A stretch of 64,000 nucleotides of DNA, from assembly GCA_041654415.1 (NCBI GenBank), contig JBAZDL010000003.1, forward strand, positions 151,601 through 215,600, read 5' to 3'. The notes beneath the pieces are model-generated. The model had not been told where the DNA came from and made no database searches. It saw only the letters and a list, made by a program, of their open reading frames with translations. Within the stretch, counting starts at the first letter, position 1. Each line of letters opens with the position of its first letter. Of this stretch, positions 1 through 64,000 are shown in pieces. The translations under genes and the position numbers were made by a program. This DNA is from Sulfurovaceae bacterium. Lineage in GTDB: Bacteria; Campylobacterota; Campylobacteria; Campylobacterales; Sulfurovaceae.

Positions 1-2560
1 CCATCATCTTCATCATTTCTTCTTCGGTATACTTGCCTGACTCCATCTCAGAATCAAACATGATAAGAGCCAAAATTTGCTCTCTTGTTAACTTTGGAGT
101 TGAAGAGAAATTAACCAATGGATTTCCCGGAGTCCCTGCTATATTTACTCTGATTGTATGATTTGGGGCTCTGTATGTAGCTTGAAGATCTAATTGCGGC
201 CTATTGGCATCTCCTGTAAAATATATATGACTTGTTTCCGCATTGAATCTTTTACCCCCAAAAATATAGTATCCTCCTCGTGGTATAGTAACCAAACCAA
301 AAACCATCAAAGGCTCATTTGCTAATTTTTCCAAACTCAAATCCAGTGTGGAATTAAAACTGGAATCACTTTGATTGTATCTTAATGGTGCTTTTGATAC
401 TACTTTAACCGAAAGTGATAAATTGTCTATAAATGACGGCGAAGTTTTTTGTTTTAAGTCTTGAATAATAATAATATCACTATCACTAGGAAATGTTTTT
501 TGACCAAAGTAGTACAATATATCTCCATCAAGGACAACAATATTGCCTTTGATATTAACATGATCATTGTCCACGGTAGCCAATAGTGATGCGTTAAGCT
601 TCACGGATGCAACTTCATGTGGAATAAGCAAATTATTTGCATTGATATTAAAATTTCCTTTTTTTGTAATGATGTTATACGTACCGTCTACTTTGGCTTG
701 ATCATTTACCCACAATGGACCCAGTTTAACTATTCCTTTATTTATATCAATAACTGACTGTTTGGTGCTAAAATATTTAAGTTTGTCATACACAAAATTA
801 TAATTGTCAACACGAAAAACTGACTCTGCAAAACTGAGCTTGGCGCTTAACTTTTCTATTGGTTTTTGATCTCTTGAGACTTCTCCAAAATATATTTTAG
901 ACGAAAGGAGGGAAATATCACCTTTTTCAAGATTATTGATAGTAGCATCAACGGATAAATCTCCGCGCAATGGCGGAGGCGTATAATTAACAAATTTATT
1001 CAAAGCAGCCAAAGCATTTTCTATAGATGTTGTATTTGATTTTATTTTTAATATGCCCGTTGTGCTGCCTGTTATCTCACTTTGCAGCTCTCCTATGGAA
1101 AATGTACCGTCTAATGTTTTTGGTGTATTGGCATATCTTAATTTAGTTGATAACTCTTTGGCAACAATATCTATATTGGTATAGTCTTTTTCTAGTCCGA
1201 TATTGACTTTTGAGCCAGACAGTGCATCCCACTTGATAGTTGGGTATAGCGTTCTAAGAATTGAATTTTGAGGTATGTTTGCTAATGCATCAATGGTCCA
1301 GACAGTTTGATCATTTACTATTTTTCCTGTTGCATCTATCAAGTCTGATTTAAACTCAGTATCAAATGTAGTAAAAAATGGTGATTTAAAACTAACCGGA
1401 GCTTTAATTGACGCAATACCTTTGACATTTTCAATATCTTTTGGCAGTTCAAACCACTCTTTGATCGGCATTTGTTTTTTAGACTCTGCGGTGAGCATGC
1501 CGCCTTTAAAACCATCTGATTTAAATGATCCTTTAAAATCCTTGGTATCTATAGTTGCATCAAAACTATTTTTATCTCCTTTGTATATTACTTTTGTATC
1601 GGTTAAAACTTGAAGTAATTTAGGATGCAAATTTGTCGTATTTTTAGCATTGGCAGTGCCTTGATAAGTTGTATTTTGATCTTCGTCTACAAAGACCTTG
1701 CTTGTTAGTAAAATACGAGGTGCATAATGACTCTTGGCAACAGCATTTGAAGTAATTGTAGTTTTTTCTGTTTTTGAGCTATAAAAGACTTCGGAATTTA
1801 ATGATAAAACATCCAAATTACCGGTAGTATTTATATCTTTAAATATCTTATTGCCTTTCGTACGAGCCAACACGGTAAGTCCACGCTTTGAGACATTAAA
1901 ATCATCTATAATTGCATAATTTACCTGCTTGGCATCAATTGGTATATGATATCTATCATAATATATTTGATTTACCGTGAGATCTCCGCTTCCTTTGAAA
2001 TCCATACCGCCTACCGCTTGGGCTTTGAGATTTATCTTGCCGTAATTTAGATCTGTTTTAAAATCAATATAGCCTTTTTTAAAACTATTAGCGTATAGAT
2101 CAAAAAAGATACCATCTAATTTTGCTTCCATACGATTAAATATATAATGCTTATAAGCATAAGATGTAGTTGTTATGTTGCCTTCTTGTATGATCAAATC
2201 AAAATCAATCTTTTCTTTTGTTGTATTTGTATCAGTCTTAAACGACTTAATGAGTGCAGTTAGATTTGTTATATTAAGATCAGAAATAGCAACAGAGTGT
2301 AAGACGATCTTTCTTTCGAGCAATGATAATGGACTCCATCTCACATTTAAATTGGTCGCTAATGGTTTCTTGTCATATGTTATTTGCTTGATATTTACAC
2401 CTTTGAGCAAATCTCCTGTCATGGACTCATATATAATTTTATGGGATTTTAGCCAATCATGTGTCAATTTCTCTACAACAGCAGGCGTGTTTGCCAATAC
2501 GGTAAAAAGTACCATTAAGACAACCACCAACACCATTCCTAAAAATAATATTTTCTTCAA
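1..2560 (-). CDS. tamB: TamB-like translocation/assembly module protein (N-terminal ~853 codons; continues beyond position 1)
   Basis: Minus-strand frame runs from TTG at 2560 (TTGA overlap with the upstream gene's stop) towards the window edge. It is absent from the ORF track because it has no stop in the window. N-terminus KKILFLGMVLVVVLMVLFTVLAN looks like a signal anchor. Spot-check at 2-58 reads ...FDSEMESGKYTEEEMMKMM with no stop, while the other two minus frames have stops there; the interior was not translated. It lies directly downstream of an Omp85-family gene, as in tamAB. Confidence 0.6.
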   Translation of the reverse strand, partial: MKKILFLGMVLVVVLMVLFTVLANTPAVVEKLTHDWLKSHKIIYESMTGDLLKGVNIKQITYDKKPLATNLNVRWSPLSLLERKIVLHSVAISDLNITNLTALIKSFKTDTNTTKEKIDFDLIIQEGNITTTSYAYKHYIFNRMEAKLDGIFFDLYANSFKKGYIDFKTDLNYGKINLKAQAVGGMDFKGSGDLTVNQIYYDRYHIPIDAKQVNYAIIDDFNVSKRGLTVLARTKGNKIFKDINTTGNLDVLSLNSEVFYSSKTEKTTITSNAVAKSHYAPRILLTSKVFVDEDQNTTYQGTANAKNTTNLHPKLLQVLTDTKVIYKGDKNSFDATIDTKDFKGSFKSDGFKGGMLTAESKKQMPIKEWFELPKDIENVKGIASIKAPVSFKSPFFTTFDTEFKSDLIDATGKIVNDQTVWTIDALANIPQNSILRTLYPTIKWDALSGSKVNIGLEKDYTNIDIVAKELSTKLRYANTPKTLDGTFSIGELQSEITGSTTGILKIKSNTTSIENALAALNKFVNYTPPPLRGDLSVDATINNLEKGDISLLSSKIYFGEVSRDQKPIEKLSAKLSFAESVFRVDNYNFVYDKLKYFSTKQSVIDINKGIVKLGPLWVNDQAKVDGTYNIITKKGNFNINANNLLIPHEVASVKLNASLLATVDNDHVNIKGNIVVLDGDILYYFGQKTFPSDSDIIIIQDLKQKTSPSFIDNLSLSVKVVSKAPLRYNQSDSSFNSTLDLSLEKLANEPLMVFGLVTIPRGGYYIFGGKRFNAETSHIYFTGDANRPQLDLQATYRAPNHTIRVNIAGTPGNPLVNFSSTPKLTREQILALIMFDSEMESGKYTEEEMMKMM

Positions 2561-4293
2561 AATGACTGTCCCAATTGAAATTGAATGTTATATTGTGATA
2601 TATCATGCACATTAGCGCCAACATCTACTTTAAGCGGACCTACGGGGGTTAAGTATCTAATCCCAATACCTGCCGAGCTAATAATATCACTATAAAAATC
2701 GTAGCTTTTTGCATTTATCATGGTATTGTCGGTAAATACGGCTCCGTAAATATTATCTTTGATAGGATAGTTCAGTTCAAATGTAAGATTTGCCATACTC
2801 AAGCCGCCTTCGACCGAATGTTCAACAGGAGAACTAATGACACCTATTTCATTGTATCCATATGCCCTGTTGCTAAAAGAGCCTCCTCCAAAAAATAGTT
2901 TTGATTCCGGCAAGAGATTAGATATCATTTCTATTGTACCCATCTTGCCTACTGCTGCAAAAGTAATATTATTCCATGTGTAAATACCTCTAGCTTCAAA
3001 AAGCATTTTAACATAATCGCTGGCATCAGCACTATATGGTATGCCATATTCCAAATAACCGGAGAGATAATATCCGTTTTTTGGATTCAATCTATCATCT
3101 CTGGCATCATAAGTAACCTGAAGGTACGGATAATATAGTAAAAAATTTCCATATATAATACCAGGCTCAGGTGCGTCCAAAACTGATATATTGATATTTT
3201 CTGCAGACAATCCTGCTTTAAGAAAAAGTTTATCGAATTGATAAGCTGCAAATGCTTTTAAATACTCTTTTTCTTCCTTAAAGCCTTCATACTCCAAATT
3301 AGAATATCCGCCATTAAGACCAAGGTCAAAATAGTAATTTTTATAATTGAATAACGATGGCCTAAAAAAATCAATATCATACAGCTGCTCTTTGGTAGAA
3401 TAATTACCTGTCAGAATGAGTTTTTGGGCATTGCCAAAAAAGTTTCTCTTAACAAGCTGTGCTTGAACCCTGGGTCCTGCATAACTATCATATCCTACAC
3501 CGCCACTAAAATAGTATGGATTTTCTAATAACATAAGAGTGATATCGACCGGAACGACATTATATATTTTACGATCTGCATTTATAAGAATACTATCAAA
3601 TGCCTCTAGATCTTCTAGCCGTTGATAGGTTGCCTTGATCCTCTCTGTGCTAAATTGCTCACCCTTGAGCGCTTCTACTCGTGAAAGTACTACACTATGG
3701 CTGACCTCGTCTGCTCCTTTGATGGTAGTATCACCAAATGTACAGATCTCTCCTTTTCTGAGTTTATATATCAAATCGGCCTTGTGGGTTTCAATGTCTA
3801 CATATGCTTTTGTATCTAGATCGTAACTGCAATAGCCATCTGATAACAATTTGGCAATAATTGCATTTTTGCTTTCTACAAATTGTTTTGGCTTGAAAAT
3901 ATCTCTCTCTTTATACTCAATAAAAGGAGTAATGTCATAATCGCTTTCTATCAAAATGGAAGAGATTTTTACAGGTTCATTTTCGCTTATTAGGATTCTA
4001 ACGGAACTGTTATTTTCACCTATAGTATATGTAGCATTATAATAACCCTCTGAGTCAAAAAAGCTTTTTAATGTCTGGGGCAATGTTTTGATAAGCTCCG
4101 TATTGATACGCGGTGTACTATCTTTCCAAAATCTAAACCAATCTCTTGTCTTTACGTCCAGTGCTTCTTCTATCTCGTCAATAGAAATTTGAGTTGCACC
4201 CAAAATCTCTATAGTCTTTGTTTCTACTTGCACATCTTCTTGGGCTACGACAAGTAAAGATACAGCACAAAAAACAAAAACTATATTACGCAT
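2557..4293 (-). CDS. tamA: Omp85/TamA-family outer membrane protein (POTRA + surface-antigen beta-barrel)
   Basis: 578 aa with signal peptide MRNIVFVFCAVSLLVVAQ. Long Gly/Tyr-rich beta-barrel-like C-terminal half ending in an aromatic residue (...QFQLGQSF). Paired with the large downstream TamB-like ORF. Confidence 0.7.
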   Translation of the reverse strand: MRNIVFVFCAVSLLVVAQEDVQVETKTIEILGATQISIDEIEEALDVKTRDWFRFWKDSTPRINTELIKTLPQTLKSFFDSEGYYNATYTIGENNSSVRILISENEPVKISSILIESDYDITPFIEYKERDIFKPKQFVESKNAIIAKLLSDGYCSYDLDTKAYVDIETHKADLIYKLRKGEICTFGDTTIKGADEVSHSVVLSRVEALKGEQFSTERIKATYQRLEDLEAFDSILINADRKIYNVVPVDITLMLLENPYYFSGGVGYDSYAGPRVQAQLVKRNFFGNAQKLILTGNYSTKEQLYDIDFFRPSLFNYKNYYFDLGLNGGYSNLEYEGFKEEKEYLKAFAAYQFDKLFLKAGLSAENINISVLDAPEPGIIYGNFLLYYPYLQVTYDARDDRLNPKNGYYLSGYLEYGIPYSADASDYVKMLFEARGIYTWNNITFAAVGKMGTIEMISNLLPESKLFFGGGSFSNRAYGYNEIGVISSPVEHSVEGGLSMANLTFELNYPIKDNIYGAVFTDNTMINAKSYDFYSDIISSAGIGIRYLTPVGPLKVDVGANVHDISQYNIQFQLGQSF

Positions 4294-4358
4294 TATTATC
4301 CAACCAATTACAATTATTCTTAATGAATATTCTAATCAGCCATTGTGAACTATTTGTG

Positions 4359-5603
4359 TTATGCACGAATTTGACCATTGCCATAAATTTTATACTTGTA
4401 TGTCGTAAGCTCATTAATGCCCATTGGACCTCTAGCATGAAGTTTATTGGTTGATATGCCCACTTCTGCTCCAAACCCAAACACGGAGCCATCTGTAAAA
4501 CGGGTGCTTGCATTGACATATACGCAAGCAGCATCTATTTGATCTAGAAAATATTCTGCAATTGTGTAATTTTCAGTTACTATAGCCTCTGAATGGCCTG
4601 AACCAAAACGTCGTATATGCGCTATAGCTTCATTAACACCATCTACCATCTTGATGTTTAATGTATTTGCTAAATATTCCGTATCGAAATCAACTTCGGT
4701 AGCTAGTTCCATATCAACGATCTCTTGAACTTCAGGGTCGCCTTTGAGTAGAGTCCCTTTATCCACAAAAGCATCATAAAGGTCTAATAATATATCTTTG
4801 GCAATATTTTTATCCAATATAAGTGTCTCCATGGCATTGCAAACTCCTGGTCTTTGGCACTTGGCATTTATTGCAATTGCTATAGCTTTTTGTTTATCAG
4901 CGTCGTTATGGATATATACATGGCATAATCCTTTGTCGTGTTTGACTACCGGCACGGATGAATTTTGAGAGATAAAACGAATGAGTGCTTCTCCGCCTCT
5001 TGGCACTACTAGATCTACGTATCTATCCATTTTTATAAGATTTGCAACGCCTTCTCTTGAGCTGTCAGGAAGCAAAGAAATAATAGCTTTAGGCAAATTA
5101 TTTAATTCCAAAACTTCTTGGAGTATGGTCGCTATGATGCGGTTGGAATATTCAGCCTCTTTACCGCCCTTGAGTATCGCGACATTACCGCTCTTAAAAC
5201 ACAGTGCACCTACATCAGATGTTACATTTGGGCGAGATTCGTAAATGACGGCAACAACGCCTATAGGAACAGATACTTTTTCTATGCGTAAATTATCATC
5301 ATTTACCCAGCCTTCCAACACTCTGCCGACCGGTTCTTTTAAAGATGCAATTTCACGTAATGAAGTTGCCATAGATTTGATACGTTTTTCATCCAAAAGC
5401 AATCTATCTAGCATAGCACTATCTAGTCCACTCTCTCTGCCAAGATTCATATCTTTATTGTTTTCATCAATAATACGAGATTTGTTATTTTCTATGGCAT
5501 CGGCCATTTGCAACAATATGTGATTTTTTTTCTTACTTGAAAGTGTTGCTATGATAGGTGCACAATGTTTTGATTGTTGTAAATATGACTCCATAGTCAT
5601 CAT
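4359..5603 (-). CDS. proA: gamma-glutamyl phosphate reductase
   Basis: 414 aa. Aldehyde-dehydrogenase-like, with ProA-typical stretches (VIYESRPNVT, CNAMETLIL, STRFTDG). Confidence 0.9.
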   Translation of the reverse strand: MMTMESYLQQSKHCAPIIATLSSKKKNHILLQMADAIENNKSRIIDENNKDMNLGRESGLDSAMLDRLLLDEKRIKSMATSLREIASLKEPVGRVLEGWVNDDNLRIEKVSVPIGVVAVIYESRPNVTSDVGALCFKSGNVAILKGGKEAEYSNRIIATILQEVLELNNLPKAIISLLPDSSREGVANLIKMDRYVDLVVPRGGEALIRFISQNSSVPVVKHDKGLCHVYIHNDADKQKAIAIAINAKCQRPGVCNAMETLILDKNIAKDILLDLYDAFVDKGTLLKGDPEVQEIVDMELATEVDFDTEYLANTLNIKMVDGVNEAIAHIRRFGSGHSEAIVTENYTIAEYFLDQIDAACVYVNASTRFTDGSVFGFGAEVGISTNKLHARGPMGINELTTYKYKIYGNGQIRA

Positions 5604-5690
5604 CCTTGATTATAAAATATGATTTTTATATATTATGACATATAGCTATGAAGTATTAGCTTATGGACACCTCTAAAAAACCCTAGATAC

Positions 5691-6401
5691 TCATACGATC
5701 CAAGATGCAATAAAACCTATAAGTCCTCCAAAAACTCCGCCCCACACCACAAGCCATCCGAGATGCTCATCGATGAGTGTTTTTACAAGCTCTTTGATCA
5801 TTTGCGGCGTCAACTCATCTAATCTTTTTGATACTATATTGTCTATAGAGCATATAAGATCATCTTGAAGTGAACTTTTTTGTAAATGTTCTTGTAAATT
5901 TTCATGAAATGCTTGTGATTTTACCAAAGATATCAGTGCTGCTTTTAACTTCTCGTTGAATGACTCTTTGTATGAATCAATCAGGCTTTCGCCACCAAAC
6001 ATGGAGAGCATTCCTCCTATTTTTGACTCCATTACAGTTGCTTTCACGGCTTCAAATGCAGGGGAAAGATCAGCTCTTTCTATCATAGGAGATAGATCTA
6101 TTTTCATCTCTTCGTTCGTTAAAAAATTTTGTATATTTTGTTGGCTAAAAAATTGCTCCATGACCATCTTGCGAATTGAGCTTTTAAAGGCTTCAAAATT
6201 TTGCTCTATCACACCGGAGCCATACAAAAGCGGCACCCTTTCGAACAGCATATAAATTGCCAGCCAATTAGTAAGCGCACCGGAAAGTGCATACAAACCG
6301 GTATTTAATGTATGTTTATATAAAAATGGCGGCATGACAAACGATATGGCTATAAATAAAATTGCTACAATATTTGTTATAAGAGATTTCGATATCTGCA
6401 T
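5691..6401 (-). CDS. DUF445-family membrane protein
   Basis: 236 aa with TM segments at both ends and the GALTNWLAIYMLFERVP motif typical of DUF445. Confidence 0.55.
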   Translation of the reverse strand: MQISKSLITNIVAILFIAISFVMPPFLYKHTLNTGLYALSGALTNWLAIYMLFERVPLLYGSGVIEQNFEAFKSSIRKMVMEQFFSQQNIQNFLTNEEMKIDLSPMIERADLSPAFEAVKATVMESKIGGMLSMFGGESLIDSYKESFNEKLKAALISLVKSQAFHENLQEHLQKSSLQDDLICSIDNIVSKRLDELTPQMIKELVKTLIDEHLGWLVVWGGVFGGLIGFIASWIV

Positions 6402-6522
6402 TTGAATCCTAAACTATTAATTTATACCGTAATTTTATCATAACGGCGCTATAAAAGTGGTTTTAAATGATGTTTGGCTATAATAAAAGCCATTTAATTA
6501 TGTGACAAACACAAGGAAAACA

Positions 6523-7956
6523 ATGCGATTTGAAACAGTCATCGGACTTGAAGTACATGTACAACTAAATACAAAATCTAAAATTTTCTGCTCCTGCCCT
6601 ACCAGTTTTGCAGAACATCAAAACAGCAATACTTGCCCAGTATGTCTAGCTTTGCCTGGCGCATTGCCGGTGCTCAATCTTGAAGCAGTCAAAAAAGCTA
6701 TGCTGTTTGGAAATGCGGTTAATGCCACAGTCAATCAAAAATCCATATTTAACCGAAAAAGTTATTTTTATCCTGACAGTCCTATGGCTTATCAAATTTC
6801 TCAATTTGATATTCCAATAGTAGAACATGGCGAACTTTTCGTTGATCTCGAAGACGGTTCCACCAAAAGAATAGGAATTACCAGAGCTCACTTAGAAGCA
6901 GATGCTGGAAAAAATATCCATGATGGAGCCATTTCAAAAGTAGACCTAAACCGTGCTGGAACCCCATTGCTTGAAATCGTAAGTGAGCCTGAAATGAGAA
7001 GCAGTGAAGAGGCCGTAGCATATCTTCGAAAACTTCATTCAATAGTAAGATATCTTGATATCAGTGATGCAAATATGCAAGAAGGGTCATTTCGCTGCGA
7101 TGTCAACGTATCTATACGCCCTGAAGGCCAAGAAGAATTCGGCACCAGAGTAGAGATAAAAAATATCAACTCATTCCGTTTCGTAGCTGCAGCAATAGCT
7201 TATGAAGTTGCAAGACAAACAGAAGCTTACGAGGATGGTATATACGAAAGTGAAGTTTATCAAGAAACTAGACTGTGGGATGTAGCAAAAAGTGTAACAA
7301 AAAGCATGAGAGGCAAAGAAGACAGCGCTGATTATCGTTACTTCCCGGATCCTGATCTCAGACCCGTGCTTGTAAGCGAAGAGATGATGGAAGAAGCTAA
7401 ACACATACCGGAACTTCCTGATGCAAAAGTAGCAAGATATACGCAAGAACTTGGTATTAAAAAAGATGATGCTTTAGTAATTACAGCGCTTAAAGAGATG
7501 GCATACTATTTTGAAGAGATGCTGACAAACAACATAAATCCAAAAAGTGCAGTTACTTGGCTCACTTCCGAACTGCTTGGTAGACTAAATAAAGCCGGGC
7601 TTGACATAACGACATCACCCGTTGATGCTGCTACTCTGGCAACACTTATAAGTAAAATAGAAAGTGACGCGGTTTCCGGAAAAGGCGCAAAAGACGTACT
7701 TGACTTTATGATGGAAAATAATGAGCGAAATATTGACACTATTATTGATAAATTAGGCCTTGCTCAAGTAAGCGATGATGGAGCAATATTGGCTATCATC
7801 GAGGCTGTATTGAATGATAATCAAGATAAAGTAAATGAATATAAAAGTGGTAAAGATAAATTATTTGGATTTTTTGTAGGAGAAACTATGAAACGAAGCA
7901 AGGGCTCGGCAAATCCGGCCAAAGTCAATGCTTTACTCAAAGAAAAACTAGCTTAA
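6523..7956 (+). CDS. gatB: Asp-tRNA(Asn)/Glu-tRNA(Gln) amidotransferase subunit B
   Basis: The ORF track frame starts at 6502 (GTG). The internal Met giving [17 protein letters not shown]...IFCSC matches the canonical GatB N-terminus. The conserved C-terminal YqeY-like tail is present. Confidence 0.93.
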
Positions 7957-7965
7957 AGGCATAAT

Positions 7966-9492
7966 GTGTTTTCAAAGTATATAGTCAAACTGGCTTTTGG
8001 GTTGCACAATTCCAACAGATACAACAATACCAAAAAGTTTTTTTATGACATACTTGAAAATCAAAATTATAGTTATAAAAAAATTGTTGATCTTTTTTTA
8101 ATTATTTTAATATTATCTTCAATTGTAGAATTGATATATAGTATCAAAAATAGTGTACCTATGTGGATGCATATATTCGATTACTATATTGTCACTATTA
8201 TCTTTGGAACAGAATACATATTAAGACTATGGATACATAGCGATATCCATAAGATAATCATCAGAGAATACGAAACATCACAATTTCTAAAATCAAAATT
8301 TAATTTTTATACAACACTGCTGAAAGTTTTAAGTGAAAAATGGGACTATATCAGATCTCCTGCTGCCATTATAGATCTCATAGCGATTATTCCTATCTAT
8401 AGAGAATTTAGAATTCTACGTATATTTAAATTACTTAGATACACCAAGAGCATCGGGCAATTTATAGATGTCCTTAAAACAAAACGCTTTGAGCTTATGA
8501 CTCTTTTTTTACTTCTAATATTTCTCATAGGAACTGCCGGGGTTGCAATGTATGCGGTAGAGGGAAATATCAATAAAAATATCAATTCCCTTTTTGATGC
8601 AGTATACTGGGCACTAATCACTACTTCTACGGTAGGATACGGGGATATTGCTCCAGTAACTACAATGGGTAGAGTAATCTCAATGATCACAATAATTAAC
8701 GGTTTGGTACTAATGGCATTTGCTACGTCAGTGATCGTGTCGGCATTTTTGGACAAATTGGGTGAAATAAAAGATAATAGAATTATAGAAACCATTAACA
8801 AAGAAGATAAATTTGTCATAATATGCGGTTATGGACAAATGGTTAAAATGCTTCTTAGACAAAATAATTTTGACAATAAATATGTCATACTGGAAAAAGA
8901 CCCCGAAATTACACGTCAGATTGCCAAAGACGGCTTCAATGTCATAACCGATGATGCAAGCAGACATGATGTGCTAGCTCAATTTAATATCCAATATGCC
9001 GATATATCAGTGTTGTGCCTGGGAAATAACGACGTAGAAAATATATATATCATCTTAAATGCAAAAAGTTTATCCAGAGATATCAAAGTCATCGCAAGGG
9101 CAAGTGATCAATCAATGAAAAAAAAGTTTATTCTAGCAGGGGCTGATCACATTATCATACCAAATCAAACAGCAAACATAATGTTGTTGACTTCCATAAA
9201 CCAACCTGTTGTTTATAATGTTTTACATTCCCTGCTTGCAGGAAAAAATGCCGCATACTTAGATGAAATTAAAGTGCTGGCATATGATAAACTGGCAGGC
9301 AAAAGCATAGAAGAGTTAGAATTTAAAACCAAAAAATTATTACTAATTGGCATACAAAGGCAAAGCAGCAGTGATTTTATATTTAACCCACCAAGTTCAA
9401 CAATTTTGGAGCCAAATGATATTTTACTTATCATGGGTTTAAAAATCAGCGTTGAGCATTTTGTCAATACATTTCAACGGGGTTTAAAGTGA
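7966..9492 (+). CDS. voltage-sensor-type K+ channel with C-terminal RCK/TrkA domains
   Basis: S4-like REFRILRIFKLLRYTK, K+ selectivity filter TTSTVGYGD, then a Rossmann-like VIICGYGQMV and a TrkA-C-like tail. Confidence 0.8.
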   Translation: MFSKYIVKLAFGLHNSNRYNNTKKFFYDILENQNYSYKKIVDLFLIILILSSIVELIYSIKNSVPMWMHIFDYYIVTIIFGTEYILRLWIHSDIHKIIIREYETSQFLKSKFNFYTTLLKVLSEKWDYIRSPAAIIDLIAIIPIYREFRILRIFKLLRYTKSIGQFIDVLKTKRFELMTLFLLLIFLIGTAGVAMYAVEGNINKNINSLFDAVYWALITTSTVGYGDIAPVTTMGRVISMITIINGLVLMAFATSVIVSAFLDKLGEIKDNRIIETINKEDKFVIICGYGQMVKMLLRQNNFDNKYVILEKDPEITRQIAKDGFNVITDDASRHDVLAQFNIQYADISVLCLGNNDVENIYIILNAKSLSRDIKVIARASDQSMKKKFILAGADHIIIPNQTANIMLLTSINQPVVYNVLHSLLAGKNAAYLDEIKVLAYDKLAGKSIEELEFKTKKLLLIGIQRQSSSDFIFNPPSSTILEPNDILLIMGLKISVEHFVNTFQRGLK

Positions 9493-10193
9493 AAAACAAA
9501 AAACACGCATGGATATTTGGCTATAACAAACAATCTAAATCTATAGCCGCATCTTTATTAGCTGAACATTTTACAATTACGATCATAGAAAATAATGAAA
9601 AAAATTTTCAAAATGCCATGCTTGACGGCTATGAAAATAGTATGCTCTTAGATGTCACAGAAGACTTGGAGCTTGAAAAGCTTGATATAAAGCAAGATGA
9701 CTGGATATTATGCTTGATGAATGATGAGCATCTAAACGCTTATCTTATACTCTCTTTGCGCGCGTATTGTGCTTGCAATAAAATTATTGCTATATCCCAC
9801 TCAATTTATTCGACTCAAAAACTTAAAATAGCAGGCGCAAACGAAGTTATAGATATCTATCAAGTAAGTGCAAATAGAATTCATAATATATTTGAAAAAC
9901 CAATTGCTACAAAATTAATGGACAATTTCATATCTGACGCACATCAAATCTCATTCAAAGAATTTACTATTCCAAAGAATTCTTTTTTGCACGGCACAGT
10001 TATAAATGAAGTAGATTTTAACAAGTTTGGTCTCATTTTTATAGGCATGTCAGACAAAGAACTTGGTGACGAATTTGTATTTGCGGCTACAAATATAAAT
10101 CACAAACTTGACATCGGTGATATAATTATATGCATAGGCAAAGATGAAGATCTAGCAAAATTTGAAGAGTACTTACATAAGGATATTGTATGA
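9489..10193 (+). CDS. RCK/TrkA-like regulatory protein (degenerate nucleotide-binding motif)
   Basis: GTGA start/stop overlap with the channel gene. 234 aa with the TrkA-N/TrkA-C-like layout but no clean GxGxxG. Confidence 0.4.
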   Translation: MKNKKHAWIFGYNKQSKSIAASLLAEHFTITIIENNEKNFQNAMLDGYENSMLLDVTEDLELEKLDIKQDDWILCLMNDEHLNAYLILSLRAYCACNKIIAISHSIYSTQKLKIAGANEVIDIYQVSANRIHNIFEKPIATKLMDNFISDAHQISFKEFTIPKNSFLHGTVINEVDFNKFGLIFIGMSDKELGDEFVFAATNINHKLDIGDIIICIGKDEDLAKFEEYLHKDIV

Positions 10194-11077
10194 AAATAGC
10201 TATTATCGGGGCAGGTAAATGGGGAATTGCTCTTTATCATGCTTTTAGCCAAAATAATGAAGTTGTGATCACTTCTCGAACACAAAGAGATATACCAAAT
10301 TTTGTAAGCCTAGAGGAGGCACTAAAGTTTCCATATCTAGTTATGGCCATTCCGGCTCAATCTGTAAGAGGCTGGATGGAAGAAAACTTCAAAGACCATA
10401 ATCAATCCCTATTAATAGCCGCCAAAGGCATTGAGGCGACTAGCGGGGCTTTTCTAAATGAAGTATACGAATCTTTTGTATCCAAAGATAGACTAGCCTT
10501 CTTGTCTGGTCCTTCTTTTGCAGCAGAAGTGATACAATCTCTTCCCACAGCACTTGTGATAAGCTCGGCAAACCAAAAATTGGCCGGGAGATTTGTTGAT
10601 GCTATGCCAAGTTTTATAAAAGGATACGCAAGCGATGATGTAGCGGGAGAAGAGATAGCAGGAGCTTACAAAAATGTCATAGCCATAGCCGGAGGGGTTT
10701 GCGACGGATTAAAGCTCGGCAATAATGCTAGAGCTGCACTTCTAGCTCGCGGTCTTGTGGAGATGAGCCGTTTTGGAGAAACGTTTGGGGCAAAAAAGGA
10801 TACTTTTTTATCTTTGGGTGGTGCAGGAGACCTGTTTTTGACTGCAAGCTCCACGCTATCACGCAACTATCGCGTAGGTGTAGGATTAGCCAAAGGCAAA
10901 TCACTTCAAGCAATACTCGATGAGCTTGGAGAAGTAGCCGAAGGAGTGCCGACTGCGAGTGCATTGTATCATATTGCCGAAACTAATGGTATTTATCTTC
11001 CTATAGCAAAAGAGGTCTATCTGATGCTCCAAGAGGACAAAGACCCGCTTGAAAGTGTGCAGGATTTATTAAGCTAG
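10190..11077 (+). CDS. gpsA: NAD(P)H-dependent glycerol-3-phosphate dehydrogenase
   Basis: MKIAIIGAGKWG N-terminus, LSGPSFAAEV and GNNARAALLARG motifs. ATGA overlap with the upstream gene. Confidence 0.9.
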   Translation: MKIAIIGAGKWGIALYHAFSQNNEVVITSRTQRDIPNFVSLEEALKFPYLVMAIPAQSVRGWMEENFKDHNQSLLIAAKGIEATSGAFLNEVYESFVSKDRLAFLSGPSFAAEVIQSLPTALVISSANQKLAGRFVDAMPSFIKGYASDDVAGEEIAGAYKNVIAIAGGVCDGLKLGNNARAALLARGLVEMSRFGETFGAKKDTFLSLGGAGDLFLTASSTLSRNYRVGVGLAKGKSLQAILDELGEVAEGVPTASALYHIAETNGIYLPIAKEVYLMLQEDKDPLESVQDLLS

Positions 11078-11081
11078 GAAT

Positions 11082-12227
11082 CTATTTAGAATAAAGATTC
11101 CAATATATTTTGATGCATGCTGTACATGTCAATATTAAACCTCCAAGTAATATAAAAAAATACTGCAAGCCGAAATATTCAACAAATGGATGAAAGAGCA
11201 AAGGTGATACAAATTGCCCTGCAAACAGAGCACCGGTTAGATAGCCAGATGCCTTTATACGCTTAGTATGGTGTGAAACATGCAACATCCAAGCTGTTGT
11301 AGATGTCATAAGTAATCCGCCTCCAAATCCCATAATTGGAGATGTGATAAAAAAGAGATATACATTTGATATATTTCCTATTGCCATAAAACCGAGCGCC
11401 AAAATAGCAAGTCCCAAAAGATATATTTTACCAAAATCCATATGTTTTTTAAATTTTGAAAAACTTAAAGCGCCAATGGCGTTAGAAGCCATAGCTGATG
11501 ATATAATAAGCCCTGTTAATGTTCCGCTCGCACCAAAATGGTTGATCATCAAAAAAGGCATTTGTGTAGGCAAAGTATAAAAAACGACCATAAGTAAAAA
11601 TGCCAAAAAATACACAGATGCCAAATTGCCGGATATTTCAACTTCCCGCTCATCAATATGCAGTTTTTTGGGTTCATCCAAAAACAGTGTAACCATGGGC
11701 AGCACAGCCAATCCTATCAGATAAATACCAAATGGATATCGCCATCCAAAATCGCTGAGCACTCCGCCTCCAGTGATAAAAAATATACCGCCAATAGAAA
11801 TAAATGCACTCTGAAGACCCATAAATTTATGACGAGATTCGTGGGAAAAATAATGACCTATAAGCGTTGTTCCGACTATCATTATAATAGCAATAGATAT
11901 GCCCAGCAACATCCTAGAAAATAACAAAAAATATATATCTTCTAGATATAAACCTGCACTTCCTGCAATAGCAAATAAGATTAAAGCAAATATCGCATTT
12001 TTTATAACGGATGTATGGTGTATAAAATGACCCAAAAATGGAGCAAGCACTGCGATTGCAAGGGATGGAATCGTTATCATGAGCCTGGAGAGTAATTCTA
12101 TATTATCTATTTGTTTAAAATGTTCACCTAGATGCGGCAAAGAAGTGACAATAGCAGCATTTGACATAACCCCAAGCATAGCTAATAAAAGTAAGGTTTT
12201 TTTGGTATTTTTATCTGGATTTTTCAT
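11082..12227 (-). CDS. MFS transporter
   Basis: 381 aa, about 12 hydrophobic segments, typical MFS loop pattern. Confidence 0.7.
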   Translation of the reverse strand: MKNPDKNTKKTLLLLAMLGVMSNAAIVTSLPHLGEHFKQIDNIELLSRLMITIPSLAIAVLAPFLGHFIHHTSVIKNAIFALILFAIAGSAGLYLEDIYFLLFSRMLLGISIAIIMIVGTTLIGHYFSHESRHKFMGLQSAFISIGGIFFITGGGVLSDFGWRYPFGIYLIGLAVLPMVTLFLDEPKKLHIDEREVEISGNLASVYFLAFLLMVVFYTLPTQMPFLMINHFGASGTLTGLIISSAMASNAIGALSFSKFKKHMDFGKIYLLGLAILALGFMAIGNISNVYLFFITSPIMGFGGGLLMTSTTAWMLHVSHHTKRIKASGYLTGALFAGQFVSPLLFHPFVEYFGLQYFFILLGGLILTCTACIKIYWNLYSK

Positions 12228-12307
12228 TTTCTCAATATCATTATATTTTATGCCATTATACTATTTTTATAATGCTATTAATTATATTATTGCAAGCTTC
12301 ACAATAT

Positions 12308-12847
12308 TTATACGAAATAACGAATAGATGCAAATCCGGCAGCTCCTTGCTCTCTGACGGCATCTATCTCTTTTTGGGATGTTATGCCCCCGAGTGCAAT
12401 CACCGGTATACTTAAATCATCACACACTTCTTTAAGTATATTTAGACCAATTGGTTCGCCTTTATTTGGACTGCTAAATATAGGACTGATCGTGATCATG
12501 TCGGCTCCAAGATTTTGAGCCAGCTTGGCTTCTTGTAAGGAATGTGTACTGACTATGACAAATAGGTTGTTATCTTTGGCGTGAGGAACAAGAGAGAACT
12601 GATCGCTTCTTAGATGTACGCCATCTGCTTTTAATGCGGTAGCTGACTCTACGTCGCCATGAAGCAATATTTTATCAAATGGATATTTACGAGCTTCTTG
12701 TAAAAAAAGCTTGGCATTAATAGAATAATTTGGATTTGATTTGTCACGATAAAGTATCATGGAAGCTTTTGAGGAGAATCTCTTCAGAGACTCCTCAAGA
12801 TTATTAAAATCTAATGTGAAGGGATCACTTATGGCATAAGCAATCAT
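12308..12847 (-). CDS. thiE: thiamine-phosphate synthase-like protein
   Basis: 179 aa. ThiE-like GADMITISPIFSSPNKG ... IPVIALGGI motifs. Confidence 0.7.
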   Translation of the reverse strand: MIAYAISDPFTLDFNNLEESLKRFSSKASMILYRDKSNPNYSINAKLFLQEARKYPFDKILLHGDVESATALKADGVHLRSDQFSLVPHAKDNNLFVIVSTHSLQEAKLAQNLGADMITISPIFSSPNKGEPIGLNILKEVCDDLSIPVIALGGITSQKEIDAVREQGAAGFASIRYFV

Positions 12848-12857
12848 TTATTATTGC

Positions 12858-13541
12858 TTAGTGATGATCGTCTTCACTTACCAATACTGCACCGGCAAGG
12901 TAAACATAAGTCAATATCATAAAGATAAATGTTTGTAATATTGCCGAGAAAGTAAGCAACACATATGCCGGTAACGGCATCAACCAAGGAGCAAGCATCA
13001 ATAGAACCCACAAGAATAGATCATCGCCCTTGATGTTACCGAAAAGACGGAAAGACAAAGAGATGATACGAGATATGTGTGATACTATCTCAATAGGGAA
13101 CATCAAAGGAGCAAGCAATTTAACAGGCCCTGCAAAGTGTGCAAAATATTTTATAAATCCTTGCTCTCTTATACCTTCGAAATTATAATATACAAATACG
13201 ATAAGTGCCAACACCAAAGTAACATTGATATTTGAAGTTGGAGATTCAAATCCAGGAATGATACCTACTACATTGGAAAAAAATACAAAAAGTCCTATAG
13301 TTGCAACCAAAGGAAGATATTTTCTTGCCAAATCCTCACCAATTACATCCTTGCCCATAGCTATCACGCCGCCAAGGTATGATTCCATAATATTTTGTGA
13401 ACCTGTAGGAACAAGCTGCATACTCTTTGTTGCAAAAAATGATACCAAAAGCACAAGTGCCAAAACTAAAAAAATATGAGTTATGATCATGGCATCACCA
13501 TGACCTACTACTGCACCAAAATAGGTAAATACACCTTCCAT
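12858..13541 (-). CDS. atpB: F0F1 ATP synthase subunit a
   Basis: 227 aa polytopic protein with the conserved LSFRLFGNI arginine motif. Confidence 0.9.
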
Positions 13542-13608
13542 ATGCCGACCTTCAAAAAAATTTGTGTTTATTGTACAAAAAAGGTGCTAAATGGCTCTTT
13601 AAAATGTG

Positions 13609-14400
13609 TTAATTTGTATTTATTTTTTCTATAATTTTAGATATTTGACTCTCTTGGCCTAAGCGGTATATAGCAAAATCATATTTAATAGGATCTTTAT
13701 CATCAAATCTTCTTAATCTCTCGGTTAGCTCAATGACTGCTCTCATGTCATAAGTTTTTCTATTCAAAAGTCCTAATTTTTGAGATAAATGAAATGTATG
13801 AGTATCAAGCGGCATGAGTAAATGAGCTTTGTCTATCTTGCTCCACAATCCCATATCAAGATTATCTTTTCGTACCATCCAGCGAAAATACATCATATAT
13901 CTTTTATATGGGCTAGATATTTTATCTGCTGGGACTTGCCCGATCAAAAAATCATATCCCTGCGTATTGTGCACTGTATATACTGAGCGAATCGAGCTAA
14001 TTAGATTTTTTAACCCCTCTATGATATCTCCATCTTTTTTATATCCGTCAAAAACTATATTTTCTATGCTGTCAACCTGCTTAAGTCTCTTGAGTGCAAT
14101 AAAAAGCGCTATGACATCATCTGATTTTTGAAAACGATAATAATAATTTTTAAGATTGGACATTATCTCATCTTCGGAACATTCAAGAAGAGAAAAATTT
14201 AATGAATTTAGAAATTTGACGATCAATTTGGCATTGCCGTATGCAAATAAAGCACATATCAAAGCAATGCTTTCATTTTGATACTTTGAAGCCACCATTA
14301 GAGGATCTGGCTTCTCTTCGCACAATTCACAAGCACTGTTGCGTATCTTGATTTCATTATCCAAAATTATTTTTAATTTATCTAAATGCATATTTGGCAT
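13609..14400 (-). CDS. TIGR02757/DUF2400-family protein
   Basis: The family-like body (YRFQKSDD, PLDTHTF, DFAIYRLGQ) is recognised from memory. Start moved to MPNMHLDK, one nt after the upstream Fur-family stop. The track ORF starts at 14457. Confidence 0.55.
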   Translation of the reverse strand: MPNMHLDKLKIILDNEIKIRNSACELCEEKPDPLMVASKYQNESIALICALFAYGNAKLIVKFLNSLNFSLLECSEDEIMSNLKNYYYRFQKSDDVIALFIALKRLKQVDSIENIVFDGYKKDGDIIEGLKNLISSIRSVYTVHNTQGYDFLIGQVPADKISSPYKRYMMYFRWMVRKDNLDMGLWSKIDKAHLLMPLDTHTFHLSQKLGLLNRKTYDMRAVIELTERLRRFDDKDPIKYDFAIYRLGQESQISKIIEKINTN

Positions 14401-14401
14401 C

Positions 14402-14770
14402 TTAACTTTGTTTGCATTTTGGACAACGGCCATGCATAATAATATTATCGACTTCATACTCTGCCAATAAAGTATCAGGAGCTATAGTCAAACACTCTAT
14501 ATTGCCACATATGGTACATACAAAATGGCTATGCAATGCGCCTTGGAGCTCATAATATCTTTTTTTATCATTTGATTCAAAGCTATTTACTATGCCTTTC
14601 TCTTCAAAAGTCGACATATTGCGATAAAATGTAGCCTTATCCATCGAGATATTATCTCTGATATCTTCATAACATACTGGTCTTTGCGAATTGCTAAATA
14701 TATCAAACAACTCTTTTCTGGCAGTCGTAAATTTTAGGTGCTTATCATGCAATAGATTTTCTATATTCAT
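14402..14770 (-). CDS. Fur-family transcriptional regulator
   Basis: Winged-helix N-terminus plus two CxxC pairs (CTICGNIEC ... HGRCPKC). Start placed at MNIENLL; the track ORF starts at 14818. Confidence 0.75.
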   Translation of the reverse strand: MNIENLLHDKHLKFTTARKELFDIFSNSQRPVCYEDIRDNISMDKATFYRNMSTFEEKGIVNSFESNDKKRYYELQGALHSHFVCTICGNIECLTIAPDTLLAEYEVDNIIMHGRCPKCKQS

Positions 14771-14829
14771 TATGGGATTATAGCTCAAAATTATCAAAAT
14801 TTGACAAATTAACTTCACAGAATGTAAAA

Positions 14830-15465
14830 CTAAGAATCAACTGCCATACCCAATAATATTTCTTTTAGTTTTTCTACTGAATTTACTGCACTATCATGCT
14901 TGCTAAAGCCCCAAGAGACCATGATATAATCCATCCCGGCTCTGCTGGCTGCCATTTGGTCTCTCTCGCCGTCTCCAACAAATATAGTATGTTCTGTATC
15001 TAAAGAGAAAATCTCTGTTATTCTCTTTAGCATCTGCGGAGAAGGTTTGCCCTCTTTAACATCATCAAAGCAAACCACTTCATCGAAACAATCATGGATA
15101 TCAAGATGCATCAAAGATTCCATGGCTGAGTTGCGATATGCATTTGTAGCAACTGCAAGTTTGAGATTATTTTCCCTAAGCGATCGCAACAGCTCCTTGA
15201 TGCCGTCATATAACACTAGCTCTTTATGATGATTGGCACTATAATAGCTAGAAAACCACTTTTGATGTTCTGGCAAAAAATGTTTACTTTTATAAAAATA
15301 ATGAGCAGGATTTATACTATGATTATTTATCTTTGACAAAATATCCATATGTTCTAACGGAGGCAGATGCAATTGCTCTCTAACATAATTTATTGCACCT
15401 GACAAAGCTCTTGAGCTATCTACTAAAGTGCCGTCCATATCAAAAATAATGGCTTTTTTTAGCAC
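14830..15465 (-). CDS. HAD-superfamily hydrolase (phosphoglycolate-phosphatase-like)
   Basis: IFDMDGTLVDS motif I and VGDGERD motif IV. Confidence 0.8.
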   Translation of the reverse strand: MLKKAIIFDMDGTLVDSSRALSGAINYVREQLHLPPLEHMDILSKINNHSINPAHYFYKSKHFLPEHQKWFSSYYSANHHKELVLYDGIKELLRSLRENNLKLAVATNAYRNSAMESLMHLDIHDCFDEVVCFDDVKEGKPSPQMLKRITEIFSLDTEHTIFVGDGERDQMAASRAGMDYIMVSWGFSKHDSAVNSVEKLKEILLGMAVDS

Positions 15466-16286
15466 GTAACCTTGCCTATTATATCGCCAAAGGCTACGTG
15501 TTGTCCTACTTGAAGATTACCGGCAAAATAGACAGTATCTGCTTGGCTCAATATTACTATAGTAGAACCCATTTCAAACCAACCAAGCAAATCGCCTTTT
15601 TTCATACTGATATTATCATAAACATAATGATTTATCTCTCGTGAATCGATATTTGTCTGAACCCTCTCATCAAAGGTCAAAGTCATGCTCCCAACATTCA
15701 AAGCTCCAACTAATATAATGAACATTTTTTTGCCGTCACATATTTCACACTCTAGTACTATCCTCTCATTTTCTATAAAAAGGTTTGCTTTGTTTTTGAG
15801 TAGAGGCATGTTTACCGGATACAGGGCCCCTGGAATATGTGTGGCACTTTTTATGCGCATATCAAGAGGTATATGATAACGATGGTAATCTTTTGGTGAT
15901 AGATAGAAATTGGCATAACATCCATCTTTTAATGCTTCAATATGATCTTGATAATATTCTCCCAAAAGTCTATCTATAGAGTAACTCATCCCTTTGATTT
16001 GATAAGCTTTTCCATCTACGATATGACCAAAATCAGTAATAAGAGAATCTGCAGGGGATATGACCTCTGTCTGATCTTTTGATATCTCCATAGAAATCTT
16101 AATAGCTCTAGTGAAAAGCTTATTAAGCGTTGGATAAGAGCTAGGCTCATTAAAACGGCTCATATCAAGCCCCATCAAATAAACATATGATTTATTTATA
16201 AATGACTGCACCACAGACGGAAACTGAGCTTGGGCAAATTTGCCAAAAAGTTGTGAAATTATAGAAGTTAATGGTTTATTGGACAT
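15459..16286 (-). CDS. psd: phosphatidylserine decarboxylase proenzyme
   Basis: 275 aa with the C-terminal FEMGSTIV self-cleavage (GST) motif. Confidence 0.85.
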   Translation of the reverse strand: MSNKPLTSIISQLFGKFAQAQFPSVVQSFINKSYVYLMGLDMSRFNEPSSYPTLNKLFTRAIKISMEISKDQTEVISPADSLITDFGHIVDGKAYQIKGMSYSIDRLLGEYYQDHIEALKDGCYANFYLSPKDYHRYHIPLDMRIKSATHIPGALYPVNMPLLKNKANLFIENERIVLECEICDGKKMFIILVGALNVGSMTLTFDERVQTNIDSREINHYVYDNISMKKGDLLGWFEMGSTIVILSQADTVYFAGNLQVGQHVAFGDIIGKVTC

Positions 16287-17115
16287 CTGCAGCCTTGTTG
16301 TAAAATTCTAATGCTTCTTTCATGAGGGCAATATGGTAGTTTTCTTGATAATTAACAAAATCAAAGAATTTAGCAAGCTCTTTGCTCTCATTAGATACTG
16401 CATCAGATAAGCGTTTACACTCTTCTTTGGCTAAAAGCTCTTCATTGATACCGTTCTTTAAAAATTCCACTATATCTTCAACAACATAAAGCTCTTTGGC
16501 TATAGTACGAGGCACTCCTAGTATGCCCATATCTGCCATCATTTGTCCAAAACGTTTGAGATGAAAAAAACTTTCATCAATAAGTATCTGAAAAATTCGT
16601 ACAAGTTCGATATCTTTACTATGGGCTTTTAGATAATTATATATCATGATAAGCTCATACTCTTTATAGCTCTCTTCAAACAAAAACAGTGTCAATGCAT
16701 CTGTGGCTTCTTCGGTAAGCTCGATTCCGTTTATAGTGCGCTGCATATCAAAAGCACTCACCGGTTCAGAGGGAATATTCTTGAGTGTATATATAAAATA
16801 TTCTATATCTTGTGAGATACGAAACGATAATGCCTCATCATCACAAACAACTAATTGTAACTCGACACGATTTAGTCTGGCAATAATATCATGCAGTATT
16901 GCATCAAGATTATCTACTTTAAGCGGTATCATATTTCGTTCATAATCATATGAAACACCATTTTTGATGCAATAGTTCTCTATCCATGTAAAATGACGAA
17001 ACATTATTTCTGAAAAATCAAACAAAGTCTGTTTTGTAGCAGTATTATTGCTCATAAAAGCACTCATAAGTGTCTCGAGCCAAACCTCATGAACCTGAAC
17101 TAATAGTCTATTCAT
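16276..17115 (-). CDS. hypothetical protein, possibly ferritin-like di-iron fold
   Basis: 279 aa, helical, with EESYKEYE and DESFFHLK (ExxH-like) pairs. Overlaps both neighbouring genes. The assignment is weak. Confidence 0.35.
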   Translation of the reverse strand: MNRLLVQVHEVWLETLMSAFMSNNTATKQTLFDFSEIMFRHFTWIENYCIKNGVSYDYERNMIPLKVDNLDAILHDIIARLNRVELQLVVCDDEALSFRISQDIEYFIYTLKNIPSEPVSAFDMQRTINGIELTEEATDALTLFLFEESYKEYELIMIYNYLKAHSKDIELVRIFQILIDESFFHLKRFGQMMADMGILGVPRTIAKELYVVEDIVEFLKNGINEELLAKEECKRLSDAVSNESKELAKFFDFVNYQENYHIALMKEALEFYNKAADVQ

Positions 17116-17554
17116 TTATATCTACTCCTTGTGGTGTACAGTTTTGGGAAATTTTATAAGTAATCATAGGAAATTCACTATCTTTTTGTCTTTCTTTGTA
17201 TGTGTCCATAGCTGCTTGAAGAGCAAGAGCTACCATTTCAGAACATGCGGCCTCTTCTGGCGGGACGCTATCGAGCATACCCAAAGTTGTACTTACCAAA
17301 GCCTCTGCCCTGTCAAAATCAAGCCCTCTTGCTTCATTGGTTATGATCGAGCCGGCTAGCACTGTAGTCATACATCCGATAGCTTGAAAACGAATATCTT
17401 CTATAACATAAACATTATTTCTATTAGATACACTCAAAAAAATAATGACTTTCTCACCATTATGAGGATTTTTACCTATACCTTCAGCGTTGCTATGCTC
17501 CAATACCCCATAATTTTTTGGATTCATCATATGCTCCAACAAAACCGCGTCCAT
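17108..17554 (-). CDS. IscU/NifU-N-like Fe-S scaffold-related protein
   Basis: 148 aa. N-terminus LEHMMNPKNYG and ...FQAIGCMTTVLAGS resemble the NifU N-terminal domain. Confidence 0.55.
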   Translation of the reverse strand: MDAVLLEHMMNPKNYGVLEHSNAEGIGKNPHNGEKVIIFLSVSNRNNVYVIEDIRFQAIGCMTTVLAGSIITNEARGLDFDRAEALVSTTLGMLDSVPPEEAACSEMVALALQAAMDTYKERQKDSEFPMITYKISQNCTPQGVDINE

Positions 17555-17777
17555 ATCCCATATCCCCCAATACTTAATTTCACGATTATATCTTATTTTC
17601 TTTATGACATATATAAAAAACCTTATACAATTTTTATTTTAGGAAATTTTTATACTATTGAAGCCATACAAAAGTGTATATACTCATGTAATTTCTATAA
17701 AAACTTTACCTTAAAAAGCCTGTTATATATGACTTTTATGAGTCTTATTGGCTATAATGTTATTTTTGAGGTAAGGC

Positions 17778-18515
17778 ATGGCAAAATATATATTATTTGA
17801 TACAGAAACTACAGGCAACGGCATAGATGACCGCATTATACAAATAGGCGGTATGATAATACACGACAAAGACAATATTGAAATATTTGATGAATTGTGC
17901 AGCACCAATATACCTATCAGTATGGAGGCAATGGCAGTACATCATATTACTCCTGAACAGCTAGAGGGCAAGCCTCCATTTATACAAAGCAACTTTTTGA
18001 GCGAACTTGAAAAATACAATGAGCCTAGCAACTTTCTAATAGCCCATAACATCAATTTTGATCTGGATATGCTCAAAAAAGAGGGATTTGAAAACTCTTA
18101 TACGCTTATTGATACTCTTAGATGTGCCAAACATCTGTTAAGCGACCAAAATTCCCATGCTCTGCAATACCTTAGATATTCTCTAGGTTTATATAAAAAT
18201 GAAGTTGCAGAAGCAACCAAACTAAAAGTAACCATCAAAGCTCACGATGCTATAGGCGATGTTTTAGTGATGAAACTGCTTTTATCAAGACTGGTCGAAC
18301 AAACCAAAGAACAGTTTGGAGCTGTGGATATCATGTCAACTCTAGCCAAACTGACTACGACACCTGTGCTGCTTAGTATCTTCAAATTTGGAAAATATAA
18401 AGACAGATCTATAGAAGATGTAGCCAGAGAAGATCTCAAATACATCGAATGGATGAGAAAAAACCTAGAGCTTGATGAGGATATGCGTTATACGCTTGAT
18501 TATTATCTGCATTAG
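17778..18515 (+). CDS. DEDDh 3'-5' exonuclease (DnaQ/ExoX-like) with C-terminal KGKYKDRSIEDV...YIEWM domain
   Basis: ExoI ILFDTETTG, ExoII AHNINFDLDML, ExoIII HDAIGDV. Confidence 0.8.
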   Translation: MAKYILFDTETTGNGIDDRIIQIGGMIIHDKDNIEIFDELCSTNIPISMEAMAVHHITPEQLEGKPPFIQSNFLSELEKYNEPSNFLIAHNINFDLDMLKKEGFENSYTLIDTLRCAKHLLSDQNSHALQYLRYSLGLYKNEVAEATKLKVTIKAHDAIGDVLVMKLLLSRLVEQTKEQFGAVDIMSTLAKLTTTPVLLSIFKFGKYKDRSIEDVAREDLKYIEWMRKNLELDEDMRYTLDYYLH

Positions 18516-18584
18516 AATATATTAATTTATCAATCTCTCTCCATAGCTTGGCTATATGGTGCATTCTTCCTTGCTGTATGTCAT

Positions 18585-18770
18585 TTAGTCATTTCTTGTT
18601 GCTGTACCATTGTCTATCTTGTCTATCAAATCGCCCAAACTTGTTGTCAATCCAGCATTTGAAGCAAGAAATTGACTATAATACTTTTGTGGACCTGGTA
18701 TCATACCCAAAAGTTGCAATCTATCAACTAATTCTTCGGCATTTTGTATATTACTATTTTCTGTTTCCAT
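18585..18770 (-). CDS. small hypothetical protein (61 aa) inside the insertion
   Basis: GAGGA Shine-Dalgarno about 8 nt upstream of the ATG. No recognisable domain. Confidence 0.35.
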   Translation of the reverse strand: METENSNIQNAEELVDRLQLLGMIPGPQKYYSQFLASNAGLTTSLGDLIDKIDNGTATRND

Positions 18771-18788
18771 TTTCTTTATCCTCTACTA

Positions 18789-19061
18789 TTAAAACATTAT
18801 TTCTAAAATAATTCCGATTCCAATTAATATTACACCTATTTTGCCAAGTATCCTATTTTGAATAAAAACTCTTGTACTTAGATTATGCGAATCCCATAAA
18901 TTAAGTTTTCCTTCACTTTTTCTTTTTTCTTCAAGCTCTTGAACAATAGTTTCAGTACTTTTTTTTGTAACATACTTATCATCTGTTCTCATATGAATTT
19001 CTATATATATCTGTAATAGGATTAAACTTGCACCTAAAATTACTAAAATAAATGGTTTCAT
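18789..19061 (-). CDS. small two-TM membrane protein (90 aa) inside the insertion
   Basis: Hydrophobic N- and C-terminal segments flank a charged middle. A purine-rich SD-like stretch (aaggcgagaga, GAG closest to the ATG) is upstream. Confidence 0.45.
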   Translation of the reverse strand: MKPFILVILGASLILLQIYIEIHMRTDDKYVTKKSTETIVQELEEKRKSEGKLNLWDSHNLSTRVFIQNRILGKIGVILIGIGIILEIMF

Positions 19062-19238
19062 TCTCTCGCCTTGAACTCAAATTTTTCACTTCAAGAATTA
19101 TACATAATTTCTAATTTAATTATTTAAAATTTATTTTATAAATGTATCAAAAATTATATGTTAATTATCTTAAATGAATTAATCTAACTTTTGATATTTA
19201 TATCTATCTCTTTATATTTTGCTCGACATTATATTATT

Positions 19239-19412
19239 CTTGCCAAGCTCACGATCACTCCTGTACTACTGAATATTTTTAAATTCGGAAAATACAAAGA
19301 CAGATTTATAGAAGATATAGCTAGAGAAGATCTAAAATACATCGAATAGATGAGAAAAAACCTAGAGCTTGATGAGGATATGCGTTATACGCTTGATTAT
19401 TATCTGCATTAG
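19239..19412 (+). pseudogene. displaced, decayed copy of the exonuclease 3' end
   Basis: Aligns to 18342-18515 and carries TGG->TAG (catcgaaTAGatgag versus catcgaaTGGatgag). Confidence 0.75.
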
Positions 19413-19421
19413 AATATTTAC

Positions 19422-20141
19422 CTAGCAATAAGGTATCGGGTCTTTTGCTTCTGCTGTTTCAAATCCTTTGAGACGCAAACGGCAACTATCGCAAACTCCA
19501 CACGCTTTTTCGCTATTTTTATAACAACTCCAAGTACATTCTAATGGTACGCCAAGCTCTAGGGCTTTGAGCACTATATCTTTTTTTGATAAATGCACTA
19601 ACGGCATGCGGATAGATATATTGGTCTCTTTTTTGGTACCAAGATTGATGGCGCGTTCCATCTGTGTGATATACTCTTCGGTACAATCGGGATATCCGCT
19701 GCTATCTTCTTCTACTACTCCGATATAGATGGCCTCCGCACCCTCTTTCTCTGCTATAGAAGCTGCAATGGATAAAAATATACCATTCCTAAAAGGCACA
19801 TAAGTGATGGGCACTCCAGCTTCGATGCCGCCTGTTGGTACCTCTATGCTGGAATCAGTTAAAGCTGACGCACCGATATCTGCAAAAAAAGGCAGATCTA
19901 TCTCATAGACGTGGCTTATGCCGAGTGCTTTTGTAACATCTCTAAAGGCTTTTAGCTCTCTTTGCTCCGTTCTCTGTAGGTAATTGAAATGTACCCCTAT
20001 GACTTCATATCCTTCATTTTGGGCTATTTTTGCACTAAGCGCGCTATCCATACCTCCGGAAATTACACAAACAGCTAATCGACTCAATATTGCCCCTTTG
20101 ATACTTTTATGGTATTTTACCAATATTTTGGGTAAAATCAT
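19422..20141 (-). CDS. queC: 7-cyano-7-deazaguanine synthase
   Basis: SGGMDS PP-loop and the C-terminal Zn cluster CGVCDSCRLR. Confidence 0.9.
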   Translation of the reverse strand: MILPKILVKYHKSIKGAILSRLAVCVISGGMDSALSAKIAQNEGYEVIGVHFNYLQRTEQRELKAFRDVTKALGISHVYEIDLPFFADIGASALTDSSIEVPTGGIEAGVPITYVPFRNGIFLSIAASIAEKEGAEAIYIGVVEEDSSGYPDCTEEYITQMERAINLGTKKETNISIRMPLVHLSKKDIVLKALELGVPLECTWSCYKNSEKACGVCDSCRLRLKGFETAEAKDPIPYC

Positions 20142-20145
20142 ATTT

Positions 20146-20574
20146 ATGATAGAGATTGAAAATCAAACTGACACCCAAATCGACACTTCAAAACTAGAGA
20201 TGATAGCAGATAAATTATCCGATAAAGATATTGAGCTTATTTTAACTGACAATAAAACTATACAAGAACTCAATAAAGAATATCGGCAAAAAGATACACC
20301 AACAGATGTACTTAGCTTTCCTTTGGAGGCAGCAACTCAGCATGAACCGGCAGGCTCTGTAGTTATATCATTAGAATATGCAAAAAAAATAGCTGATGAA
20401 CTAGGTCATGCCCTAGATGAAGAAGTATCATTATTACTAATACACGGCTTGCTTCATTTGCAAGGCTATGATCACGAGATCGATAATGGTGAGATGAGGG
20501 AAAAAGAAGGTTATTGGATAGAATATTTTAAACTACCAAAAAGCCTTATCGTAAGAAATGAAATTTTAATCTAA
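20146..20574 (+). CDS. ybeY: rRNA maturation RNase YbeY
   Basis: HGLLHLQGYDH metal motif. Start placed at MIEIENQ (residue 55 of the track ORF 19984..20574). Confidence 0.9.
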   Translation: MIEIENQTDTQIDTSKLEMIADKLSDKDIELILTDNKTIQELNKEYRQKDTPTDVLSFPLEAATQHEPAGSVVISLEYAKKIADELGHALDEEVSLLLIHGLLHLQGYDHEIDNGEMREKEGYWIEYFKLPKSLIVRNEILI

Positions 20575-22451
20575 TTTGCTCTTAAATTAGTGTTTTTAAT
20601 AACGGATTTTTTACTATTGATCAATTTGCTCGGCGCCATCATTGCAACACTGGCCGATTTATTGAAATATCCACGAGCATAAAGCCAGCGATAAATATCA
20701 GCAGCTATTGGACCGGCAGAAGAACCTCCATGTCCGCCATGTTCTACAAGAACGGTGACGATCACTTCTGGATTTTCATAAGGAGCATATGTGGTGATCC
20801 AAGCATGTGAACGATGATAATATTCCATCTCTTCTTCTTTCATCCGAACTTTTTCGCTTCTTGATATTCCAACAACTTGCGATGTACCAGTTTTACCGGC
20901 CACAGCAACCGGTACGTTTTTGCCGAAAACTGTCACTGCGGTTCCACCTGGGGTGTTACACACATCATACATTCCGGCACGAATTTCTCTTAGATATTTT
21001 GGATTATATTGTATATATTGTTGTTCCGGTTTTATGCTCTTGTTCCCGAGCTTTTTGACAAAAAGAGGGGTTGGCAAGCTAGAAGTAGCGATCAGTGAAG
21101 TGTATCTGGCTACTTGCAATGGAGTTACAAGCATATATCCTTGACCGATCGAAGTATTGACAGTCTCCCCTGGATACCATGGCTGATTATATCTTTTTTT
21201 CTTCCACTGTGAATCAGGAATGATTCCGACAGACTCACCGTACATATCAACTCCTGTTGAACCGCCAAGACCTATTTTTTTCAGTGCCGGAGCGATTTTA
21301 TCTACTCCTGTAACTAAACTTTTTTTATAAAAATAGACATCCACACTTTCTTTTATAGCTTTTCTAAGATCTACAATGCCATGCCCACTGCTTTTCCAAT
21401 CTCTAAATACCTGACCTCTTTTGCCAACTCTAATTGCTCCGGGACAATACTCTGATATATCCAAGATTCCCGGCATCGCTTCGTTCATGGCCAACGCCAT
21501 ACCCATTTTAATAGTAGACCCTGGAGGGTATGTGCCATATAAGAATTTATTGGTAAACGGATGATCAAAATTATTTTGCAATAAATTCCAATCCTTTTGA
21601 CTGATACCGCTTACAAATAAATTTGGATCATAACTAGGAGTACTAACAGCTGCCAAGATTTCACCTGTCGGCTTCATAACCACTACTGCTCCGGCATCTT
21701 TGCCAAAACGTTCATAGATCATTTTTTGTAATTCCACATCAATATTCAGCACAATATTTTGATTTTCTTTAGGTGGTATTCGTCTTAAGATCTCAATCTC
21801 TTCATTGGTAGCAGTTACTTTGCTGACGATTGACCCTGGTTCACCTTGTAAAAAAGTATTATAATAACTCTCAATGCCGCTCTTGCCCGTTTTGCCTATA
21901 ATTTCAGCTATTTTGTCTTTTTTATTTTCTTTCTCGTTTGTTTTGCCAATATAGCCTATCACATGTGAAGCATAATTGCTATAGGGATAAAATCTTTTAT
22001 TTTCTGTTTCTACTAAAAGATTATCATTTAGACTCAGCCTGGGATATGCACTTATCATCTTGTCATATTGGATAAAATTTACTACTTTTACAAAATTATG
22101 ATTGTAGTGTGAATTCTCTTTTTTGTATACTTTTAAAATCATTTCTCTATCAAGATCTGGAAAAGTTTTTACCAATTGATCAACGGCACTTTTAAACTCT
22201 TTGCTTTTTATATCCAAATGAGGTGCAATGGATACGGAAAATCCAATCTGATTCATAGCCAACAATTTTCCATTGGCATCCATTATCTCACCTCTTGCGG
22301 GTTTGATATAATATGCCTTTTCAGTATTTGCTCTAGCCAACTCTTCATAATAATAGTTTGACTTAATACTCAAATAATAGAGCCGGGCAAAAAGAATGAA
22401 CCAAATAATGGCAAAAAGCCACAATACTATCTTATTTCTCGTTATAGTCAT
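20571..22451 (-). CDS. mrdA: penicillin-binding protein 2 (elongasome transpeptidase)
   Basis: 626 aa with an N-terminal anchor and the motifs PGSTIKM and GKTGTSQ. Confidence 0.9.
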   Translation of the reverse strand: MTITRNKIVLWLFAIIWFILFARLYYLSIKSNYYYEELARANTEKAYYIKPARGEIMDANGKLLAMNQIGFSVSIAPHLDIKSKEFKSAVDQLVKTFPDLDREMILKVYKKENSHYNHNFVKVVNFIQYDKMISAYPRLSLNDNLLVETENKRFYPYSNYASHVIGYIGKTNEKENKKDKIAEIIGKTGKSGIESYYNTFLQGEPGSIVSKVTATNEEIEILRRIPPKENQNIVLNIDVELQKMIYERFGKDAGAVVVMKPTGEILAAVSTPSYDPNLFVSGISQKDWNLLQNNFDHPFTNKFLYGTYPPGSTIKMGMALAMNEAMPGILDISEYCPGAIRVGKRGQVFRDWKSSGHGIVDLRKAIKESVDVYFYKKSLVTGVDKIAPALKKIGLGGSTGVDMYGESVGIIPDSQWKKKRYNQPWYPGETVNTSIGQGYMLVTPLQVARYTSLIATSSLPTPLFVKKLGNKSIKPEQQYIQYNPKYLREIRAGMYDVCNTPGGTAVTVFGKNVPVAVAGKTGTSQVVGISRSEKVRMKEEEMEYYHRSHAWITTYAPYENPEVIVTVLVEHGGHGGSSAGPIAADIYRWLYARGYFNKSASVAMMAPSKLINSKKSVIKNTNLRAN

Positions 22452-22923
22452 AAAACACCATCAATAAAATATCTATTACAAATGAAAAAAAGAGTATCCA
22501 TGTAAAATTAATATTATGATTTGAAGTTAAAAATATTAAATCATCAATAAAAAGTACAATATAATAAGTCAGATATATAAACATTACACTGGTTACGGGT
22601 ATAAACGATTTATTATGCATCCATCCTTTGATCTTTGGAAAGATAAAAAGATAAAAAAGCAACACGGCTATAATGCTGCCAAAAAGAGGCATTGAGAGGT
22701 TGATTTCCAAATTTAAAAGATAAAAACTGGAGATTATTATCAATGGGATATTTTGAGCTCTAATGCCAGTCATAAAAACATACCCTGCCACCCCAAAAAA
22801 AAATGGCAAAAAACTGTGTACCGAGACAAACATAGGGTATAAAATTACAAAAATTGTCAGGAATATACGCCATTTATAACCTATATGGTATTTAGCTTTT
22901 TTATAATAACCGTTATGCACCAT
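22432..22923 (-). CDS. polytopic membrane protein, possibly MreD-like
   Basis: 163 aa, 4-5 TM segments, overlaps the mrdA start. The functional call rests on position only. Confidence 0.3.
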   Translation of the reverse strand: MVHNGYYKKAKYHIGYKWRIFLTIFVILYPMFVSVHSFLPFFFGVAGYVFMTGIRAQNIPLIIISSFYLLNLEINLSMPLFGSIIAVLLFYLFIFPKIKGWMHNKSFIPVTSVMFIYLTYYIVLFIDDLIFLTSNHNINFTWILFFSFVIDILLMVFYDYNEK

Positions 22924-23403
22924 TTAAGCTGCCTTATTGTTTATTAGTGAATATATAAGTGCTACTTCATTGCAAACCGGAAAATGGATACACTTGATAC
23001 AATCTGCCCAAATTTTATGTTCAGGAATATTTTCTTTTTTTATCTCTTTAAATCCTAGGTGTTCAAAAAACTTTGGCACATAAGTTAGAGCCAACACATC
23101 TTGTTCTACTCCTATAGCTCTAGCTTCATCGAGACAAAAAGAGACCATTTTTGCGCCAATGCCTTGGGCTCTATAGCTTGGATGAACGATTAGGCTTCTG
23201 ATCTCTGCCAATCTTTTGGAATGAATATGAAGCGCTGTATATCCAACAAGCACGCCGTCATATTTTGCCAATACGTAAGATCTGATATTTGTTGCTACTT
23301 CATCTTCGCTTCTAGCCAAGATTACGCCAGATTTAACATCATCTTTTATCAATTCCTGCATTGCTGCAATGTCACTTAGTGTTGCTTTTTGTAATGTAAT
23401 CAC
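22924..23403 (-). CDS. GNAT-family N-acetyltransferase
   Basis: RAQGIGAKMV acetyl-CoA-binding motif. 159 aa. Confidence 0.8.
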   Translation of the reverse strand: MITLQKATLSDIAAMQELIKDDVKSGVILARSEDEVATNIRSYVLAKYDGVLVGYTALHIHSKRLAEIRSLIVHPSYRAQGIGAKMVSFCLDEARAIGVEQDVLALTYVPKFFEHLGFKEIKKENIPEHKIWADCIKCIHFPVCNEVALIYSLINNKAA

Positions 23404-24008
23404 GCTTCTATCCCAAAAATAGTATAAAGGATTTTTTTGTGCAGCGGATCAATGCTGTGAGACTTTAAATTACTAAACATAATAGCGTTTGGAAACTCTT
23501 TTTTGAGCGCAGCCCTTTCTTTTTGATTTAGTTTATCCATCTTGGTAAATACAGTGACCAATGCCTGATCGGGACGTACTATCTTTTGCAGGTTCATATA
23601 CACATCTTCATCTATTTCGGTTCGTGGATGCCTAGCATCTCTCAGATGAACAAAAAGTCGAATAGATACACGATGCCTAATAAACTCCAAAAGATTATGC
23701 TGCCATGCATTTTTCAATGTTTTTGATACCTTCGCATATCCAAACCCAGGCAGATCGACTAAACGCAAAGGATATTCTTGTATCTCGTCTTTATATGTTA
23801 TATTAAAAAAATTTATCAGTTGCGTTTTGCCGGGAGTTGAAGAGCTTTTGGCTAGACTTTTTCTATTGACAAGCGTATTGATAGTGGAACTTTTACCCAC
23901 GTTAGAACGCCCCAAAAATACAACTTCACTACGGTCTTCAGGCAAACTGTCAGATATACCTTGTGCTGATTTTATAAACTCTGCATGAGTTAGTTTTGGT
24001 ATGCTCAC
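23400..24008 (-). CDS. engB: ribosome biogenesis GTPase YihA/EngB
   Basis: GRSNVGKSS P-loop, DLPGFGYA switch region and TKMDK motif. Confidence 0.9.
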   Translation of the reverse strand: MSIPKLTHAEFIKSAQGISDSLPEDRSEVVFLGRSNVGKSSTINTLVNRKSLAKSSSTPGKTQLINFFNITYKDEIQEYPLRLVDLPGFGYAKVSKTLKNAWQHNLLEFIRHRVSIRLFVHLRDARHPRTEIDEDVYMNLQKIVRPDQALVTVFTKMDKLNQKERAALKKEFPNAIMFSNLKSHSIDPLHKKILYTIFGIEA

Positions 24009-24487
24009 TTTGATTTCCCTGATTTTTGATCTAATTGAAAAATAAATTTAACCGGTTTTTTATTTTGACTTTTTACACTCGCATTGCCGCTTTTCATATC
24101 TACACTTATAGTATCGCCTGCTAAATGTCTTTTGTTGGCAATATCATCGACTATGGCATTGCCCTGCATTAAATACTTTGATTCTTTTGGCCAATGCTTA
24201 AACACTTGCGCACTGCCCTTGTAGTGTGCTTTTGGGTCTTGGATCTCAAATGTTGCATTGCCTTTTGCTTCGTATAATCTTGTTTGATTGGCATCATCGA
24301 AAAATACAATTGCTTCATTTGCTTTCATCCAATTATGCTCATCTTGCCAAATATGTACATTTCCGCTAAATTTAACCTCTTTTTTTATTCCGCTTGCTTC
24401 AACAGCATCAGCTGTAACTTCTATTTTTTGGGCAAAAAGCAAAGTGGCAATAATTGACAAAAGTAAAAATTTAACTACCAAACGCAT
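24005..24487 (-). CDS. lptA: LPS transport periplasmic protein LptA-like (OstA-N fold)
   Basis: Signal peptide plus a beta-jellyroll-like repeat pattern. The lptC-kdsC context supports the call. Confidence 0.65.
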   Translation of the reverse strand: MRLVVKFLLLSIIATLLFAQKIEVTADAVEASGIKKEVKFSGNVHIWQDEHNWMKANEAIVFFDDANQTRLYEAKGNATFEIQDPKAHYKGSAQVFKHWPKESKYLMQGNAIVDDIANKRHLAGDTISVDMKSGNASVKSQNKKPVKFIFQLDQKSGKSK

Positions 24488-24671
24488 TATGCTTAACCCT
24501 TAAAAATATTTTTGATATTATATCATACCATATCTATTCTATATATAGAATCTATATGACTTTTAAAAACCACAGAAAAACAATATTAATTATCATTGCA
24601 AACAAATAATCCATAATCGTAATATAGGCTGCCACGGCTAAAAACTCACAGTGACGTATGATTTAAATAGC

Positions 24672-25187
24672 CTATTTTTTCTCTTCACTGAATATAATGG
24701 CGTGGATCTTTTGACTTTTTGCTTCTTCTTTTTGCATATCATAATCCAATTTTGCACCGCTAAATTTATTTTCTCCCATTGTAGCTACAAATGGGGTCGG
24801 AGATGTAAATGTTTTGGTTTTTGGATTATATAGAGCATCTTGTGTAGTATACACAAAGCCTCCCTTTTGAATTATCTTTACATCACCTTTTAATATTATA
24901 TTATCCTTAGTATATATCCCTTTATTTGCAACAATTTCGTTTTCGCCTAGTTTTTTGTAGGTAATATGTTCCAGTGTCAATATGCCGTTTTCTTGATTCC
25001 CTGACTTGGCAAACGCTTGACTCACAACAGCAGTAGAATTGACTTCGGTTAAAACCATATTAACAAATTCCAGCTCTTTGCTATTGCTCTTTGATTTTGC
25101 TGCTGTGTCTTGAAATTTCAAATTAAATGACAATCCGATAGTAGCTAATATCATCAGTGCCACTAACCATTCGATCTTTATTACCAT
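24672..25187 (-). CDS. lptC: LptC-like membrane-anchored protein
   Basis: N-terminal anchor WLVALMILATIGL and position between kdsC and lptA. Start moved to MVIKIEW. Confidence 0.5.
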   Translation of the reverse strand: MVIKIEWLVALMILATIGLSFNLKFQDTAAKSKSNSKELEFVNMVLTEVNSTAVVSQAFAKSGNQENGILTLEHITYKKLGENEIVANKGIYTKDNIILKGDVKIIQKGGFVYTTQDALYNPKTKTFTSPTPFVATMGENKFSGAKLDYDMQKEEAKSQKIHAIIFSEEKK

Positions 25188-25675
25188 TGTGTTACAAATT
25201 TCTCCCAAAGCCCTTCTTCTTTGACGATATGCTCTATCATCTCTCTGACGGCTCCATCGCCTCCTTTTGTGTTAAGCTTGACATCGACTGCCTCTAATAT
25301 ATATTCATTTGCATCTGCCGGAGCAAACGATAGCCCTGCTGCTTCTATCATGCTTAGATCATTAAAATCATCACCGATTGCAGCTACTTGGCTTTGAACT
25401 AGAGACATATCAGACATCAAGGAAGCTAAAACTTCATTTTTATTTTTGACACCTTCAAAAAAATATTTGATTCTAAGCTCTTTGGCTCGTCTAGCGATCA
25501 CTGCTGAACGACGCCCTGTAATGATAGCTACCTCTTTGCCTAATCCTATCCAGCCATCAATCCCTAATCCATCTTTAACGTTAAAAGATTTGACCTCATC
25601 TCCGCTTGCACTGTATGTGATCTTTCCATCGGTCATAGTACCGTCAACATCAAGTACCAACAATTCTATACTCAT
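25181..25675 (-). CDS. kdsC: KDO 8-phosphate phosphatase
   Basis: LLVLDVDGTMTDG and IGDDFNDL HAD motifs. 164 aa. Confidence 0.85.
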   Translation of the reverse strand: MSIELLVLDVDGTMTDGKITYSASGDEVKSFNVKDGLGIDGWIGLGKEVAIITGRRSAVIARRAKELRIKYFFEGVKNKNEVLASLMSDMSLVQSQVAAIGDDFNDLSMIEAAGLSFAPADANEYILEAVDVKLNTKGGDGAVREMIEHIVKEEGLWEKFVTQW

Positions 25676-26244
25676 AACACGCCTTTCGTACTTGGGATTC
25701 CGGCATTTTCGTTTATTGCCACTGCTCTGCGAAGTGCTACAGCCAATGCTTTAAAAGCAGCTTCTATGATATGGTGTTTGTTTTTACCTCTATGATATGT
25801 CAAGTGCAATGTAATCGGTAAATTCATAGCAAATGCTCTAAAAAATTCTTCAACGAGCTCTACATCAAAATCGCCCACTTTGCCGCCTATTGGCAACTCA
25901 AATACTAAAAATCCGCGATTTGATATATCAATATCGCATCCTACACTTGCCTCATCCATAACCACGATTGCATTACCGTATCTCTCTATATTTTGTACCG
26001 GATATATAGCTTGATGAAGAGCTTTGGCTAGCACTATGGCTATATCTTCTACGCTATGATGATCATCTATATGCGTATCGCCATCACAAGATACTTCCAA
26101 ATTTATATGCGCATGTCTTCCAAACGCATCAAGCATATGATCCAAAAAACCAACCCCTGTTGATATACTTGTCTGCCCGCTGCCATAAAGATTTAATCTG
26201 ACCGCAATATCAGTCTCTTTTGTAGTTCTTTTTACCTCTATCAT
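25672..26244 (-). CDS. hisB: imidazoleglycerol-phosphate dehydratase
   Basis: RTTKETDI start, DDHHSVEDIAI and HHIIEAAFKA motifs. Confidence 0.95.
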   Translation of the reverse strand: MIEVKRTTKETDIAVRLNLYGSGQTSISTGVGFLDHMLDAFGRHAHINLEVSCDGDTHIDDHHSVEDIAIVLAKALHQAIYPVQNIERYGNAIVVMDEASVGCDIDISNRGFLVFELPIGGKVGDFDVELVEEFFRAFAMNLPITLHLTYHRGKNKHHIIEAAFKALAVALRRAVAINENAGIPSTKGVL

Positions 26245-26253
26245 AATTTTCTC

Positions 26254-27063
26254 CTATCCTCTAATAATTATTGCATTTGCTATGCCATGATCTAACATAT
26301 AATTTCTAGCTTCGTCTTCCGATGCAAATCCCATCACAAATACACGATACAAAGCGCTGCCGTCATGTGTATCAAATCTCTTTACTATAGATTTATACTT
26401 TGGATCCAAAGATGCATATCTGTCTTTAGTCTTTAGTGCTCCTTGTTCAACCTTAAATGCTCCTACTTGTATACCAAAGTTGTCAAGCAAGATCTTTTTT
26501 GGAGAATTAGCTGCTATGTTTGTATTTACATCCATTATCGGCTTAGCCGGTCTGCTATTAAAACTGACAGCTTCTATTTTTACTCTGGCCAGCCCTGTCT
26601 TATCCAACCCCAATGCTTTGCCTGTTGCATAACTGCAGTCGATTATCCTATCATCTTTGAATGGGCCCCTGTCGTTGATGCGAGCAATCTGGATTTTGCC
26701 GTTGTCAAGATTTGTTATTTTTACGACAGTATCCATAGGCCATGTTTTGTGAGCTGCTGTAAAATCATGCATATTATAGAGTTCACCGCTGCTTGTATAT
26801 TTACCATGAAAATCAGGGCCATACCAGCTGGCAATTCCGCTCATCGTTTCGCCTGTCTCGATATAAGTAGGATTATATGTTTTGCCAAACACATTATAAC
26901 TTCTCATTGTGGTTTTATGCCTATCCTGACTTGTAATAAATGGTTGTTTTTTATTCCATCCATATGTTCCTACAGGAGCAGAACACCCTGCAAGCCAAAA
27001 CGCACTTGCTAGAATACAAATTCCAATAAACAATCTATTTGTCAAGACAAACTCCAATATCAT
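26254..27063 (-). CDS. rlpA: septal-ring lytic transglycosylase RlpA-family lipoprotein with SPOR domain
   Basis: Lipobox LAGCS, DPBB core GIASWYGPDFHGK...INDRGPF, and a C-terminal SPOR-like FGIQVGAF...YRVFVMGF. Confidence 0.85.
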   Translation of the reverse strand: MILEFVLTNRLFIGICILASAFWLAGCSAPVGTYGWNKKQPFITSQDRHKTTMRSYNVFGKTYNPTYIETGETMSGIASWYGPDFHGKYTSSGELYNMHDFTAAHKTWPMDTVVKITNLDNGKIQIARINDRGPFKDDRIIDCSYATGKALGLDKTGLARVKIEAVSFNSRPAKPIMDVNTNIAANSPKKILLDNFGIQVGAFKVEQGALKTKDRYASLDPKYKSIVKRFDTHDGSALYRVFVMGFASEDEARNYMLDHGIANAIIIRG

Positions 27064-27180
27064 GATTTGATAGTTAGATTATCTCTTTATTTGACTTTAA
27101 TTTGGCTTTTGGACTATTATTGTCAAGATTAATCCTTTTGCCATGAGTATTTGGTTTAAGTATTTAAATATATAAATAAT

Positions 27181-27255
27181 GTCATTTGAGCGCACCTTGA
27201 AAGCCACGCTTGTGGGAGCAGTGCATACACGAGTGGTGCGATTCGCGAAAATGAC
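27181..27255. repeat. 75-bp palindromic REP/MITE-like element with GTCATTT termini
   Basis: GTCATTTGAGCGCACC ... GGTGCGATTCGCGAAAATGAC. The GC-rich arms pair imperfectly. The GTCAT-type end resembles the other palindromic repeats at 35.1-37.5 kb. Confidence 0.5.
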
Positions 27256-27300
27256 GCTTTTTATGATACTTGTCTAAAAAGTATCATAGAAAAAAATATA

Positions 27301-28071
27301 TCAAATTCCAAAAAGCTTGTGTGCATTTCCAGTAGTAATGGCTGCTACATCATCAACACTCATTTCACTCAAATCCGCCATCTTATCGGCAACAAACGTA
27401 CAATAACCAGGCTCATTTCTCTCGCCTCTGTGAGGATGCGGTGTCAGATACGGAGCATCTGTCTCTATAAGCAACTTATCTAATGGTATTTTTGGATAAA
27501 CCTCCACTAGTTTTCTGGCATTTTGAAATGTTAGCACTCCGCCTATACCAAAATAAAAGTTATACTTTGCCAGTTTGAGCAATTCATGATCTGCATTATA
27601 GCAGTGCAAAACGCCGCCTTTTTTGCCCGCATAAGCTTGCAGTATCTCCAAACAATCATGTGATGCATCCCTTATATGAACTATGAGTGGTTTTCCATAT
27701 TTTTTGGCTAGATCTATTTGATCCAAAAATACCTCTTTTTGAAGTGTTTTTTGCGCTATTATTTCTTCATCTTCTGCCGGCAAGCGATAATAATCCAGTC
27801 CGCACTCGCCGACTGCTACACACTTTGGATGGACAATGTACTTCTCCAATAATGCTCTATCATAATTTATGGCATCATACGGATGTACTCCTACGGCAAA
27901 ATAGACCTCATCAAAATTCTCACTTATAGATACAGCTTTACTTAGTGTAGTCGGATCTGCTCCGGGGATGATAAATTTCTCTACTCCGTTGCTTATGGCT
28001 CCAGCTATGACTTCGTCTAAATCCTCATTATATCTATTATCATCTAGATGGCAATGTGTATCTATGATCAT
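27301..28071 (-). CDS. TatD-family metal-dependent hydrolase
   Basis: MIIDTHCHLD start and the downstream HIRDA, HCY and ETDAPY motifs. Confidence 0.9.
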   Translation of the reverse strand: MIIDTHCHLDDNRYNEDLDEVIAGAISNGVEKFIIPGADPTTLSKAVSISENFDEVYFAVGVHPYDAINYDRALLEKYIVHPKCVAVGECGLDYYRLPAEDEEIIAQKTLQKEVFLDQIDLAKKYGKPLIVHIRDASHDCLEILQAYAGKKGGVLHCYNADHELLKLAKYNFYFGIGGVLTFQNARKLVEVYPKIPLDKLLIETDAPYLTPHPHRGERNEPGYCTFVADKMADLSEMSVDDVAAITTGNAHKLFGI

Positions 28072-28247
28072 TTATTCCTCTTTACCGATTTTATTGAATG
28101 CAATTTTATCATATTTTGTTTGCGGCATTATTTTGAGCATGGTATGCATGATAACTTCAGTTATATTTATTGTAACCAAAATATTTGACAAATACAAATT
28201 AATAATAGTATAATAGAATTTCAAATATCTTAACATAGGAGTTCGTT

Positions 28248-28682
28248 ATGCTATTAACTAAATTTGACCCAATGAAAGATTTTAGAGACCTAGAGGAAAG
28301 AATGATGACAGCTTTTCAAATGCCGTCGCTTAATACTCTTACAAACGTCAATGGCTGGACGCCATCGGTAAATACCCGAGAAGATAAAAGTGCTTATCAT
28401 ATAGAAGTAGATCTTCCCGGAGTAAAAAAAGAAGATATTCATGTCGATTGCAAAGATAATGTTTTGACACTTTCAGGTGAGCGAAAAACCAAAAGCGAAG
28501 TGAACGAAAAAGACTATCACAAAGTAGAAAGTTTTTACGGTAAATTCCAAAGAAGTTTTACACTGCCTGATGATGTAGATGCGGACAATATCGACGCAAA
28601 TTCAAAAAACGGCATGCTAGAGATCAAGATACCAAAATCCAAAAAGACCAAAAAAGAGACCAAAAAAATCGAAGTTAAATAA
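28248..28682 (+). CDS. Hsp20/alpha-crystallin small heat-shock protein
   Basis: ACD core YHIEVDLPGVKKEDIHV...GMLEIKIPK. Confidence 0.9.
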   Translation: MLLTKFDPMKDFRDLEERMMTAFQMPSLNTLTNVNGWTPSVNTREDKSAYHIEVDLPGVKKEDIHVDCKDNVLTLSGERKTKSEVNEKDYHKVESFYGKFQRSFTLPDDVDADNIDANSKNGMLEIKIPKSKKTKKETKKIEVK

Positions 28683-28738
28683 ACTTCATATCTTGAGGGG
28701 TATCCTCCCTCAAAAATATTTAACAAAGTAGGGCAATA

Positions 28739-30460
28739 ATGATAATATCAAACATAGAGATTGCTGCTATCTTTGATCAATTAGCCGACCTATTAGAAAT
28801 AAAAGGCGAAAACCATTTCAAGGTCATAGCGTATAGAAATGCTGTACGTACGATCGAAAATATGGGCACTGATCTCTCAAAAATGGTAAAAGACGGGGTC
28901 GATCTCTCCGAAATTCCCACAATTGGAGAACGTATTGCCCAAAAGATCAAAGAGATCGTAACCACAGGCAAACTCTCAAAACTAGAAAATCTAAAAAGAT
29001 CTTTTCCTCCTCATCTGCTTGACCTGCTAAATATAAAAGGCATAGGCCCCAAAAGAACCAAGATACTCTACGAAAATCTTCAAATAAACTCTTTGGAAGA
29101 ATTAAAAAAAGCTGCTCTTGCTCACAAGATAAGAGACCTAGAAGGCTTTGATGAAAAACTAGAACAGATGATCTTGGAAGGCACAATGCTAGCCAAAAAA
29201 GAGGGCAAACGTTTCTTGTACTCTGTAGCCGAACCCCATGCCAATGACATAGTGACATATATGAAAAACTCCAAAGAGGCCTCAAGGGTGATAATGGCAG
29301 GCAGTTTTCGAAGAAAAAAAGAGACCATTGGAGATCTTGACCTGCTTGTAACTTCCAATAATCCTACTCTTGTGATAGACTATTTTATACGGTATCCGGA
29401 TATCAAAGATGTCATCTCCAAAGGCATTACAAAATCAACCGTGATATTGAATAACAATTTGCAAGTAGATCTCAGGTGTGTACCGGATGATAGCTATGGT
29501 GCGACTTTGCATTATTTTACGGGCTCAAAATCCCATAACGTCACCATAAGAAAAATGGCGATAGAAATGGGGCTCAAAGTAAATGAGTACGGAATATTCA
29601 AGGGCGAAAAAAAGATCGCAGGTGCAACCGAAGAAGAGATGTACAAAACCGTAGGACTTAGCTATATCGAGCCCGAACTCCGAGAAAACAGAGGCGAACT
29701 CGAAGCAGCCGCGCATAAAAAGCTCCCTGATCTGGTCAGCATGGAAGATATCAAGGGCGATCTGCATACACATACTACTTACAGCGATGGACAAAATAGC
29801 ATTATAGAAATGGCCGAGGCTGCGAAAAATCTGGGATATAAATATATAGCCATTACTGACCATTCAAAACATTTAGCCATATACAACGGCATGGACAAAA
29901 AAAGATTGAGAATACAATTAGAAGAGATAGATAAAATAAATGAAAAATTAGATGGCATCACACTGCTTAAAAGCATTGAGGTCGATATTCTAGAAGACGG
30001 CTCATTAGCTCTAAGCAATGATATACTAAAAGAGCTGGATCTTGTCGTTGGAGGCATGCATGACAAATTAACCCTTCCAAGCGACAAACAGACCAAAAGA
30101 ATACTAAAAGCGATGGATAATCCATATTTCAATATCCTAGCTCATCCTACTAGCAGACTGATAGGCGAGAGAGAAGCTTGTGATATCGATATGCGCCTGC
30201 TTTTCAAAGAAGTCAAAGCACGAGGATGTTTTTTGGAGATAAACTCGCAGCCCAAACGGCTTGATCTTAATGATATTTATGCAAAATATGCCAAAGAAGC
30301 GGGTGTAAGATTTGCCATATCCACCGACGCGCATAATATCGCGACTTTAGAATATATGAGATACGGTCTCTTCCAAGCTAGACGCGGCTGGATAGAAAAA
30401 AAAGATGTTATAAACACACTCTCTTTGGATAAACTCAAAAAAGCACTACAAAGAATATAA
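28739..30460 (+). CDS. polX: family X DNA polymerase with C-terminal PHP domain
   Basis: HhH motifs (GIGPKRT), GSFRRKKETIGDLDLLV catalytic aspartates, and PHP HTHTTYSDG ... STDAH. Confidence 0.9.
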   Translation: MIISNIEIAAIFDQLADLLEIKGENHFKVIAYRNAVRTIENMGTDLSKMVKDGVDLSEIPTIGERIAQKIKEIVTTGKLSKLENLKRSFPPHLLDLLNIKGIGPKRTKILYENLQINSLEELKKAALAHKIRDLEGFDEKLEQMILEGTMLAKKEGKRFLYSVAEPHANDIVTYMKNSKEASRVIMAGSFRRKKETIGDLDLLVTSNNPTLVIDYFIRYPDIKDVISKGITKSTVILNNNLQVDLRCVPDDSYGATLHYFTGSKSHNVTIRKMAIEMGLKVNEYGIFKGEKKIAGATEEEMYKTVGLSYIEPELRENRGELEAAAHKKLPDLVSMEDIKGDLHTHTTYSDGQNSIIEMAEAAKNLGYKYIAITDHSKHLAIYNGMDKKRLRIQLEEIDKINEKLDGITLLKSIEVDILEDGSLALSNDILKELDLVVGGMHDKLTLPSDKQTKRILKAMDNPYFNILAHPTSRLIGEREACDIDMRLLFKEVKARGCFLEINSQPKRLDLNDIYAKYAKEAGVRFAISTDAHNIATLEYMRYGLFQARRGWIEKKDVINTLSLDKLKKALQRI

Positions 30461-30469
30461 CCCCCCTCC

Positions 30470-30745
30470 TCATATCTCCTCATAATCCAATTCATACATA
30501 TACTCTCCAAAGTTGTGTTCTAGCATATGCTCTATCTTTTCTTTGTATTGTGCTGTACTCTTGGAATCATGAGAGAGAAACACAAATGCCACGTCAGCTT
30601 CCTTGGCATACTCCCCACTAATATCAAGTACAGATACATTAAATGCTTTGAGCTTTTCTTTTAGACTATTTAGGACACTTCTACGGCCTTTGAGCGAAGA
30701 GACATAAGGCAGTTCCATATGGATATGACAGTGGCAAATGATCAT
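30470..30745 (-). CDS. DUF503-family protein
   Basis: 91 aa. HMELPYVSSLKGRRSVLNSLKEKLKAFNVSV matches the DUF503 pattern. Confidence 0.7.
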   Translation of the reverse strand: MIICHCHIHMELPYVSSLKGRRSVLNSLKEKLKAFNVSVLDISGEYAKEADVAFVFLSHDSKSTAQYKEKIEHMLEHNFGEYMYELDYEEI

Positions 30746-30942
30746 GCATTCTCCTTATATAACGATCATGTTATTATACACCTTATACAGCACTATCTAA
30801 TACACTTTTAGATACTATTGCGCCCTATTTTATATCTTCTATCGTCTTGCTGTGTAAATTTTGATTCGTTTTTTAAGTTACTTTGTCCCTATAAACGACC
30901 GTCAAGAGAGATTGATATATTGAATACATTCAAGGAGTTTTA

Positions 30943-32436
30943 ATGCTACTATTATCCACCAAAGAAGAGTGGTTTGGCAATATCAGAGGCGATGTCCTAG
31001 CCGGTATCGTAGTCGCACTCGCCCTCATACCTGAAGCGATCGCTTTTTCTATTATTGCAGGCGTTGATCCCAAAGTCGGGCTGTACGCCTCTTTTTGTAT
31101 CGCAACAGTTATCGCATTTGTAGGCGGACGTGCCGGTATGATCTCAGCAGCCACAGGTGCTATGGCTCTACTGATGGTGACATTGGTCAAAGAACACGGA
31201 TTGCAGTATTTGCTTGCCGCGACAATTTTGACGGGTGTCTTACAGATTATTGCAGGTTACTTGAAACTTGGCGTATTGATGAGCTTCGTCTCGCGTACGG
31301 TAGTTATCGGATTTGTTAATGCATTGGCGATATTGATCTTCATGGCGCAGCTTCCTGAGCTGACAAATGTGACATGGCATGTCTATGCACTTACTGCTGC
31401 AGGGCTTGGGATTATTTATCTTTTCCCACACCTTCCTGTAATCGGCAAGGTGATCCCCTCGCCGCTAGTGACCATCATTGTCCTCACATTGGTTACTGTT
31501 GCAATGGGTATCGATGTGCGTACCGTAGGCGATATGGGAGCTATGCCAGACACTCTACCGATATTTTTGTGGCCAGAAGTTCCGCTCAATTTTGAGACAC
31601 TTTCTATCATTTTCCCGTATTCAGCCGCGCTTGCTGCTGTGGGGTTGCTTGAGTCATTTATGACAGCTACCATCGTAGATGATATGACCGATACAGACAG
31701 CAACAAAAACCGTGAAGCCAAAGGACAAGGCATAGCCAACATAGCTAGCGGCTGCATCGGCGGAATGGCAGGATGTGCCATGATAGGACAATCTGTTATC
31801 AATGTCAAATCAGGTGGACGTGGGCGTCTCTCTACGCTTACTGCTGGGGTATTGCTTCTAATAATGGTAGTGTTTATGAGTGATATTATCAAGCTTATCC
31901 CGATGGCTGCACTAGTGGCTGTTATGATCATGGTATCTATAGGGACATTTAGCTGGCCTTCGGTTAAAGGACTTAAAACTCTTCCTTTATCCACAAATCT
32001 GGTTATGATCACGACTACTGCTGTTGTCGTTGCGACTCACAACCTAGCCCTTGGAGTACTTAGCGGAGTATTATTGGTATCGCTTTTCTTTGCAAACAAG
32101 ATCAGCCATTTCATGTACTGTGAAAAGTCATTTGAAGAGGCTAGCGATACTCGTATTTATAAATTTGTCGGGCAGATCTTCTTTAACTCTGCCGATCGTT
32201 TTGCAGATGCATTTGACTACCGCGAAGATGTAAAAAATGTCATTATTGATATGTCACACGCTCACTTTTGGGATATTACTGCTGTTTATGCACTAGACAA
32301 AGCAGTCATCAAGCTTCGCAACATGGGCAAAAATGTAGAGGTAGTCGGACAAAATCAAGCGACTAGAACTATCATCGACCGTTTTGGTATCCACGATAAA
32401 CCAACCGAGATAGAAAAAGTAATGGGAGGGCACTAA
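30943..32436 (+). CDS. SulP-family anion transporter with STAS domain
   Basis: 497 aa. The transmembrane core is followed by a STAS tail ([15 protein letters not shown]). Confidence 0.9.
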
Positions 32437-33635
32437 GCCTTCTTGTTATTTTTTACAAACATACCTCTAAAGCCAAAAAGCATAACTGCCAGCACCAAGG
32501 CCGCACATCCTACTCCTATAAATAAAATATCACTTCCATAATTATCCCATATCACACCTGCTGCTGTTAGAGAAATAAGAGTGGCTAGGCCTACAAATAA
32601 ATAATATACCCCATATGCAGTAGCCTTTAGTTTGGCAGGTGCTACATCAGAAATAATAGCTTTTGCCAATGCATTAAATCCGCCTGCAAAAAATCCATAT
32701 ATCCCAAATCCTATCCATGAGCCTAGCGGCGTATCTGATGCCATCATCAAAGCCCCTGCTCCAAAAGCTGCATAAACGACAGCCAACAGTGCCGCTTTGC
32801 CATGTTTGTCTGCCATTTTACCAATGGGAATTGCAAATATGGATTGTGTTATATTGTAGAATGCATATGCAAGCGGTATCATAAGTATAGATATGCCGTC
32901 GCTGCTTGCTTTTAATATCATAAATGAATAATTCATGGCTACTAAGCTAAACAATGCCTGGAACACTACTAGCATATAAAACTCTTTTGGCAACGCTGAT
33001 GGCGTGAAACTATTTATTGGAGACGGTTCGAACGAGACATCGCTCACAAAATAGATGAGGATAATCAGAGCTATCATCCCAGGCACAAAACTAAGAGCAA
33101 ATATGAGTCGGAAAGATGCTTCACTCTCACCAAAATACCACAAAAGCAAAAATGCAGCCAAAGAGCCAGCAACTGCGCCTGCACTATCCATCATCTTGTG
33201 AAATCCAAATATAAAACCGCTTGATTTTTTGTGTGTAAATGCAGATATCAAAGCATCTCTAGGTGCAGCGCGTATCCCCTTGCCTATCCTATCTCCTAAG
33301 CGCACTACTCCTATCATCAATGAACTTGCGGCAAAAAATGCCAACGGCTTGATGAGATTTGACAATCCATATCCGATAACAGTTATCTTTTTTCTGCTTC
33401 CAAGGCGATCTGAGATAAATCCTGAAAATGCAATCAGAAGTGCTACGCCAAACTCTGCAATGCCTTCTATGAGACCAATCTCACCTTTGGTGGCATGTAA
33501 ATATCTATCTAAAAATATAGGCAAAAGCGGCAATATCATCTCTGTAGCAAAATCAGTAAAAAAGCTATTTGCTCCAAGGGCGACTATGTTTTTATTAATA
33601 GGATTATTTTGGGATGTTTTATTCTCTTGTGGCAC
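32433..33635 (-). CDS. MFS transporter
   Basis: 400 aa, 12 TM-like segments, DRLGSRKK loop motif. Confidence 0.8.
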   Translation of the reverse strand: MPQENKTSQNNPINKNIVALGANSFFTDFATEMILPLLPIFLDRYLHATKGEIGLIEGIAEFGVALLIAFSGFISDRLGSRKKITVIGYGLSNLIKPLAFFAASSLMIGVVRLGDRIGKGIRAAPRDALISAFTHKKSSGFIFGFHKMMDSAGAVAGSLAAFLLLWYFGESEASFRLIFALSFVPGMIALIILIYFVSDVSFEPSPINSFTPSALPKEFYMLVVFQALFSLVAMNYSFMILKASSDGISILMIPLAYAFYNITQSIFAIPIGKMADKHGKAALLAVVYAAFGAGALMMASDTPLGSWIGFGIYGFFAGGFNALAKAIISDVAPAKLKATAYGVYYLFVGLATLISLTAAGVIWDNYGSDILFIGVGCAALVLAVMLFGFRGMFVKNNKKA

Positions 33636-33785
33636 TGCACTCTCCTAATCTAGTAATATATTATATCACCAAATAAATAGTAAAAAAACAAAATAAATAA
33701 TAATTATGTAAATATATAAATATTTTATGATTACTTAAGTGTAATTGGAGTAGATTTAGATTATAAAATATTTAAGGAGACAAAA

Positions 33786-34031
33786 ATGGGTATCTTAGCA
33801 ACATTAATAGTAGGTTTGATCGCAGGGTGGCTTGCGGGTCTTATGATGAGAGGCCGCGGATTTGGAATTATTGGCGACATAGTAGTTGGTATTCTTGGCG
33901 CTTTTCTAGGCGGCTATATCTTGCCTGCTATTGGATTTACCCCTGGCGGCGGGATGATCTCGGCCATCATCACAGCTACTATCGGTGCTGTGATCTTGCT
34001 TTTTCTTATAAGTTTGTTCAAGAGAGGCTGA
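33786..34031 (+). CDS. GlsB/YeaQ/YmgE-family stress membrane protein
   Basis: 81 aa. GLIAGWLAG...GIIGDIVVGILGAFLGG signature. Confidence 0.85.
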   Translation: MGILATLIVGLIAGWLAGLMMRGRGFGIIGDIVVGILGAFLGGYILPAIGFTPGGGMISAIITATIGAVILLFLISLFKRG

Positions 34032-34086
34032 TGCGGCCAAATACAATCTAGCTTAAAACTATTTACATATCACAAGAAGGCATAAT

Positions 34087-34551
34087 ATGAAAATTATAAC
34101 ATCTATTATTCTATATTTTTTGATTGGCTTAACAACTCTGCACGCCAACAACCATCATAAAGTGGTTTTTGATCTGACAAGTGGCCAAGATATTATTGTT
34201 GAAAAAGCATTATTTAACATTATCAAAAACATCAAGTCATATTATAAACAAAAAGATATCGATGTAGCCGTAGTCATATCGGGAGATTCGTATAAATATT
34301 TCGTCAAAGATATCAAAAACTCCCCATATAGCGATGATAGTGATATCATAGCACTCCAGCCCAAGCTAGAGCCGAAATTGCAAGAATTGCATGACAAATT
34401 CAAGGTTAAATTCTATATGTGCTCATTCGGCATGACAAGCAGAGATATACCAGAAGAGTCGCTTTATAATTTTGTGAAAGCAGAAAAAACCAAGAGCATT
34501 TACCTCATCGAACTGCAAAATGACGGCTATGCATATATTCCTATCCATTAG
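34087..34551 (+). CDS. secreted DsrE-related (COG1416-like) protein
   Basis: Signal peptide, HKVVFDL... start and a C-terminal LQNDGYAYIP ending typical of the family. Confidence 0.6.
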   Translation: MKIITSIILYFLIGLTTLHANNHHKVVFDLTSGQDIIVEKALFNIIKNIKSYYKQKDIDVAVVISGDSYKYFVKDIKNSPYSDDSDIIALQPKLEPKLQELHDKFKVKFYMCSFGMTSRDIPEESLYNFVKAEKTKSIYLIELQNDGYAYIPIH

Positions 34552-34591
34552 ATTTGTTACTAATATGTAATACTTTTTTGATAAATTTTCA

Positions 34592-34700
34592 TTGTTCCAA
34601 TAATCCCCTATAGGAACAATACTCCTTCTTCTGTTCTCATTCAGTCCCCTATGAGAATATATATATTTCCCCTGTTCCCATTTATCCTTTTGTGGGAACA
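34592..34700. repeat. three tandem hairpin units (period ~40 bp) at the core/accessory junction
   Basis: TTGTTCC-14nt-GGAACAA (34592-34619), TTCTCAT-10nt-ATGAGAA (34634-34657), TGTTCCCA-12nt-TGGGAACA (34673-34700). The first two loops contain TCCCCT; the third has ATCC. Confidence 0.6.
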
Positions 34701-34947
34701 CATACGAATCAAACTATATTTATTATATTTTACTTAAGTTATTTCAATGATATAAAATATTTACCAATATATAAGTTTAACTCGTTATAATTCTAATCTA
34801 TTTTGTCGCTTTCTTATCTATGATTCAATCAAATTTATTTATATTTACCGCGAACTAAATCAATATGATAGCTCGTTTGTCATGCGACCAAAAGATCGGT
34901 CTTTAATATCCATCTTTTGCTATAAATTACAATACAAGGAGAAAAAT

Positions 34948-35103
34948 ATGTCAATACATGATATTTCAATAAAAACAAGACTTAAAGTTTTGATCAGGCT
35001 TTTACGCAACAATGAACTATTTGATATCGCATGTTCTAAATCAGGATTAGCGATCAATGATGCTAAAAGACTTTTAGATCAACACTATGTGATAAGCAGA
35101 TAA
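34948..35103 (+). CDS. small (51 aa) hypothetical protein, paralogue 1
   Basis: AAGGAG SD 8 nt upstream of the ATG. Sequence MSIHDISIKTRLKVLIRLLRNNELFDIACSKSGLAINDAKRLLDQHYVISR has a helix-turn-helix-like middle. The track ORF starts further upstream at 34882. Confidence 0.5.
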   Translation: MSIHDISIKTRLKVLIRLLRNNELFDIACSKSGLAINDAKRLLDQHYVISR

Positions 35104-35140
35104 TGTTTATTACGCTCAATTATTAATACTCCCCCCACAC

Positions 35141-35210
35141 ATTATTTTCATTTCACCGTCATACCGTACTTGATACGGTATCCATAACGTCAAAATAAGT
35201 AACCTGTCTC
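35141..35210. repeat. REP-like element type 2 (hairpin ATACCGTA-CTTG-ATACGGTAT)
   Basis: Near-identical copy at 37446-37515. Confidence 0.55.
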
Positions 35211-35298
35211 AAGCATCCCTTATTTCTCATTTTATGTAATCGTTTTGCAATAGATTTCTAGTATATTTACGATCAATAAAAATACAAGGAGACAATAT

Positions 35299-35463
35299 AT
35301 GTCAATACAATCGATAAAAAATATACCGACAAGGACAAGACTAAAAGTTTTGATCAGGCTTTTACACAACAATGAACTATTTGATATCGCATGTTCCAAA
35401 TCAGGATTAGCGATCAATGATGCTAAAAGACTTTTAGATCAACACTATGTGATAAGCAAATAA
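35299..35463 (+). CDS. small (54 aa) hypothetical protein, paralogue 2 (not in ORF track, under 60 aa)
   Basis: My own translation is MSIQSIKNIPTRTRLKVLIRLLHNNELFDIACSKSGLAINDAKRLLDQHYVISK. It has the same AAGGAG SD and is near-identical to paralogue 1 from residue ~12 onward. Confidence 0.5.
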   Translation: MSIQSIKNIPTRTRLKVLIRLLHNNELFDIACSKSGLAINDAKRLLDQHYVISK

Positions 35464-35654
35464 TGCTTTTCATGCTCAATAATTAATACCTCCCCCCTCT
35501 TCCATATTATCCTCATATAATATGATAAATTTGCAAAGATACTAAAGTCCAACAATAGATGAATGATAAGATTTATGGTATCATAATATTTTGATATGCA
35601 TTACCACATATAACGTGGCAACTAAATAAAAAATAAGAATTAAAGGAAATCAAG

Positions 35655-36260
35655 ATGGAAAAATATGACATTATTATTATCGGTGGCGGTGTTTCCGGAT
35701 TATCGTGTGCAATAACTTTAGGTTCGGCAGGCTCAAAACTAGATGTTGCGTCGGATAAAAAGATCTTAGTGATTGATGCTGGAGAATCTCATTTGAATAA
35801 AGCACAACTTTATAATGTTGCAGGTATTACTGAAGGTACCAAAGGCCCTGAACTGTTGGATTTCATGGTAAAACAAGCAAAATCTTATAAAAATGTAACA
35901 TTACTCTCAGGGACTGTTGTATCAGTTACCGGAACAAAAGATGATTTTACAATTACAACCAAATCAGATGATACATTTTATGCTGATATAGTCGTTTTTG
36001 CAAATGGAATGCAAACAATTGATGTCAAGGGTATCGATGATCTAGTGGTTGATCATATGAGAGCACCGCGTCCAGGGATGGTGATGATCAAAAATGACAA
36101 TGGGAAGATCAGTGATGGAAAATATGTTACCGGATGTGCTGCCGGTGTATCATCAATGTTTTCAACTGCAGCTGGATACGGAGCACAAACGGCTACAGAT
36201 ATTATAAGTACATGGGCTGGAAAATACACTGTAGTCCATGATGTACTTAAAAAAGATTAA
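35655..36260 (+). CDS. short FAD/NAD(P)-binding oxidoreductase (thioredoxin-reductase-like fold)
   Basis: YDIIIIGGGVSGLSCA dinucleotide-binding motif. Only 201 aa. Confidence 0.65.
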   Translation: MEKYDIIIIGGGVSGLSCAITLGSAGSKLDVASDKKILVIDAGESHLNKAQLYNVAGITEGTKGPELLDFMVKQAKSYKNVTLLSGTVVSVTGTKDDFTITTKSDDTFYADIVVFANGMQTIDVKGIDDLVVDHMRAPRPGMVMIKNDNGKISDGKYVTGCAAGVSSMFSTAAGYGAQTATDIISTWAGKYTVVHDVLKKD

Positions 36261-36359
36261 TTTACAACTCACCTTTCTCTCTATTTTGGTGCGTGGTTAC
36301 GCACCATACACGAAATAACCTGACACTCTGTACTAAGATGAGAAAAAGGAGAAACAGGA

Positions 36360-36707
36360 ATGAATATTAAGATACATCGCATTTATGATGATGACGTGCC
36401 GCAGGGATATCGCGTTCTTGTAGATAGGCTGTGGCCGCGCGGCGTGTCAAAGAAGGAAGCTGATCTGGATGCGCACTGGAAAGATTTAGCTCCGAGTAAT
36501 GATCTGCGAAAATGGTTTGATCATGATCCCGATAAATGGGAAGATTTCAGAAAAAAATATCTGAGCGAGCTGAGCACGCATGAAAAAGAAGCAAAAGAAC
36601 ATCTCGAAGAAGCGGGTCAGAAAACTCTCATACTTCTCTATGGTGCAAAAGATAAACAACACAGCCACGCTCACGTCTTGAAAGAATACTTTGAGACGCT
36701 AAACTAA
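36360..36707 (+). CDS. DUF488-family protein
   Basis: RVLVDRLWPRGVSKKEADLDAHWKDLAPSNDLRKWF is the classic DUF488 signature. Confidence 0.8.
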   Translation: MNIKIHRIYDDDVPQGYRVLVDRLWPRGVSKKEADLDAHWKDLAPSNDLRKWFDHDPDKWEDFRKKYLSELSTHEKEAKEHLEEAGQKTLILLYGAKDKQHSHAHVLKEYFETLN

Positions 36708-36712
36708 AAACT

Positions 36713-36765
36713 CGTCATCCCAGCACAAGGCGGGGATCCATTTACCTTGGCAAAAGCAGCCTATC
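36713..36765. repeat. REP-like element type 1 (GTCATCCCAGCACAAGGCGGGGATCC...)
   Basis: Second copy at 37389-37443. Contains the hairpin ATCCC...GGGAT. Confidence 0.6.
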
Positions 36766-36846
36766 AGTGTTTTTTTGAATTACAGCATAGGTGCCAAGTG
36801 ATGTTAATGCTATTCTTTCCTCGCCCCAAGGCTATAAAGAAAAATA

Positions 36847-37242
36847 TCACAACTCGAAAGAGAAGTTTGCAAATACCCCTTCGACACTTTGTGCGGTTTT
36901 ATAGCTGGTACGAAGCACTCTTACGTGTTTGGTCTTCATATCACATACGGCTATGCGGAAGCTTATACCCATTTGCGGCTCAACGATACAGATGATCTTT
37001 CCTTCATACTCTCGTGTGGCATGGATGATGCCCTGCAGCTTGGGAAAAAAGTATTTAGGATAGCTCAGCGGTGTGATCTCTACGATCTTGGTAGTATCGC
37101 GTTGTTTAAGGGTATCTAGTATAAGCTGTGCATCCTCAAAACTCTCAAACTGTACACACCAATTATCAAAAACCTTATTGAAACTCTTTAGATCTTCATC
37201 CAAAAAGCCTCCTGCAAGTGATTGTAAAGCAAAAATTCCCAT
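36847..37242 (-). CDS. hypothetical protein (131 aa)
   Basis: Only substantial ORF between the two REP copies. No domain recognised. Confidence 0.4.
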   Translation of the reverse strand: MGIFALQSLAGGFLDEDLKSFNKVFDNWCVQFESFEDAQLILDTLKQRDTTKIVEITPLSYPKYFFPKLQGIIHATREYEGKIICIVEPQMGISFRIAVCDMKTKHVRVLRTSYKTAQSVEGVFANFSFEL

Positions 37243-37388
37243 TCATTTCATCCTATTATAAAGGCGGAATTTTAACATAATTTGCCAGACTGAAGAAGCA
37301 AAATACACACAAGGATTGAATTAGTGCTTTTTTTGGACATTGGGAGATACTTTAATAGCTTTCCTTATTCCTATTATTTTCATCCACC

Positions 37389-37515
37389 CCGTCATCCCAG
37401 TACAAGGCGGGGATCCATTTATCCTAGTAAAAGTAACCTATCCTCATTATTGTCATTTCATCGTCATACCGTACTTGATACGGTATCCATAATATCGAAA
37501 TAAACAGCCTATCCA
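37389..37515. repeat. composite REP-like element (type 1 followed by type 2)
   Basis: 37389-37443 matches 36713-36765. 37446-37515 matches 35141-35210. Confidence 0.6.
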
Positions 37516-37599
37516 CTCGTTTTTATAATAAAAAGAAGGATTTTTATTAGGATATAATATACAAATATTTTTGACAGACAAGAAAAAGGATGGTTTGTT

Positions 37600-38004
37600 T
37601 TGAAAAAAAATCCGATAAGCCGTTCAGAAAATATGCGCAGAATAAAATCCAAAGATACTTCCATTGAGATTAAACTTCGAAAAGAACTTTGGAAAAAAGG
37701 ATATCGCTATAGAAAAAATTGCAAAGATGTAATTGGAAAGCCGGATATTTGTTTCAAATGTCAGAAAGTAGCTATTTTTTGTGATAGTGAGTTCTGGCAT
37801 GGAAAGTATTTGCATGAAAAAAAGTATATTCCAAAAACCAATGAGGATTATTGGATATCTAAGATCGAACGAAATATTGAACGGGACAAAGAAGTCAATA
37901 CAATGCTCAAAGAGCAAGGCTGGACAGTATTGCGTTTTTGGCAAAAAGATATCGAAAAAAATTTAGAAGCTTGTATTTCAGCTATAGAATATTCTTTTAT
38001 TTAA
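37600..38004 (+). CDS. vsr: very-short-patch repair endonuclease
   Basis: SRSENMRRIKSKDTSIEIKLRKELWKKGYRYR...KPDICF...AIFCDSEFWHG is canonical Vsr. TTG start with an AAAGGA SD. Confidence 0.9.
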   Translation: MKKNPISRSENMRRIKSKDTSIEIKLRKELWKKGYRYRKNCKDVIGKPDICFKCQKVAIFCDSEFWHGKYLHEKKYIPKTNEDYWISKIERNIERDKEVNTMLKEQGWTVLRFWQKDIEKNLEACISAIEYSFI

Positions 38005-38058
38005 GCTGCGTTGCAGCAGGAAAATTGTAAAATTTTGATAATACAAAATGAGGGAATT

Positions 38059-39162
38059 ATGGCAAAAAAATTTACTGCAGTAGATATCTTTAGTGGTGCT
38101 GGGGGGCTAAGTATCGGCGCTAAGATGGCAGGAATTTCACCTGTTATGGCTGTAGAATTTGATCAGTATGCTGCTGAAACTTATAAAACAAATCACAAAG
38201 AAATTGCACGTAATGTATTGCAAAAAGACATCAGGGAAGTAAATCCGTTAGAGCATACCGAGAAAAATCCTTTTATCCTTTTTGGCGGACCGCCATGTCA
38301 AGGCTTTTCCATTGCAAATACAAAAACCAGAAACCTGGATAACCCAAATAACTGGATGTTTAAAGAATATGTAAAATTTTTGAAAGACTTAGAGCCCGAA
38401 TGGTTTTTATTTGAAAATGTTGCCGGCTTCAAATCATTTGGTGACGGATCTTTTGCTAAAGAAGTAGAAGAAGCATTATCAAATCCGCTAGATGATCCAG
38501 ATACTCTTTCATATCAAACCAGTTCTGCACTCTTGGATGCTTCTGACTTTGGTGTGCCTCAAAAAAGAAAACGTTTCTTTATTGTTGGACACAGAAAACA
38601 AAACGGTGGTATAAAATTTAATTTTGACAAACTTCAAAAAAAACCGGTTGTAAGCGTAGGAAAAGCCATTGCCGATCTTCCTGAACTCTCTAATGGGCAG
38701 ATACTTGAAGAATGCCCTTATAGAGGAAAAGCTTTAAGCGATTATGCTAAACTCATGAGAGGTCAACAGCATAAAGCTCTGCAGAATTATGTCACAGCAA
38801 GCAAACCTCATATAGTAGAACGCTATAAAGCGATAGGACAAGGAGAAAACTGGAAAGTTGCACTAGAAAAAGGACTTCTTGACTCATACAGTTCTACCAA
38901 GCATACTCATAGCGGTATCTACAAACGGCTTACTGAAAATGAACCTTCTGTAACTATAGCCAACTATAGAAAAAGTATGCTAATTCATCCATGGGAACAT
39001 CGAGGGCTTTCGCTAAGAGAGGCGGCACGTCTTCAAAGTTTTCCTGATAACTTTGTGTTTAAAGGACCGCACAGCTACCAACAACAACAGGTCGGAAATG
39101 CTGTACCGCCTTTGCTTGCAAAAGCTATATTTCAAAAAATTATAGAGTATACGACCTATTAG
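38059..39162 (+). CDS. dcm: DNA (cytosine-5)-methyltransferase
   Basis: Motif I DIFSGAGGLS, IV GGPPCQGFS, VI FENV, X QVGNAVPP. Start placed at MAKKF after a GAGGGA SD; the track ORF starts at 38011 (TTG). Confidence 0.95.
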   Translation: MAKKFTAVDIFSGAGGLSIGAKMAGISPVMAVEFDQYAAETYKTNHKEIARNVLQKDIREVNPLEHTEKNPFILFGGPPCQGFSIANTKTRNLDNPNNWMFKEYVKFLKDLEPEWFLFENVAGFKSFGDGSFAKEVEEALSNPLDDPDTLSYQTSSALLDASDFGVPQKRKRFFIVGHRKQNGGIKFNFDKLQKKPVVSVGKAIADLPELSNGQILEECPYRGKALSDYAKLMRGQQHKALQNYVTASKPHIVERYKAIGQGENWKVALEKGLLDSYSSTKHTHSGIYKRLTENEPSVTIANYRKSMLIHPWEHRGLSLREAARLQSFPDNFVFKGPHSYQQQQVGNAVPPLLAKAIFQKIIEYTTY

Positions 39163-39470
39163 ATATTTTTAATAGTGCATCATTTCTTGATAGAAAGCAA
39201 CTAATTTTTATTAATCTACTATCTATTAATCCTAATCATTTACTATTTACTAATTACATTTTAATTGATTAATTACATCTTGAAAAAATCTTATAGATTG
39301 ACTTTTCTTTTCTTTGTTTTTGCGTTGACTTGAAACATATATCAATTTGCAAAAATTTTTCCCTATTATGCTAAACAATTACATAGGCATAATCAGCTAG
39401 AGTATATTTTGAATTTTTTTGCTAGATTTTATGGTCCAATTTTTTTACTAATGCCATTTTTGTCTTCTTG

Positions 39471-41534
39471 TCAACTAACTGAAAGGCCAATATCTTCTAG
39501 ATTATGGAGGGCATTAGTAATTATTAATGCTTGCTTTTCTGTAGGAATTTGTTTTGGTATGTTGCACGCTATAGTTATTAAATCAATCTCTAGCGGCGAA
39601 AGTGCATTGTTGTCTATACCAAATTGCTTAATCTTGAACCATTTTCCTTGTTCTGCAATTTTAAAAACAAGTTTTTGTGCTTCTATGCCATTATCAATAC
39701 GCTGAATTTTCTTTGCATCCTTTTGCTCGTCTTTTAGATTCTCTTCTTCGAGCAGCTCCTCTAGAAAAGTATCCGATATTTCAATTGATAAATTATTCTG
39801 TATATTTAGCCAACAGCCTTCTTTCTTTGCCCATTGAGAGATGTTAGCTATACCCGAAGGAGGATTTGTCATTTCGTTGTACACTGCTTTGCTCACCGGT
39901 TTAAGCAGTTCTTGGGTTGCTTCAGAAACAGTCTGTCTATTCCAAACAGCTATAAAATCAAAGAACTTATTTGCTTTTTTAACTATGTAGTCTATATATG
40001 CGATAGAATAAGCCACCGTTTGCGCACGATAGCCTCCGTCGTACCAGTAGGCATCTGATATAAGTTTCTCTGTTGTTTTGAAAATAATTGCTTTTGCTAC
40101 AGCGGTTTTAAAATAGAGTTCATTGTATGCGCTATTGCTTTTTTCCCATTTCTTTCCTATTTCTTTAGCATATTCAATAAAACTGTATTGGGCGCCTCTG
40201 GCAACAATGTGGGGAATACCTTCCCATACATTTTCAAACTTGGACAGATCTGTTTTTGCAATAAGCTGTGCTTTAGGATATTCAAACTGGAACTTTTTTC
40301 TCTCTGCGGGTGTTTTGTGTGCTTGCGCATCCTGATACTGTCCTCTGGCACGTTCATAAAACCATTTTGTCTGTTTATGCCCTCCGCCTACTGCTGGTGC
40401 ATAAATTCGTCTTGAAAAGTCTTCCATGCGTATATGAAACGGATGGTTTGAAAAAAAGTCTGCAGCATTGACCTTGTTCTGCGTATTCGCATATTCCGAT
40501 ATCTTTGGCACCAAATCTTCTGCTTCTTCGGGTTTGACAATCGTAAGTTTTACTTGAACAAAAAGGTGATCAAGTTTAGCTTTGTCTTTTCTCGTAGCAC
40601 TGTAAATTGAAGCTGTAGTCTGCCCTCCGTTTACTATTTGTAAATTTCTAAGACTTTTCAAGCGCAAACCGTTTTCTGACGGCTCAACCTCAATATTTTC
40701 AGCTGTAGTAGTCAATCCGTTGTTATACGCAAAAAATTTCTCAGGCTGATTGATTATTGTGTTGCGAAGGCCTTGATTGACTTTTCCTCTTGCCTGCAGA
40801 AAAGTTCTTACGTTCTGTTCCAGCAGTCTGGCACCATATTTTCCATAGAGCAATGCTAATAAAGTTCCGGGGACAACCAAAAGGTATGACTGGTATTCAT
40901 CTGTATTGAGATGCGCAGGAAGACAATAGACAGGCTTAGATGCAATTTCATCAAAATTGATGAGAATATCTTCTTTTTTTTGATTGGAAGCATCCATTCT
41001 AAAAAGTCTTGATATATCCCATATATTATAAAAGAAGCTGACATTATTGCTTTGTTTTGACGGTATAGCTTCTACACGCTCACTCAATATTTTATTGCTG
41101 AGCAGGTAATATTTAACCGTAAAGATATCAGACTTGTTTTTATATATCTGATATGCCAGATCATATACGGCTGTTGATTCCTCAAGCTTTGTATAATATG
41201 TTTTTGAAAATGCTTTGTCAAAAAAACTTTCTATACGTTTGAATGCTTGATTTACTTCAGTTTGAGTCAGACTTTTGCTGTCAAGATCGGAAGAAAATAC
41301 TGATATGAACAGATTCAAAACTCCGTCATCTTCATTATAGCTGTACCCGTCTATTTTGACACCTGTTTCACTCCAGTGGCACAGCTCCAGCTCATTGTCT
41401 ATTTCGCCAGATCCGAGAAGCTCCTTTGCATACAACTCGATAAAAGATGACTCATAAAAGTTTTCTCCTGACTGGGCTTCTGCAAATACATCTTGCAGAA
41501 AAGCTTCTCTGAATTGTTCCAATTGCTCATTCAT
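39471..41534 (-). CDS. AIPR-family (abortive-infection phage resistance) protein
   Basis: 687 aa. LLEQNVRTFLQARGKVNQGLRNTI...FFAYNNGLTTTAE is the AIPR signature. Confidence 0.85.
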   Translation of the reverse strand: MNEQLEQFREAFLQDVFAEAQSGENFYESSFIELYAKELLGSGEIDNELELCHWSETGVKIDGYSYNEDDGVLNLFISVFSSDLDSKSLTQTEVNQAFKRIESFFDKAFSKTYYTKLEESTAVYDLAYQIYKNKSDIFTVKYYLLSNKILSERVEAIPSKQSNNVSFFYNIWDISRLFRMDASNQKKEDILINFDEIASKPVYCLPAHLNTDEYQSYLLVVPGTLLALLYGKYGARLLEQNVRTFLQARGKVNQGLRNTIINQPEKFFAYNNGLTTTAENIEVEPSENGLRLKSLRNLQIVNGGQTTASIYSATRKDKAKLDHLFVQVKLTIVKPEEAEDLVPKISEYANTQNKVNAADFFSNHPFHIRMEDFSRRIYAPAVGGGHKQTKWFYERARGQYQDAQAHKTPAERKKFQFEYPKAQLIAKTDLSKFENVWEGIPHIVARGAQYSFIEYAKEIGKKWEKSNSAYNELYFKTAVAKAIIFKTTEKLISDAYWYDGGYRAQTVAYSIAYIDYIVKKANKFFDFIAVWNRQTVSEATQELLKPVSKAVYNEMTNPPSGIANISQWAKKEGCWLNIQNNLSIEISDTFLEELLEEENLKDEQKDAKKIQRIDNGIEAQKLVFKIAEQGKWFKIKQFGIDNNALSPLEIDLITIACNIPKQIPTEKQALIITNALHNLEDIGLSVS

Positions 41535-42528
41535 TTCTCAGCCTTTTTTCAAAATCTGCAATAGAGACCTCAAAAGGTTTGCACTCTTTGAGTTCTATTT
41601 TATACTGCACCGATATAACACCGTTTGGGATATCATCAGCCTTGAGCTTTGGAAAGTTGTCTTTGACTTCAAATATAGACTCTTTAGTGACAACATAATG
41701 TTTTTCATCATACTCAGGAAGATCCATATATCCGGCTTCAGACAGCAAGTTTTCAAAAACATCCAAGTCGCCTGAGTCAAAAAACATATGCTTGATCTCA
41801 TTGATTAGGCTGTAAAGACTGATTGTATTAGGCATATTGCTTGGGGCACCATTGAGTGTTACAACATACAAATAACACTCTGCTGCACTGCAATTGAGCT
41901 GATCGATTGAACTGATTTGGATATACGGTGCAGCTGTTCCTTGTTTTGCTTTTACTTCTATAGCCGCATTCCCTATGCCGAAATCCTGCTGCTCGCCATA
42001 CGGTCCTTTCCAGAAAGAGAGCGATTCATTTGCGGAACAATATGGCAGAAGATGATATTTCAAAAAGCACAATTCTCCAATCAGCCCTTGCTGCTCTTGT
42101 TCTGTCAAAAGCTTTTTGCCGAATTTCCTAAACAGTTTTTGCCACCGCTGCAATCGGCTGTGAATGATAGAAAGCATTGTCTTTTCCGTCTGTGTTTCAA
42201 CCGTAGTCTGCAATAGATCCATACACAGAATGTAGAAAATATCCCAGTCACTCGTCTCTTTGAGCACTAAAGTCAACCTATAGCCCTTTGATGTCTGATA
42301 CTGCTGTATATCAATACCGGAGAGAGTTATTTTTTTTGATGGCCAGTCTTCAAGACTGCTGTGTTCAGCAATAAAAAGATACTCATTGTTTTTTCCAAGT
42401 GCCCAAAAAAAATCAAACTTGTTTTTTGGATCTATACGTACAGAATCTATACCTTTCCTAAGACGCGGGATGGAAACCCATGGATTATTCTTCATCATTT
42501 TCAAACTCTTCATAATAGTTTTTGACAT
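41527..42528 (-). CDS. PD-(D/E)XK-motif protein (DUF4420-like)
   Basis: 333 aa with QDFGIGNAAIEVKAK (D...ExK). Overlaps both neighbouring genes. Confidence 0.7.
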   Translation of the reverse strand: MSKTIMKSLKMMKNNPWVSIPRLRKGIDSVRIDPKNKFDFFWALGKNNEYLFIAEHSSLEDWPSKKITLSGIDIQQYQTSKGYRLTLVLKETSDWDIFYILCMDLLQTTVETQTEKTMLSIIHSRLQRWQKLFRKFGKKLLTEQEQQGLIGELCFLKYHLLPYCSANESLSFWKGPYGEQQDFGIGNAAIEVKAKQGTAAPYIQISSIDQLNCSAAECYLYVVTLNGAPSNMPNTISLYSLINEIKHMFFDSGDLDVFENLLSEAGYMDLPEYDEKHYVVTKESIFEVKDNFPKLKADDIPNGVISVQYKIELKECKPFEVSIADFEKRLRNE

Positions 42529-45259
42529 AGGTAGTATTCACTGCATATTCAACCGGCCGTATATGGATATCTGTTCTTTTCGGAAAACTGATACCGTATG
42601 CCGGAAGATTGCTCTCAACCAGTGTTGATTCATCATTTATATCACTATAAGCATTAAGAATATGTAGCATCAGCAATGGCTTTTTTCTTGCTCTTCTCAG
42701 GAATCTTCCGGGTATCCTGCCAATTTTAAGCTCTTTTGCCAAAAGTTCTTGTGCTTTATCTGCATTGCCGTCTTCGATTGCTTTGTCTGCTTTGCTTTGA
42801 TTCTCCTTGTCCCATCTCTGAAGTGCTTCAGTAATTTCTTCAGCAGACATTCCTGCACGTTCTGCGTCATTTGTCCCCGCAGCAACTCTTCTTCTGCTGC
42901 TTATTTCAATATAGTTATCTAATCTGTACTGATCTTTCGGATCACATGAACGCTTTTGTATACCGATATCAATCTCTCCGTCAACTCCTATAAATCTATT
43001 ATGTGCACTCTTGGGACTGACAAATACTATATCCCATTGAGGGAAATACTCTGATGCTTGTTCCAAATAGCTCAATATAGGTTTTGTCTGAGTCATTTGT
43101 GAACGAGGATGATTATAGTAGTGATTTATGAAGTATGCAATAACTGATGCATCTACATTGGTCCATATATAGTTGTTTTCACTGTTGTATTCTGCTTTTT
43201 TCCTTTTTTGAAGCCGTAATGCAAGATCTTTGAAAAGGGCAAGATTGTTTAGTCTGTGACTCGGATCCAAATCTACAACATATGTTTCAATCAAACGGCC
43301 GCTCAAATCAGTCCTATGAAGCAGTGTTTCCGAAGCTCTCATTTTGTTTCTGGCAGTAATCAACAATGACCCAGGATGTGTTCTGACTTTTAAACCAAAG
43401 TCTTTAGGAGTCAGGTTTGCCTTGAACATTTCATTGAATTCCTCTCTTAGCTCTTCGACAGCTTCAGAAATATGGGTAAAATAGCTTTCTGTCATCGGTG
43501 TCAGATATATTCTGCACAGATCAGCAAATCCATCCCGATAGCCAAACCATCTTCCCATTTGCATTAATGTATCATACATAGAGGTACTGCGGTAAAAATA
43601 ACTGGTTGCTAACCCTTCTAATGTCAATCCTCTGGAGAGCTTGTCTCCTCCTACAGCAATTACATTCAATCCGTTTTTGTAAGCTTTATAATCAAGGCTG
43701 TCCGGCGAATCACCGTTAATCAGCATAACCTGCATTGAAGCAGCAGCTTCCAGAAGTTTTTCCTGAATATTATTCCAATCTGAATAATCTGTTTTAAAAT
43801 CAGTCTCCCATACAGTATGCAAAGCTTTCATGTAAGAATTTTTCAAGGCCTCAGAATTATTCAGCTTGTAAGAATATCTTACTCCCTTTTCTATATTTTG
43901 CCTGAACTGCACAACCAAACTGTAAACTTCCTTCTGCACATCCTTAAATCTTGAAAGATGTATCAGCATTGAATGATGTTTGTTTGTCTGACCTCGCAAT
44001 AAACGTATTGTTTTTGACACAATATGTGAATATATAGCTTTTTCAAGGCTTTTTGGCAATTCATTTACTTCCTGGTCTTTTTTATGTTTAAGCGGGATAA
44101 TATCTTCTATATTTTCATCACTTCCTATAGTTCTTACAATATCCAACTCTTCAGGTTCGCCCCCGAAAATTTTCTCCGAACCGATATAATTGCTCGGAGG
44201 ATCAAGGCTGATAATAAAATCTCTCGGAAACAGATCATCTCCGTACATACTATCCTCTGTTGCAGGATCAATAAAGATATTGGCAAATGGAGTTGCGGTA
44301 TAGGCAAGATAGCATTTCCTGTGAAAAAGCTTTAAAATTTCTCTGATTCTCTTATTGATTGCAGTGGGATCTTTTTCGGGATCATTTGTATTGACTGATG
44401 CGTGATCTGCTTCATCATCAATCATTAGCAGCGGAAGATTTGAAATTGTGCCATCTATATTTGAATTGTTTCTCTGAAGCCAATCTCTTAGCTTTTGAAG
44501 TACTCTTGCATTTTTCTTGACAACTAATATTGTCGCATCTTCATATTTTTGAACTCTAAAATTACGCTTGTCATCAAAGTCATTATACTTATCTGTAAAT
44601 GAGTATGGTATTTTTTCATGATTGAAACCCCCTACGCCTATCAGGGATTCAAAAAAGTCTACATCTGTTTTCTTGGTACTGTCTTGTCCAATATATCCTT
44701 CATCTACACGCTCCTGCGTTTGGGAACGCAAACTTTCTTGCATCCCGGCCAAAATGATTATTAATTTGTATCCGACATCAGAAGCTTTGTTAATTACGCC
44801 AATGAAATTTGCAGTTTTCCCGGACTGCACATAACCGACAACCATACCCCTTCTGTACCATTTTCCCTTCTTATACGGATCTTCAAGCCTTCCGACTATT
44901 TTATCGGTTACATTATCAACAGAGGAAACAACCGGCGGAGCAAATCCATTTTGAAGCAGAAGTTTTTCATAGCGGTTCCAAAAATATGGGTCAAATTCTT
45001 CTTCTGACTTTTTTTCATGCAGCCAGGGCTCAAAGTCTTGATCATCTACTATTAAGGTGCCCTCCTCCATAGTCAGTCCAAATTGGTGTTCTATTTTTTT
45101 GGCAATATTTTCTATATCATCAGAGGACAATTCAACCAAAATAGTTGGATCACTTGCTTCATATTCAATCAATTTTCTGATAATTTCAGGAGTTTTTTTA
45201 TCAGGTTTTTTTGATAACCGATAAATAACATTATTGGTTATTTCTTCAATTGCTTCCAT
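42485..45259 (-). CDS. Z1-domain P-loop NTPase (helicase-like)
   Basis: 924 aa. GYVQSGKTANFIGVI Walker A, LLMIDDEADHAS Walker B-like, typical Z1 architecture. Confidence 0.85.
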   Translation of the reverse strand: MEAIEEITNNVIYRLSKKPDKKTPEIIRKLIEYEASDPTILVELSSDDIENIAKKIEHQFGLTMEEGTLIVDDQDFEPWLHEKKSEEEFDPYFWNRYEKLLLQNGFAPPVVSSVDNVTDKIVGRLEDPYKKGKWYRRGMVVGYVQSGKTANFIGVINKASDVGYKLIIILAGMQESLRSQTQERVDEGYIGQDSTKKTDVDFFESLIGVGGFNHEKIPYSFTDKYNDFDDKRNFRVQKYEDATILVVKKNARVLQKLRDWLQRNNSNIDGTISNLPLLMIDDEADHASVNTNDPEKDPTAINKRIREILKLFHRKCYLAYTATPFANIFIDPATEDSMYGDDLFPRDFIISLDPPSNYIGSEKIFGGEPEELDIVRTIGSDENIEDIIPLKHKKDQEVNELPKSLEKAIYSHIVSKTIRLLRGQTNKHHSMLIHLSRFKDVQKEVYSLVVQFRQNIEKGVRYSYKLNNSEALKNSYMKALHTVWETDFKTDYSDWNNIQEKLLEAAASMQVMLINGDSPDSLDYKAYKNGLNVIAVGGDKLSRGLTLEGLATSYFYRSTSMYDTLMQMGRWFGYRDGFADLCRIYLTPMTESYFTHISEAVEELREEFNEMFKANLTPKDFGLKVRTHPGSLLITARNKMRASETLLHRTDLSGRLIETYVVDLDPSHRLNNLALFKDLALRLQKRKKAEYNSENNYIWTNVDASVIAYFINHYYNHPRSQMTQTKPILSYLEQASEYFPQWDIVFVSPKSAHNRFIGVDGEIDIGIQKRSCDPKDQYRLDNYIEISSRRRVAAGTNDAERAGMSAEEITEALQRWDKENQSKADKAIEDGNADKAQELLAKELKIGRIPGRFLRRARKKPLLMLHILNAYSDINDESTLVESNLPAYGISFPKRTDIHIRPVEYAVNTTYVKNYYEEFENDEE

Positions 45260-46727
45260 CTCTCATTCCCTCTCTTTTGATGTATGTTTCGCAAAAATCT
45301 TCATATTTGCTAAATGGTTCAGTTTGCCTAAACTTTTCCAAAATTTCTGTCTTATCATATCCCATACTGTACATAAGATCCCAATACCTGCGAGCATGCT
45401 CATTTAGCTGCTCTTCAGTCACGCTATCTTGCCTAACATTTTCAGGTTCTGTAGCCAAATCAACAAAAATAGTATCAAGCGGTAATGTGCTTTCTGTAAT
45501 AGACAAAATTTCTTTCACTTTCTTTTGTGTTTCTTCATCTAAAGAAGAAAGCAAAGAAGCAATTAATGGGTTTTTGTAGTTTATTCTGAAACTTTTTTGA
45601 TTGTGCTGATGATATTCGCTCCATATAGGAACATACCCCAGTCTGCTTATGCGTGCCCCTCGGCTTTTATATACCCTTGTTGAAGATGCCGTAATTCTTT
45701 CGATTGTTCTTTTTAGCTCTGCTCTGATTGATTCTGGCGGTGTTGCTCTTGATTTTTTTACATCAATTGACCATGCAAAATCTTCAGAATTGGGCAGATC
45801 TATTTTTACTCTGGCAAGCTTTGTCGCTTCTGACTGTTTTGAAAGATTAAACCATGTACCATGAATCATAAGCCGACTGTTTCTGTATACATAGAACCCT
45901 TGTGACTTCACATAGCCGTCTCTGCCTGCAAGTCGTTTGTACTGTTCTGGAGTTGTTTTATTTAAATGAGGAAGAAGATAAGCCTGAATTTTTATTTTTC
46001 CTATTGTTTCTTCCGGAAAATGTTTTCCGGCCCCTTCAAACGGATCAAATGGTGCTATCGAATCGCCATTAATATAAATTGATAGTCTCTTTAGTCCGGC
46101 TTCGCCCGAAAGATATCGATGAAACACCAATCCTAAATGTTCTCTTGCTTCATCAATTTTTTCCCAAAAGATCTCTTCCGGATTCCGTTTGCTTTGCGTA
46201 TCAACAAGCCTGTACAAGTCTTTCCAAAGCACTAATGTGCCGAAATTGTTTAATAATTTATATTCCGGTATATTATTAATCTCATATTCATTAAGTATTT
46301 CGATTTCCCATTTTTCACTTTTTGACACATGTTCTAAGTCCCAGCATCGACCTGTATCTTTTTGATTCTTCCTGGATACTACAATTAATTTGCCTGCCTG
46401 TGAAAAAGAAGCTGTTTTCAGACCAAGTCCAAATCTTCCCAAGTCGCCTTTATTGCGAGATAATACTGGATCAAGCGAGCCCAGCTGCATAGCTTTATTT
46501 AATGTTGACTCATCCATGCCTTCGCCATTATCAATGACAGCTAGATAACTTTCATGTGTATCAAAATGAGCAATAATTTGAATTTCTGTGGCATTAGCAG
46601 CAATACTGTTGTCAATTATATCAGCAATAGCAGTTTCTAGTGAATAGCCTATGTCTCTTAGTGCATAGATCAAATTTTTGGGATTTGGAAGAGCAGGTAT
46701 ATACCTATGATTAATTTTATTATGCAT
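45246..46727 (-). CDS. GHKL (MutL/MORC-like, HATPase_c_3) ATPase
   Basis: N-box AIADIIDNSIAANA, G1 box IDNGEGMD, G2-like GRFGLGLKT. Strong SD AGGAGGGGGG upstream. Confidence 0.85.
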   Translation of the reverse strand: MHNKINHRYIPALPNPKNLIYALRDIGYSLETAIADIIDNSIAANATEIQIIAHFDTHESYLAVIDNGEGMDESTLNKAMQLGSLDPVLSRNKGDLGRFGLGLKTASFSQAGKLIVVSRKNQKDTGRCWDLEHVSKSEKWEIEILNEYEINNIPEYKLLNNFGTLVLWKDLYRLVDTQSKRNPEEIFWEKIDEAREHLGLVFHRYLSGEAGLKRLSIYINGDSIAPFDPFEGAGKHFPEETIGKIKIQAYLLPHLNKTTPEQYKRLAGRDGYVKSQGFYVYRNSRLMIHGTWFNLSKQSEATKLARVKIDLPNSEDFAWSIDVKKSRATPPESIRAELKRTIERITASSTRVYKSRGARISRLGYVPIWSEYHQHNQKSFRINYKNPLIASLLSSLDEETQKKVKEILSITESTLPLDTIFVDLATEPENVRQDSVTEEQLNEHARRYWDLMYSMGYDKTEILEKFRQTEPFSKYEDFCETYIKREGMRDGSN

Positions 46728-46865
46728 AAATCTTCCACCCCCCTCCTACTATCAACGATTGATAAATTATATAGTTTTCTCTTTAAAGATTCTTTTAATT
46801 TTAAAACATAAATGAAATTAATAGCAATGGGCTACTTTTTTGCCAATTAAACACCGTTGATTTGG

Positions 46866-47236
46866 CTATGCAGTCTCATATAGCATATTCATAACCAGTT
46901 TGATAATAATATCTTTTTGTTCAGAAGCCGAAGTAGCTACAAGCAAGGCAAGTGATACTAAAGCATTATCGTTGATCTTTGGCTCTCCATTTGGTTTATA
47001 AAGCACGTCGTTTTTATCTCTCTATTCCCTTCTTTTTGAACTGTTTCCATTTTGGAAATAGTTGCCTTGGAATCTAACTCTTCACTTTCAATAATATTTT
47101 TGATATGTTTTGAAATAGCCGGAACCTTTACATTAAAAAGTTCTGCCATTTGCTTTTGTGTAATCCAAATACTCTCATTTGCTACTTTGGTAGATAGTTC
47201 TATCTCGCCGTTCTTAAATATTACAATATCACTCAT
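46866..47236 (-). pseudogene. RhuM-family gene remnant (N-terminal part, frameshifted and truncated)
   Basis: MSDIVIFKNGEIELSTKVANESIWITQKQMAELF... matches the RhuM-like N-terminus. Family-like sequence (…VQKEGNREIK/NDVLY…) continues only after a frameshift and then stops. Confidence 0.5.
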
Positions 47237-47383
47237 GATTCAAATCCTAAGCATTTTAAATATTCTATCCATTTAACCGTTATAAATGGTTAAAGCTCAC
47301 ACCTCTGCCGCTCCAACGAAGCCAAAGAGTACATGCTGTATCATCGCCTATTTTTGGGACAAATGAGAACGAGGCTGCTTTTT
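47220..47383. repeat. repeat A, copy 1 (leader upstream of the RhuM-like start)
   Basis: Near-identical to 48872-49031 (offset 1652 bp, a few substitutions and a 2-nt indel). Includes the first 17 nt of the ORF and the palindrome CCATTTAACCGTTATAAATGG. Confidence 0.8.
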
Positions 47384-47386
47384 AAT

Positions 47387-47998
47387 TTATTTTTCTAATC
47401 CATTTAGTATAATTTTTTCTAGTGCTTCACAGTCAGCAAATTGGACACACTCAATAGAAGCTTCGATATATTGTTTGGGCTGTACGGTAGAATAGTTTAT
47501 AAATTTATAGCCGTTGTATGAAACAATCATATCAAAAAACATACGGGTAACCCTTCCATTAAGTTCATAAAAAGGATGTAATGCGATGAGTTCACATTGA
47601 TAGTAGGCTAGTCTCTTGGCAAACTTTTCTTTTGGCTCATGTTCATAATCTTTGAGATAATTCTCTTTTTTCAACTCTTCAAATATTTTTTGAGATGAAC
47701 TCTCTATAAAAGCACCTTGGCAAAACCTACTATTACCTTTTGCCATATTGAAATCCCTATAAATTCCTGCCCACTCATAGAGAGATTCAAAAGTTCTTTT
47801 ATGTAAGTTTTTAAAATAATTTTCATCAAAAAGAGTACCTTCCTCTATTTCATCAAAAAAAATAAGATATGCTTCCTCTAAAAGTTCCTTTTCTATCTCT
47901 CGCAGCATGTCACTGTCATCAATCTTGAATTTATTTACAGGTATATCGGTGCCATTGATATAAAAAGAGTTATCTTTTAACTGATACTTTGATGCCAT
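47387..47998 (-). CDS. Fic-family protein (putative AMPylase toxin)
   Basis: Fic motif HPFYELNGRVTR versus the consensus HxFx(D/E)GNGRxxR, with one G->L change. 203 aa. Confidence 0.85.
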   Translation of the reverse strand: MASKYQLKDNSFYINGTDIPVNKFKIDDSDMLREIEKELLEEAYLIFFDEIEEGTLFDENYFKNLHKRTFESLYEWAGIYRDFNMAKGNSRFCQGAFIESSSQKIFEELKKENYLKDYEHEPKEKFAKRLAYYQCELIALHPFYELNGRVTRMFFDMIVSYNGYKFINYSTVQPKQYIEASIECVQFADCEALEKIILNGLEK

Positions 47999-48122
47999 AT
48001 TTTTCCCTTAGCATTTTTGCTTTTTTAACTATTTGACTATCTGCTTCTTTATAGCCCTCTATGGCTTGGGTTGTTTTTATAGTTCGCTTAAGGATTGTTC
48101 TATTAATAGGATTTTTACTCAT
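47970..48122 (-). CDS. small antitoxin-like ORF (50 aa) carrying the Fic inhibitory motif; not in ORF track
   Basis: My own translation is MSKNPINRTILKRTIKTTQAIEGYKEADSQIVKKAKMLREKYGIKVSVKR. TQAIEG fits [S/T]xxxE[G/N]. AGGA SD 8 nt upstream. The 3' end overlaps the fic start by 29 nt. Confidence 0.65.
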   Translation of the reverse strand: MSKNPINRTILKRTIKTTQAIEGYKEADSQIVKKAKMLREKYGIKVSVKR

Positions 48123-48317
48123 TTTTTCATTCCTTTAAATCTTGTTATTCTAGTAATTAGTTCGCTCATCATATCATTTTTTAGAGTATTACTCTTTCTA
48201 TTCGTAAAAATTTTTAAACTCGCCGCATGCTGCTACAACTTTATAAAAATATTATATCCAATATATAGCTATAGCCGATCCAAACCGATTAATAAAGATG
48301 TATGATTAATGGAATAT

Positions 48318-48376
48318 TGTATCGAAATTTCGTTAGTTAGTAAATGATTTGATGATAAAAATTATGTGATTGTATT
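48318..48376. repeat. repeat B, copy 1
   Basis: 59 bp with 1 mismatch to 49058-49116 (offset 740 bp). Contains the palindrome CGAAATTTCG. Supplies the stop and last ~13 codons of the truncated RhuM-like ORF. Confidence 0.8.
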
Positions 48377-48888
48377 ATATGCAAATTAAGGACAGCCCAG
48401 CTTTTGGCATAATTGCTTATGATTTCTGCAAAACCTTTGGCTTCGTTAGTGCTTAGCTCTTTGGCATTTAAACCTTGCTGTATCAAATGTAATATCTGGG
48501 TAAGTTCATTTAGTTTTTGTTGTTGTAGGCGGTCTTTATTTAGTGCATAGCCTTTGATAAGATAATCTTTAAGCACTTTATTTGCCCAGATGCGAAACTG
48601 TGTCCCTTGTTTTGATTTAACCCTGTAGCCTACCGAGATAATAACATCCAAACTATAGTGTTGAACATCATAAACTTTGCCATCTTGTGCAGTATGTGCA
48701 AATTTTGCACATACTGAATTTTTATCTAATTCTTGTTCTTTAAAAATATTATTTATATGTTTTGTGATTACACTTCTTTCTCTGTCAAATAGTAATTCCA
48801 TTTGTTTTTGACTTAACCAAATAGTCTCATTTTCGACTGTTGCATTTAGTGCAACATTTCCATTCTCATAGATTACAATATCACTCAT
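48337..48888 (-). CDS. RhuM-family protein, C-terminally truncated (183 aa)
   Basis: IWLSQKQMELLF...HYSLDVIISVGYRVKSKQGTQFRIWANKVLKDYLIKGY is the RhuM signature. Homology ends near residue 170, where repeat B begins. Confidence 0.75.
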   Translation of the reverse strand: MSDIVIYENGNVALNATVENETIWLSQKQMELLFDRERSVITKHINNIFKEQELDKNSVCAKFAHTAQDGKVYDVQHYSLDVIISVGYRVKSKQGTQFRIWANKVLKDYLIKGYALNKDRLQQQKLNELTQILHLIQQGLNAKELSTNEAKGFAEIISNYAKSWAVLNLHIIQSHNFYHQIIY

Positions 48889-49031
48889 GATTCAAATCCT
48901 AAGCATTTTAAATATTCTATCCATTTAACCGTTATAAATGGTTAAAGCTCACCTCTGCCACTCCCACGAAGCCAAAGAGTACATGCTGTATCATCGCCTA
49001 TTTTTGGGACAAATAAGAACGAGGCTACTTT
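48872..49031. repeat. repeat A, copy 2
   Basis: See copy 1. Confidence 0.8.
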
Positions 49032-49057
49032 ATAGAAAATTTTTATGAAACAGAAGA

Positions 49058-49116
49058 TGTATCGAAATTTCGTTAGTTAGTAAATGATTTGATGATAAAA
49101 ATTGTGTGATTGTATT
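49058..49116. repeat. repeat B, copy 2
   Basis: See copy 1. It is separated from repeat A copy 2 by only 26 bp. Confidence 0.8.
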
Positions 49117-49184
49117 TGTAATTGTAGGCAGTGAGGGATTCGTACTATCCAATTTGATGGTATATAAATGAATATCTATTTATT

Positions 49185-49208
49185 GTTACCGTAAAAGTTA
49201 CTGTAAAA
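49185..49208. repeat. tandem 12-mers GTTACCGTAAAA / GTTACTGTAAAA
   Basis: Read directly from the AT-rich ORF-free region upstream of the replisome-organiser gene. Confidence 0.6.
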
Positions 49209-49411
49209 AATTACTTTTGTGTAAAAAACTAATATATATGAGAGTTTGTTTTAAAAATATACCTTATTTTAGTTAAAAAATTATCATTCTTCTAATCATC
49301 TACACAATTTCACAACATGTAAGTTTAGCATCTTGCTTTGATTTTTATTTTTATTTTAACGATTATTATTTTATCTTTCAAAAAACCATTAATATTAAAT
49401 ATATTCCAAAG

Positions 49412-49448
49412 ATATATTAAAGATATTTTAAATATATATTAAAGATAT
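49412..49448. promoter_or_regulatory. iteron-like direct repeats (2 x ATATATTAAAGATAT, 22-bp spacing)
   Basis: 49412-49426 and 49434-49448 are identical. They lie about 120 bp upstream of the replisome-organiser gene. Confidence 0.45.
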
Positions 49449-49508
49449 CTACTAATTAAATTAATTAAATTACCTTTTATATTATAAAAAAATATGCTAT
49501 CATTTCAT

Positions 49509-49538
49509 ATAAAACAATATAGTTATCTATTGTTTTAT
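49509..49538. promoter_or_regulatory. perfect 11-bp inverted repeat (ATAAAACAATA-8nt-TATTGTTTTAT), operator-like
   Basis: Read directly. It lies 28 bp upstream of the ATG at 49566. Confidence 0.5.
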
Positions 49539-49565
49539 ACAACACAAAAAAGGTAGTAAAGTCAG

Positions 49566-50300
49566 ATGGCAGAACGAAGAATGTTTAGTAAAAAAATAAT
49601 ATACAGTGATGTGTTTTTAGATTTACCGGTCGGTTCAAAAAATCTATACTTCTATCTACTTGCAGAAGCAGATGATGAGGGATTTGTGAATAGCCCTAAA
49701 AGAACTCAACGATTAATAGGAGCTACCGATGATGATATTAGATTATTATTGGCAAAAAATTTTATTATTTTGTTCGAGAGCGGAATAGTGGTTGTGACGC
49801 ATTGGCGTATACACAATTACATACAAAAAGACAGATTCAAGCCGACAACACATATTGAAGAAAAAGCCTTACTGTCGGTTAAAGAGAATAATGAATACAT
49901 TTTGGATACAGAATGTATTCAACTTGGACGCTTAGGTAAGGATAGGATAGGTAAGGTTAGTGTAGATAAGGATATATATAGCGAATTTTCTTTTTTAAAT
50001 TGCGATATAGGTATTTTCTCAGAAGAAGAATTTAAAGAATTGAAATCTTATCGCTCACAAATTAAAAAATCAATCAAAACACAAGAAACTATTGATCGTC
50101 TTTCTAAAAGCTTCCAAAAAATGTACGCTATTGGCTTTGACTTTAAAAAAACTTTACAAATAATGAAAGAACGTCAATGGCAATTAATTGAGCCTGATTG
50201 GGTACTCAAAAAAGCCAAAACTTCTAAACAGCCCGAAGTTGGAAGTTATGATTACTATTTGCAAAATAAACAAAGTGAGGTAATAGATGTCGAAGTTTGA
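49566..50300 (+). CDS. replisome-organiser / DnaD-like replication protein of mobile elements
   Basis: MAERRMFSKKIIYSDVFLDLP...YFYLLAEADDEGFVNSPKRTQRLIG...VVVTHWRIHNYIQKDRFKPT matches a family I know from phage and ICE replication modules. Confidence 0.7.
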   Translation: MAERRMFSKKIIYSDVFLDLPVGSKNLYFYLLAEADDEGFVNSPKRTQRLIGATDDDIRLLLAKNFIILFESGIVVVTHWRIHNYIQKDRFKPTTHIEEKALLSVKENNEYILDTECIQLGRLGKDRIGKVSVDKDIYSEFSFLNCDIGIFSEEEFKELKSYRSQIKKSIKTQETIDRLSKSFQKMYAIGFDFKKTLQIMKERQWQLIEPDWVLKKAKTSKQPEVGSYDYYLQNKQSEVIDVEV

Positions 50301-50841
50301 TCCTGTTTTGATTCTTGCAGGAGTGTTGGGGTTGGATACATCAACACCTAAAGATACACAGATGATAGCATACTGCTGTGAAGGCATTGAAGATATGTGG
50401 GCTTTTATAGACTACTGCAAAGACAAGTACAATGGCATAAGCTATGCAAAGCCAGCACAAAAACTATCTACTTTATCAGAAAATTATAAAAAAATTGAGT
50501 ATGAAGTAAAAATGAAAGAAAGATATAAAAAAATAGGTATTGAAGTCTCTTTGCTTATAGAAAAAATCAAAGATACAAAAAACTATATTAAACATGATAA
50601 TGCAAAATGGCAAGAGCTAAACATAGCAGGAACTAGTGAGTGTTATTTTTCAAACAAAGAGCAAAAACTGCTAAAAGCACTAGGAAGTGAAAAGTATGTT
50701 GTAGAGTTATTAGAGACACACAAGCTGGATGATGAACTTTTAAAAATTTGGAAGAAATCTTTAGAGCCAAAGAAAAGTTATGAACTATTAGACGCAAAAA
50801 TTAAAAATTTATTACAAGGAGCAAAAAATGACAACAATTGA
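50287..50841 (+). CDS. hypothetical protein (184 aa)
   Basis: Overlaps both neighbouring genes (translational coupling). No domain recognised. Confidence 0.5.
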   Translation: MSKFDPVLILAGVLGLDTSTPKDTQMIAYCCEGIEDMWAFIDYCKDKYNGISYAKPAQKLSTLSENYKKIEYEVKMKERYKKIGIEVSLLIEKIKDTKNYIKHDNAKWQELNIAGTSECYFSNKEQKLLKALGSEKYVVELLETHKLDDELLKIWKKSLEPKKSYELLDAKIKNLLQGAKNDNN

Positions 50842-51010
50842 CAAAAAATATTATCGTGCAAAAGAAGCTTGTATCTACTTAGGCATTAGCCGAAGTGGGT
50901 TGTGGTTATACGCAAAGCAAGGTAAGCTCGCTGCTATCAAAATCACAGATAGAGTTACAGTGTTTGCAAAAGATGATCTTGATAAATTTGTCGAAAATGC
51001 AACAAAATAA
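50828..51010 (+). CDS. AlpA/excisionase-type helix-turn-helix protein
   Basis: 60 aa. YYRAKEACIYLGISRSGLWLYAKQGKL is the HTH_17/AlpA pattern. Confidence 0.7.
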   Translation: MTTIDKKYYRAKEACIYLGISRSGLWLYAKQGKLAAIKITDRVTVFAKDDLDKFVENATK

Positions 51011-51017
51011 TTTGACT

Positions 51018-51048
51018 GAAACGAAAGTCACACACCCTGTGTGTCGTT
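51018..51048. promoter_or_regulatory. candidate oriT hairpin (CACACA-CCC-TGTGTG with imperfect extension)
   Basis: Stem at 51029-51034 and 51038-51043. It exposes a GTGTGT tract about 100 bp upstream of the relaxase-like gene. Confidence 0.3.
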
Positions 51049-51150
51049 CATTATTCGTTGCTTTAGCAACCGCTGATGACATTATTTCTTACAAAAACTT
51101 CGTTTTAGTAGAAATAACTCAGCGACCGCATGCGATAAAAGGAGTTTTAT

Positions 51151-52281
51151 TTGAACACAAGTGTTAAAATCAAAACATTTTCAAATTCGCAAATTTTAGC
51201 GAAACAACAATATATAACATCTCGAAAAAAATTTGGAGAAAATGAAATTTCAATCATATTCAACAACAACATAAATGTTCAAATTGAACTATCTGCTGAG
51301 CAAAAAAAAGAGCGATCGCAGTTGCAAAAGAATTTGCATATTTACAAAAAAAGATACAAAGAAGCGAGAGAAAAAAACAAAGAAAAATCAATGATTACGA
51401 ATTTGCTAAAAATTGACGACATCAATAATCAATTATCAAAAACAAGTTCACGAGCAAACAGAACAAACAAAAAAGAATTTGTAGAATTCACACTATCTTT
51501 GACAAATTTTGATAGTTGGAAAAATAAGCTTGATAGACAAAAATTTGAAAAAATCGTAAATGACTTTATGAATGAAAAATTCAAAGAGATAGAAAAAGTC
51601 TCAGCAGCTGCACATTACGACCAGCATAGTCCGCATGTTCATTTTTTATTGCGTATGAATTATATAACAAGCTGGAGTGAGTTTTGCAGAGAGAAATATC
51701 AAGTTAAGGACACAAGAGAGGCTTATTCGCGAATAAATCATGAGTTTCATAATTATATGAATATGCAATTTGAATTAAATCAAATGCAAAAAAACAGAAA
51801 ATACACATCTTTAAAGGAGTACAAAAAATATGGCAATAGATACCGAAGAAATACGAGCAACGAGGGGAATCAACTGGATCACCAAATGTATCTGCATCGA
51901 CTGCAAACACAGCCTGTGGACAGAAGAGTTGCTCACAGATATCGACATGAAAAGCGAAGCGACGAAGAAAATGGAAGAGATAATAAATCAATACAAAACA
52001 CAAAAACAGAGATTATTCGCAGAGCAAATCTCCAAAGAAGAAACAGTGAACGAATTGAACAAAATTTCTACGAGCGATTCAAGCTACTATCAAGTGAAAT
52101 CGACAACTTGCGAATGCATGTCGACAGCAAAAATAACATACAAGGAGAACCGGGACAAGCGACAAATTTTAATGCTGAAAACTTGCGAATTATTCGAGAA
52201 GAAAGTGTGACGAATCTTGTTCACGATGATAAAAAAGATGCAGAGCAACTCCCAAAAGTTTTTAACCGCAAAAGGCAATAA
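51151..52281 (+). CDS. MobV (Mob_Pre)-like relaxase
   Basis: AAHYDQHSPHVHFLL fits the MobV HxDExxPHxH motif (compare HLDEKTPHMH in pMV158 MobM, from memory). The N-terminal HxxR motif is not evident. TTG start. Confidence 0.5.
   Translation: MNTSVKIKTFSNSQILAKQQYITSRKKFGENEISIIFNNNINVQIELSAEQKKERSQLQKNLHIYKKRYKEAREKNKEKSMITNLLKIDDINNQLSKTSSRANRTNKKEFVEFTLSLTNFDSWKNKLDRQKFEKIVNDFMNEKFKEIEKVSAAAHYDQHSPHVHFLLRMNYITSWSEFCREKYQVKDTREAYSRINHEFHNYMNMQFELNQMQKNRKYTSLKEYKKYGNRYRRNTSNEGNQLDHQMYLHRLQTQPVDRRVAHRYRHEKRSDEENGRDNKSIQNTKTEIIRRANLQRRNSERIEQNFYERFKLLSSEIDNLRMHVDSKNNIQGEPGQATNFNAENLRIIREESVTNLVHDDKKDAEQLPKVFNRKRQ
51830..52210 (+). CDS. nested +1-frame ORF (126 aa) inside the relaxase 3' half, with its own SD
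   Basis: AAGGAG lies 9 nt upstream of the ATG at 51830. Both frames stay open for 381 nt. Confidence 0.3.
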   Translation: MAIDTEEIRATRGINWITKCICIDCKHSLWTEELLTDIDMKSEATKKMEEIINQYKTQKQRLFAEQISKEETVNELNKISTSDSSYYQVKSTTCECMSTAKITYKENRDKRQILMLKTCELFEKKV

Positions 52282-52287
52282 ATAATA

Positions 52288-52980
52288 TCAAAGTTTCTTC
52301 TGTCTGCTCTTGATCTGTGTGCTCTTTATGGGGCGAACACTTAAAAGGGTTAAGCCGAGATAATCGTTTTTTTTATCGCTTCGTTTTTTTCTATATTGTG
52401 GAAAAGATATAACTATTTTATCCGAAAAATCTTTTTCATCAATATCAAAAACCAATCCACCTAGAACATATGATTTTTCAATGAGCATTTTGTCATCGCT
52501 GTCATAAGCATTAAATCGAACCGATGTGGAAAAGGTATCAATATAATACTCATTGGCAGTATATTTTTTATTGTAGTCGTTAAATGTCTTTAGATCATTT
52601 GCTAAAATTTCTTCGATTGTTCTAGGATCATCTTCTTTGGGTTGATAGTCAAAAGCCTTGTTCTCTAAAGCTTGAATGATAGAAATTGCATCTATTGCTT
52701 TGACACTTTTTGCTTGTGATTCAAAAAAAGCTATTCTAGCCGTCTCCTTAGGTAAAAATATAGGCATAGAGCTTGTAATACTTCTTGGTATTTTTTCTTC
52801 CTCGTCTAATAGCTGTTTTAACTCTTTATCTATAATCTCAAAAACTTCTTTATATTGATAATCAAATGAGTATTTTTTACCATTGGTAAAATAAGAAAAT
52901 TGCATTTGTGATAATAATGCACCTATTTTATTTGCTGCCTCTTTAAAAGTTTTATCTTTTTTCATGAAATCCCTTGACAC
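52288..52980 (-). CDS. hypothetical protein (230 aa)
   Basis: Clean ORF convergent with the relaxase gene. No domain recognised. Confidence 0.5.
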   Translation of the reverse strand: MSRDFMKKDKTFKEAANKIGALLSQMQFSYFTNGKKYSFDYQYKEVFEIIDKELKQLLDEEEKIPRSITSSMPIFLPKETARIAFFESQAKSVKAIDAISIIQALENKAFDYQPKEDDPRTIEEILANDLKTFNDYNKKYTANEYYIDTFSTSVRFNAYDSDDKMLIEKSYVLGGLVFDIDEKDFSDKIVISFPQYRKKRSDKKNDYLGLTLLSVRPIKSTQIKSRQKKL

Positions 52981-53035
52981 TTTCTTTAATAGTATGATAT
53001 CCTATTATCACAATAAAAGTCAATAAAGGAATATT

Positions 53036-53644
53036 ATGGCATTAATTAAATGTTCGGAATGTGGAAAAGAGATAAGCGATAAGGCAAGCCAGTGCATACA
53101 TTGCGGATGTCATGTTTCGCCAAAAAAGTTATCAAATATACCTAAGTGCGAGGTTAAAATAAGCGGTGAAGAGAAGTTAAATAAAAATACAGCTTATCTT
53201 TATGGTTCTTTTATGCTGTTTTCCTTGTTATTTGCTGTAATAAGTTTTGGTGTAAGTGAGCATGGAAATGGTATGGGAGCCGCGATTTTATTTATAATAT
53301 CTGCTATTTTTTTACACAAAGGATATAAAGCTCAAATGAAAAAATATAAATCTTCAGAAAAGATATATGAATTTTTTAAATCCAGATATCCAATATATAA
53401 AGAATTCACTCCGAATATGGAAAATCTTGGTCTGATCACAGAAACTTCAAGCAGCAACGATGAGGCGATGTTTAATATATTTATGCAAGCATATAAAAAA
53501 GATGCAGATGGAATTGTTTTGAATAGCAATACAACTTCAACTCATGTATCAGGTGGCGGCAGTTATGCAAAGGGAAGAAGTTCAAGTGTAAGCAGTCATG
53601 TTTCTCATAATGCCATGGCAACAATTATCAAATTCAAGGAGTAG
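53036..53644 (+). CDS. zinc-ribbon membrane protein (two TM) with YbjQ-like C-terminal region
   Basis: CSECGKEISDKASQCIHCGC zinc ribbon and two hydrophobic helices. The resemblance of the C-terminus DADGIVLNSN...MATIIKF to the YbjQ fold is weak. Confidence 0.55.
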   Translation: MALIKCSECGKEISDKASQCIHCGCHVSPKKLSNIPKCEVKISGEEKLNKNTAYLYGSFMLFSLLFAVISFGVSEHGNGMGAAILFIISAIFLHKGYKAQMKKYKSSEKIYEFFKSRYPIYKEFTPNMENLGLITETSSSNDEAMFNIFMQAYKKDADGIVLNSNTTSTHVSGGGSYAKGRSSSVSSHVSHNAMATIIKFKE

Positions 53645-53647
53645 ACA

Positions 53648-54046
53648 ATGAAAACAAAAATACTAATAATCGGAGCGTTGATGGCAACTTTATCTTTTGG
53701 AGCTGGGTTTGATTGTAAAAAAGCTTCGACATCAACAGAAAAAGCTATATGTACAAATAAAAAATTGAGCGATCTAGATAGTATGGTTGCCAATCAATAC
53801 AAAAAAGCAATGAATTCTTTTAAGGGTTCTGATGAAAGCACTGGAATGTGCAGACAATGCGTATATAATAATAGTGGAAAATTAAGAGGTTGCGAAGATG
53901 TTTGCAACGATGCAAGAGATGGATTAAAAGACAATCAAAAAGAGTGGATTAAAAATAGAGATAAGTGTGTGGCAAATGTGAATTGTATTCAAAAGTCCAT
54001 GATTGAAAGAATCGAATTCTTAAAAGAACCATCTGACTTTATGTAA
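53648..54046 (+). CDS. secreted DUF1311/LprI-family protein
   Basis: Signal peptide, FDCKKASTSTEKAICTNKKLSDLD and QKEWIKNRDKC motifs. Confidence 0.7.
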   Translation: MKTKILIIGALMATLSFGAGFDCKKASTSTEKAICTNKKLSDLDSMVANQYKKAMNSFKGSDESTGMCRQCVYNNSGKLRGCEDVCNDARDGLKDNQKEWIKNRDKCVANVNCIQKSMIERIEFLKEPSDFM

Positions 54047-54100
54047 TACTTTTCAATGCTTTAAGCCACTGACAAAATAATAAAAATATTGCAAATTTTA

Positions 54101-54418
54101 CAAAACCAACTAAAGGATATTAAAAATGGAATCAAAAAAAGTAAATATCAGAAATGCAAATCCAATTACCGATACCGGATTTATACTAAAACATGGACAG
54201 AAAAAAGCTAGACTTCGAGAAATGGTAGAAAATGGTATAGTAGCCGGAGATGAGTTTTATGATTTGATAGCCGAACTGATCTATGAAGCGATATCTCTGG
54301 AGGAATTGAACGACATATTGACAAAAGCTGAAAATCGTCATTCATATGAGTTTGAGCAAGGCAATGCCGCTAAAGCGTTTTATATTGATGCCCTCAAAAA
54401 AGTAATTGATGTGGACAG
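54101..54418. repeat. 318-bp perfect direct repeat, copy 1
   Basis: Identical by eye to 54840-55157 (offset 739 bp). Covers the SD plus the first 97 codons of the 121-aa ORF. Confidence 0.85.
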
Positions 54419-54491
54419 GGTTATCGAGAAGCTTCATCAAATAGAAATTATAGATAATACAAAGTCCGTCAGTCAATTTTGTAATAATTGA
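54126..54491 (+). CDS. hypothetical protein X1 (121 aa)
   Basis: AAAGGA SD. Its first 97 aa are identical to X2. Confidence 0.55.
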   Translation: MESKKVNIRNANPITDTGFILKHGQKKARLREMVENGIVAGDEFYDLIAELIYEAISLEELNDILTKAENRHSYEFEQGNAAKAFYIDALKKVIDVDRVIEKLHQIEIIDNTKSVSQFCNN

Positions 54492-54522
54492 AAATTTGTA
54501 TAATCAATAAAAAGGATAGTGG

Positions 54523-54783
54523 ATGACAAAGATACAAGATCTGATTGATTTTGGAATCCCAAGAGCTTGTTTTTGTAGAACAAGCTTGGATGTAGAGACA
54601 GAAGATGATATTCTGATTATAGTCGGACTTACAAATGGCTATAATAATCGCATTCTCGATAAATTCATAGACTATTTTGGCAAGCAAAAAATAATAGATA
54701 GTTTGAATAAATATAGAGATAGGTTGTCAAATCCGTTTTATACCAGTCTAATAAAGGCATTAAATGAAAACAATAAACAATAA
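54523..54783 (+). CDS. hypothetical protein Y (86 aa)
   Basis: AAAGGA SD upstream. No domain recognised. Confidence 0.45.
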   Translation: MTKIQDLIDFGIPRACFCRTSLDVETEDDILIIVGLTNGYNNRILDKFIDYFGKQKIIDSLNKYRDRLSNPFYTSLIKALNENNKQ

Positions 54784-54839
54784 AACACTAGAGCTTTTAA
54801 GAACATTGTCACAAGAAGATATATTTATTACAAATAAAG

Positions 54840-55157
54840 CAAAACCAACTAAAGGATATTAAAAATGGAATCAAAAAAAGTAAATATCAGAAATGCAAAT
54901 CCAATTACCGATACCGGATTTATACTAAAACATGGACAGAAAAAAGCTAGACTTCGAGAAATGGTAGAAAATGGTATAGTAGCCGGAGATGAGTTTTATG
55001 ATTTGATAGCCGAACTGATCTATGAAGCGATATCTCTGGAGGAATTGAACGACATATTGACAAAAGCTGAAAATCGTCATTCATATGAGTTTGAGCAAGG
55101 CAATGCCGCTAAAGCGTTTTATATTGATGCCCTCAAAAAAGTAATTGATGTGGACAG
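54840..55157. repeat. 318-bp perfect direct repeat, copy 2
   Basis: See copy 1. Confidence 0.85.
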
Positions 55158-55209
55158 TGTAATTTTAAAGCTTGAAGAGAAAGAAAAAAGAGAAAAGGTT
55201 TTTGTTTAA
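54865..55209 (+). CDS. hypothetical protein X2 (114 aa)
   Basis: Its stop codon TAA directly abuts the ATG of the phosphoesterase gene. Confidence 0.55.
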   Translation: MESKKVNIRNANPITDTGFILKHGQKKARLREMVENGIVAGDEFYDLIAELIYEAISLEELNDILTKAENRHSYEFEQGNAAKAFYIDALKKVIDVDSVILKLEEKEKREKVFV

Positions 55210-56199
55210 ATGTCACTAATGAAAAAATCAAATATATATTTTTGTGGCGATACTCATGGCAGTATCGATCTTGCAAAGTTAGAGAATTTTTTTGATGACC
55301 ATAAGGATAAAATATCCAAAAATGACTTCATGATACAACTTGGAGATTTTGGTTTTATTTGGAAATCTTTGGATGATGAAAAACAGAGAGTAAGTTTGGA
55401 GTATTTAGCATCTCAAGATATTACTTTTTGTGTAGTTTTGGGCAATCATGAAAATTATAATGAGATAGAAAAGTTACCTAAAATCGAAAAATTTGGCGGC
55501 AAGGTAAGAGTTTTAAAGCTTACAGCCGGTGAGTTATATTTCTTTGAGAGAGGCGAGATTTACGATATAGCAGACCAAAAGATATTTGCTTTTGGCGGAG
55601 CTTTGAGTATAGATAAGAAACATAGGGTTTTAAATCAAAGCTACTGGAAGCAAGAGCTACCAACTCAGATGGAATATGATAATGCACTAAATAATTTAGA
55701 AAAGCATAACTTTCAAGTGGATATCGTAGTGAGCCATACTTGTCCGCGAGTTTTGATCGGCAACTTGGGGTTTGTCGATGCAAAGATAAATGATCCTGTA
55801 ACTGGTTTTTTTGATCATCTTTTGATAGATAAAAAAATACAATTTAATGAGTGGAGATTTGGCCATTTTCATGTAGATAGACATTTTAGATATGAAGATA
55901 AAATGTTTCAATGTCATTATAAATATATCACCGAGACCTTTAGTGAAGATATGTTAATAAAAATCGATACAAAAACATATTTTGGTTTATCTGTATATGA
56001 CTACAATGGCGTGCTGGGAGTTTTGATGTCAGATATAAAAACTTTACCATTTTTTGAGTATTGGCAACAATCAAGCTTGGGTAGCACTTGTATGCAAATT
56101 CAAAATGCAGATCAAGAAGATACCCTCGTGTATCTGCATGATTGGGTAAATTTTAGTAAATTATTTATTAAAACCGACAAACATAGGTTTATGGAATAA
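55210..56199 (+). CDS. calcineurin-like metallophosphoesterase with ~100-aa C-terminal extension
   Basis: GDTHGS, GDFGF, GNHENY, VVSHTCP and GHFH motifs appear in the canonical order. Confidence 0.8.
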   Translation: MSLMKKSNIYFCGDTHGSIDLAKLENFFDDHKDKISKNDFMIQLGDFGFIWKSLDDEKQRVSLEYLASQDITFCVVLGNHENYNEIEKLPKIEKFGGKVRVLKLTAGELYFFERGEIYDIADQKIFAFGGALSIDKKHRVLNQSYWKQELPTQMEYDNALNNLEKHNFQVDIVVSHTCPRVLIGNLGFVDAKINDPVTGFFDHLLIDKKIQFNEWRFGHFHVDRHFRYEDKMFQCHYKYITETFSEDMLIKIDTKTYFGLSVYDYNGVLGVLMSDIKTLPFFEYWQQSSLGSTCMQIQNADQEDTLVYLHDWVNFSKLFIKTDKHRFME

Positions 56200-56404
56200 A
56201 TTGCTTAACAATAAAAAAGATCAATGCAAAATCAATAAGCCAAAAAATAAGATATTCTAAAACTATAGCTTTATGACTATTTAGATAAAATATGCGTTAT
56301 CGTATGGTGGGTCTATTAATATAATATCATAAAATATTGGTCAAAAAAAGGTTTGGTATGTCATCAAAACAAGAAAAATTCAAATTTATCAAAGAGCAAA
56401 TCTT

Positions 56405-59386
56405 ATGACATTAATTGATTTAGTCAAGAAGTATCATGATAATAGACAAGAGTATTTAAACCTAAAGTATAATGAAACACTGCTTCGTAGTGATTTTTTA
56501 GACCCCTTTTTTGAGTTGCTCGGCTGGGATATAAAAAACAAAGCAGGCAAGCCAACCAATGAAAGAGAAGTAATTTTAGAAGAAGCATTAAAAGCAAACG
56601 CTTCCGAACATTCAAAGAAACCAGATTACACTTTTCGACTTTTTTCAGAAAGAAAATACTTTTTAGAAGCAAAGAAGCCTTGTGTTTTAATTGAATCAAG
56701 CAATGAGACAGCAAAGCAAGTTAGGCGATATGGTTTTACAGCCAAATTAAAAATTTCCGTTTTGTCAAATTTTGAATATCTTATCATTTATGACACTTCG
56801 GTAAAAGTTGAGAAAGACGATATTTATCAAAAAGCACTTATAAAAAAGTACCACTATACCGAATACGAAAGTAAGTTTTATGAAATCCAACAACTTTTAG
56901 GGAAGGAATCTGTTTATTCAGGAGTATTTGATATAGAATGGCAAGAGATTGAAACAAAAATTAATCATTATTCCATTGACAATTTATTCCTGAATCAAAT
57001 CAATGAATGGAGAAAGACACTTGGAACTGAAATTTTCAAATATGAACCGGAAATTAATGAAAAACAATTAAATGATATTGTTCAAAGCTACCTGAACCGC
57101 GTGTTGTTTCTGAGGGTTTGCGAAGACAGAAATCTTGAAGACTACCAAACACTTTTAAAGTTAGCCAATACAAATGACTTTAAGGCACTAATTAAAAAAT
57201 TTAAAGAAGCGGACAAACACTATAATTCAGGACTTTTCGACCAGTTATTAAAAGACAAGATTATAGAAAATATAAGTTCAGTATTTTGGACAATAATTAA
57301 ACAACTTTATTATCCTGAAAGTCCTTATTCTTTCAGTGTTTTTTCATCTGATATCTTAGGTAGTATATATGAAATCTTCCTTTCAGAAAAATTGACCGTA
57401 CAAAACGGTTCGATTGCTTTAGTGAAAAAGCCTGAAAATGTTGAGCGTGATATCATTACGACACCAACTTTCATAATTAGTGATATTTTGAGAAATACTG
57501 TTTTGAAAAAATGCGAAGACAAAACAGATCAAGAAATTTTTAAATTCAAATTTGCTGATATTTCGTGCGGTTCAGGAGCATTTTTGTTGGAACTTTTTCA
57601 ATTGCTCAATGATGTTTTAATTGACTACTATCTAAAAAACGATAAAACAAAACTAATTCAAACCAATATCAATACGTACAAACTGCCATATGAAATAAAA
57701 CGAAAACTTTTGTTGAATTGCATTTATGGAGTTGATAAAGATTATAATGCCGTAGAAGCTACGAAATTTGGCTTACTATTGAAACTACTTGAAGGTGAAG
57801 ATACCAATTCAACAAATAAAACAAAACCCGTTTTGCCTGACCTTGCAAATAACATTTTTTTTGGGAACAGCTTAATAAATCCTATGCAGGTAACCGACAA
57901 AAAATACAGTGAAACTATTAATCCGTTTGATTTTTCAAAATTACGTTTTGATGTTATTGTTGGTAATCCACCTTATATGAAATCAGAGGATATGAAAAAT
58001 ATTACCCCGAATGAATTGCCACTTTACAAATCCAATTATGAATCTGCTTACAAGCAGTTTGATAAATACTTCTTATTCATTGAACAAGGGATTAACTTAT
58101 TAGCTGAAAATGGAACTTTGGGCTATATTGTTCCAAGTAAGTTTACAAAAGTTGGTGCAGGTAAAAAGCTTCGAGAATTACTTACTAAGAAAGAGTATTT
58201 GGATTCAATAGTTTCTTTTGGAGCGAATCAAGTTTTTGTTGACAAAACTACTTATACATGTTTGCTAATTTTAAATAAGAAACCTCAAAAAACTTTCGAA
58301 TATTCAGAAGTAAAGAGTTTGAAAAGTTGGAAATTAAGAGAACCCAAAAGTATGATATTTACGACAAAAAACACAAAAGAATTATCTGGCGAAGTATGGA
58401 GATTAATTTCTCCTGAGCTAGAATCAGTTTATAATAAGATTATTCATCAAAGTATTTCTCTCGAAGATTTAATAGGAGGCAATAATATTTTTAATGGCAT
58501 TCAAACAAGTGCTACAAACATTTATATTCACAAAGCACTCAAAGAAGATAACAACTATTATTTCTTTAAAAAGGATAATAATATCTGGAAGGTTGAAAAA
58601 GAATTGACAAGACCGTATTTTCAAACATCTAAAAACGATTATAACCTATATACTTATCGTTCTTTCAAGCCCAATAGCTTTGTGATATACCCATACAAAA
58701 ACAATAAAGGCATTACAGAATTTGTAACTATTGATGATTTACGTAATAATTATCCTTATACTTATAAGTATCTTTTAAATTTCAAAGACCTTTTAATAGA
58801 AAGAGACATTCAACCAACTCCTAAAACAAGCGATGAATGGTATCGCTATGGAAGACATCAAAGTTTAGACAAATGCGAAGTAGAAGCTAAAATAGTTGTA
58901 GGTATTCTATCACAAGAAGATGGTTATGCAATAGACTATCATCGTACTGTTATATCATCAGGAGGAAATGCAGGATATGCTATAATATCTTATGATAATA
59001 AACAAGAATATTCAATATATTATCTACAAGCCGTCTTAAATTCAAAGTATGTTGAATGGGTTTGTAGTATTCTTGGTAGCGTATTCAGAGGAGGTTATAT
59101 TTCACACGGAACTCAAGTTCTGAAAAAACTACCTATCCGTAAAATCGACTTTAACAATACCGAAGAAAAAACACTTCACGATAAAATTGTTTTAACTCAA
59201 AAAGAGTTAATCAGCATTTATACACAAATAGATGCAAATATAGGAAATAAAAGAGTTTTGATACCACTGCAAAGTCAGTTTGCAAGAGAAAAAGCAAACT
59301 TAGAAAAATTATTAGCCAAATTATACGATTTAGGCAATGACGATTCGTTAATCCCATTTATCAAAGAATTATATGAAGCTAATTAA
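56405..59386 (+). CDS. type IIG (Eco57I-like) fused restriction endonuclease / N6-adenine methyltransferase / TRD
   Basis: N-terminal PD...ExK (KPDYTF...FLEAKK), SAM motif FADISCGSGAFL, catalytic VGNPPYM, and a C-terminal TRD-like region (NGIQTSATNIYI). 993 aa. Confidence 0.85.
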   Translation: MTLIDLVKKYHDNRQEYLNLKYNETLLRSDFLDPFFELLGWDIKNKAGKPTNEREVILEEALKANASEHSKKPDYTFRLFSERKYFLEAKKPCVLIESSNETAKQVRRYGFTAKLKISVLSNFEYLIIYDTSVKVEKDDIYQKALIKKYHYTEYESKFYEIQQLLGKESVYSGVFDIEWQEIETKINHYSIDNLFLNQINEWRKTLGTEIFKYEPEINEKQLNDIVQSYLNRVLFLRVCEDRNLEDYQTLLKLANTNDFKALIKKFKEADKHYNSGLFDQLLKDKIIENISSVFWTIIKQLYYPESPYSFSVFSSDILGSIYEIFLSEKLTVQNGSIALVKKPENVERDIITTPTFIISDILRNTVLKKCEDKTDQEIFKFKFADISCGSGAFLLELFQLLNDVLIDYYLKNDKTKLIQTNINTYKLPYEIKRKLLLNCIYGVDKDYNAVEATKFGLLLKLLEGEDTNSTNKTKPVLPDLANNIFFGNSLINPMQVTDKKYSETINPFDFSKLRFDVIVGNPPYMKSEDMKNITPNELPLYKSNYESAYKQFDKYFLFIEQGINLLAENGTLGYIVPSKFTKVGAGKKLRELLTKKEYLDSIVSFGANQVFVDKTTYTCLLILNKKPQKTFEYSEVKSLKSWKLREPKSMIFTTKNTKELSGEVWRLISPELESVYNKIIHQSISLEDLIGGNNIFNGIQTSATNIYIHKALKEDNNYYFFKKDNNIWKVEKELTRPYFQTSKNDYNLYTYRSFKPNSFVIYPYKNNKGITEFVTIDDLRNNYPYTYKYLLNFKDLLIERDIQPTPKTSDEWYRYGRHQSLDKCEVEAKIVVGILSQEDGYAIDYHRTVISSGGNAGYAIISYDNKQEYSIYYLQAVLNSKYVEWVCSILGSVFRGGYISHGTQVLKKLPIRKIDFNNTEEKTLHDKIVLTQKELISIYTQIDANIGNKRVLIPLQSQFAREKANLEKLLAKLYDLGNDDSLIPFIKELYEAN

Positions 59387-61004
59387 GAACGCAACAGCCG
59401 AGAAATTGAGAGGTGGCTTTTACACACCAGAGCCAATTGCTGCATTTATTTTAAAATGGGGTATTAATGGCAGTTCGGACTATGAAATATTAGAGCCGAG
59501 TTGCGGAGATGGTGTGTTTTTGGAGCAATTGAAAAAGAATAATCATGAGTTTAAATCAGTTACAGCCATTGAGTTTGACAAGACAGAAGTCGAAAAAGCA
59601 GCCAAAATAAAACTGGAAGGGAAAACTGTAATCAGTAGCGATTTTCATTTGTATTGTAATGAAACAACAGAAAAGTTTGATCTAGTCGTTGGAAATCCAC
59701 CATATATACGTTTCCAATACTTTGATAAAGAACAACAAAACGAAGCTGATAAAATCTTTAAAAAAGCGGGTTTGAAATACTCAAAATTAACCAATGCCTG
59801 GGTATCATTTGTTGTGGGCTCAAGTTTGTTGCTTAAAGAAAAAGGGAAAATTGGATTTGTAATTCCTGCGGAATTACTACAGGTTTCCTATGCTAAACAA
59901 TTACGGGAATTTTTGGCTTATTCATATAATAAAATCAACATTATTTCCTTTAAAAAGTTAGTTTTCCCTGACATTCAACAAGAAGTTATTTTATTGCTTT
60001 GTGAAAGAAATGGGAGTGATTCACATTTGATTGAACATCTAGAATTACAAGATGCTTCCGACCTTGAAAAATTGGATGTAAACAAATTAAAAAGTCCGAG
60101 CAAAAAAATTGACACACAAGCTAATAAGTGGACTTATTATTTCTTGGAACAAGAAGAGATAGACTTTTTAGAGAAATTGAAACATAATACTAAGCTAAAC
60201 TCGATAAAAAAATATGCACGCAATGAAGTAGGCATTACAACTGGTAAAAACAAATTTTTTACCGTGAACGAGTCTATTGTAAATGAGTATAATTTAAATG
60301 ATTACTCAAAACCATTAATGGGGCGAAGTATACAATTAAACGGATTAAATTTTTCCGAATTAGACTGGATTGAAAATATTAAACAAGATGCAAGAGCCTT
60401 TTTGGTTGTTTTTCCAGATAAAGCAACTGTTGCTAAAAATAATGAAAAAGCCTATGAGTATATAAAGTTTGGTGAAGAACAAGGGTATCATTTGGGGTAC
60501 AAATGTAGAATTAGAGGTAATGAGTGGCAAATTGTACCTTCTTTAAAAATTTCAGAAATATTTTTCACAAGGCAAATTCATTTATACCCAAAAATGGTAC
60601 TGAATGAAGCAAAGGCATATACAACTGATACTGTACATAGAGTATATTTAAAAGAAAACGTGAATGATAAAGCCTTTGTGGTTAGTTTTTACAATTCTAT
60701 TTCTTTAGCCTTTTCCGAAATTGTAGGTCGTAGTTATGGTGGTGGTGTTTTGGAGTTGATGCCAAACGAAGTGGAAGAAATATTAATTCCCTATCAAAGT
60801 AAAAACGTAGATTTATTTCCAATCATAGACCAAATGATGCGTGAGAAAAAAAGCATTGATGAAATTTTGAAAATAACCAACAAGCAGATCCTTAAAGATG
60901 GATATGGGTTTACAGATAAAGAAATAAGACTTGCAGATAGTATTTGGAAAAAACTTTCTAAACGTCGTTTAAACAGAGGTAAAGGTAAATCCAAGATAGT
61001 CTAG
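59373..61004 (+). CDS. companion N6-adenine DNA methyltransferase with TaqI-like specificity domain
   Basis: GGFYTPEPIA, ILEPSCGDGVFL, VVGNPPYI, GITTGKNKFF, YGGGVLELMPNEVEEILIP. Overlaps the upstream gene by 14 nt. Confidence 0.85.
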   Translation: MKLIKNATAEKLRGGFYTPEPIAAFILKWGINGSSDYEILEPSCGDGVFLEQLKKNNHEFKSVTAIEFDKTEVEKAAKIKLEGKTVISSDFHLYCNETTEKFDLVVGNPPYIRFQYFDKEQQNEADKIFKKAGLKYSKLTNAWVSFVVGSSLLLKEKGKIGFVIPAELLQVSYAKQLREFLAYSYNKINIISFKKLVFPDIQQEVILLLCERNGSDSHLIEHLELQDASDLEKLDVNKLKSPSKKIDTQANKWTYYFLEQEEIDFLEKLKHNTKLNSIKKYARNEVGITTGKNKFFTVNESIVNEYNLNDYSKPLMGRSIQLNGLNFSELDWIENIKQDARAFLVVFPDKATVAKNNEKAYEYIKFGEEQGYHLGYKCRIRGNEWQIVPSLKISEIFFTRQIHLYPKMVLNEAKAYTTDTVHRVYLKENVNDKAFVVSFYNSISLAFSEIVGRSYGGGVLELMPNEVEEILIPYQSKNVDLFPIIDQMMREKKSIDEILKITNKQILKDGYGFTDKEIRLADSIWKKLSKRRLNRGKGKSKIV

Positions 61005-61019
61005 ACGGAAGACAAAAAT

Positions 61020-63050
61020 ATGAAAATAAAAAAAATTCAGATTAACAATTTTAGGCTTCTAAAAAATACAACTGTAGATTTAGAAGAAGATGTTTCAATA
61101 GTTTTAGGTAAAAATAATAGTGGGAAAACTTCATTTTTATCCATAATGGATAAATTTTTAAATAACTCAAATGGTTTTTCATTTAATGATTTTAATTTAG
61201 AGTTTGTGCAAAGCTTTTTAAAAAGCAATATTAGTAATTCTAGTTTTATTGAAAAGTCGATTAAATTAAAGCTATATATTGAGTATGAAGAAGCCGATAA
61301 TTTAGAAAAAGTTTCAGATTTGATAATGAATTTAGAGCCAAATGACAACATTTTAATTTTATGTTTTGAATATGCTTTAGATGAAGAAAACTACAATAAT
61401 TTAATAGAAGATTTTCATAAATATCAAGAGACTATAAAAGATAAAGACATCTTATATTATTTAAAGAAGAATCACACAAGTTATTTTAAGCCTATAAAAA
61501 AAGCTTTAGAATCAGGCAATGAAGATAATTTTATTTTGATAGACGATGGAATAATTAGAAAAGTCATAAGTTTTCAAGCCATCAGTGCAAAAAGAGGCGT
61601 TGCGAATCAAGAAGGTAGTAAAAGCTCCGATAAAACACTTTCAAGACTCTCATCTAATTATTACGATTACAATAATAAGCCAAATGTTACTGATATAACA
61701 GAGTTGCAAAAACAGCTCATTAGTACAGATGAGCAACTGAATGATAGTTATAAAAAAATATTTGAACCAGTAATTCAAAATATTAAAAAATTTGGCACTA
61801 TCAATCAGGATATTGAACTAGAAATAAAATCAAGTTTGGAAGAAAAAAATATTCTAACCGAAAATACGCTCGTCGCATATAATCATGATGGACATCTTTT
61901 GCCCGAAGATTATAATGGTTTAGGATATATGAATTTATTTGCTATCTTGTTTAATATTCATATTAATATTGACAAGTTCAAAAAGAAAACTGAAGAAACC
62001 GAGCCATCGGCAATCAATTTGCTATTTATTGAAGAACCAGAGGCTCATACGCATCCTCAAATGCAATACATATTTATTAAAAATATCAAAGAGATGTTAA
62101 AAGTTGAAACGGATGGTTTAATTAACCTTCAAACACTTATAACTACACATTCATCTCATATTGCATCTCAGAGTGACTTTAAAGATATTAAATACTTTTT
62201 AAAAGTTTCTAATAGTATAGAGTCAAAAAATTTATCAGTGCTCGAAAATCAATTTGGAACAACTGTCGATGAGAAAAGAAATTTTCAATTTTTGAAACAA
62301 TATTTGACGCTTAACAGAAGCGAGCTATTTTTTACTGATAAAGCAATTTTTATTGAGGGAGACACTGAAAGAATACTATTGCCAGCAATGATGAAAAAAT
62401 TGGACAGCGCAAATCAAAGTACGTCCGATTATACGCCTTTGCTGTCTCAGCATATATCAATAGTAGAAGTAGGAGCTTATGCTCATGTTTTTGAAAAATT
62501 CTTAGACTTTTTACAGATCAAGACTTTAGTAATTACTGATTTAGATGCTGTATGTTGTTCTGAACAAAAGACGGATGATCATGGAAATCTTCTTACTAAT
62601 CAAGATGGTTCGCCCAAAATGACAAAACCTACAGCTTCTAAAGTGATGCAAGGAACAGATACTAGCAATGCTTCAATAAAACATTTTCTAAATGGAAAGT
62701 CTTTTGCTGATTTAAAAGCATTACCACATAAGGATAAAATTTTAAAAGATGACATGTTATGTATTGCATATCAAACAGAGGAAAATAGTTATCATGCTAG
62801 AAGCTTTGAAGATGCTTTTATTCATTTAAACAAATCATTCATATCTACAAATAAAGACAACTTTGGAGGATTGAAGAGTAGAAATCACTTTGATGATTCT
62901 GGAAAAGATGCTTATGCTTTAGCTAATGAATGTATCGATAAAAAATCAATTTTTGCAACTGATGTTTTATATTATGGTGGAGAGCAATTTGAACTTTGGG
63001 AAACACCTAAATATATAAATGAGGGTTTGTTATGGCTATCGAACAAATAA
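61020..63050 (+). CDS. gajA: OLD-family ATPase/Toprim nuclease (GajA-like)
   Basis: IQINNFRLL...GKNNSGKTSFL Walker A, LLFIEEPEAHTHPQ Walker B, Toprim IFIEGDTERILLP and LVITDLDA. Confidence 0.85.
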   Translation: MKIKKIQINNFRLLKNTTVDLEEDVSIVLGKNNSGKTSFLSIMDKFLNNSNGFSFNDFNLEFVQSFLKSNISNSSFIEKSIKLKLYIEYEEADNLEKVSDLIMNLEPNDNILILCFEYALDEENYNNLIEDFHKYQETIKDKDILYYLKKNHTSYFKPIKKALESGNEDNFILIDDGIIRKVISFQAISAKRGVANQEGSKSSDKTLSRLSSNYYDYNNKPNVTDITELQKQLISTDEQLNDSYKKIFEPVIQNIKKFGTINQDIELEIKSSLEEKNILTENTLVAYNHDGHLLPEDYNGLGYMNLFAILFNIHINIDKFKKKTEETEPSAINLLFIEEPEAHTHPQMQYIFIKNIKEMLKVETDGLINLQTLITTHSSHIASQSDFKDIKYFLKVSNSIESKNLSVLENQFGTTVDEKRNFQFLKQYLTLNRSELFFTDKAIFIEGDTERILLPAMMKKLDSANQSTSDYTPLLSQHISIVEVGAYAHVFEKFLDFLQIKTLVITDLDAVCCSEQKTDDHGNLLTNQDGSPKMTKPTASKVMQGTDTSNASIKHFLNGKSFADLKALPHKDKILKDDMLCIAYQTEENSYHARSFEDAFIHLNKSFISTNKDNFGGLKSRNHFDDSGKDAYALANECIDKKSIFATDVLYYGGEQFELWETPKYINEGLLWLSNK

Positions 63051-64000
63051 AACAACATATTCAAAATAAGAAAAACTTTCTTTTAAGTGGTGGTGCTGGA
63101 AGTGGTAAGACATATACACTTATGCAGGTTTTAGATTATGTATTTGAACAAAATAAAAGTGCAAAAGTAGCATGTATTACTTATACAAATGTTGCGGTTA
63201 ATGAAATTAAAGAAAGAAGCCCATACTCCAATTTAACGGTTTCAACAATACATGAGTTTTTATGGAGTCAAATTAAAAATTATCAAAAAGATCTCAAAAA
63301 AGCATTGATTGCATTAATTGAAAATAGTTCAATCAATTATAATGGAGAAACAGCCATCTCTATTGAATATTTTAATGATAAAAAAATTGAATATCAAGAA
63401 TATAAAAAAATTGAAAATGGAGTAGTGTCTCATGATGAAATAATCAAATTGGCTCATTACATGTTTGAAAATTATGAGATGTTGAACAGTATTGTAAAAG
63501 ATAAATTTGATTTTATTTTTGTTGATGAATATCAAGATACACAAAAAGAAGTAATAGATATATTTTTAAATTTTATGCAAAGAGCTGAGAAGAAAAATAT
63601 CTTAGGTTTTTTTGGTGACTCTATGCAATCAATATATGACAGAAGGGTTGGAGATATTGATAATTATATCACTCAAGATGTAGTTGAAAGAGTTCCAAAA
63701 GCTGATAATAGAAGATGCTCTACAGAAGTCATTAGACTTATAAATCATATACGGGATGATGGTATTGTTCAAGAACCTGCAAATAATAATAAAACAGGAA
63801 GTATCAAGTTTTTATATTCGACTAATGAAATGAGTATAAGCGATATTAAACGAAACATTGCTTTTGAAAATTGGAATTTTAGCGATACAAAAAATACCAA
63901 AGAGCTATACTTAACGCATAAACTTATTGCAAAAGAGCAAGGCTTTAGGAGTCTACTTGATATATTTCCAAATGATGATGTTACAAGCGATAAGCCAAAC
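63032..64000 (+). CDS. gajB: UvrD-like SF1 helicase (GajB-like), 5' part; runs off the window
   Basis: My own translation is MAIEQIKQHIQNKKNFLLSGGAGSGKTYTL...IFVDEYQDTQ...FFGDSMQSIY. The frame stays open to 64000. Overlaps gajA by 19 nt. It is absent from the track because it has no stop in the window. Confidence 0.85.
   Translation, partial: MAIEQIKQHIQNKKNFLLSGGAGSGKTYTLMQVLDYVFEQNKSAKVACITYTNVAVNEIKERSPYSNLTVSTIHEFLWSQIKNYQKDLKKALIALIENSSINYNGETAISIEYFNDKKIEYQEYKKIENGVVSHDEIIKLAHYMFENYEMLNSIVKDKFDFIFVDEYQDTQKEVIDIFLNFMQRAEKKNILGFFGDSMQSIYDRRVGDIDNYITQDVVERVPKADNRRCSTEVIRLINHIRDDGIVQEPANNNKTGSIKFLYSTNEMSISDIKRNIAFENWNFSDTKNTKELYLTHKLIAKEQGFRSLLDIFPNDDVTSDKPN

Follow-up and report, generated by a model that had tools for sequence, protein, structure and literature searches.

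A 64,000-nucleotide stretch of DNA from a Sulfurovaceae MAG, referred to here as the window, contains a vsr-dcm pair facing an operon of four overlapping genes, which raises the question of whether these six genes belong to a single defence system and, if so, how they act together. The six-gene cassette is intact in the window, and the locus probably represents a horizontally mobile, ATP-dependent restriction-modification (R-M)-type defence cassette of the methylase-linked MORC/DEAD-Z1/DUF4420/AIPR branch, which is sister to canonical mzaABCDE. Its identification at the family level is nearly certain, and the individual mechanistic steps set out below are inferred.

The locus is compact and low in GC. 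On the plus strand, vsr (37600..38004; 134 aa, TTG start) encodes a very-short-patch repair (T:G mismatch) endonuclease and is followed by dcm, encoding a C5 cytosine DNA methyltransferase, of which the longest open reading frame runs from a TTG at 38011 to 39162 and the start is most likely the ATG at 38059, behind GAGGGA, giving a product of 367 aa (38059..39162). The minus strand encodes, in order of transcription, an MzaB-like prokaryotic MORC GHKL+S5 ATPase (45246..46727; 493 aa), an MzaC-like DEAD-Z1 SF2 helicase-like motor (42485..45259; 924 aa), an MzaD-like DUF4420 PD-(D/E)XK nuclease (41527..42528; 333 aa), and an MzaE-like AIPR protein (39471..41534; 687 aa). The sequence-only reading of this DNA had reported overlaps of 14, 44, and 8 nt between these four genes, and direct inspection of the junctions reproduced all three for the longest open reading frames. 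The 44-nt overlap is probably an artefact of taking the longest frame, as mzaD most likely starts at the ATG at 42498, which reduces the overlap to 14 nt and yields a protein of 323 aa, the same length as the orthologue in Sulfurovum NBC37-1; the proposed translational coupling of the operon stands with either mzaD start. The Shine-Dalgarno sequence AGGAGGGGGG that had been assigned to the operon was read directly on the minus strand (46738..46747), 10 nt 5' of the mzaB-like ATG at 46727. Further upstream on the same strand (46798..46827), TTGCTA and TAAAAT at a spacing of 18 nt form a weak candidate for a sigma-70-like promoter, which is a consensus match only (9 of 12 positions), such sites being no commoner upstream of the operon than in shuffled sequence.

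The convergent intergenic spacer between the dcm and mzaE-like stop codons (39163..39470; 308 bp) is AT-rich and contains short AT-rich direct repeats alone, no terminator-like hairpin being found in it. Upstream of the mzaB-like gene lie a 230-bp spacer and a RhuM-like fragment. The locus is situated within a defence island and adjoins a relaxase gene, and tRNA and Rfam searches found no tRNA or Rfam RNA marking an integration site.

All six domain calls made in the sequence-only reading were supported by Pfam HMMs (E-values 1e-24 to 1e-101) at a level that chance does not explain, and the motifs it quoted were all recovered from the translations, including IADIIDNSIAA, DNGEGM, GYVQSGKT, DFGIGNAAIEVKAK, and NVRTFL...NNGLT in the operon, and FSGAGG, GPPCQGFS, ENV, and GNAVPP in the methyltransferase. 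The vsr product matches Pfam Vsr (9.5e-25) and NCBIfam TIGR00632 (146.8 bits; cut-off 97.85) and contains the DSEFWHG motif. Vsr partners of C5-methylases have an established role in the repair of T:G mismatches that result from 5mC deamination. The dcm product covers the whole Pfam DNA_methylase profile (1.2e-64), matches TIGR00675 (199.8 bits; cut-off 100.65) and PADLOC MTase_II (1.6e-107), and has motifs I, IV (PCQ), VI (ENV), and X. Its PDB matches cover the catalytic core, and the target-recognition domain lies outside them. The enzyme belongs to a short methylase family of 360-380 aa, most relatives' methylases being 500-580 aa long, and is 88% and 69% identical to the methylases of two related loci (L001 and L081, respectively). 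As a side observation, GGCC is depleted in the window, a depletion that cannot be assigned to the methylase of the locus.

The four operon proteins are named MzaB, MzaC, MzaD, and MzaE by PADLOC and NCBIfam. Their NCBIfam scores of 322, 584, 127, and 352 bits amount to 30-40% of the respective equivalog cut-offs (NF04193x; 850, 1500, 420, and 1050 bits), which are not reached, and the proteins are 33%, 35%, 24%, and 31% identical to E. coli MzaB, C, D, and E. The name Mza (PADLOC 'mza', DefenseFinder 'Gao_Mza') does come from a 2020 screen, that of Gao et al., as the sequence-only reading had it. The label Mza-like is appropriate insofar as homologues of MzaB, MzaC, MzaD, and MzaE are encoded co-directionally, but the absence of MzaA and the scores below cut-off place the locus in a sister branch rather than in Mza proper. 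Also its statement that this neighbourhood had been noted in comparative genomics proved correct for the sequence-only reading, with publications in 2008 and 2022. The first of these (Iyer, Abhiman & Aravind 2008, Biol Direct 3:8) described a 'third class' of R-M operons, of MORC type, with a MORC GHKL+S5 protein, an SFII Z1 helicase, a new restriction-fold E-D-ExK nuclease, AIPR, DCM, and VSR, and included Sulfurovum in the species list. The second (Miller et al. 2022, Nat Commun 13:5731) described a 'type II' putative defence system of the same architecture, whose core consists of a Z1 protein of ~925 aa, a cytosine methylase, and a PD-(D/E)XK protein, with AIPR and MORC in addition, and reported low identity to mzaBCDE and the absence of mzaA in most cases.

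The MzaD-like protein matches Pfam DUF4420 (1.3e-74) and PADLOC MzaD (1.7e-21), and its invariant residues E152, D182, and E191-V-K193 constitute the E-D-ExK arrangement of the restriction fold; a single-sequence search gave no PDB match. In the alignment, D182 and P293 correspond to D187 and P297 of E. coli MzaD, both of which were mutated in the E. coli mzaABCDE study. Purified E. coli MzaD cuts phage DNA in vitro, and the D187A substitution weakens cutting.

The MzaC-like protein matches Pfam Z1 (1.1e-78), PADLOC MzaC (2.7e-150), and a REBASE-type Helicase_II profile (6.2e-48). Invariant among 20 homologues are the Walker A variant VQSGKT, the DEAD motif at 282-285, TATPFAN, and motif VI Q567-x-x-R570 (Q567-M-G-R570), the last within DTLMQMGRWFG (563-573), which agrees with the DThhQXuRhFG (Z1) signature of MORC-type R-M operons. 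Walker A with Q for G, a DEAD Walker B, QxxR, and the Pfam Z1 match together identify a DEAD-Z1 protein, the DEAD-Z1-specific forms of Walker A (Q) and motif VI (QxxR) having been defined for H.CglI. In that protein, which is part of a C5-methylase-linked restriction system, ATP hydrolysis drives dsDNA translocation, leading to activation of cleavage. Neither a single-sequence search nor a 20-sequence profile with the MzaC-like protein gave a PDB sequence match. The AlphaFold model is mediocre (pLDDT 70, pTM 0.41), and its C-terminal domain matched H.CglI 6f1s with a probability of 0.99, a target-normalised TM of 0.58, and an E-value of 0.04, so that the structural link suggested by the model is weak (best Foldseek E-values 0.014-0.04).

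Among related loci, the gene order B-C-D-E is found in 72 of 80, spread over many phyla, and in the remaining 8 the BCDE set is incomplete, several of these lying at contig ends. A C5-methylase is encoded within 5 kb in 49 of the 50 relatives that have at least 4 kb on both flanks, and Vsr in 39 of these 50; a distance of at most 1 kb to the C5-methylase applies to 64 of 72 loci. The functional link between operon and Dcm/Vsr that had been proposed from the window is thereby strongly backed by comparative genomics. The position and orientation of the methylase and Vsr genes vary, which points to selection on their co-occurrence rather than on co-transcription; the convergent arrangement of the window, with dcm and vsr downstream on the opposite strand, is less common and was seen in only 2 scored relatives.

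The canonical system contains MzaA, a sigma-70-family protein (Miller et al. 2022; RefSeq annotation) of about 680-750 aa that is encoded upstream of MzaB. These two sources rule out that MzaA is a methylase, as might be gathered from a Listeria preprint in which a methylase is 'part of mzaABCDE'. With E. coli and Thalassospira MzaA as queries, tblastn gave no match at E<=1 in the whole window, and MzaA was not found in 82 loci of the methylase-linked branch (81 fetched plus the window), the sole match being a short sigma-like one ~8 kb upstream in one of them (L020). Two E. coli mzaABCDE loci encode MzaA but neither Dcm nor Vsr within 9 kb, and MzaA and Dcm/Vsr exclude each other among the loci that were examined. 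Plasmid searches found no enterobacterial Mza, and the canonical E. coli locus was reached through a homologue on a Thalassospira plasmid, where MzaA-E are followed by a separate 'restriction endonuclease' and a cytosine methylase.

The methylase itself is judged from sequence similarities to have been swapped among close BCDE relatives, also between unrelated methylase families. For example, two loci (L051 and L055) have a normalised similarity of 0.89 for MzaC and 0.37 for Dcm, and another pair (L027 and L034) of 0.78 and 0.06, respectively. Overall, the correlation of Dcm similarity with BCDE similarity is only 0.23-0.28, compared with 0.57-0.72 for MzaB, MzaD, and MzaE each versus MzaC. 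Such independent exchange does not fit easily with a BCDE set that contains a fixed specificity subunit. In a search for a specificity determinant, partial correlations between the BCDE proteins and methylase similarity (0.03-0.15) were uninformative, and sliding identity across natural methylase swaps showed, in one case, MzaB diverging in its N-terminal half and MzaE at its ends together with the methylase, a pattern that recombination at the ends of the operon would account for just as well.

These data bear on the first alternative, in which MzaBCDE is a methylation-independent anti-phage system and dcm-vsr an orphan methylase or an R-M remnant in the same island. E. coli mzaABCDE does protect without a linked methylase, the endonuclease and cytosine methylase of the Thalassospira plasmid could be an R-M pair of their own, the exchange of the methylase is independent of BCDE, and dcm and vsr of the window, on the opposite strand, are not co-transcribed with the operon. 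Nevertheless, the proximity of C5-methylase genes among the relatives is too consistent for chance, MzaA is lost exactly where Dcm occurs, and dcm is accompanied by no separate restriction gene in the window, which makes this alternative unlikely, albeit the best of those considered.

A second alternative is abortive infection, in which the AIPR protein, as a relative of AbiU, would kill or arrest the infected cell, with the ATPases and the nuclease as sensors. The AIPR family was named for abortive-infection proteins, and the MzaE-like protein, which consists of AIPR_N (5e-40), AIPR (Pfam, 4.8e-101), and a C-terminal helical extension of ~100 aa, matches PADLOC AbiU (1.2e-26) as well as PADLOC MzaE (1.5e-84). 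No PDB sequence match was obtained with the single sequence or a 20-sequence profile, and no PDB fold corresponded to the AlphaFold model (pLDDT 80; best E 1.6), apart from scattered low-probability matches to PD-(D/E)XK nucleases, so that a function cannot be assigned to AIPR from its model. However, cells with E. coli mzaABCDE are protected 1e3- to 1e4-fold against both T4(C) and T4(hmC), and their growth was not arrested at any MOI; the cutting of phage DNA by purified E. coli MzaD likewise argues against this mode of action. Moreover, tight methylase linkage is instead a hallmark of restriction, and AIPR is common in R-M operons (Iyer et al. 2008), leaving abortive infection quite improbable. 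The literature search found the methylase-less enterobacterial branch to be the sole one tested, with no experiment on any methylase-linked member and no established mechanism for the whole complex. The statement in the sequence-only reading that no biochemical mechanism is known is nevertheless partly outdated, since the DEAD-Z1 motor of H.CglI has been dissected, E. coli MzaD is a nuclease, and abortive infection is not observed.

The GHKL protein had been called MutL-like, and this designation has to be replaced by prokaryotic MORC, as the best PDB sequence matches of the MzaB-like protein are MORC2, MORC3, and MORC4 (2e-5 to 2e-3), and it carries the MORC S5 signature GhXhhpXXRhl as defined by Iyer, Abhiman & Aravind (2008, Biol Direct 3:8), in the form GFYVYRNSRLM, with M rather than L/I/V at the final position. 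The protein matches Pfam HATPase_c_3 (1.8e-32), PADLOC MzaB (6.6e-78), and, weakly, MutL models. MORC GHKL proteins are characterised by four ATP-binding motifs, for which DNSIAA, DNGEGM, and GRFGLGLK stand in the translation. A MORC protein that acts with Vsr in the way of MutL, with helicase and nuclease processing 5mC deamination damage, would make the locus a DNA-repair or epigenetic-maintenance module. Stimulation of Vsr by MutL is known from E. coli, a parallel drawn by Iyer et al. (2008), who also allow for occasional recruitment to repair. In Sulfurovum NBC37-1 vsr immediately precedes the MORC gene on the same strand, and 13 other loci have Dcm and Vsr both upstream on the operon strand. 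This explanation is less probable still, because the family occurs patchily across many bacterial phyla, moves horizontally, and is found within defence islands, the nearest relative to have been tested defends against phage, and Vsr is missing from 22% of the loci with adequate flanks. Finally, modification-dependent (Type IV-like) restriction of foreign methylated or hydroxymethylated DNA, suggested by the restriction of T4 carrying hmC by E. coli Mza, is hardly tenable, given that unmodified T4(C) is restricted by this system to the same degree and glucosyl-hmC T4 to a lesser one, that such an enzyme would attack its own host beside an active C5-methylase, and that Pfam detected no SRA, MBD, or other 5mC-reader domain.

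For the favoured R-M-type cassette, the following course of events can be envisaged. Dcm would methylate cytosine-5 at its own recognition site and in this way mark host DNA, and Vsr would repair T:G mismatches where these 5mC sites deaminate. The four translationally coupled proteins would form the restriction complex, in line with Iyer et al. (2008), who took the same operon type to be of the R-M kind. In this complex, MzaC may act as a DEAD-Z1 dsDNA translocase that moves from unmethylated sites at the expense of ATP, by analogy with H.CglI, and MzaD is the predicted PD-(D/E)XK nuclease that cuts the DNA, given its conserved catalytic residues and the in vitro activity of E. coli MzaD. MzaB, as a MORC-type GHKL ATPase, might dimerise upon ATP binding and license cleavage by clamping or looping the DNA, as MORC and MutL suggest, and MzaE (AIPR) may, as a guess, link activation to methylation status in the role of a sensor or scaffold. 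The BCDE machine intrinsically needs no linked methylase for self-tolerance, because the E. coli system works without one.

Pfam recognised no sequence- or methylation-reading domain in any component. A more speculative and rather doubtful extension of the R-M reading is that BCDE has no sequence specificity of its own, recognition being provided by the methylase as a detachable subunit or by a general reader, housed in AIPR, of either 5mC or unmethylated DNA, with Vsr possibly as an integral, MORC-stimulated nicking component, as in MutL-Vsr. The lack of specificity in BCDE is suggested by the unrelated methylases swapped beside nearly identical BCDE operons, and the role of Vsr by its gene in Sulfurovum NBC37-1, which is co-directional with the MORC gene and immediately precedes it. 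If true, the operon would be a restriction chassis of plug-and-play design whose targets are licensed in a new way, and the enterobacterial replacement of Dcm/Vsr by MzaA would mark a switch to methylation-free control of the same machine. The exclusivity of MzaA and Dcm/Vsr and the methylase swaps sharpen the question of how self is discriminated from non-self, and whether the methylase is the source of specificity, in a family that includes prokaryotic relatives of the eukaryotic MORC chromatin ATPases. Being compact, intact, and low in GC, the locus in the window is a reasonable cloning target.

Several known systems share parts of this machinery. The GHKL+S5 ATPase module is common to the MzaB-like protein, eukaryotic MORC ATPases, and MutL, but the MzaB-like protein lacks the CW, coiled-coil, or chromatin-reader domains of the former and the C-terminal endonuclease of the latter, and unlike both it works inside a four-gene operon. 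CglI and NgoAVII, which are NTP-dependent Type II restriction systems, have the C5-methylase link and the DEAD-Z1 motor in common with the locus, and a tblastn match (3e-27) was obtained to an unannotated stretch of an N. gonorrhoeae record that is probably the NgoAVII locus. Xu and colleagues reportedly placed BceSIV in the same NTP-dependent Type II DEAD-Z1 group in 2012. The MzaC-like protein is ~300 aa longer than H.CglI, and whereas the partner in CglI is a single R-subunit that combines a PLD nuclease with a B3 domain for reading DNA, neither of which was detected in any protein of the locus, the partners here are a PD-(D/E)XK protein, a MORC ATPase, and AIPR, none with a recognisable DNA-reading domain. 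Canonical mzaABCDE of E. coli and Salmonella agrees with the locus in its B-C-D-E homologues, their order, and the gene overlaps, the catalytic D of MzaD occurs in both, and the PADLOC E-values of the window proteins range from 1e-21 to 1e-150. In contrast, it has the sigma-70-family MzaA and no linked methylase or Vsr, the reverse of the window, and its MzaE lacks the C-terminal extension and is about 90 aa shorter than the MzaE-like protein. With the class described by Iyer et al. (2008) and Miller et al. (2022) the locus shares all components, including AIPR, methylase, and Vsr, and nothing substantive differs, the convergent dcm/vsr and the short methylase being what sets it apart. The locus is a typical member of this very large known family, for which each of two protein searches returned at least 8000 candidates, with every scored candidate significant, and not a new kind of system.

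The locus consists of vsr (37600-38004) and the C5-methylase gene dcm (38011-39162 as longest ORF) on the plus strand, convergent with a minus-strand operon encoding a GHKL protein (mzaB-like, 46727-45246), a Z1 protein (mzaC-like, 45259-42485), a DUF4420 protein (mzaD-like, 42528-41527 as longest ORF), and an AIPR protein (mzaE-like, 41534-39471). The coordinates of these six ORFs in the sequence-only reading were exact, all motifs quoted there were found in the translations, and its 14- and 8-nt gene overlaps were read directly at the junctions ATGGAAGCAATTGA and ATGAATGA, respectively, as was the ribosome-binding site AGGAGGGGGG (46747-46738), 10 nt ahead of the first operon ATG. The 44-nt overlap is present between the longest ORFs, but becomes 14 nt if mzaD begins at ATG 42498, very probably the actual start, which gives a 323-aa product equal in length to the Sulfurovum sp. 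NBC37-1 orthologue. Likewise, the true start of dcm is very probably ATG 38059, with GAGGGA ahead of it.

Pfam analysis upheld all domain calls, with matches to Vsr (E = 9.5e-25), DNA_methylase (1.2e-64), HATPase_c_3 (1.8e-32), Z1 (1.1e-78, besides a weak ResIII match), DUF4420 (1.3e-74), AIPR (4.8e-101), and AIPR_N (5e-40). PADLOC models assigned the operon products to MzaB (6.6e-78), MzaC (2.7e-150; also REBASE-type Helicase_II, 6.2e-48), MzaD (1.7e-21), and MzaE (1.5e-84; also AbiU, 1.2e-26). Their NCBIfam scores lie far under the equivalog cut-offs (322/850, 584/1500, 127/420, and 352/1050 bits for MzaB to MzaE), and they are therefore relatives rather than orthologues in NCBI's sense.

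The top solved-structure matches of the GHKL protein are MORC2, MORC3, and MORC4, and the MORC-specific S5 signature GhXhhpXXRhl appears in it as GFYVYRNSRLM. In the Z1 protein, DTLMQMGRWFG corresponds to the DThhQXuRhFG motif of Iyer et al., and Walker A (VQSGKT), the DEAD box, and motif VI with QxxR spacing are unchanged across 20 homologues. These DEAD-Z1 features are shared with the CglI H-subunit, for which Toliusis et al. (2018) described a Walker A with Q for G, DEAD, and a QxxR motif VI. The mediocre AlphaFold model of MzaC (pLDDT 70) gave weak Foldseek matches to DEAD-box helicases, the translocating EcoR124I HsdR, and the H.CglI C-terminal domain (6f1s; probability 0.99, TM 0.58, E 0.04), which are consistent with the sequence evidence rather than independent proof. 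The DUF4420 protein carries the E-D-ExK restriction-fold set (E152, D182, E191-x-K193), and its D182 and P293 align with E. coli D187 and P297; according to a 2022 preprint, purified E. coli MzaD cleaves DNA and D187A and P297A weaken this activity. For the AIPR protein, neither a structure search with its AlphaFold model (pLDDT 80) nor a sequence search revealed a relative in the PDB, and no protein of the locus contains a recognisable DNA-reading domain. MzaE has a C-terminal extension (39471-39780, residues about 583-687), predicted to be helical with high confidence and lying outside both the PADLOC and NCBIfam MzaE models; the median MzaE length is 691 aa in the methylase-linked branch vs 598 aa in E. 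coli, the excess of ~90 aa being C-terminal.

The family is very large, as each of two protein searches gave at least 8000 candidates, all scored ones being significant; among the matches listed, the Z1 protein is 77% identical to a Sulfurovum sp. NBC37-1 protein. The six proteins were located by tblastn in 80 related loci (one genome per species) from Campylobacterota, Alpha-, Beta- and Gammaproteobacteria, Desulfobacterota, Chloroflexota, Firmicutes, Cyanobacteria, Planctomycetota, and Armatimonadota. The complete B-C-D-E set occurs in the same order in 72 of them and is incomplete in eight, several of which lie at contig ends. Where both flanks extend at least 4 kb, a C5-methylase is found within 5 kb of the operon genes in 49 of 50 loci and Vsr is present in 39 of 50; moreover, the methylase is at most 1 kb away in 64 of the 72 complete loci. 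Most commonly, Dcm lies upstream in the operon's own orientation and Vsr is divergent or co-directional, while the layout studied here, with both downstream and convergent, is rare (two loci, including one 60% identical). Sulfurovum NBC37-1, the closest complete genome among the matches listed, has Vsr immediately upstream of the MORC gene and the methylase 4 kb downstream. In between (15777-21099 of the fetched locus), an HNH gene follows the AIPR gene, and an unrelated three-gene insert encodes an ORC/Cdc6-like ATPase, an HD-CE protein, and a protein of unknown type; a second system may thus be embedded in the methylase or share it. Co-occurrence that is kept while layout varies links the operon functionally to Dcm and Vsr, and the system is a typical member of its family.

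Most likely, the locus would act as an ATP-dependent restriction-modification system. Beyond the established identity and homology of its proteins, we infer self-protection by 5mC, the order of events, and the MORC and AIPR roles: Dcm would mark self DNA, Vsr would repair deamination where DNA is so marked, MzaC, the DEAD-Z1 motor, would translocate, and the MORC ATPase MzaB would clamp or loop DNA, thereby licensing cutting by the DUF4420 nuclease MzaD, with the AIPR protein MzaE as putative sensor or scaffold. In CglI, hydrolysis of about 170 ATP per second powers this motor's translocation on dsDNA, which starts at an unmethylated site, cleavage coming after collision with another enzyme.

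A weak point of the restriction-modification reading is that methylases are swapped independently of the operon; the lack of a recognisable DNA-reading domain in any of the proteins is another. MzaB, MzaD, and MzaE similarities each correlate with that of MzaC (0.57-0.72), and Dcm similarity correlates only 0.23-0.28 with the operon proteins; for example, two pairs of loci with near-identical operons have differing methylases (MzaC vs Dcm similarity, 0.89 vs 0.37 and 0.78 vs 0.06). The window clade has a 360-380-aa methylase family, most relatives one of 500-580 aa. In one natural swap the MzaB N-terminal half and the MzaE ends diverge too, and MzaC and MzaD do not, which recombination at the operon ends explains equally well. 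A further weak point is that the tested E. coli relative works without a linked methylase: in the 2022 preprint, mzaABCDE protected cells 1e3- to 1e4-fold from T4 carrying C or hmC, and ~10-fold from glucosyl-hmC T4. Methylation-independent defence beside a co-located orphan methylase is less likely, the main argument against it and the other rivals being the C5-methylase co-occurrence (49/50), together with the absence of growth arrest in E. coli mzaABCDE cells, which held at every MOI. The same arguments make abortive infection through AIPR and a repair role for the locus less likely. Type IV restriction is less likely on these grounds as well.

The locus is the leftmost part of a defence island with an adjoining mobile element, and G+C drops to 26-32% right of 49 kb. 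The NBC37-1 orthologue has another chromosomal context (thrS-infC-ilvD), in keeping with horizontal mobility. Upstream of the operon, a Fic/DOC gene (47387-47998; PDC-S04 3.6e-50, SoFic only 1e-4 in PADLOC) lies between two RhuM-like N-terminal fragments (46958-47236, 92 aa; 48337-48888, 183 aa; PADLOC candidate families PDC-S05/S23). Direct repeats of ~260 nt (47135-47394 and 48787-49044, 84-91% identical) and 59 nt (48318-48376 and 49058-49116, 98%) point to local duplication or rearrangement at 46958-49116, and the operon, whose first gene begins just past the shorter RhuM fragment, may have cut that gene short when it inserted. Further right, 51151-52281 encodes a MobA/VirD2-type relaxase, and 56405-59386 a restriction-methylase fusion (993 aa) of the Eco57I/MmeI-like Type IIG kind, accompanied by a separate M.Eco57I-like methylase (59373-61004). 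The nuclease encoded at 61020-63050 (OLD family, AAA_15+TOPRIM) could be either GajA-like or a class 1 OLD. On the left, a 53-nt direct repeat (36713-36765 and 37390-37442, 87% identical, two copies only in the window) could be an att-like scar edging the inserted cassette; between its copies, immediately left of vsr, is a minus-strand 131-aa orphan ORF (36847-37242) that matched no family, and just left of the cassette a DUF488 protein (36360-36707; Pfam inactive N3 subclade, 5.6e-33; weakly PADLOC candidate family PDC-M45C, 6e-5). GGCC is the most under-represented tetranucleotide in the window (48 sites, against ~101 predicted by a maximal-order Markov model, z = -7.5), and CATG and GATC are likewise depleted, suggesting that these sites are, or have been, under restriction pressure. 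The target-recognition domain of Dcm matched no PDB methylase of known specificity, so the GGCC depletion is not attributable to this enzyme.

The methylase-linked branch is already in the literature, and with its family described in 2008, 2020, and 2022, the system represents no novel kind. In 2008, Iyer, Abhiman & Aravind recognised a 'third type' among prokaryotic MORC operons, which combines an SFII helicase carrying the C-terminal 'Z1' motif with an uncharacterised restriction-fold E-D-ExK protein; cytosine methylases, Vsr endonucleases, and AIPR often occur alongside. Sulfurovum sp. was among the species aligned, and the present locus agrees in every feature. Puigbo et al. (2017) reported a comparable island in Corynebacterium. 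Miller et al. (2022) found the same system again as a putative defence system with a core of a Z1 protein (~925 aa), a PD-(D/E)XK protein, and a cytosine methylase, 'type II' adding AIPR and MORC, with ~20% identity to mzaBCDE and mzaA ('a sigma factor') mostly missing. The name Mza denotes the mzaABCDE system of Gao et al. (2020). We located canonical loci via a Thalassospira plasmid and then E. coli chromosomes; MzaA (sigma-70-family, about 680-750 aa) precedes MzaB-E. Identity to the E. coli proteins is 33% (MzaB), 35% (MzaC), 24% (MzaD), and 31% (MzaE). No MzaA homologue was found in the window (tblastn, E<=1), nor in the 82 methylase-linked loci (81 fetched plus the window), apart from a short sigma-like stretch ~8 kb upstream in one of them, and the two E. 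coli loci, beside yecA, have no cytosine methylase or Vsr within 9 kb. The observation behind the sequence-only reading was thus correct and its interpretation largely right: 'Mza-like' holds for the MzaB-E homologues, but the missing MzaA and the sub-equivalog scores place the locus in a methylase-linked sister branch outside Mza proper. Its interest lies in the mechanism and in a dichotomy that points to a clean experiment, since in the loci examined MzaA and Dcm/Vsr are mutually exclusive: canonical Mza has MzaA, the two E. coli loci being without Dcm and Vsr within 9 kb, whereas the locus described here has Dcm and Vsr and no MzaA.
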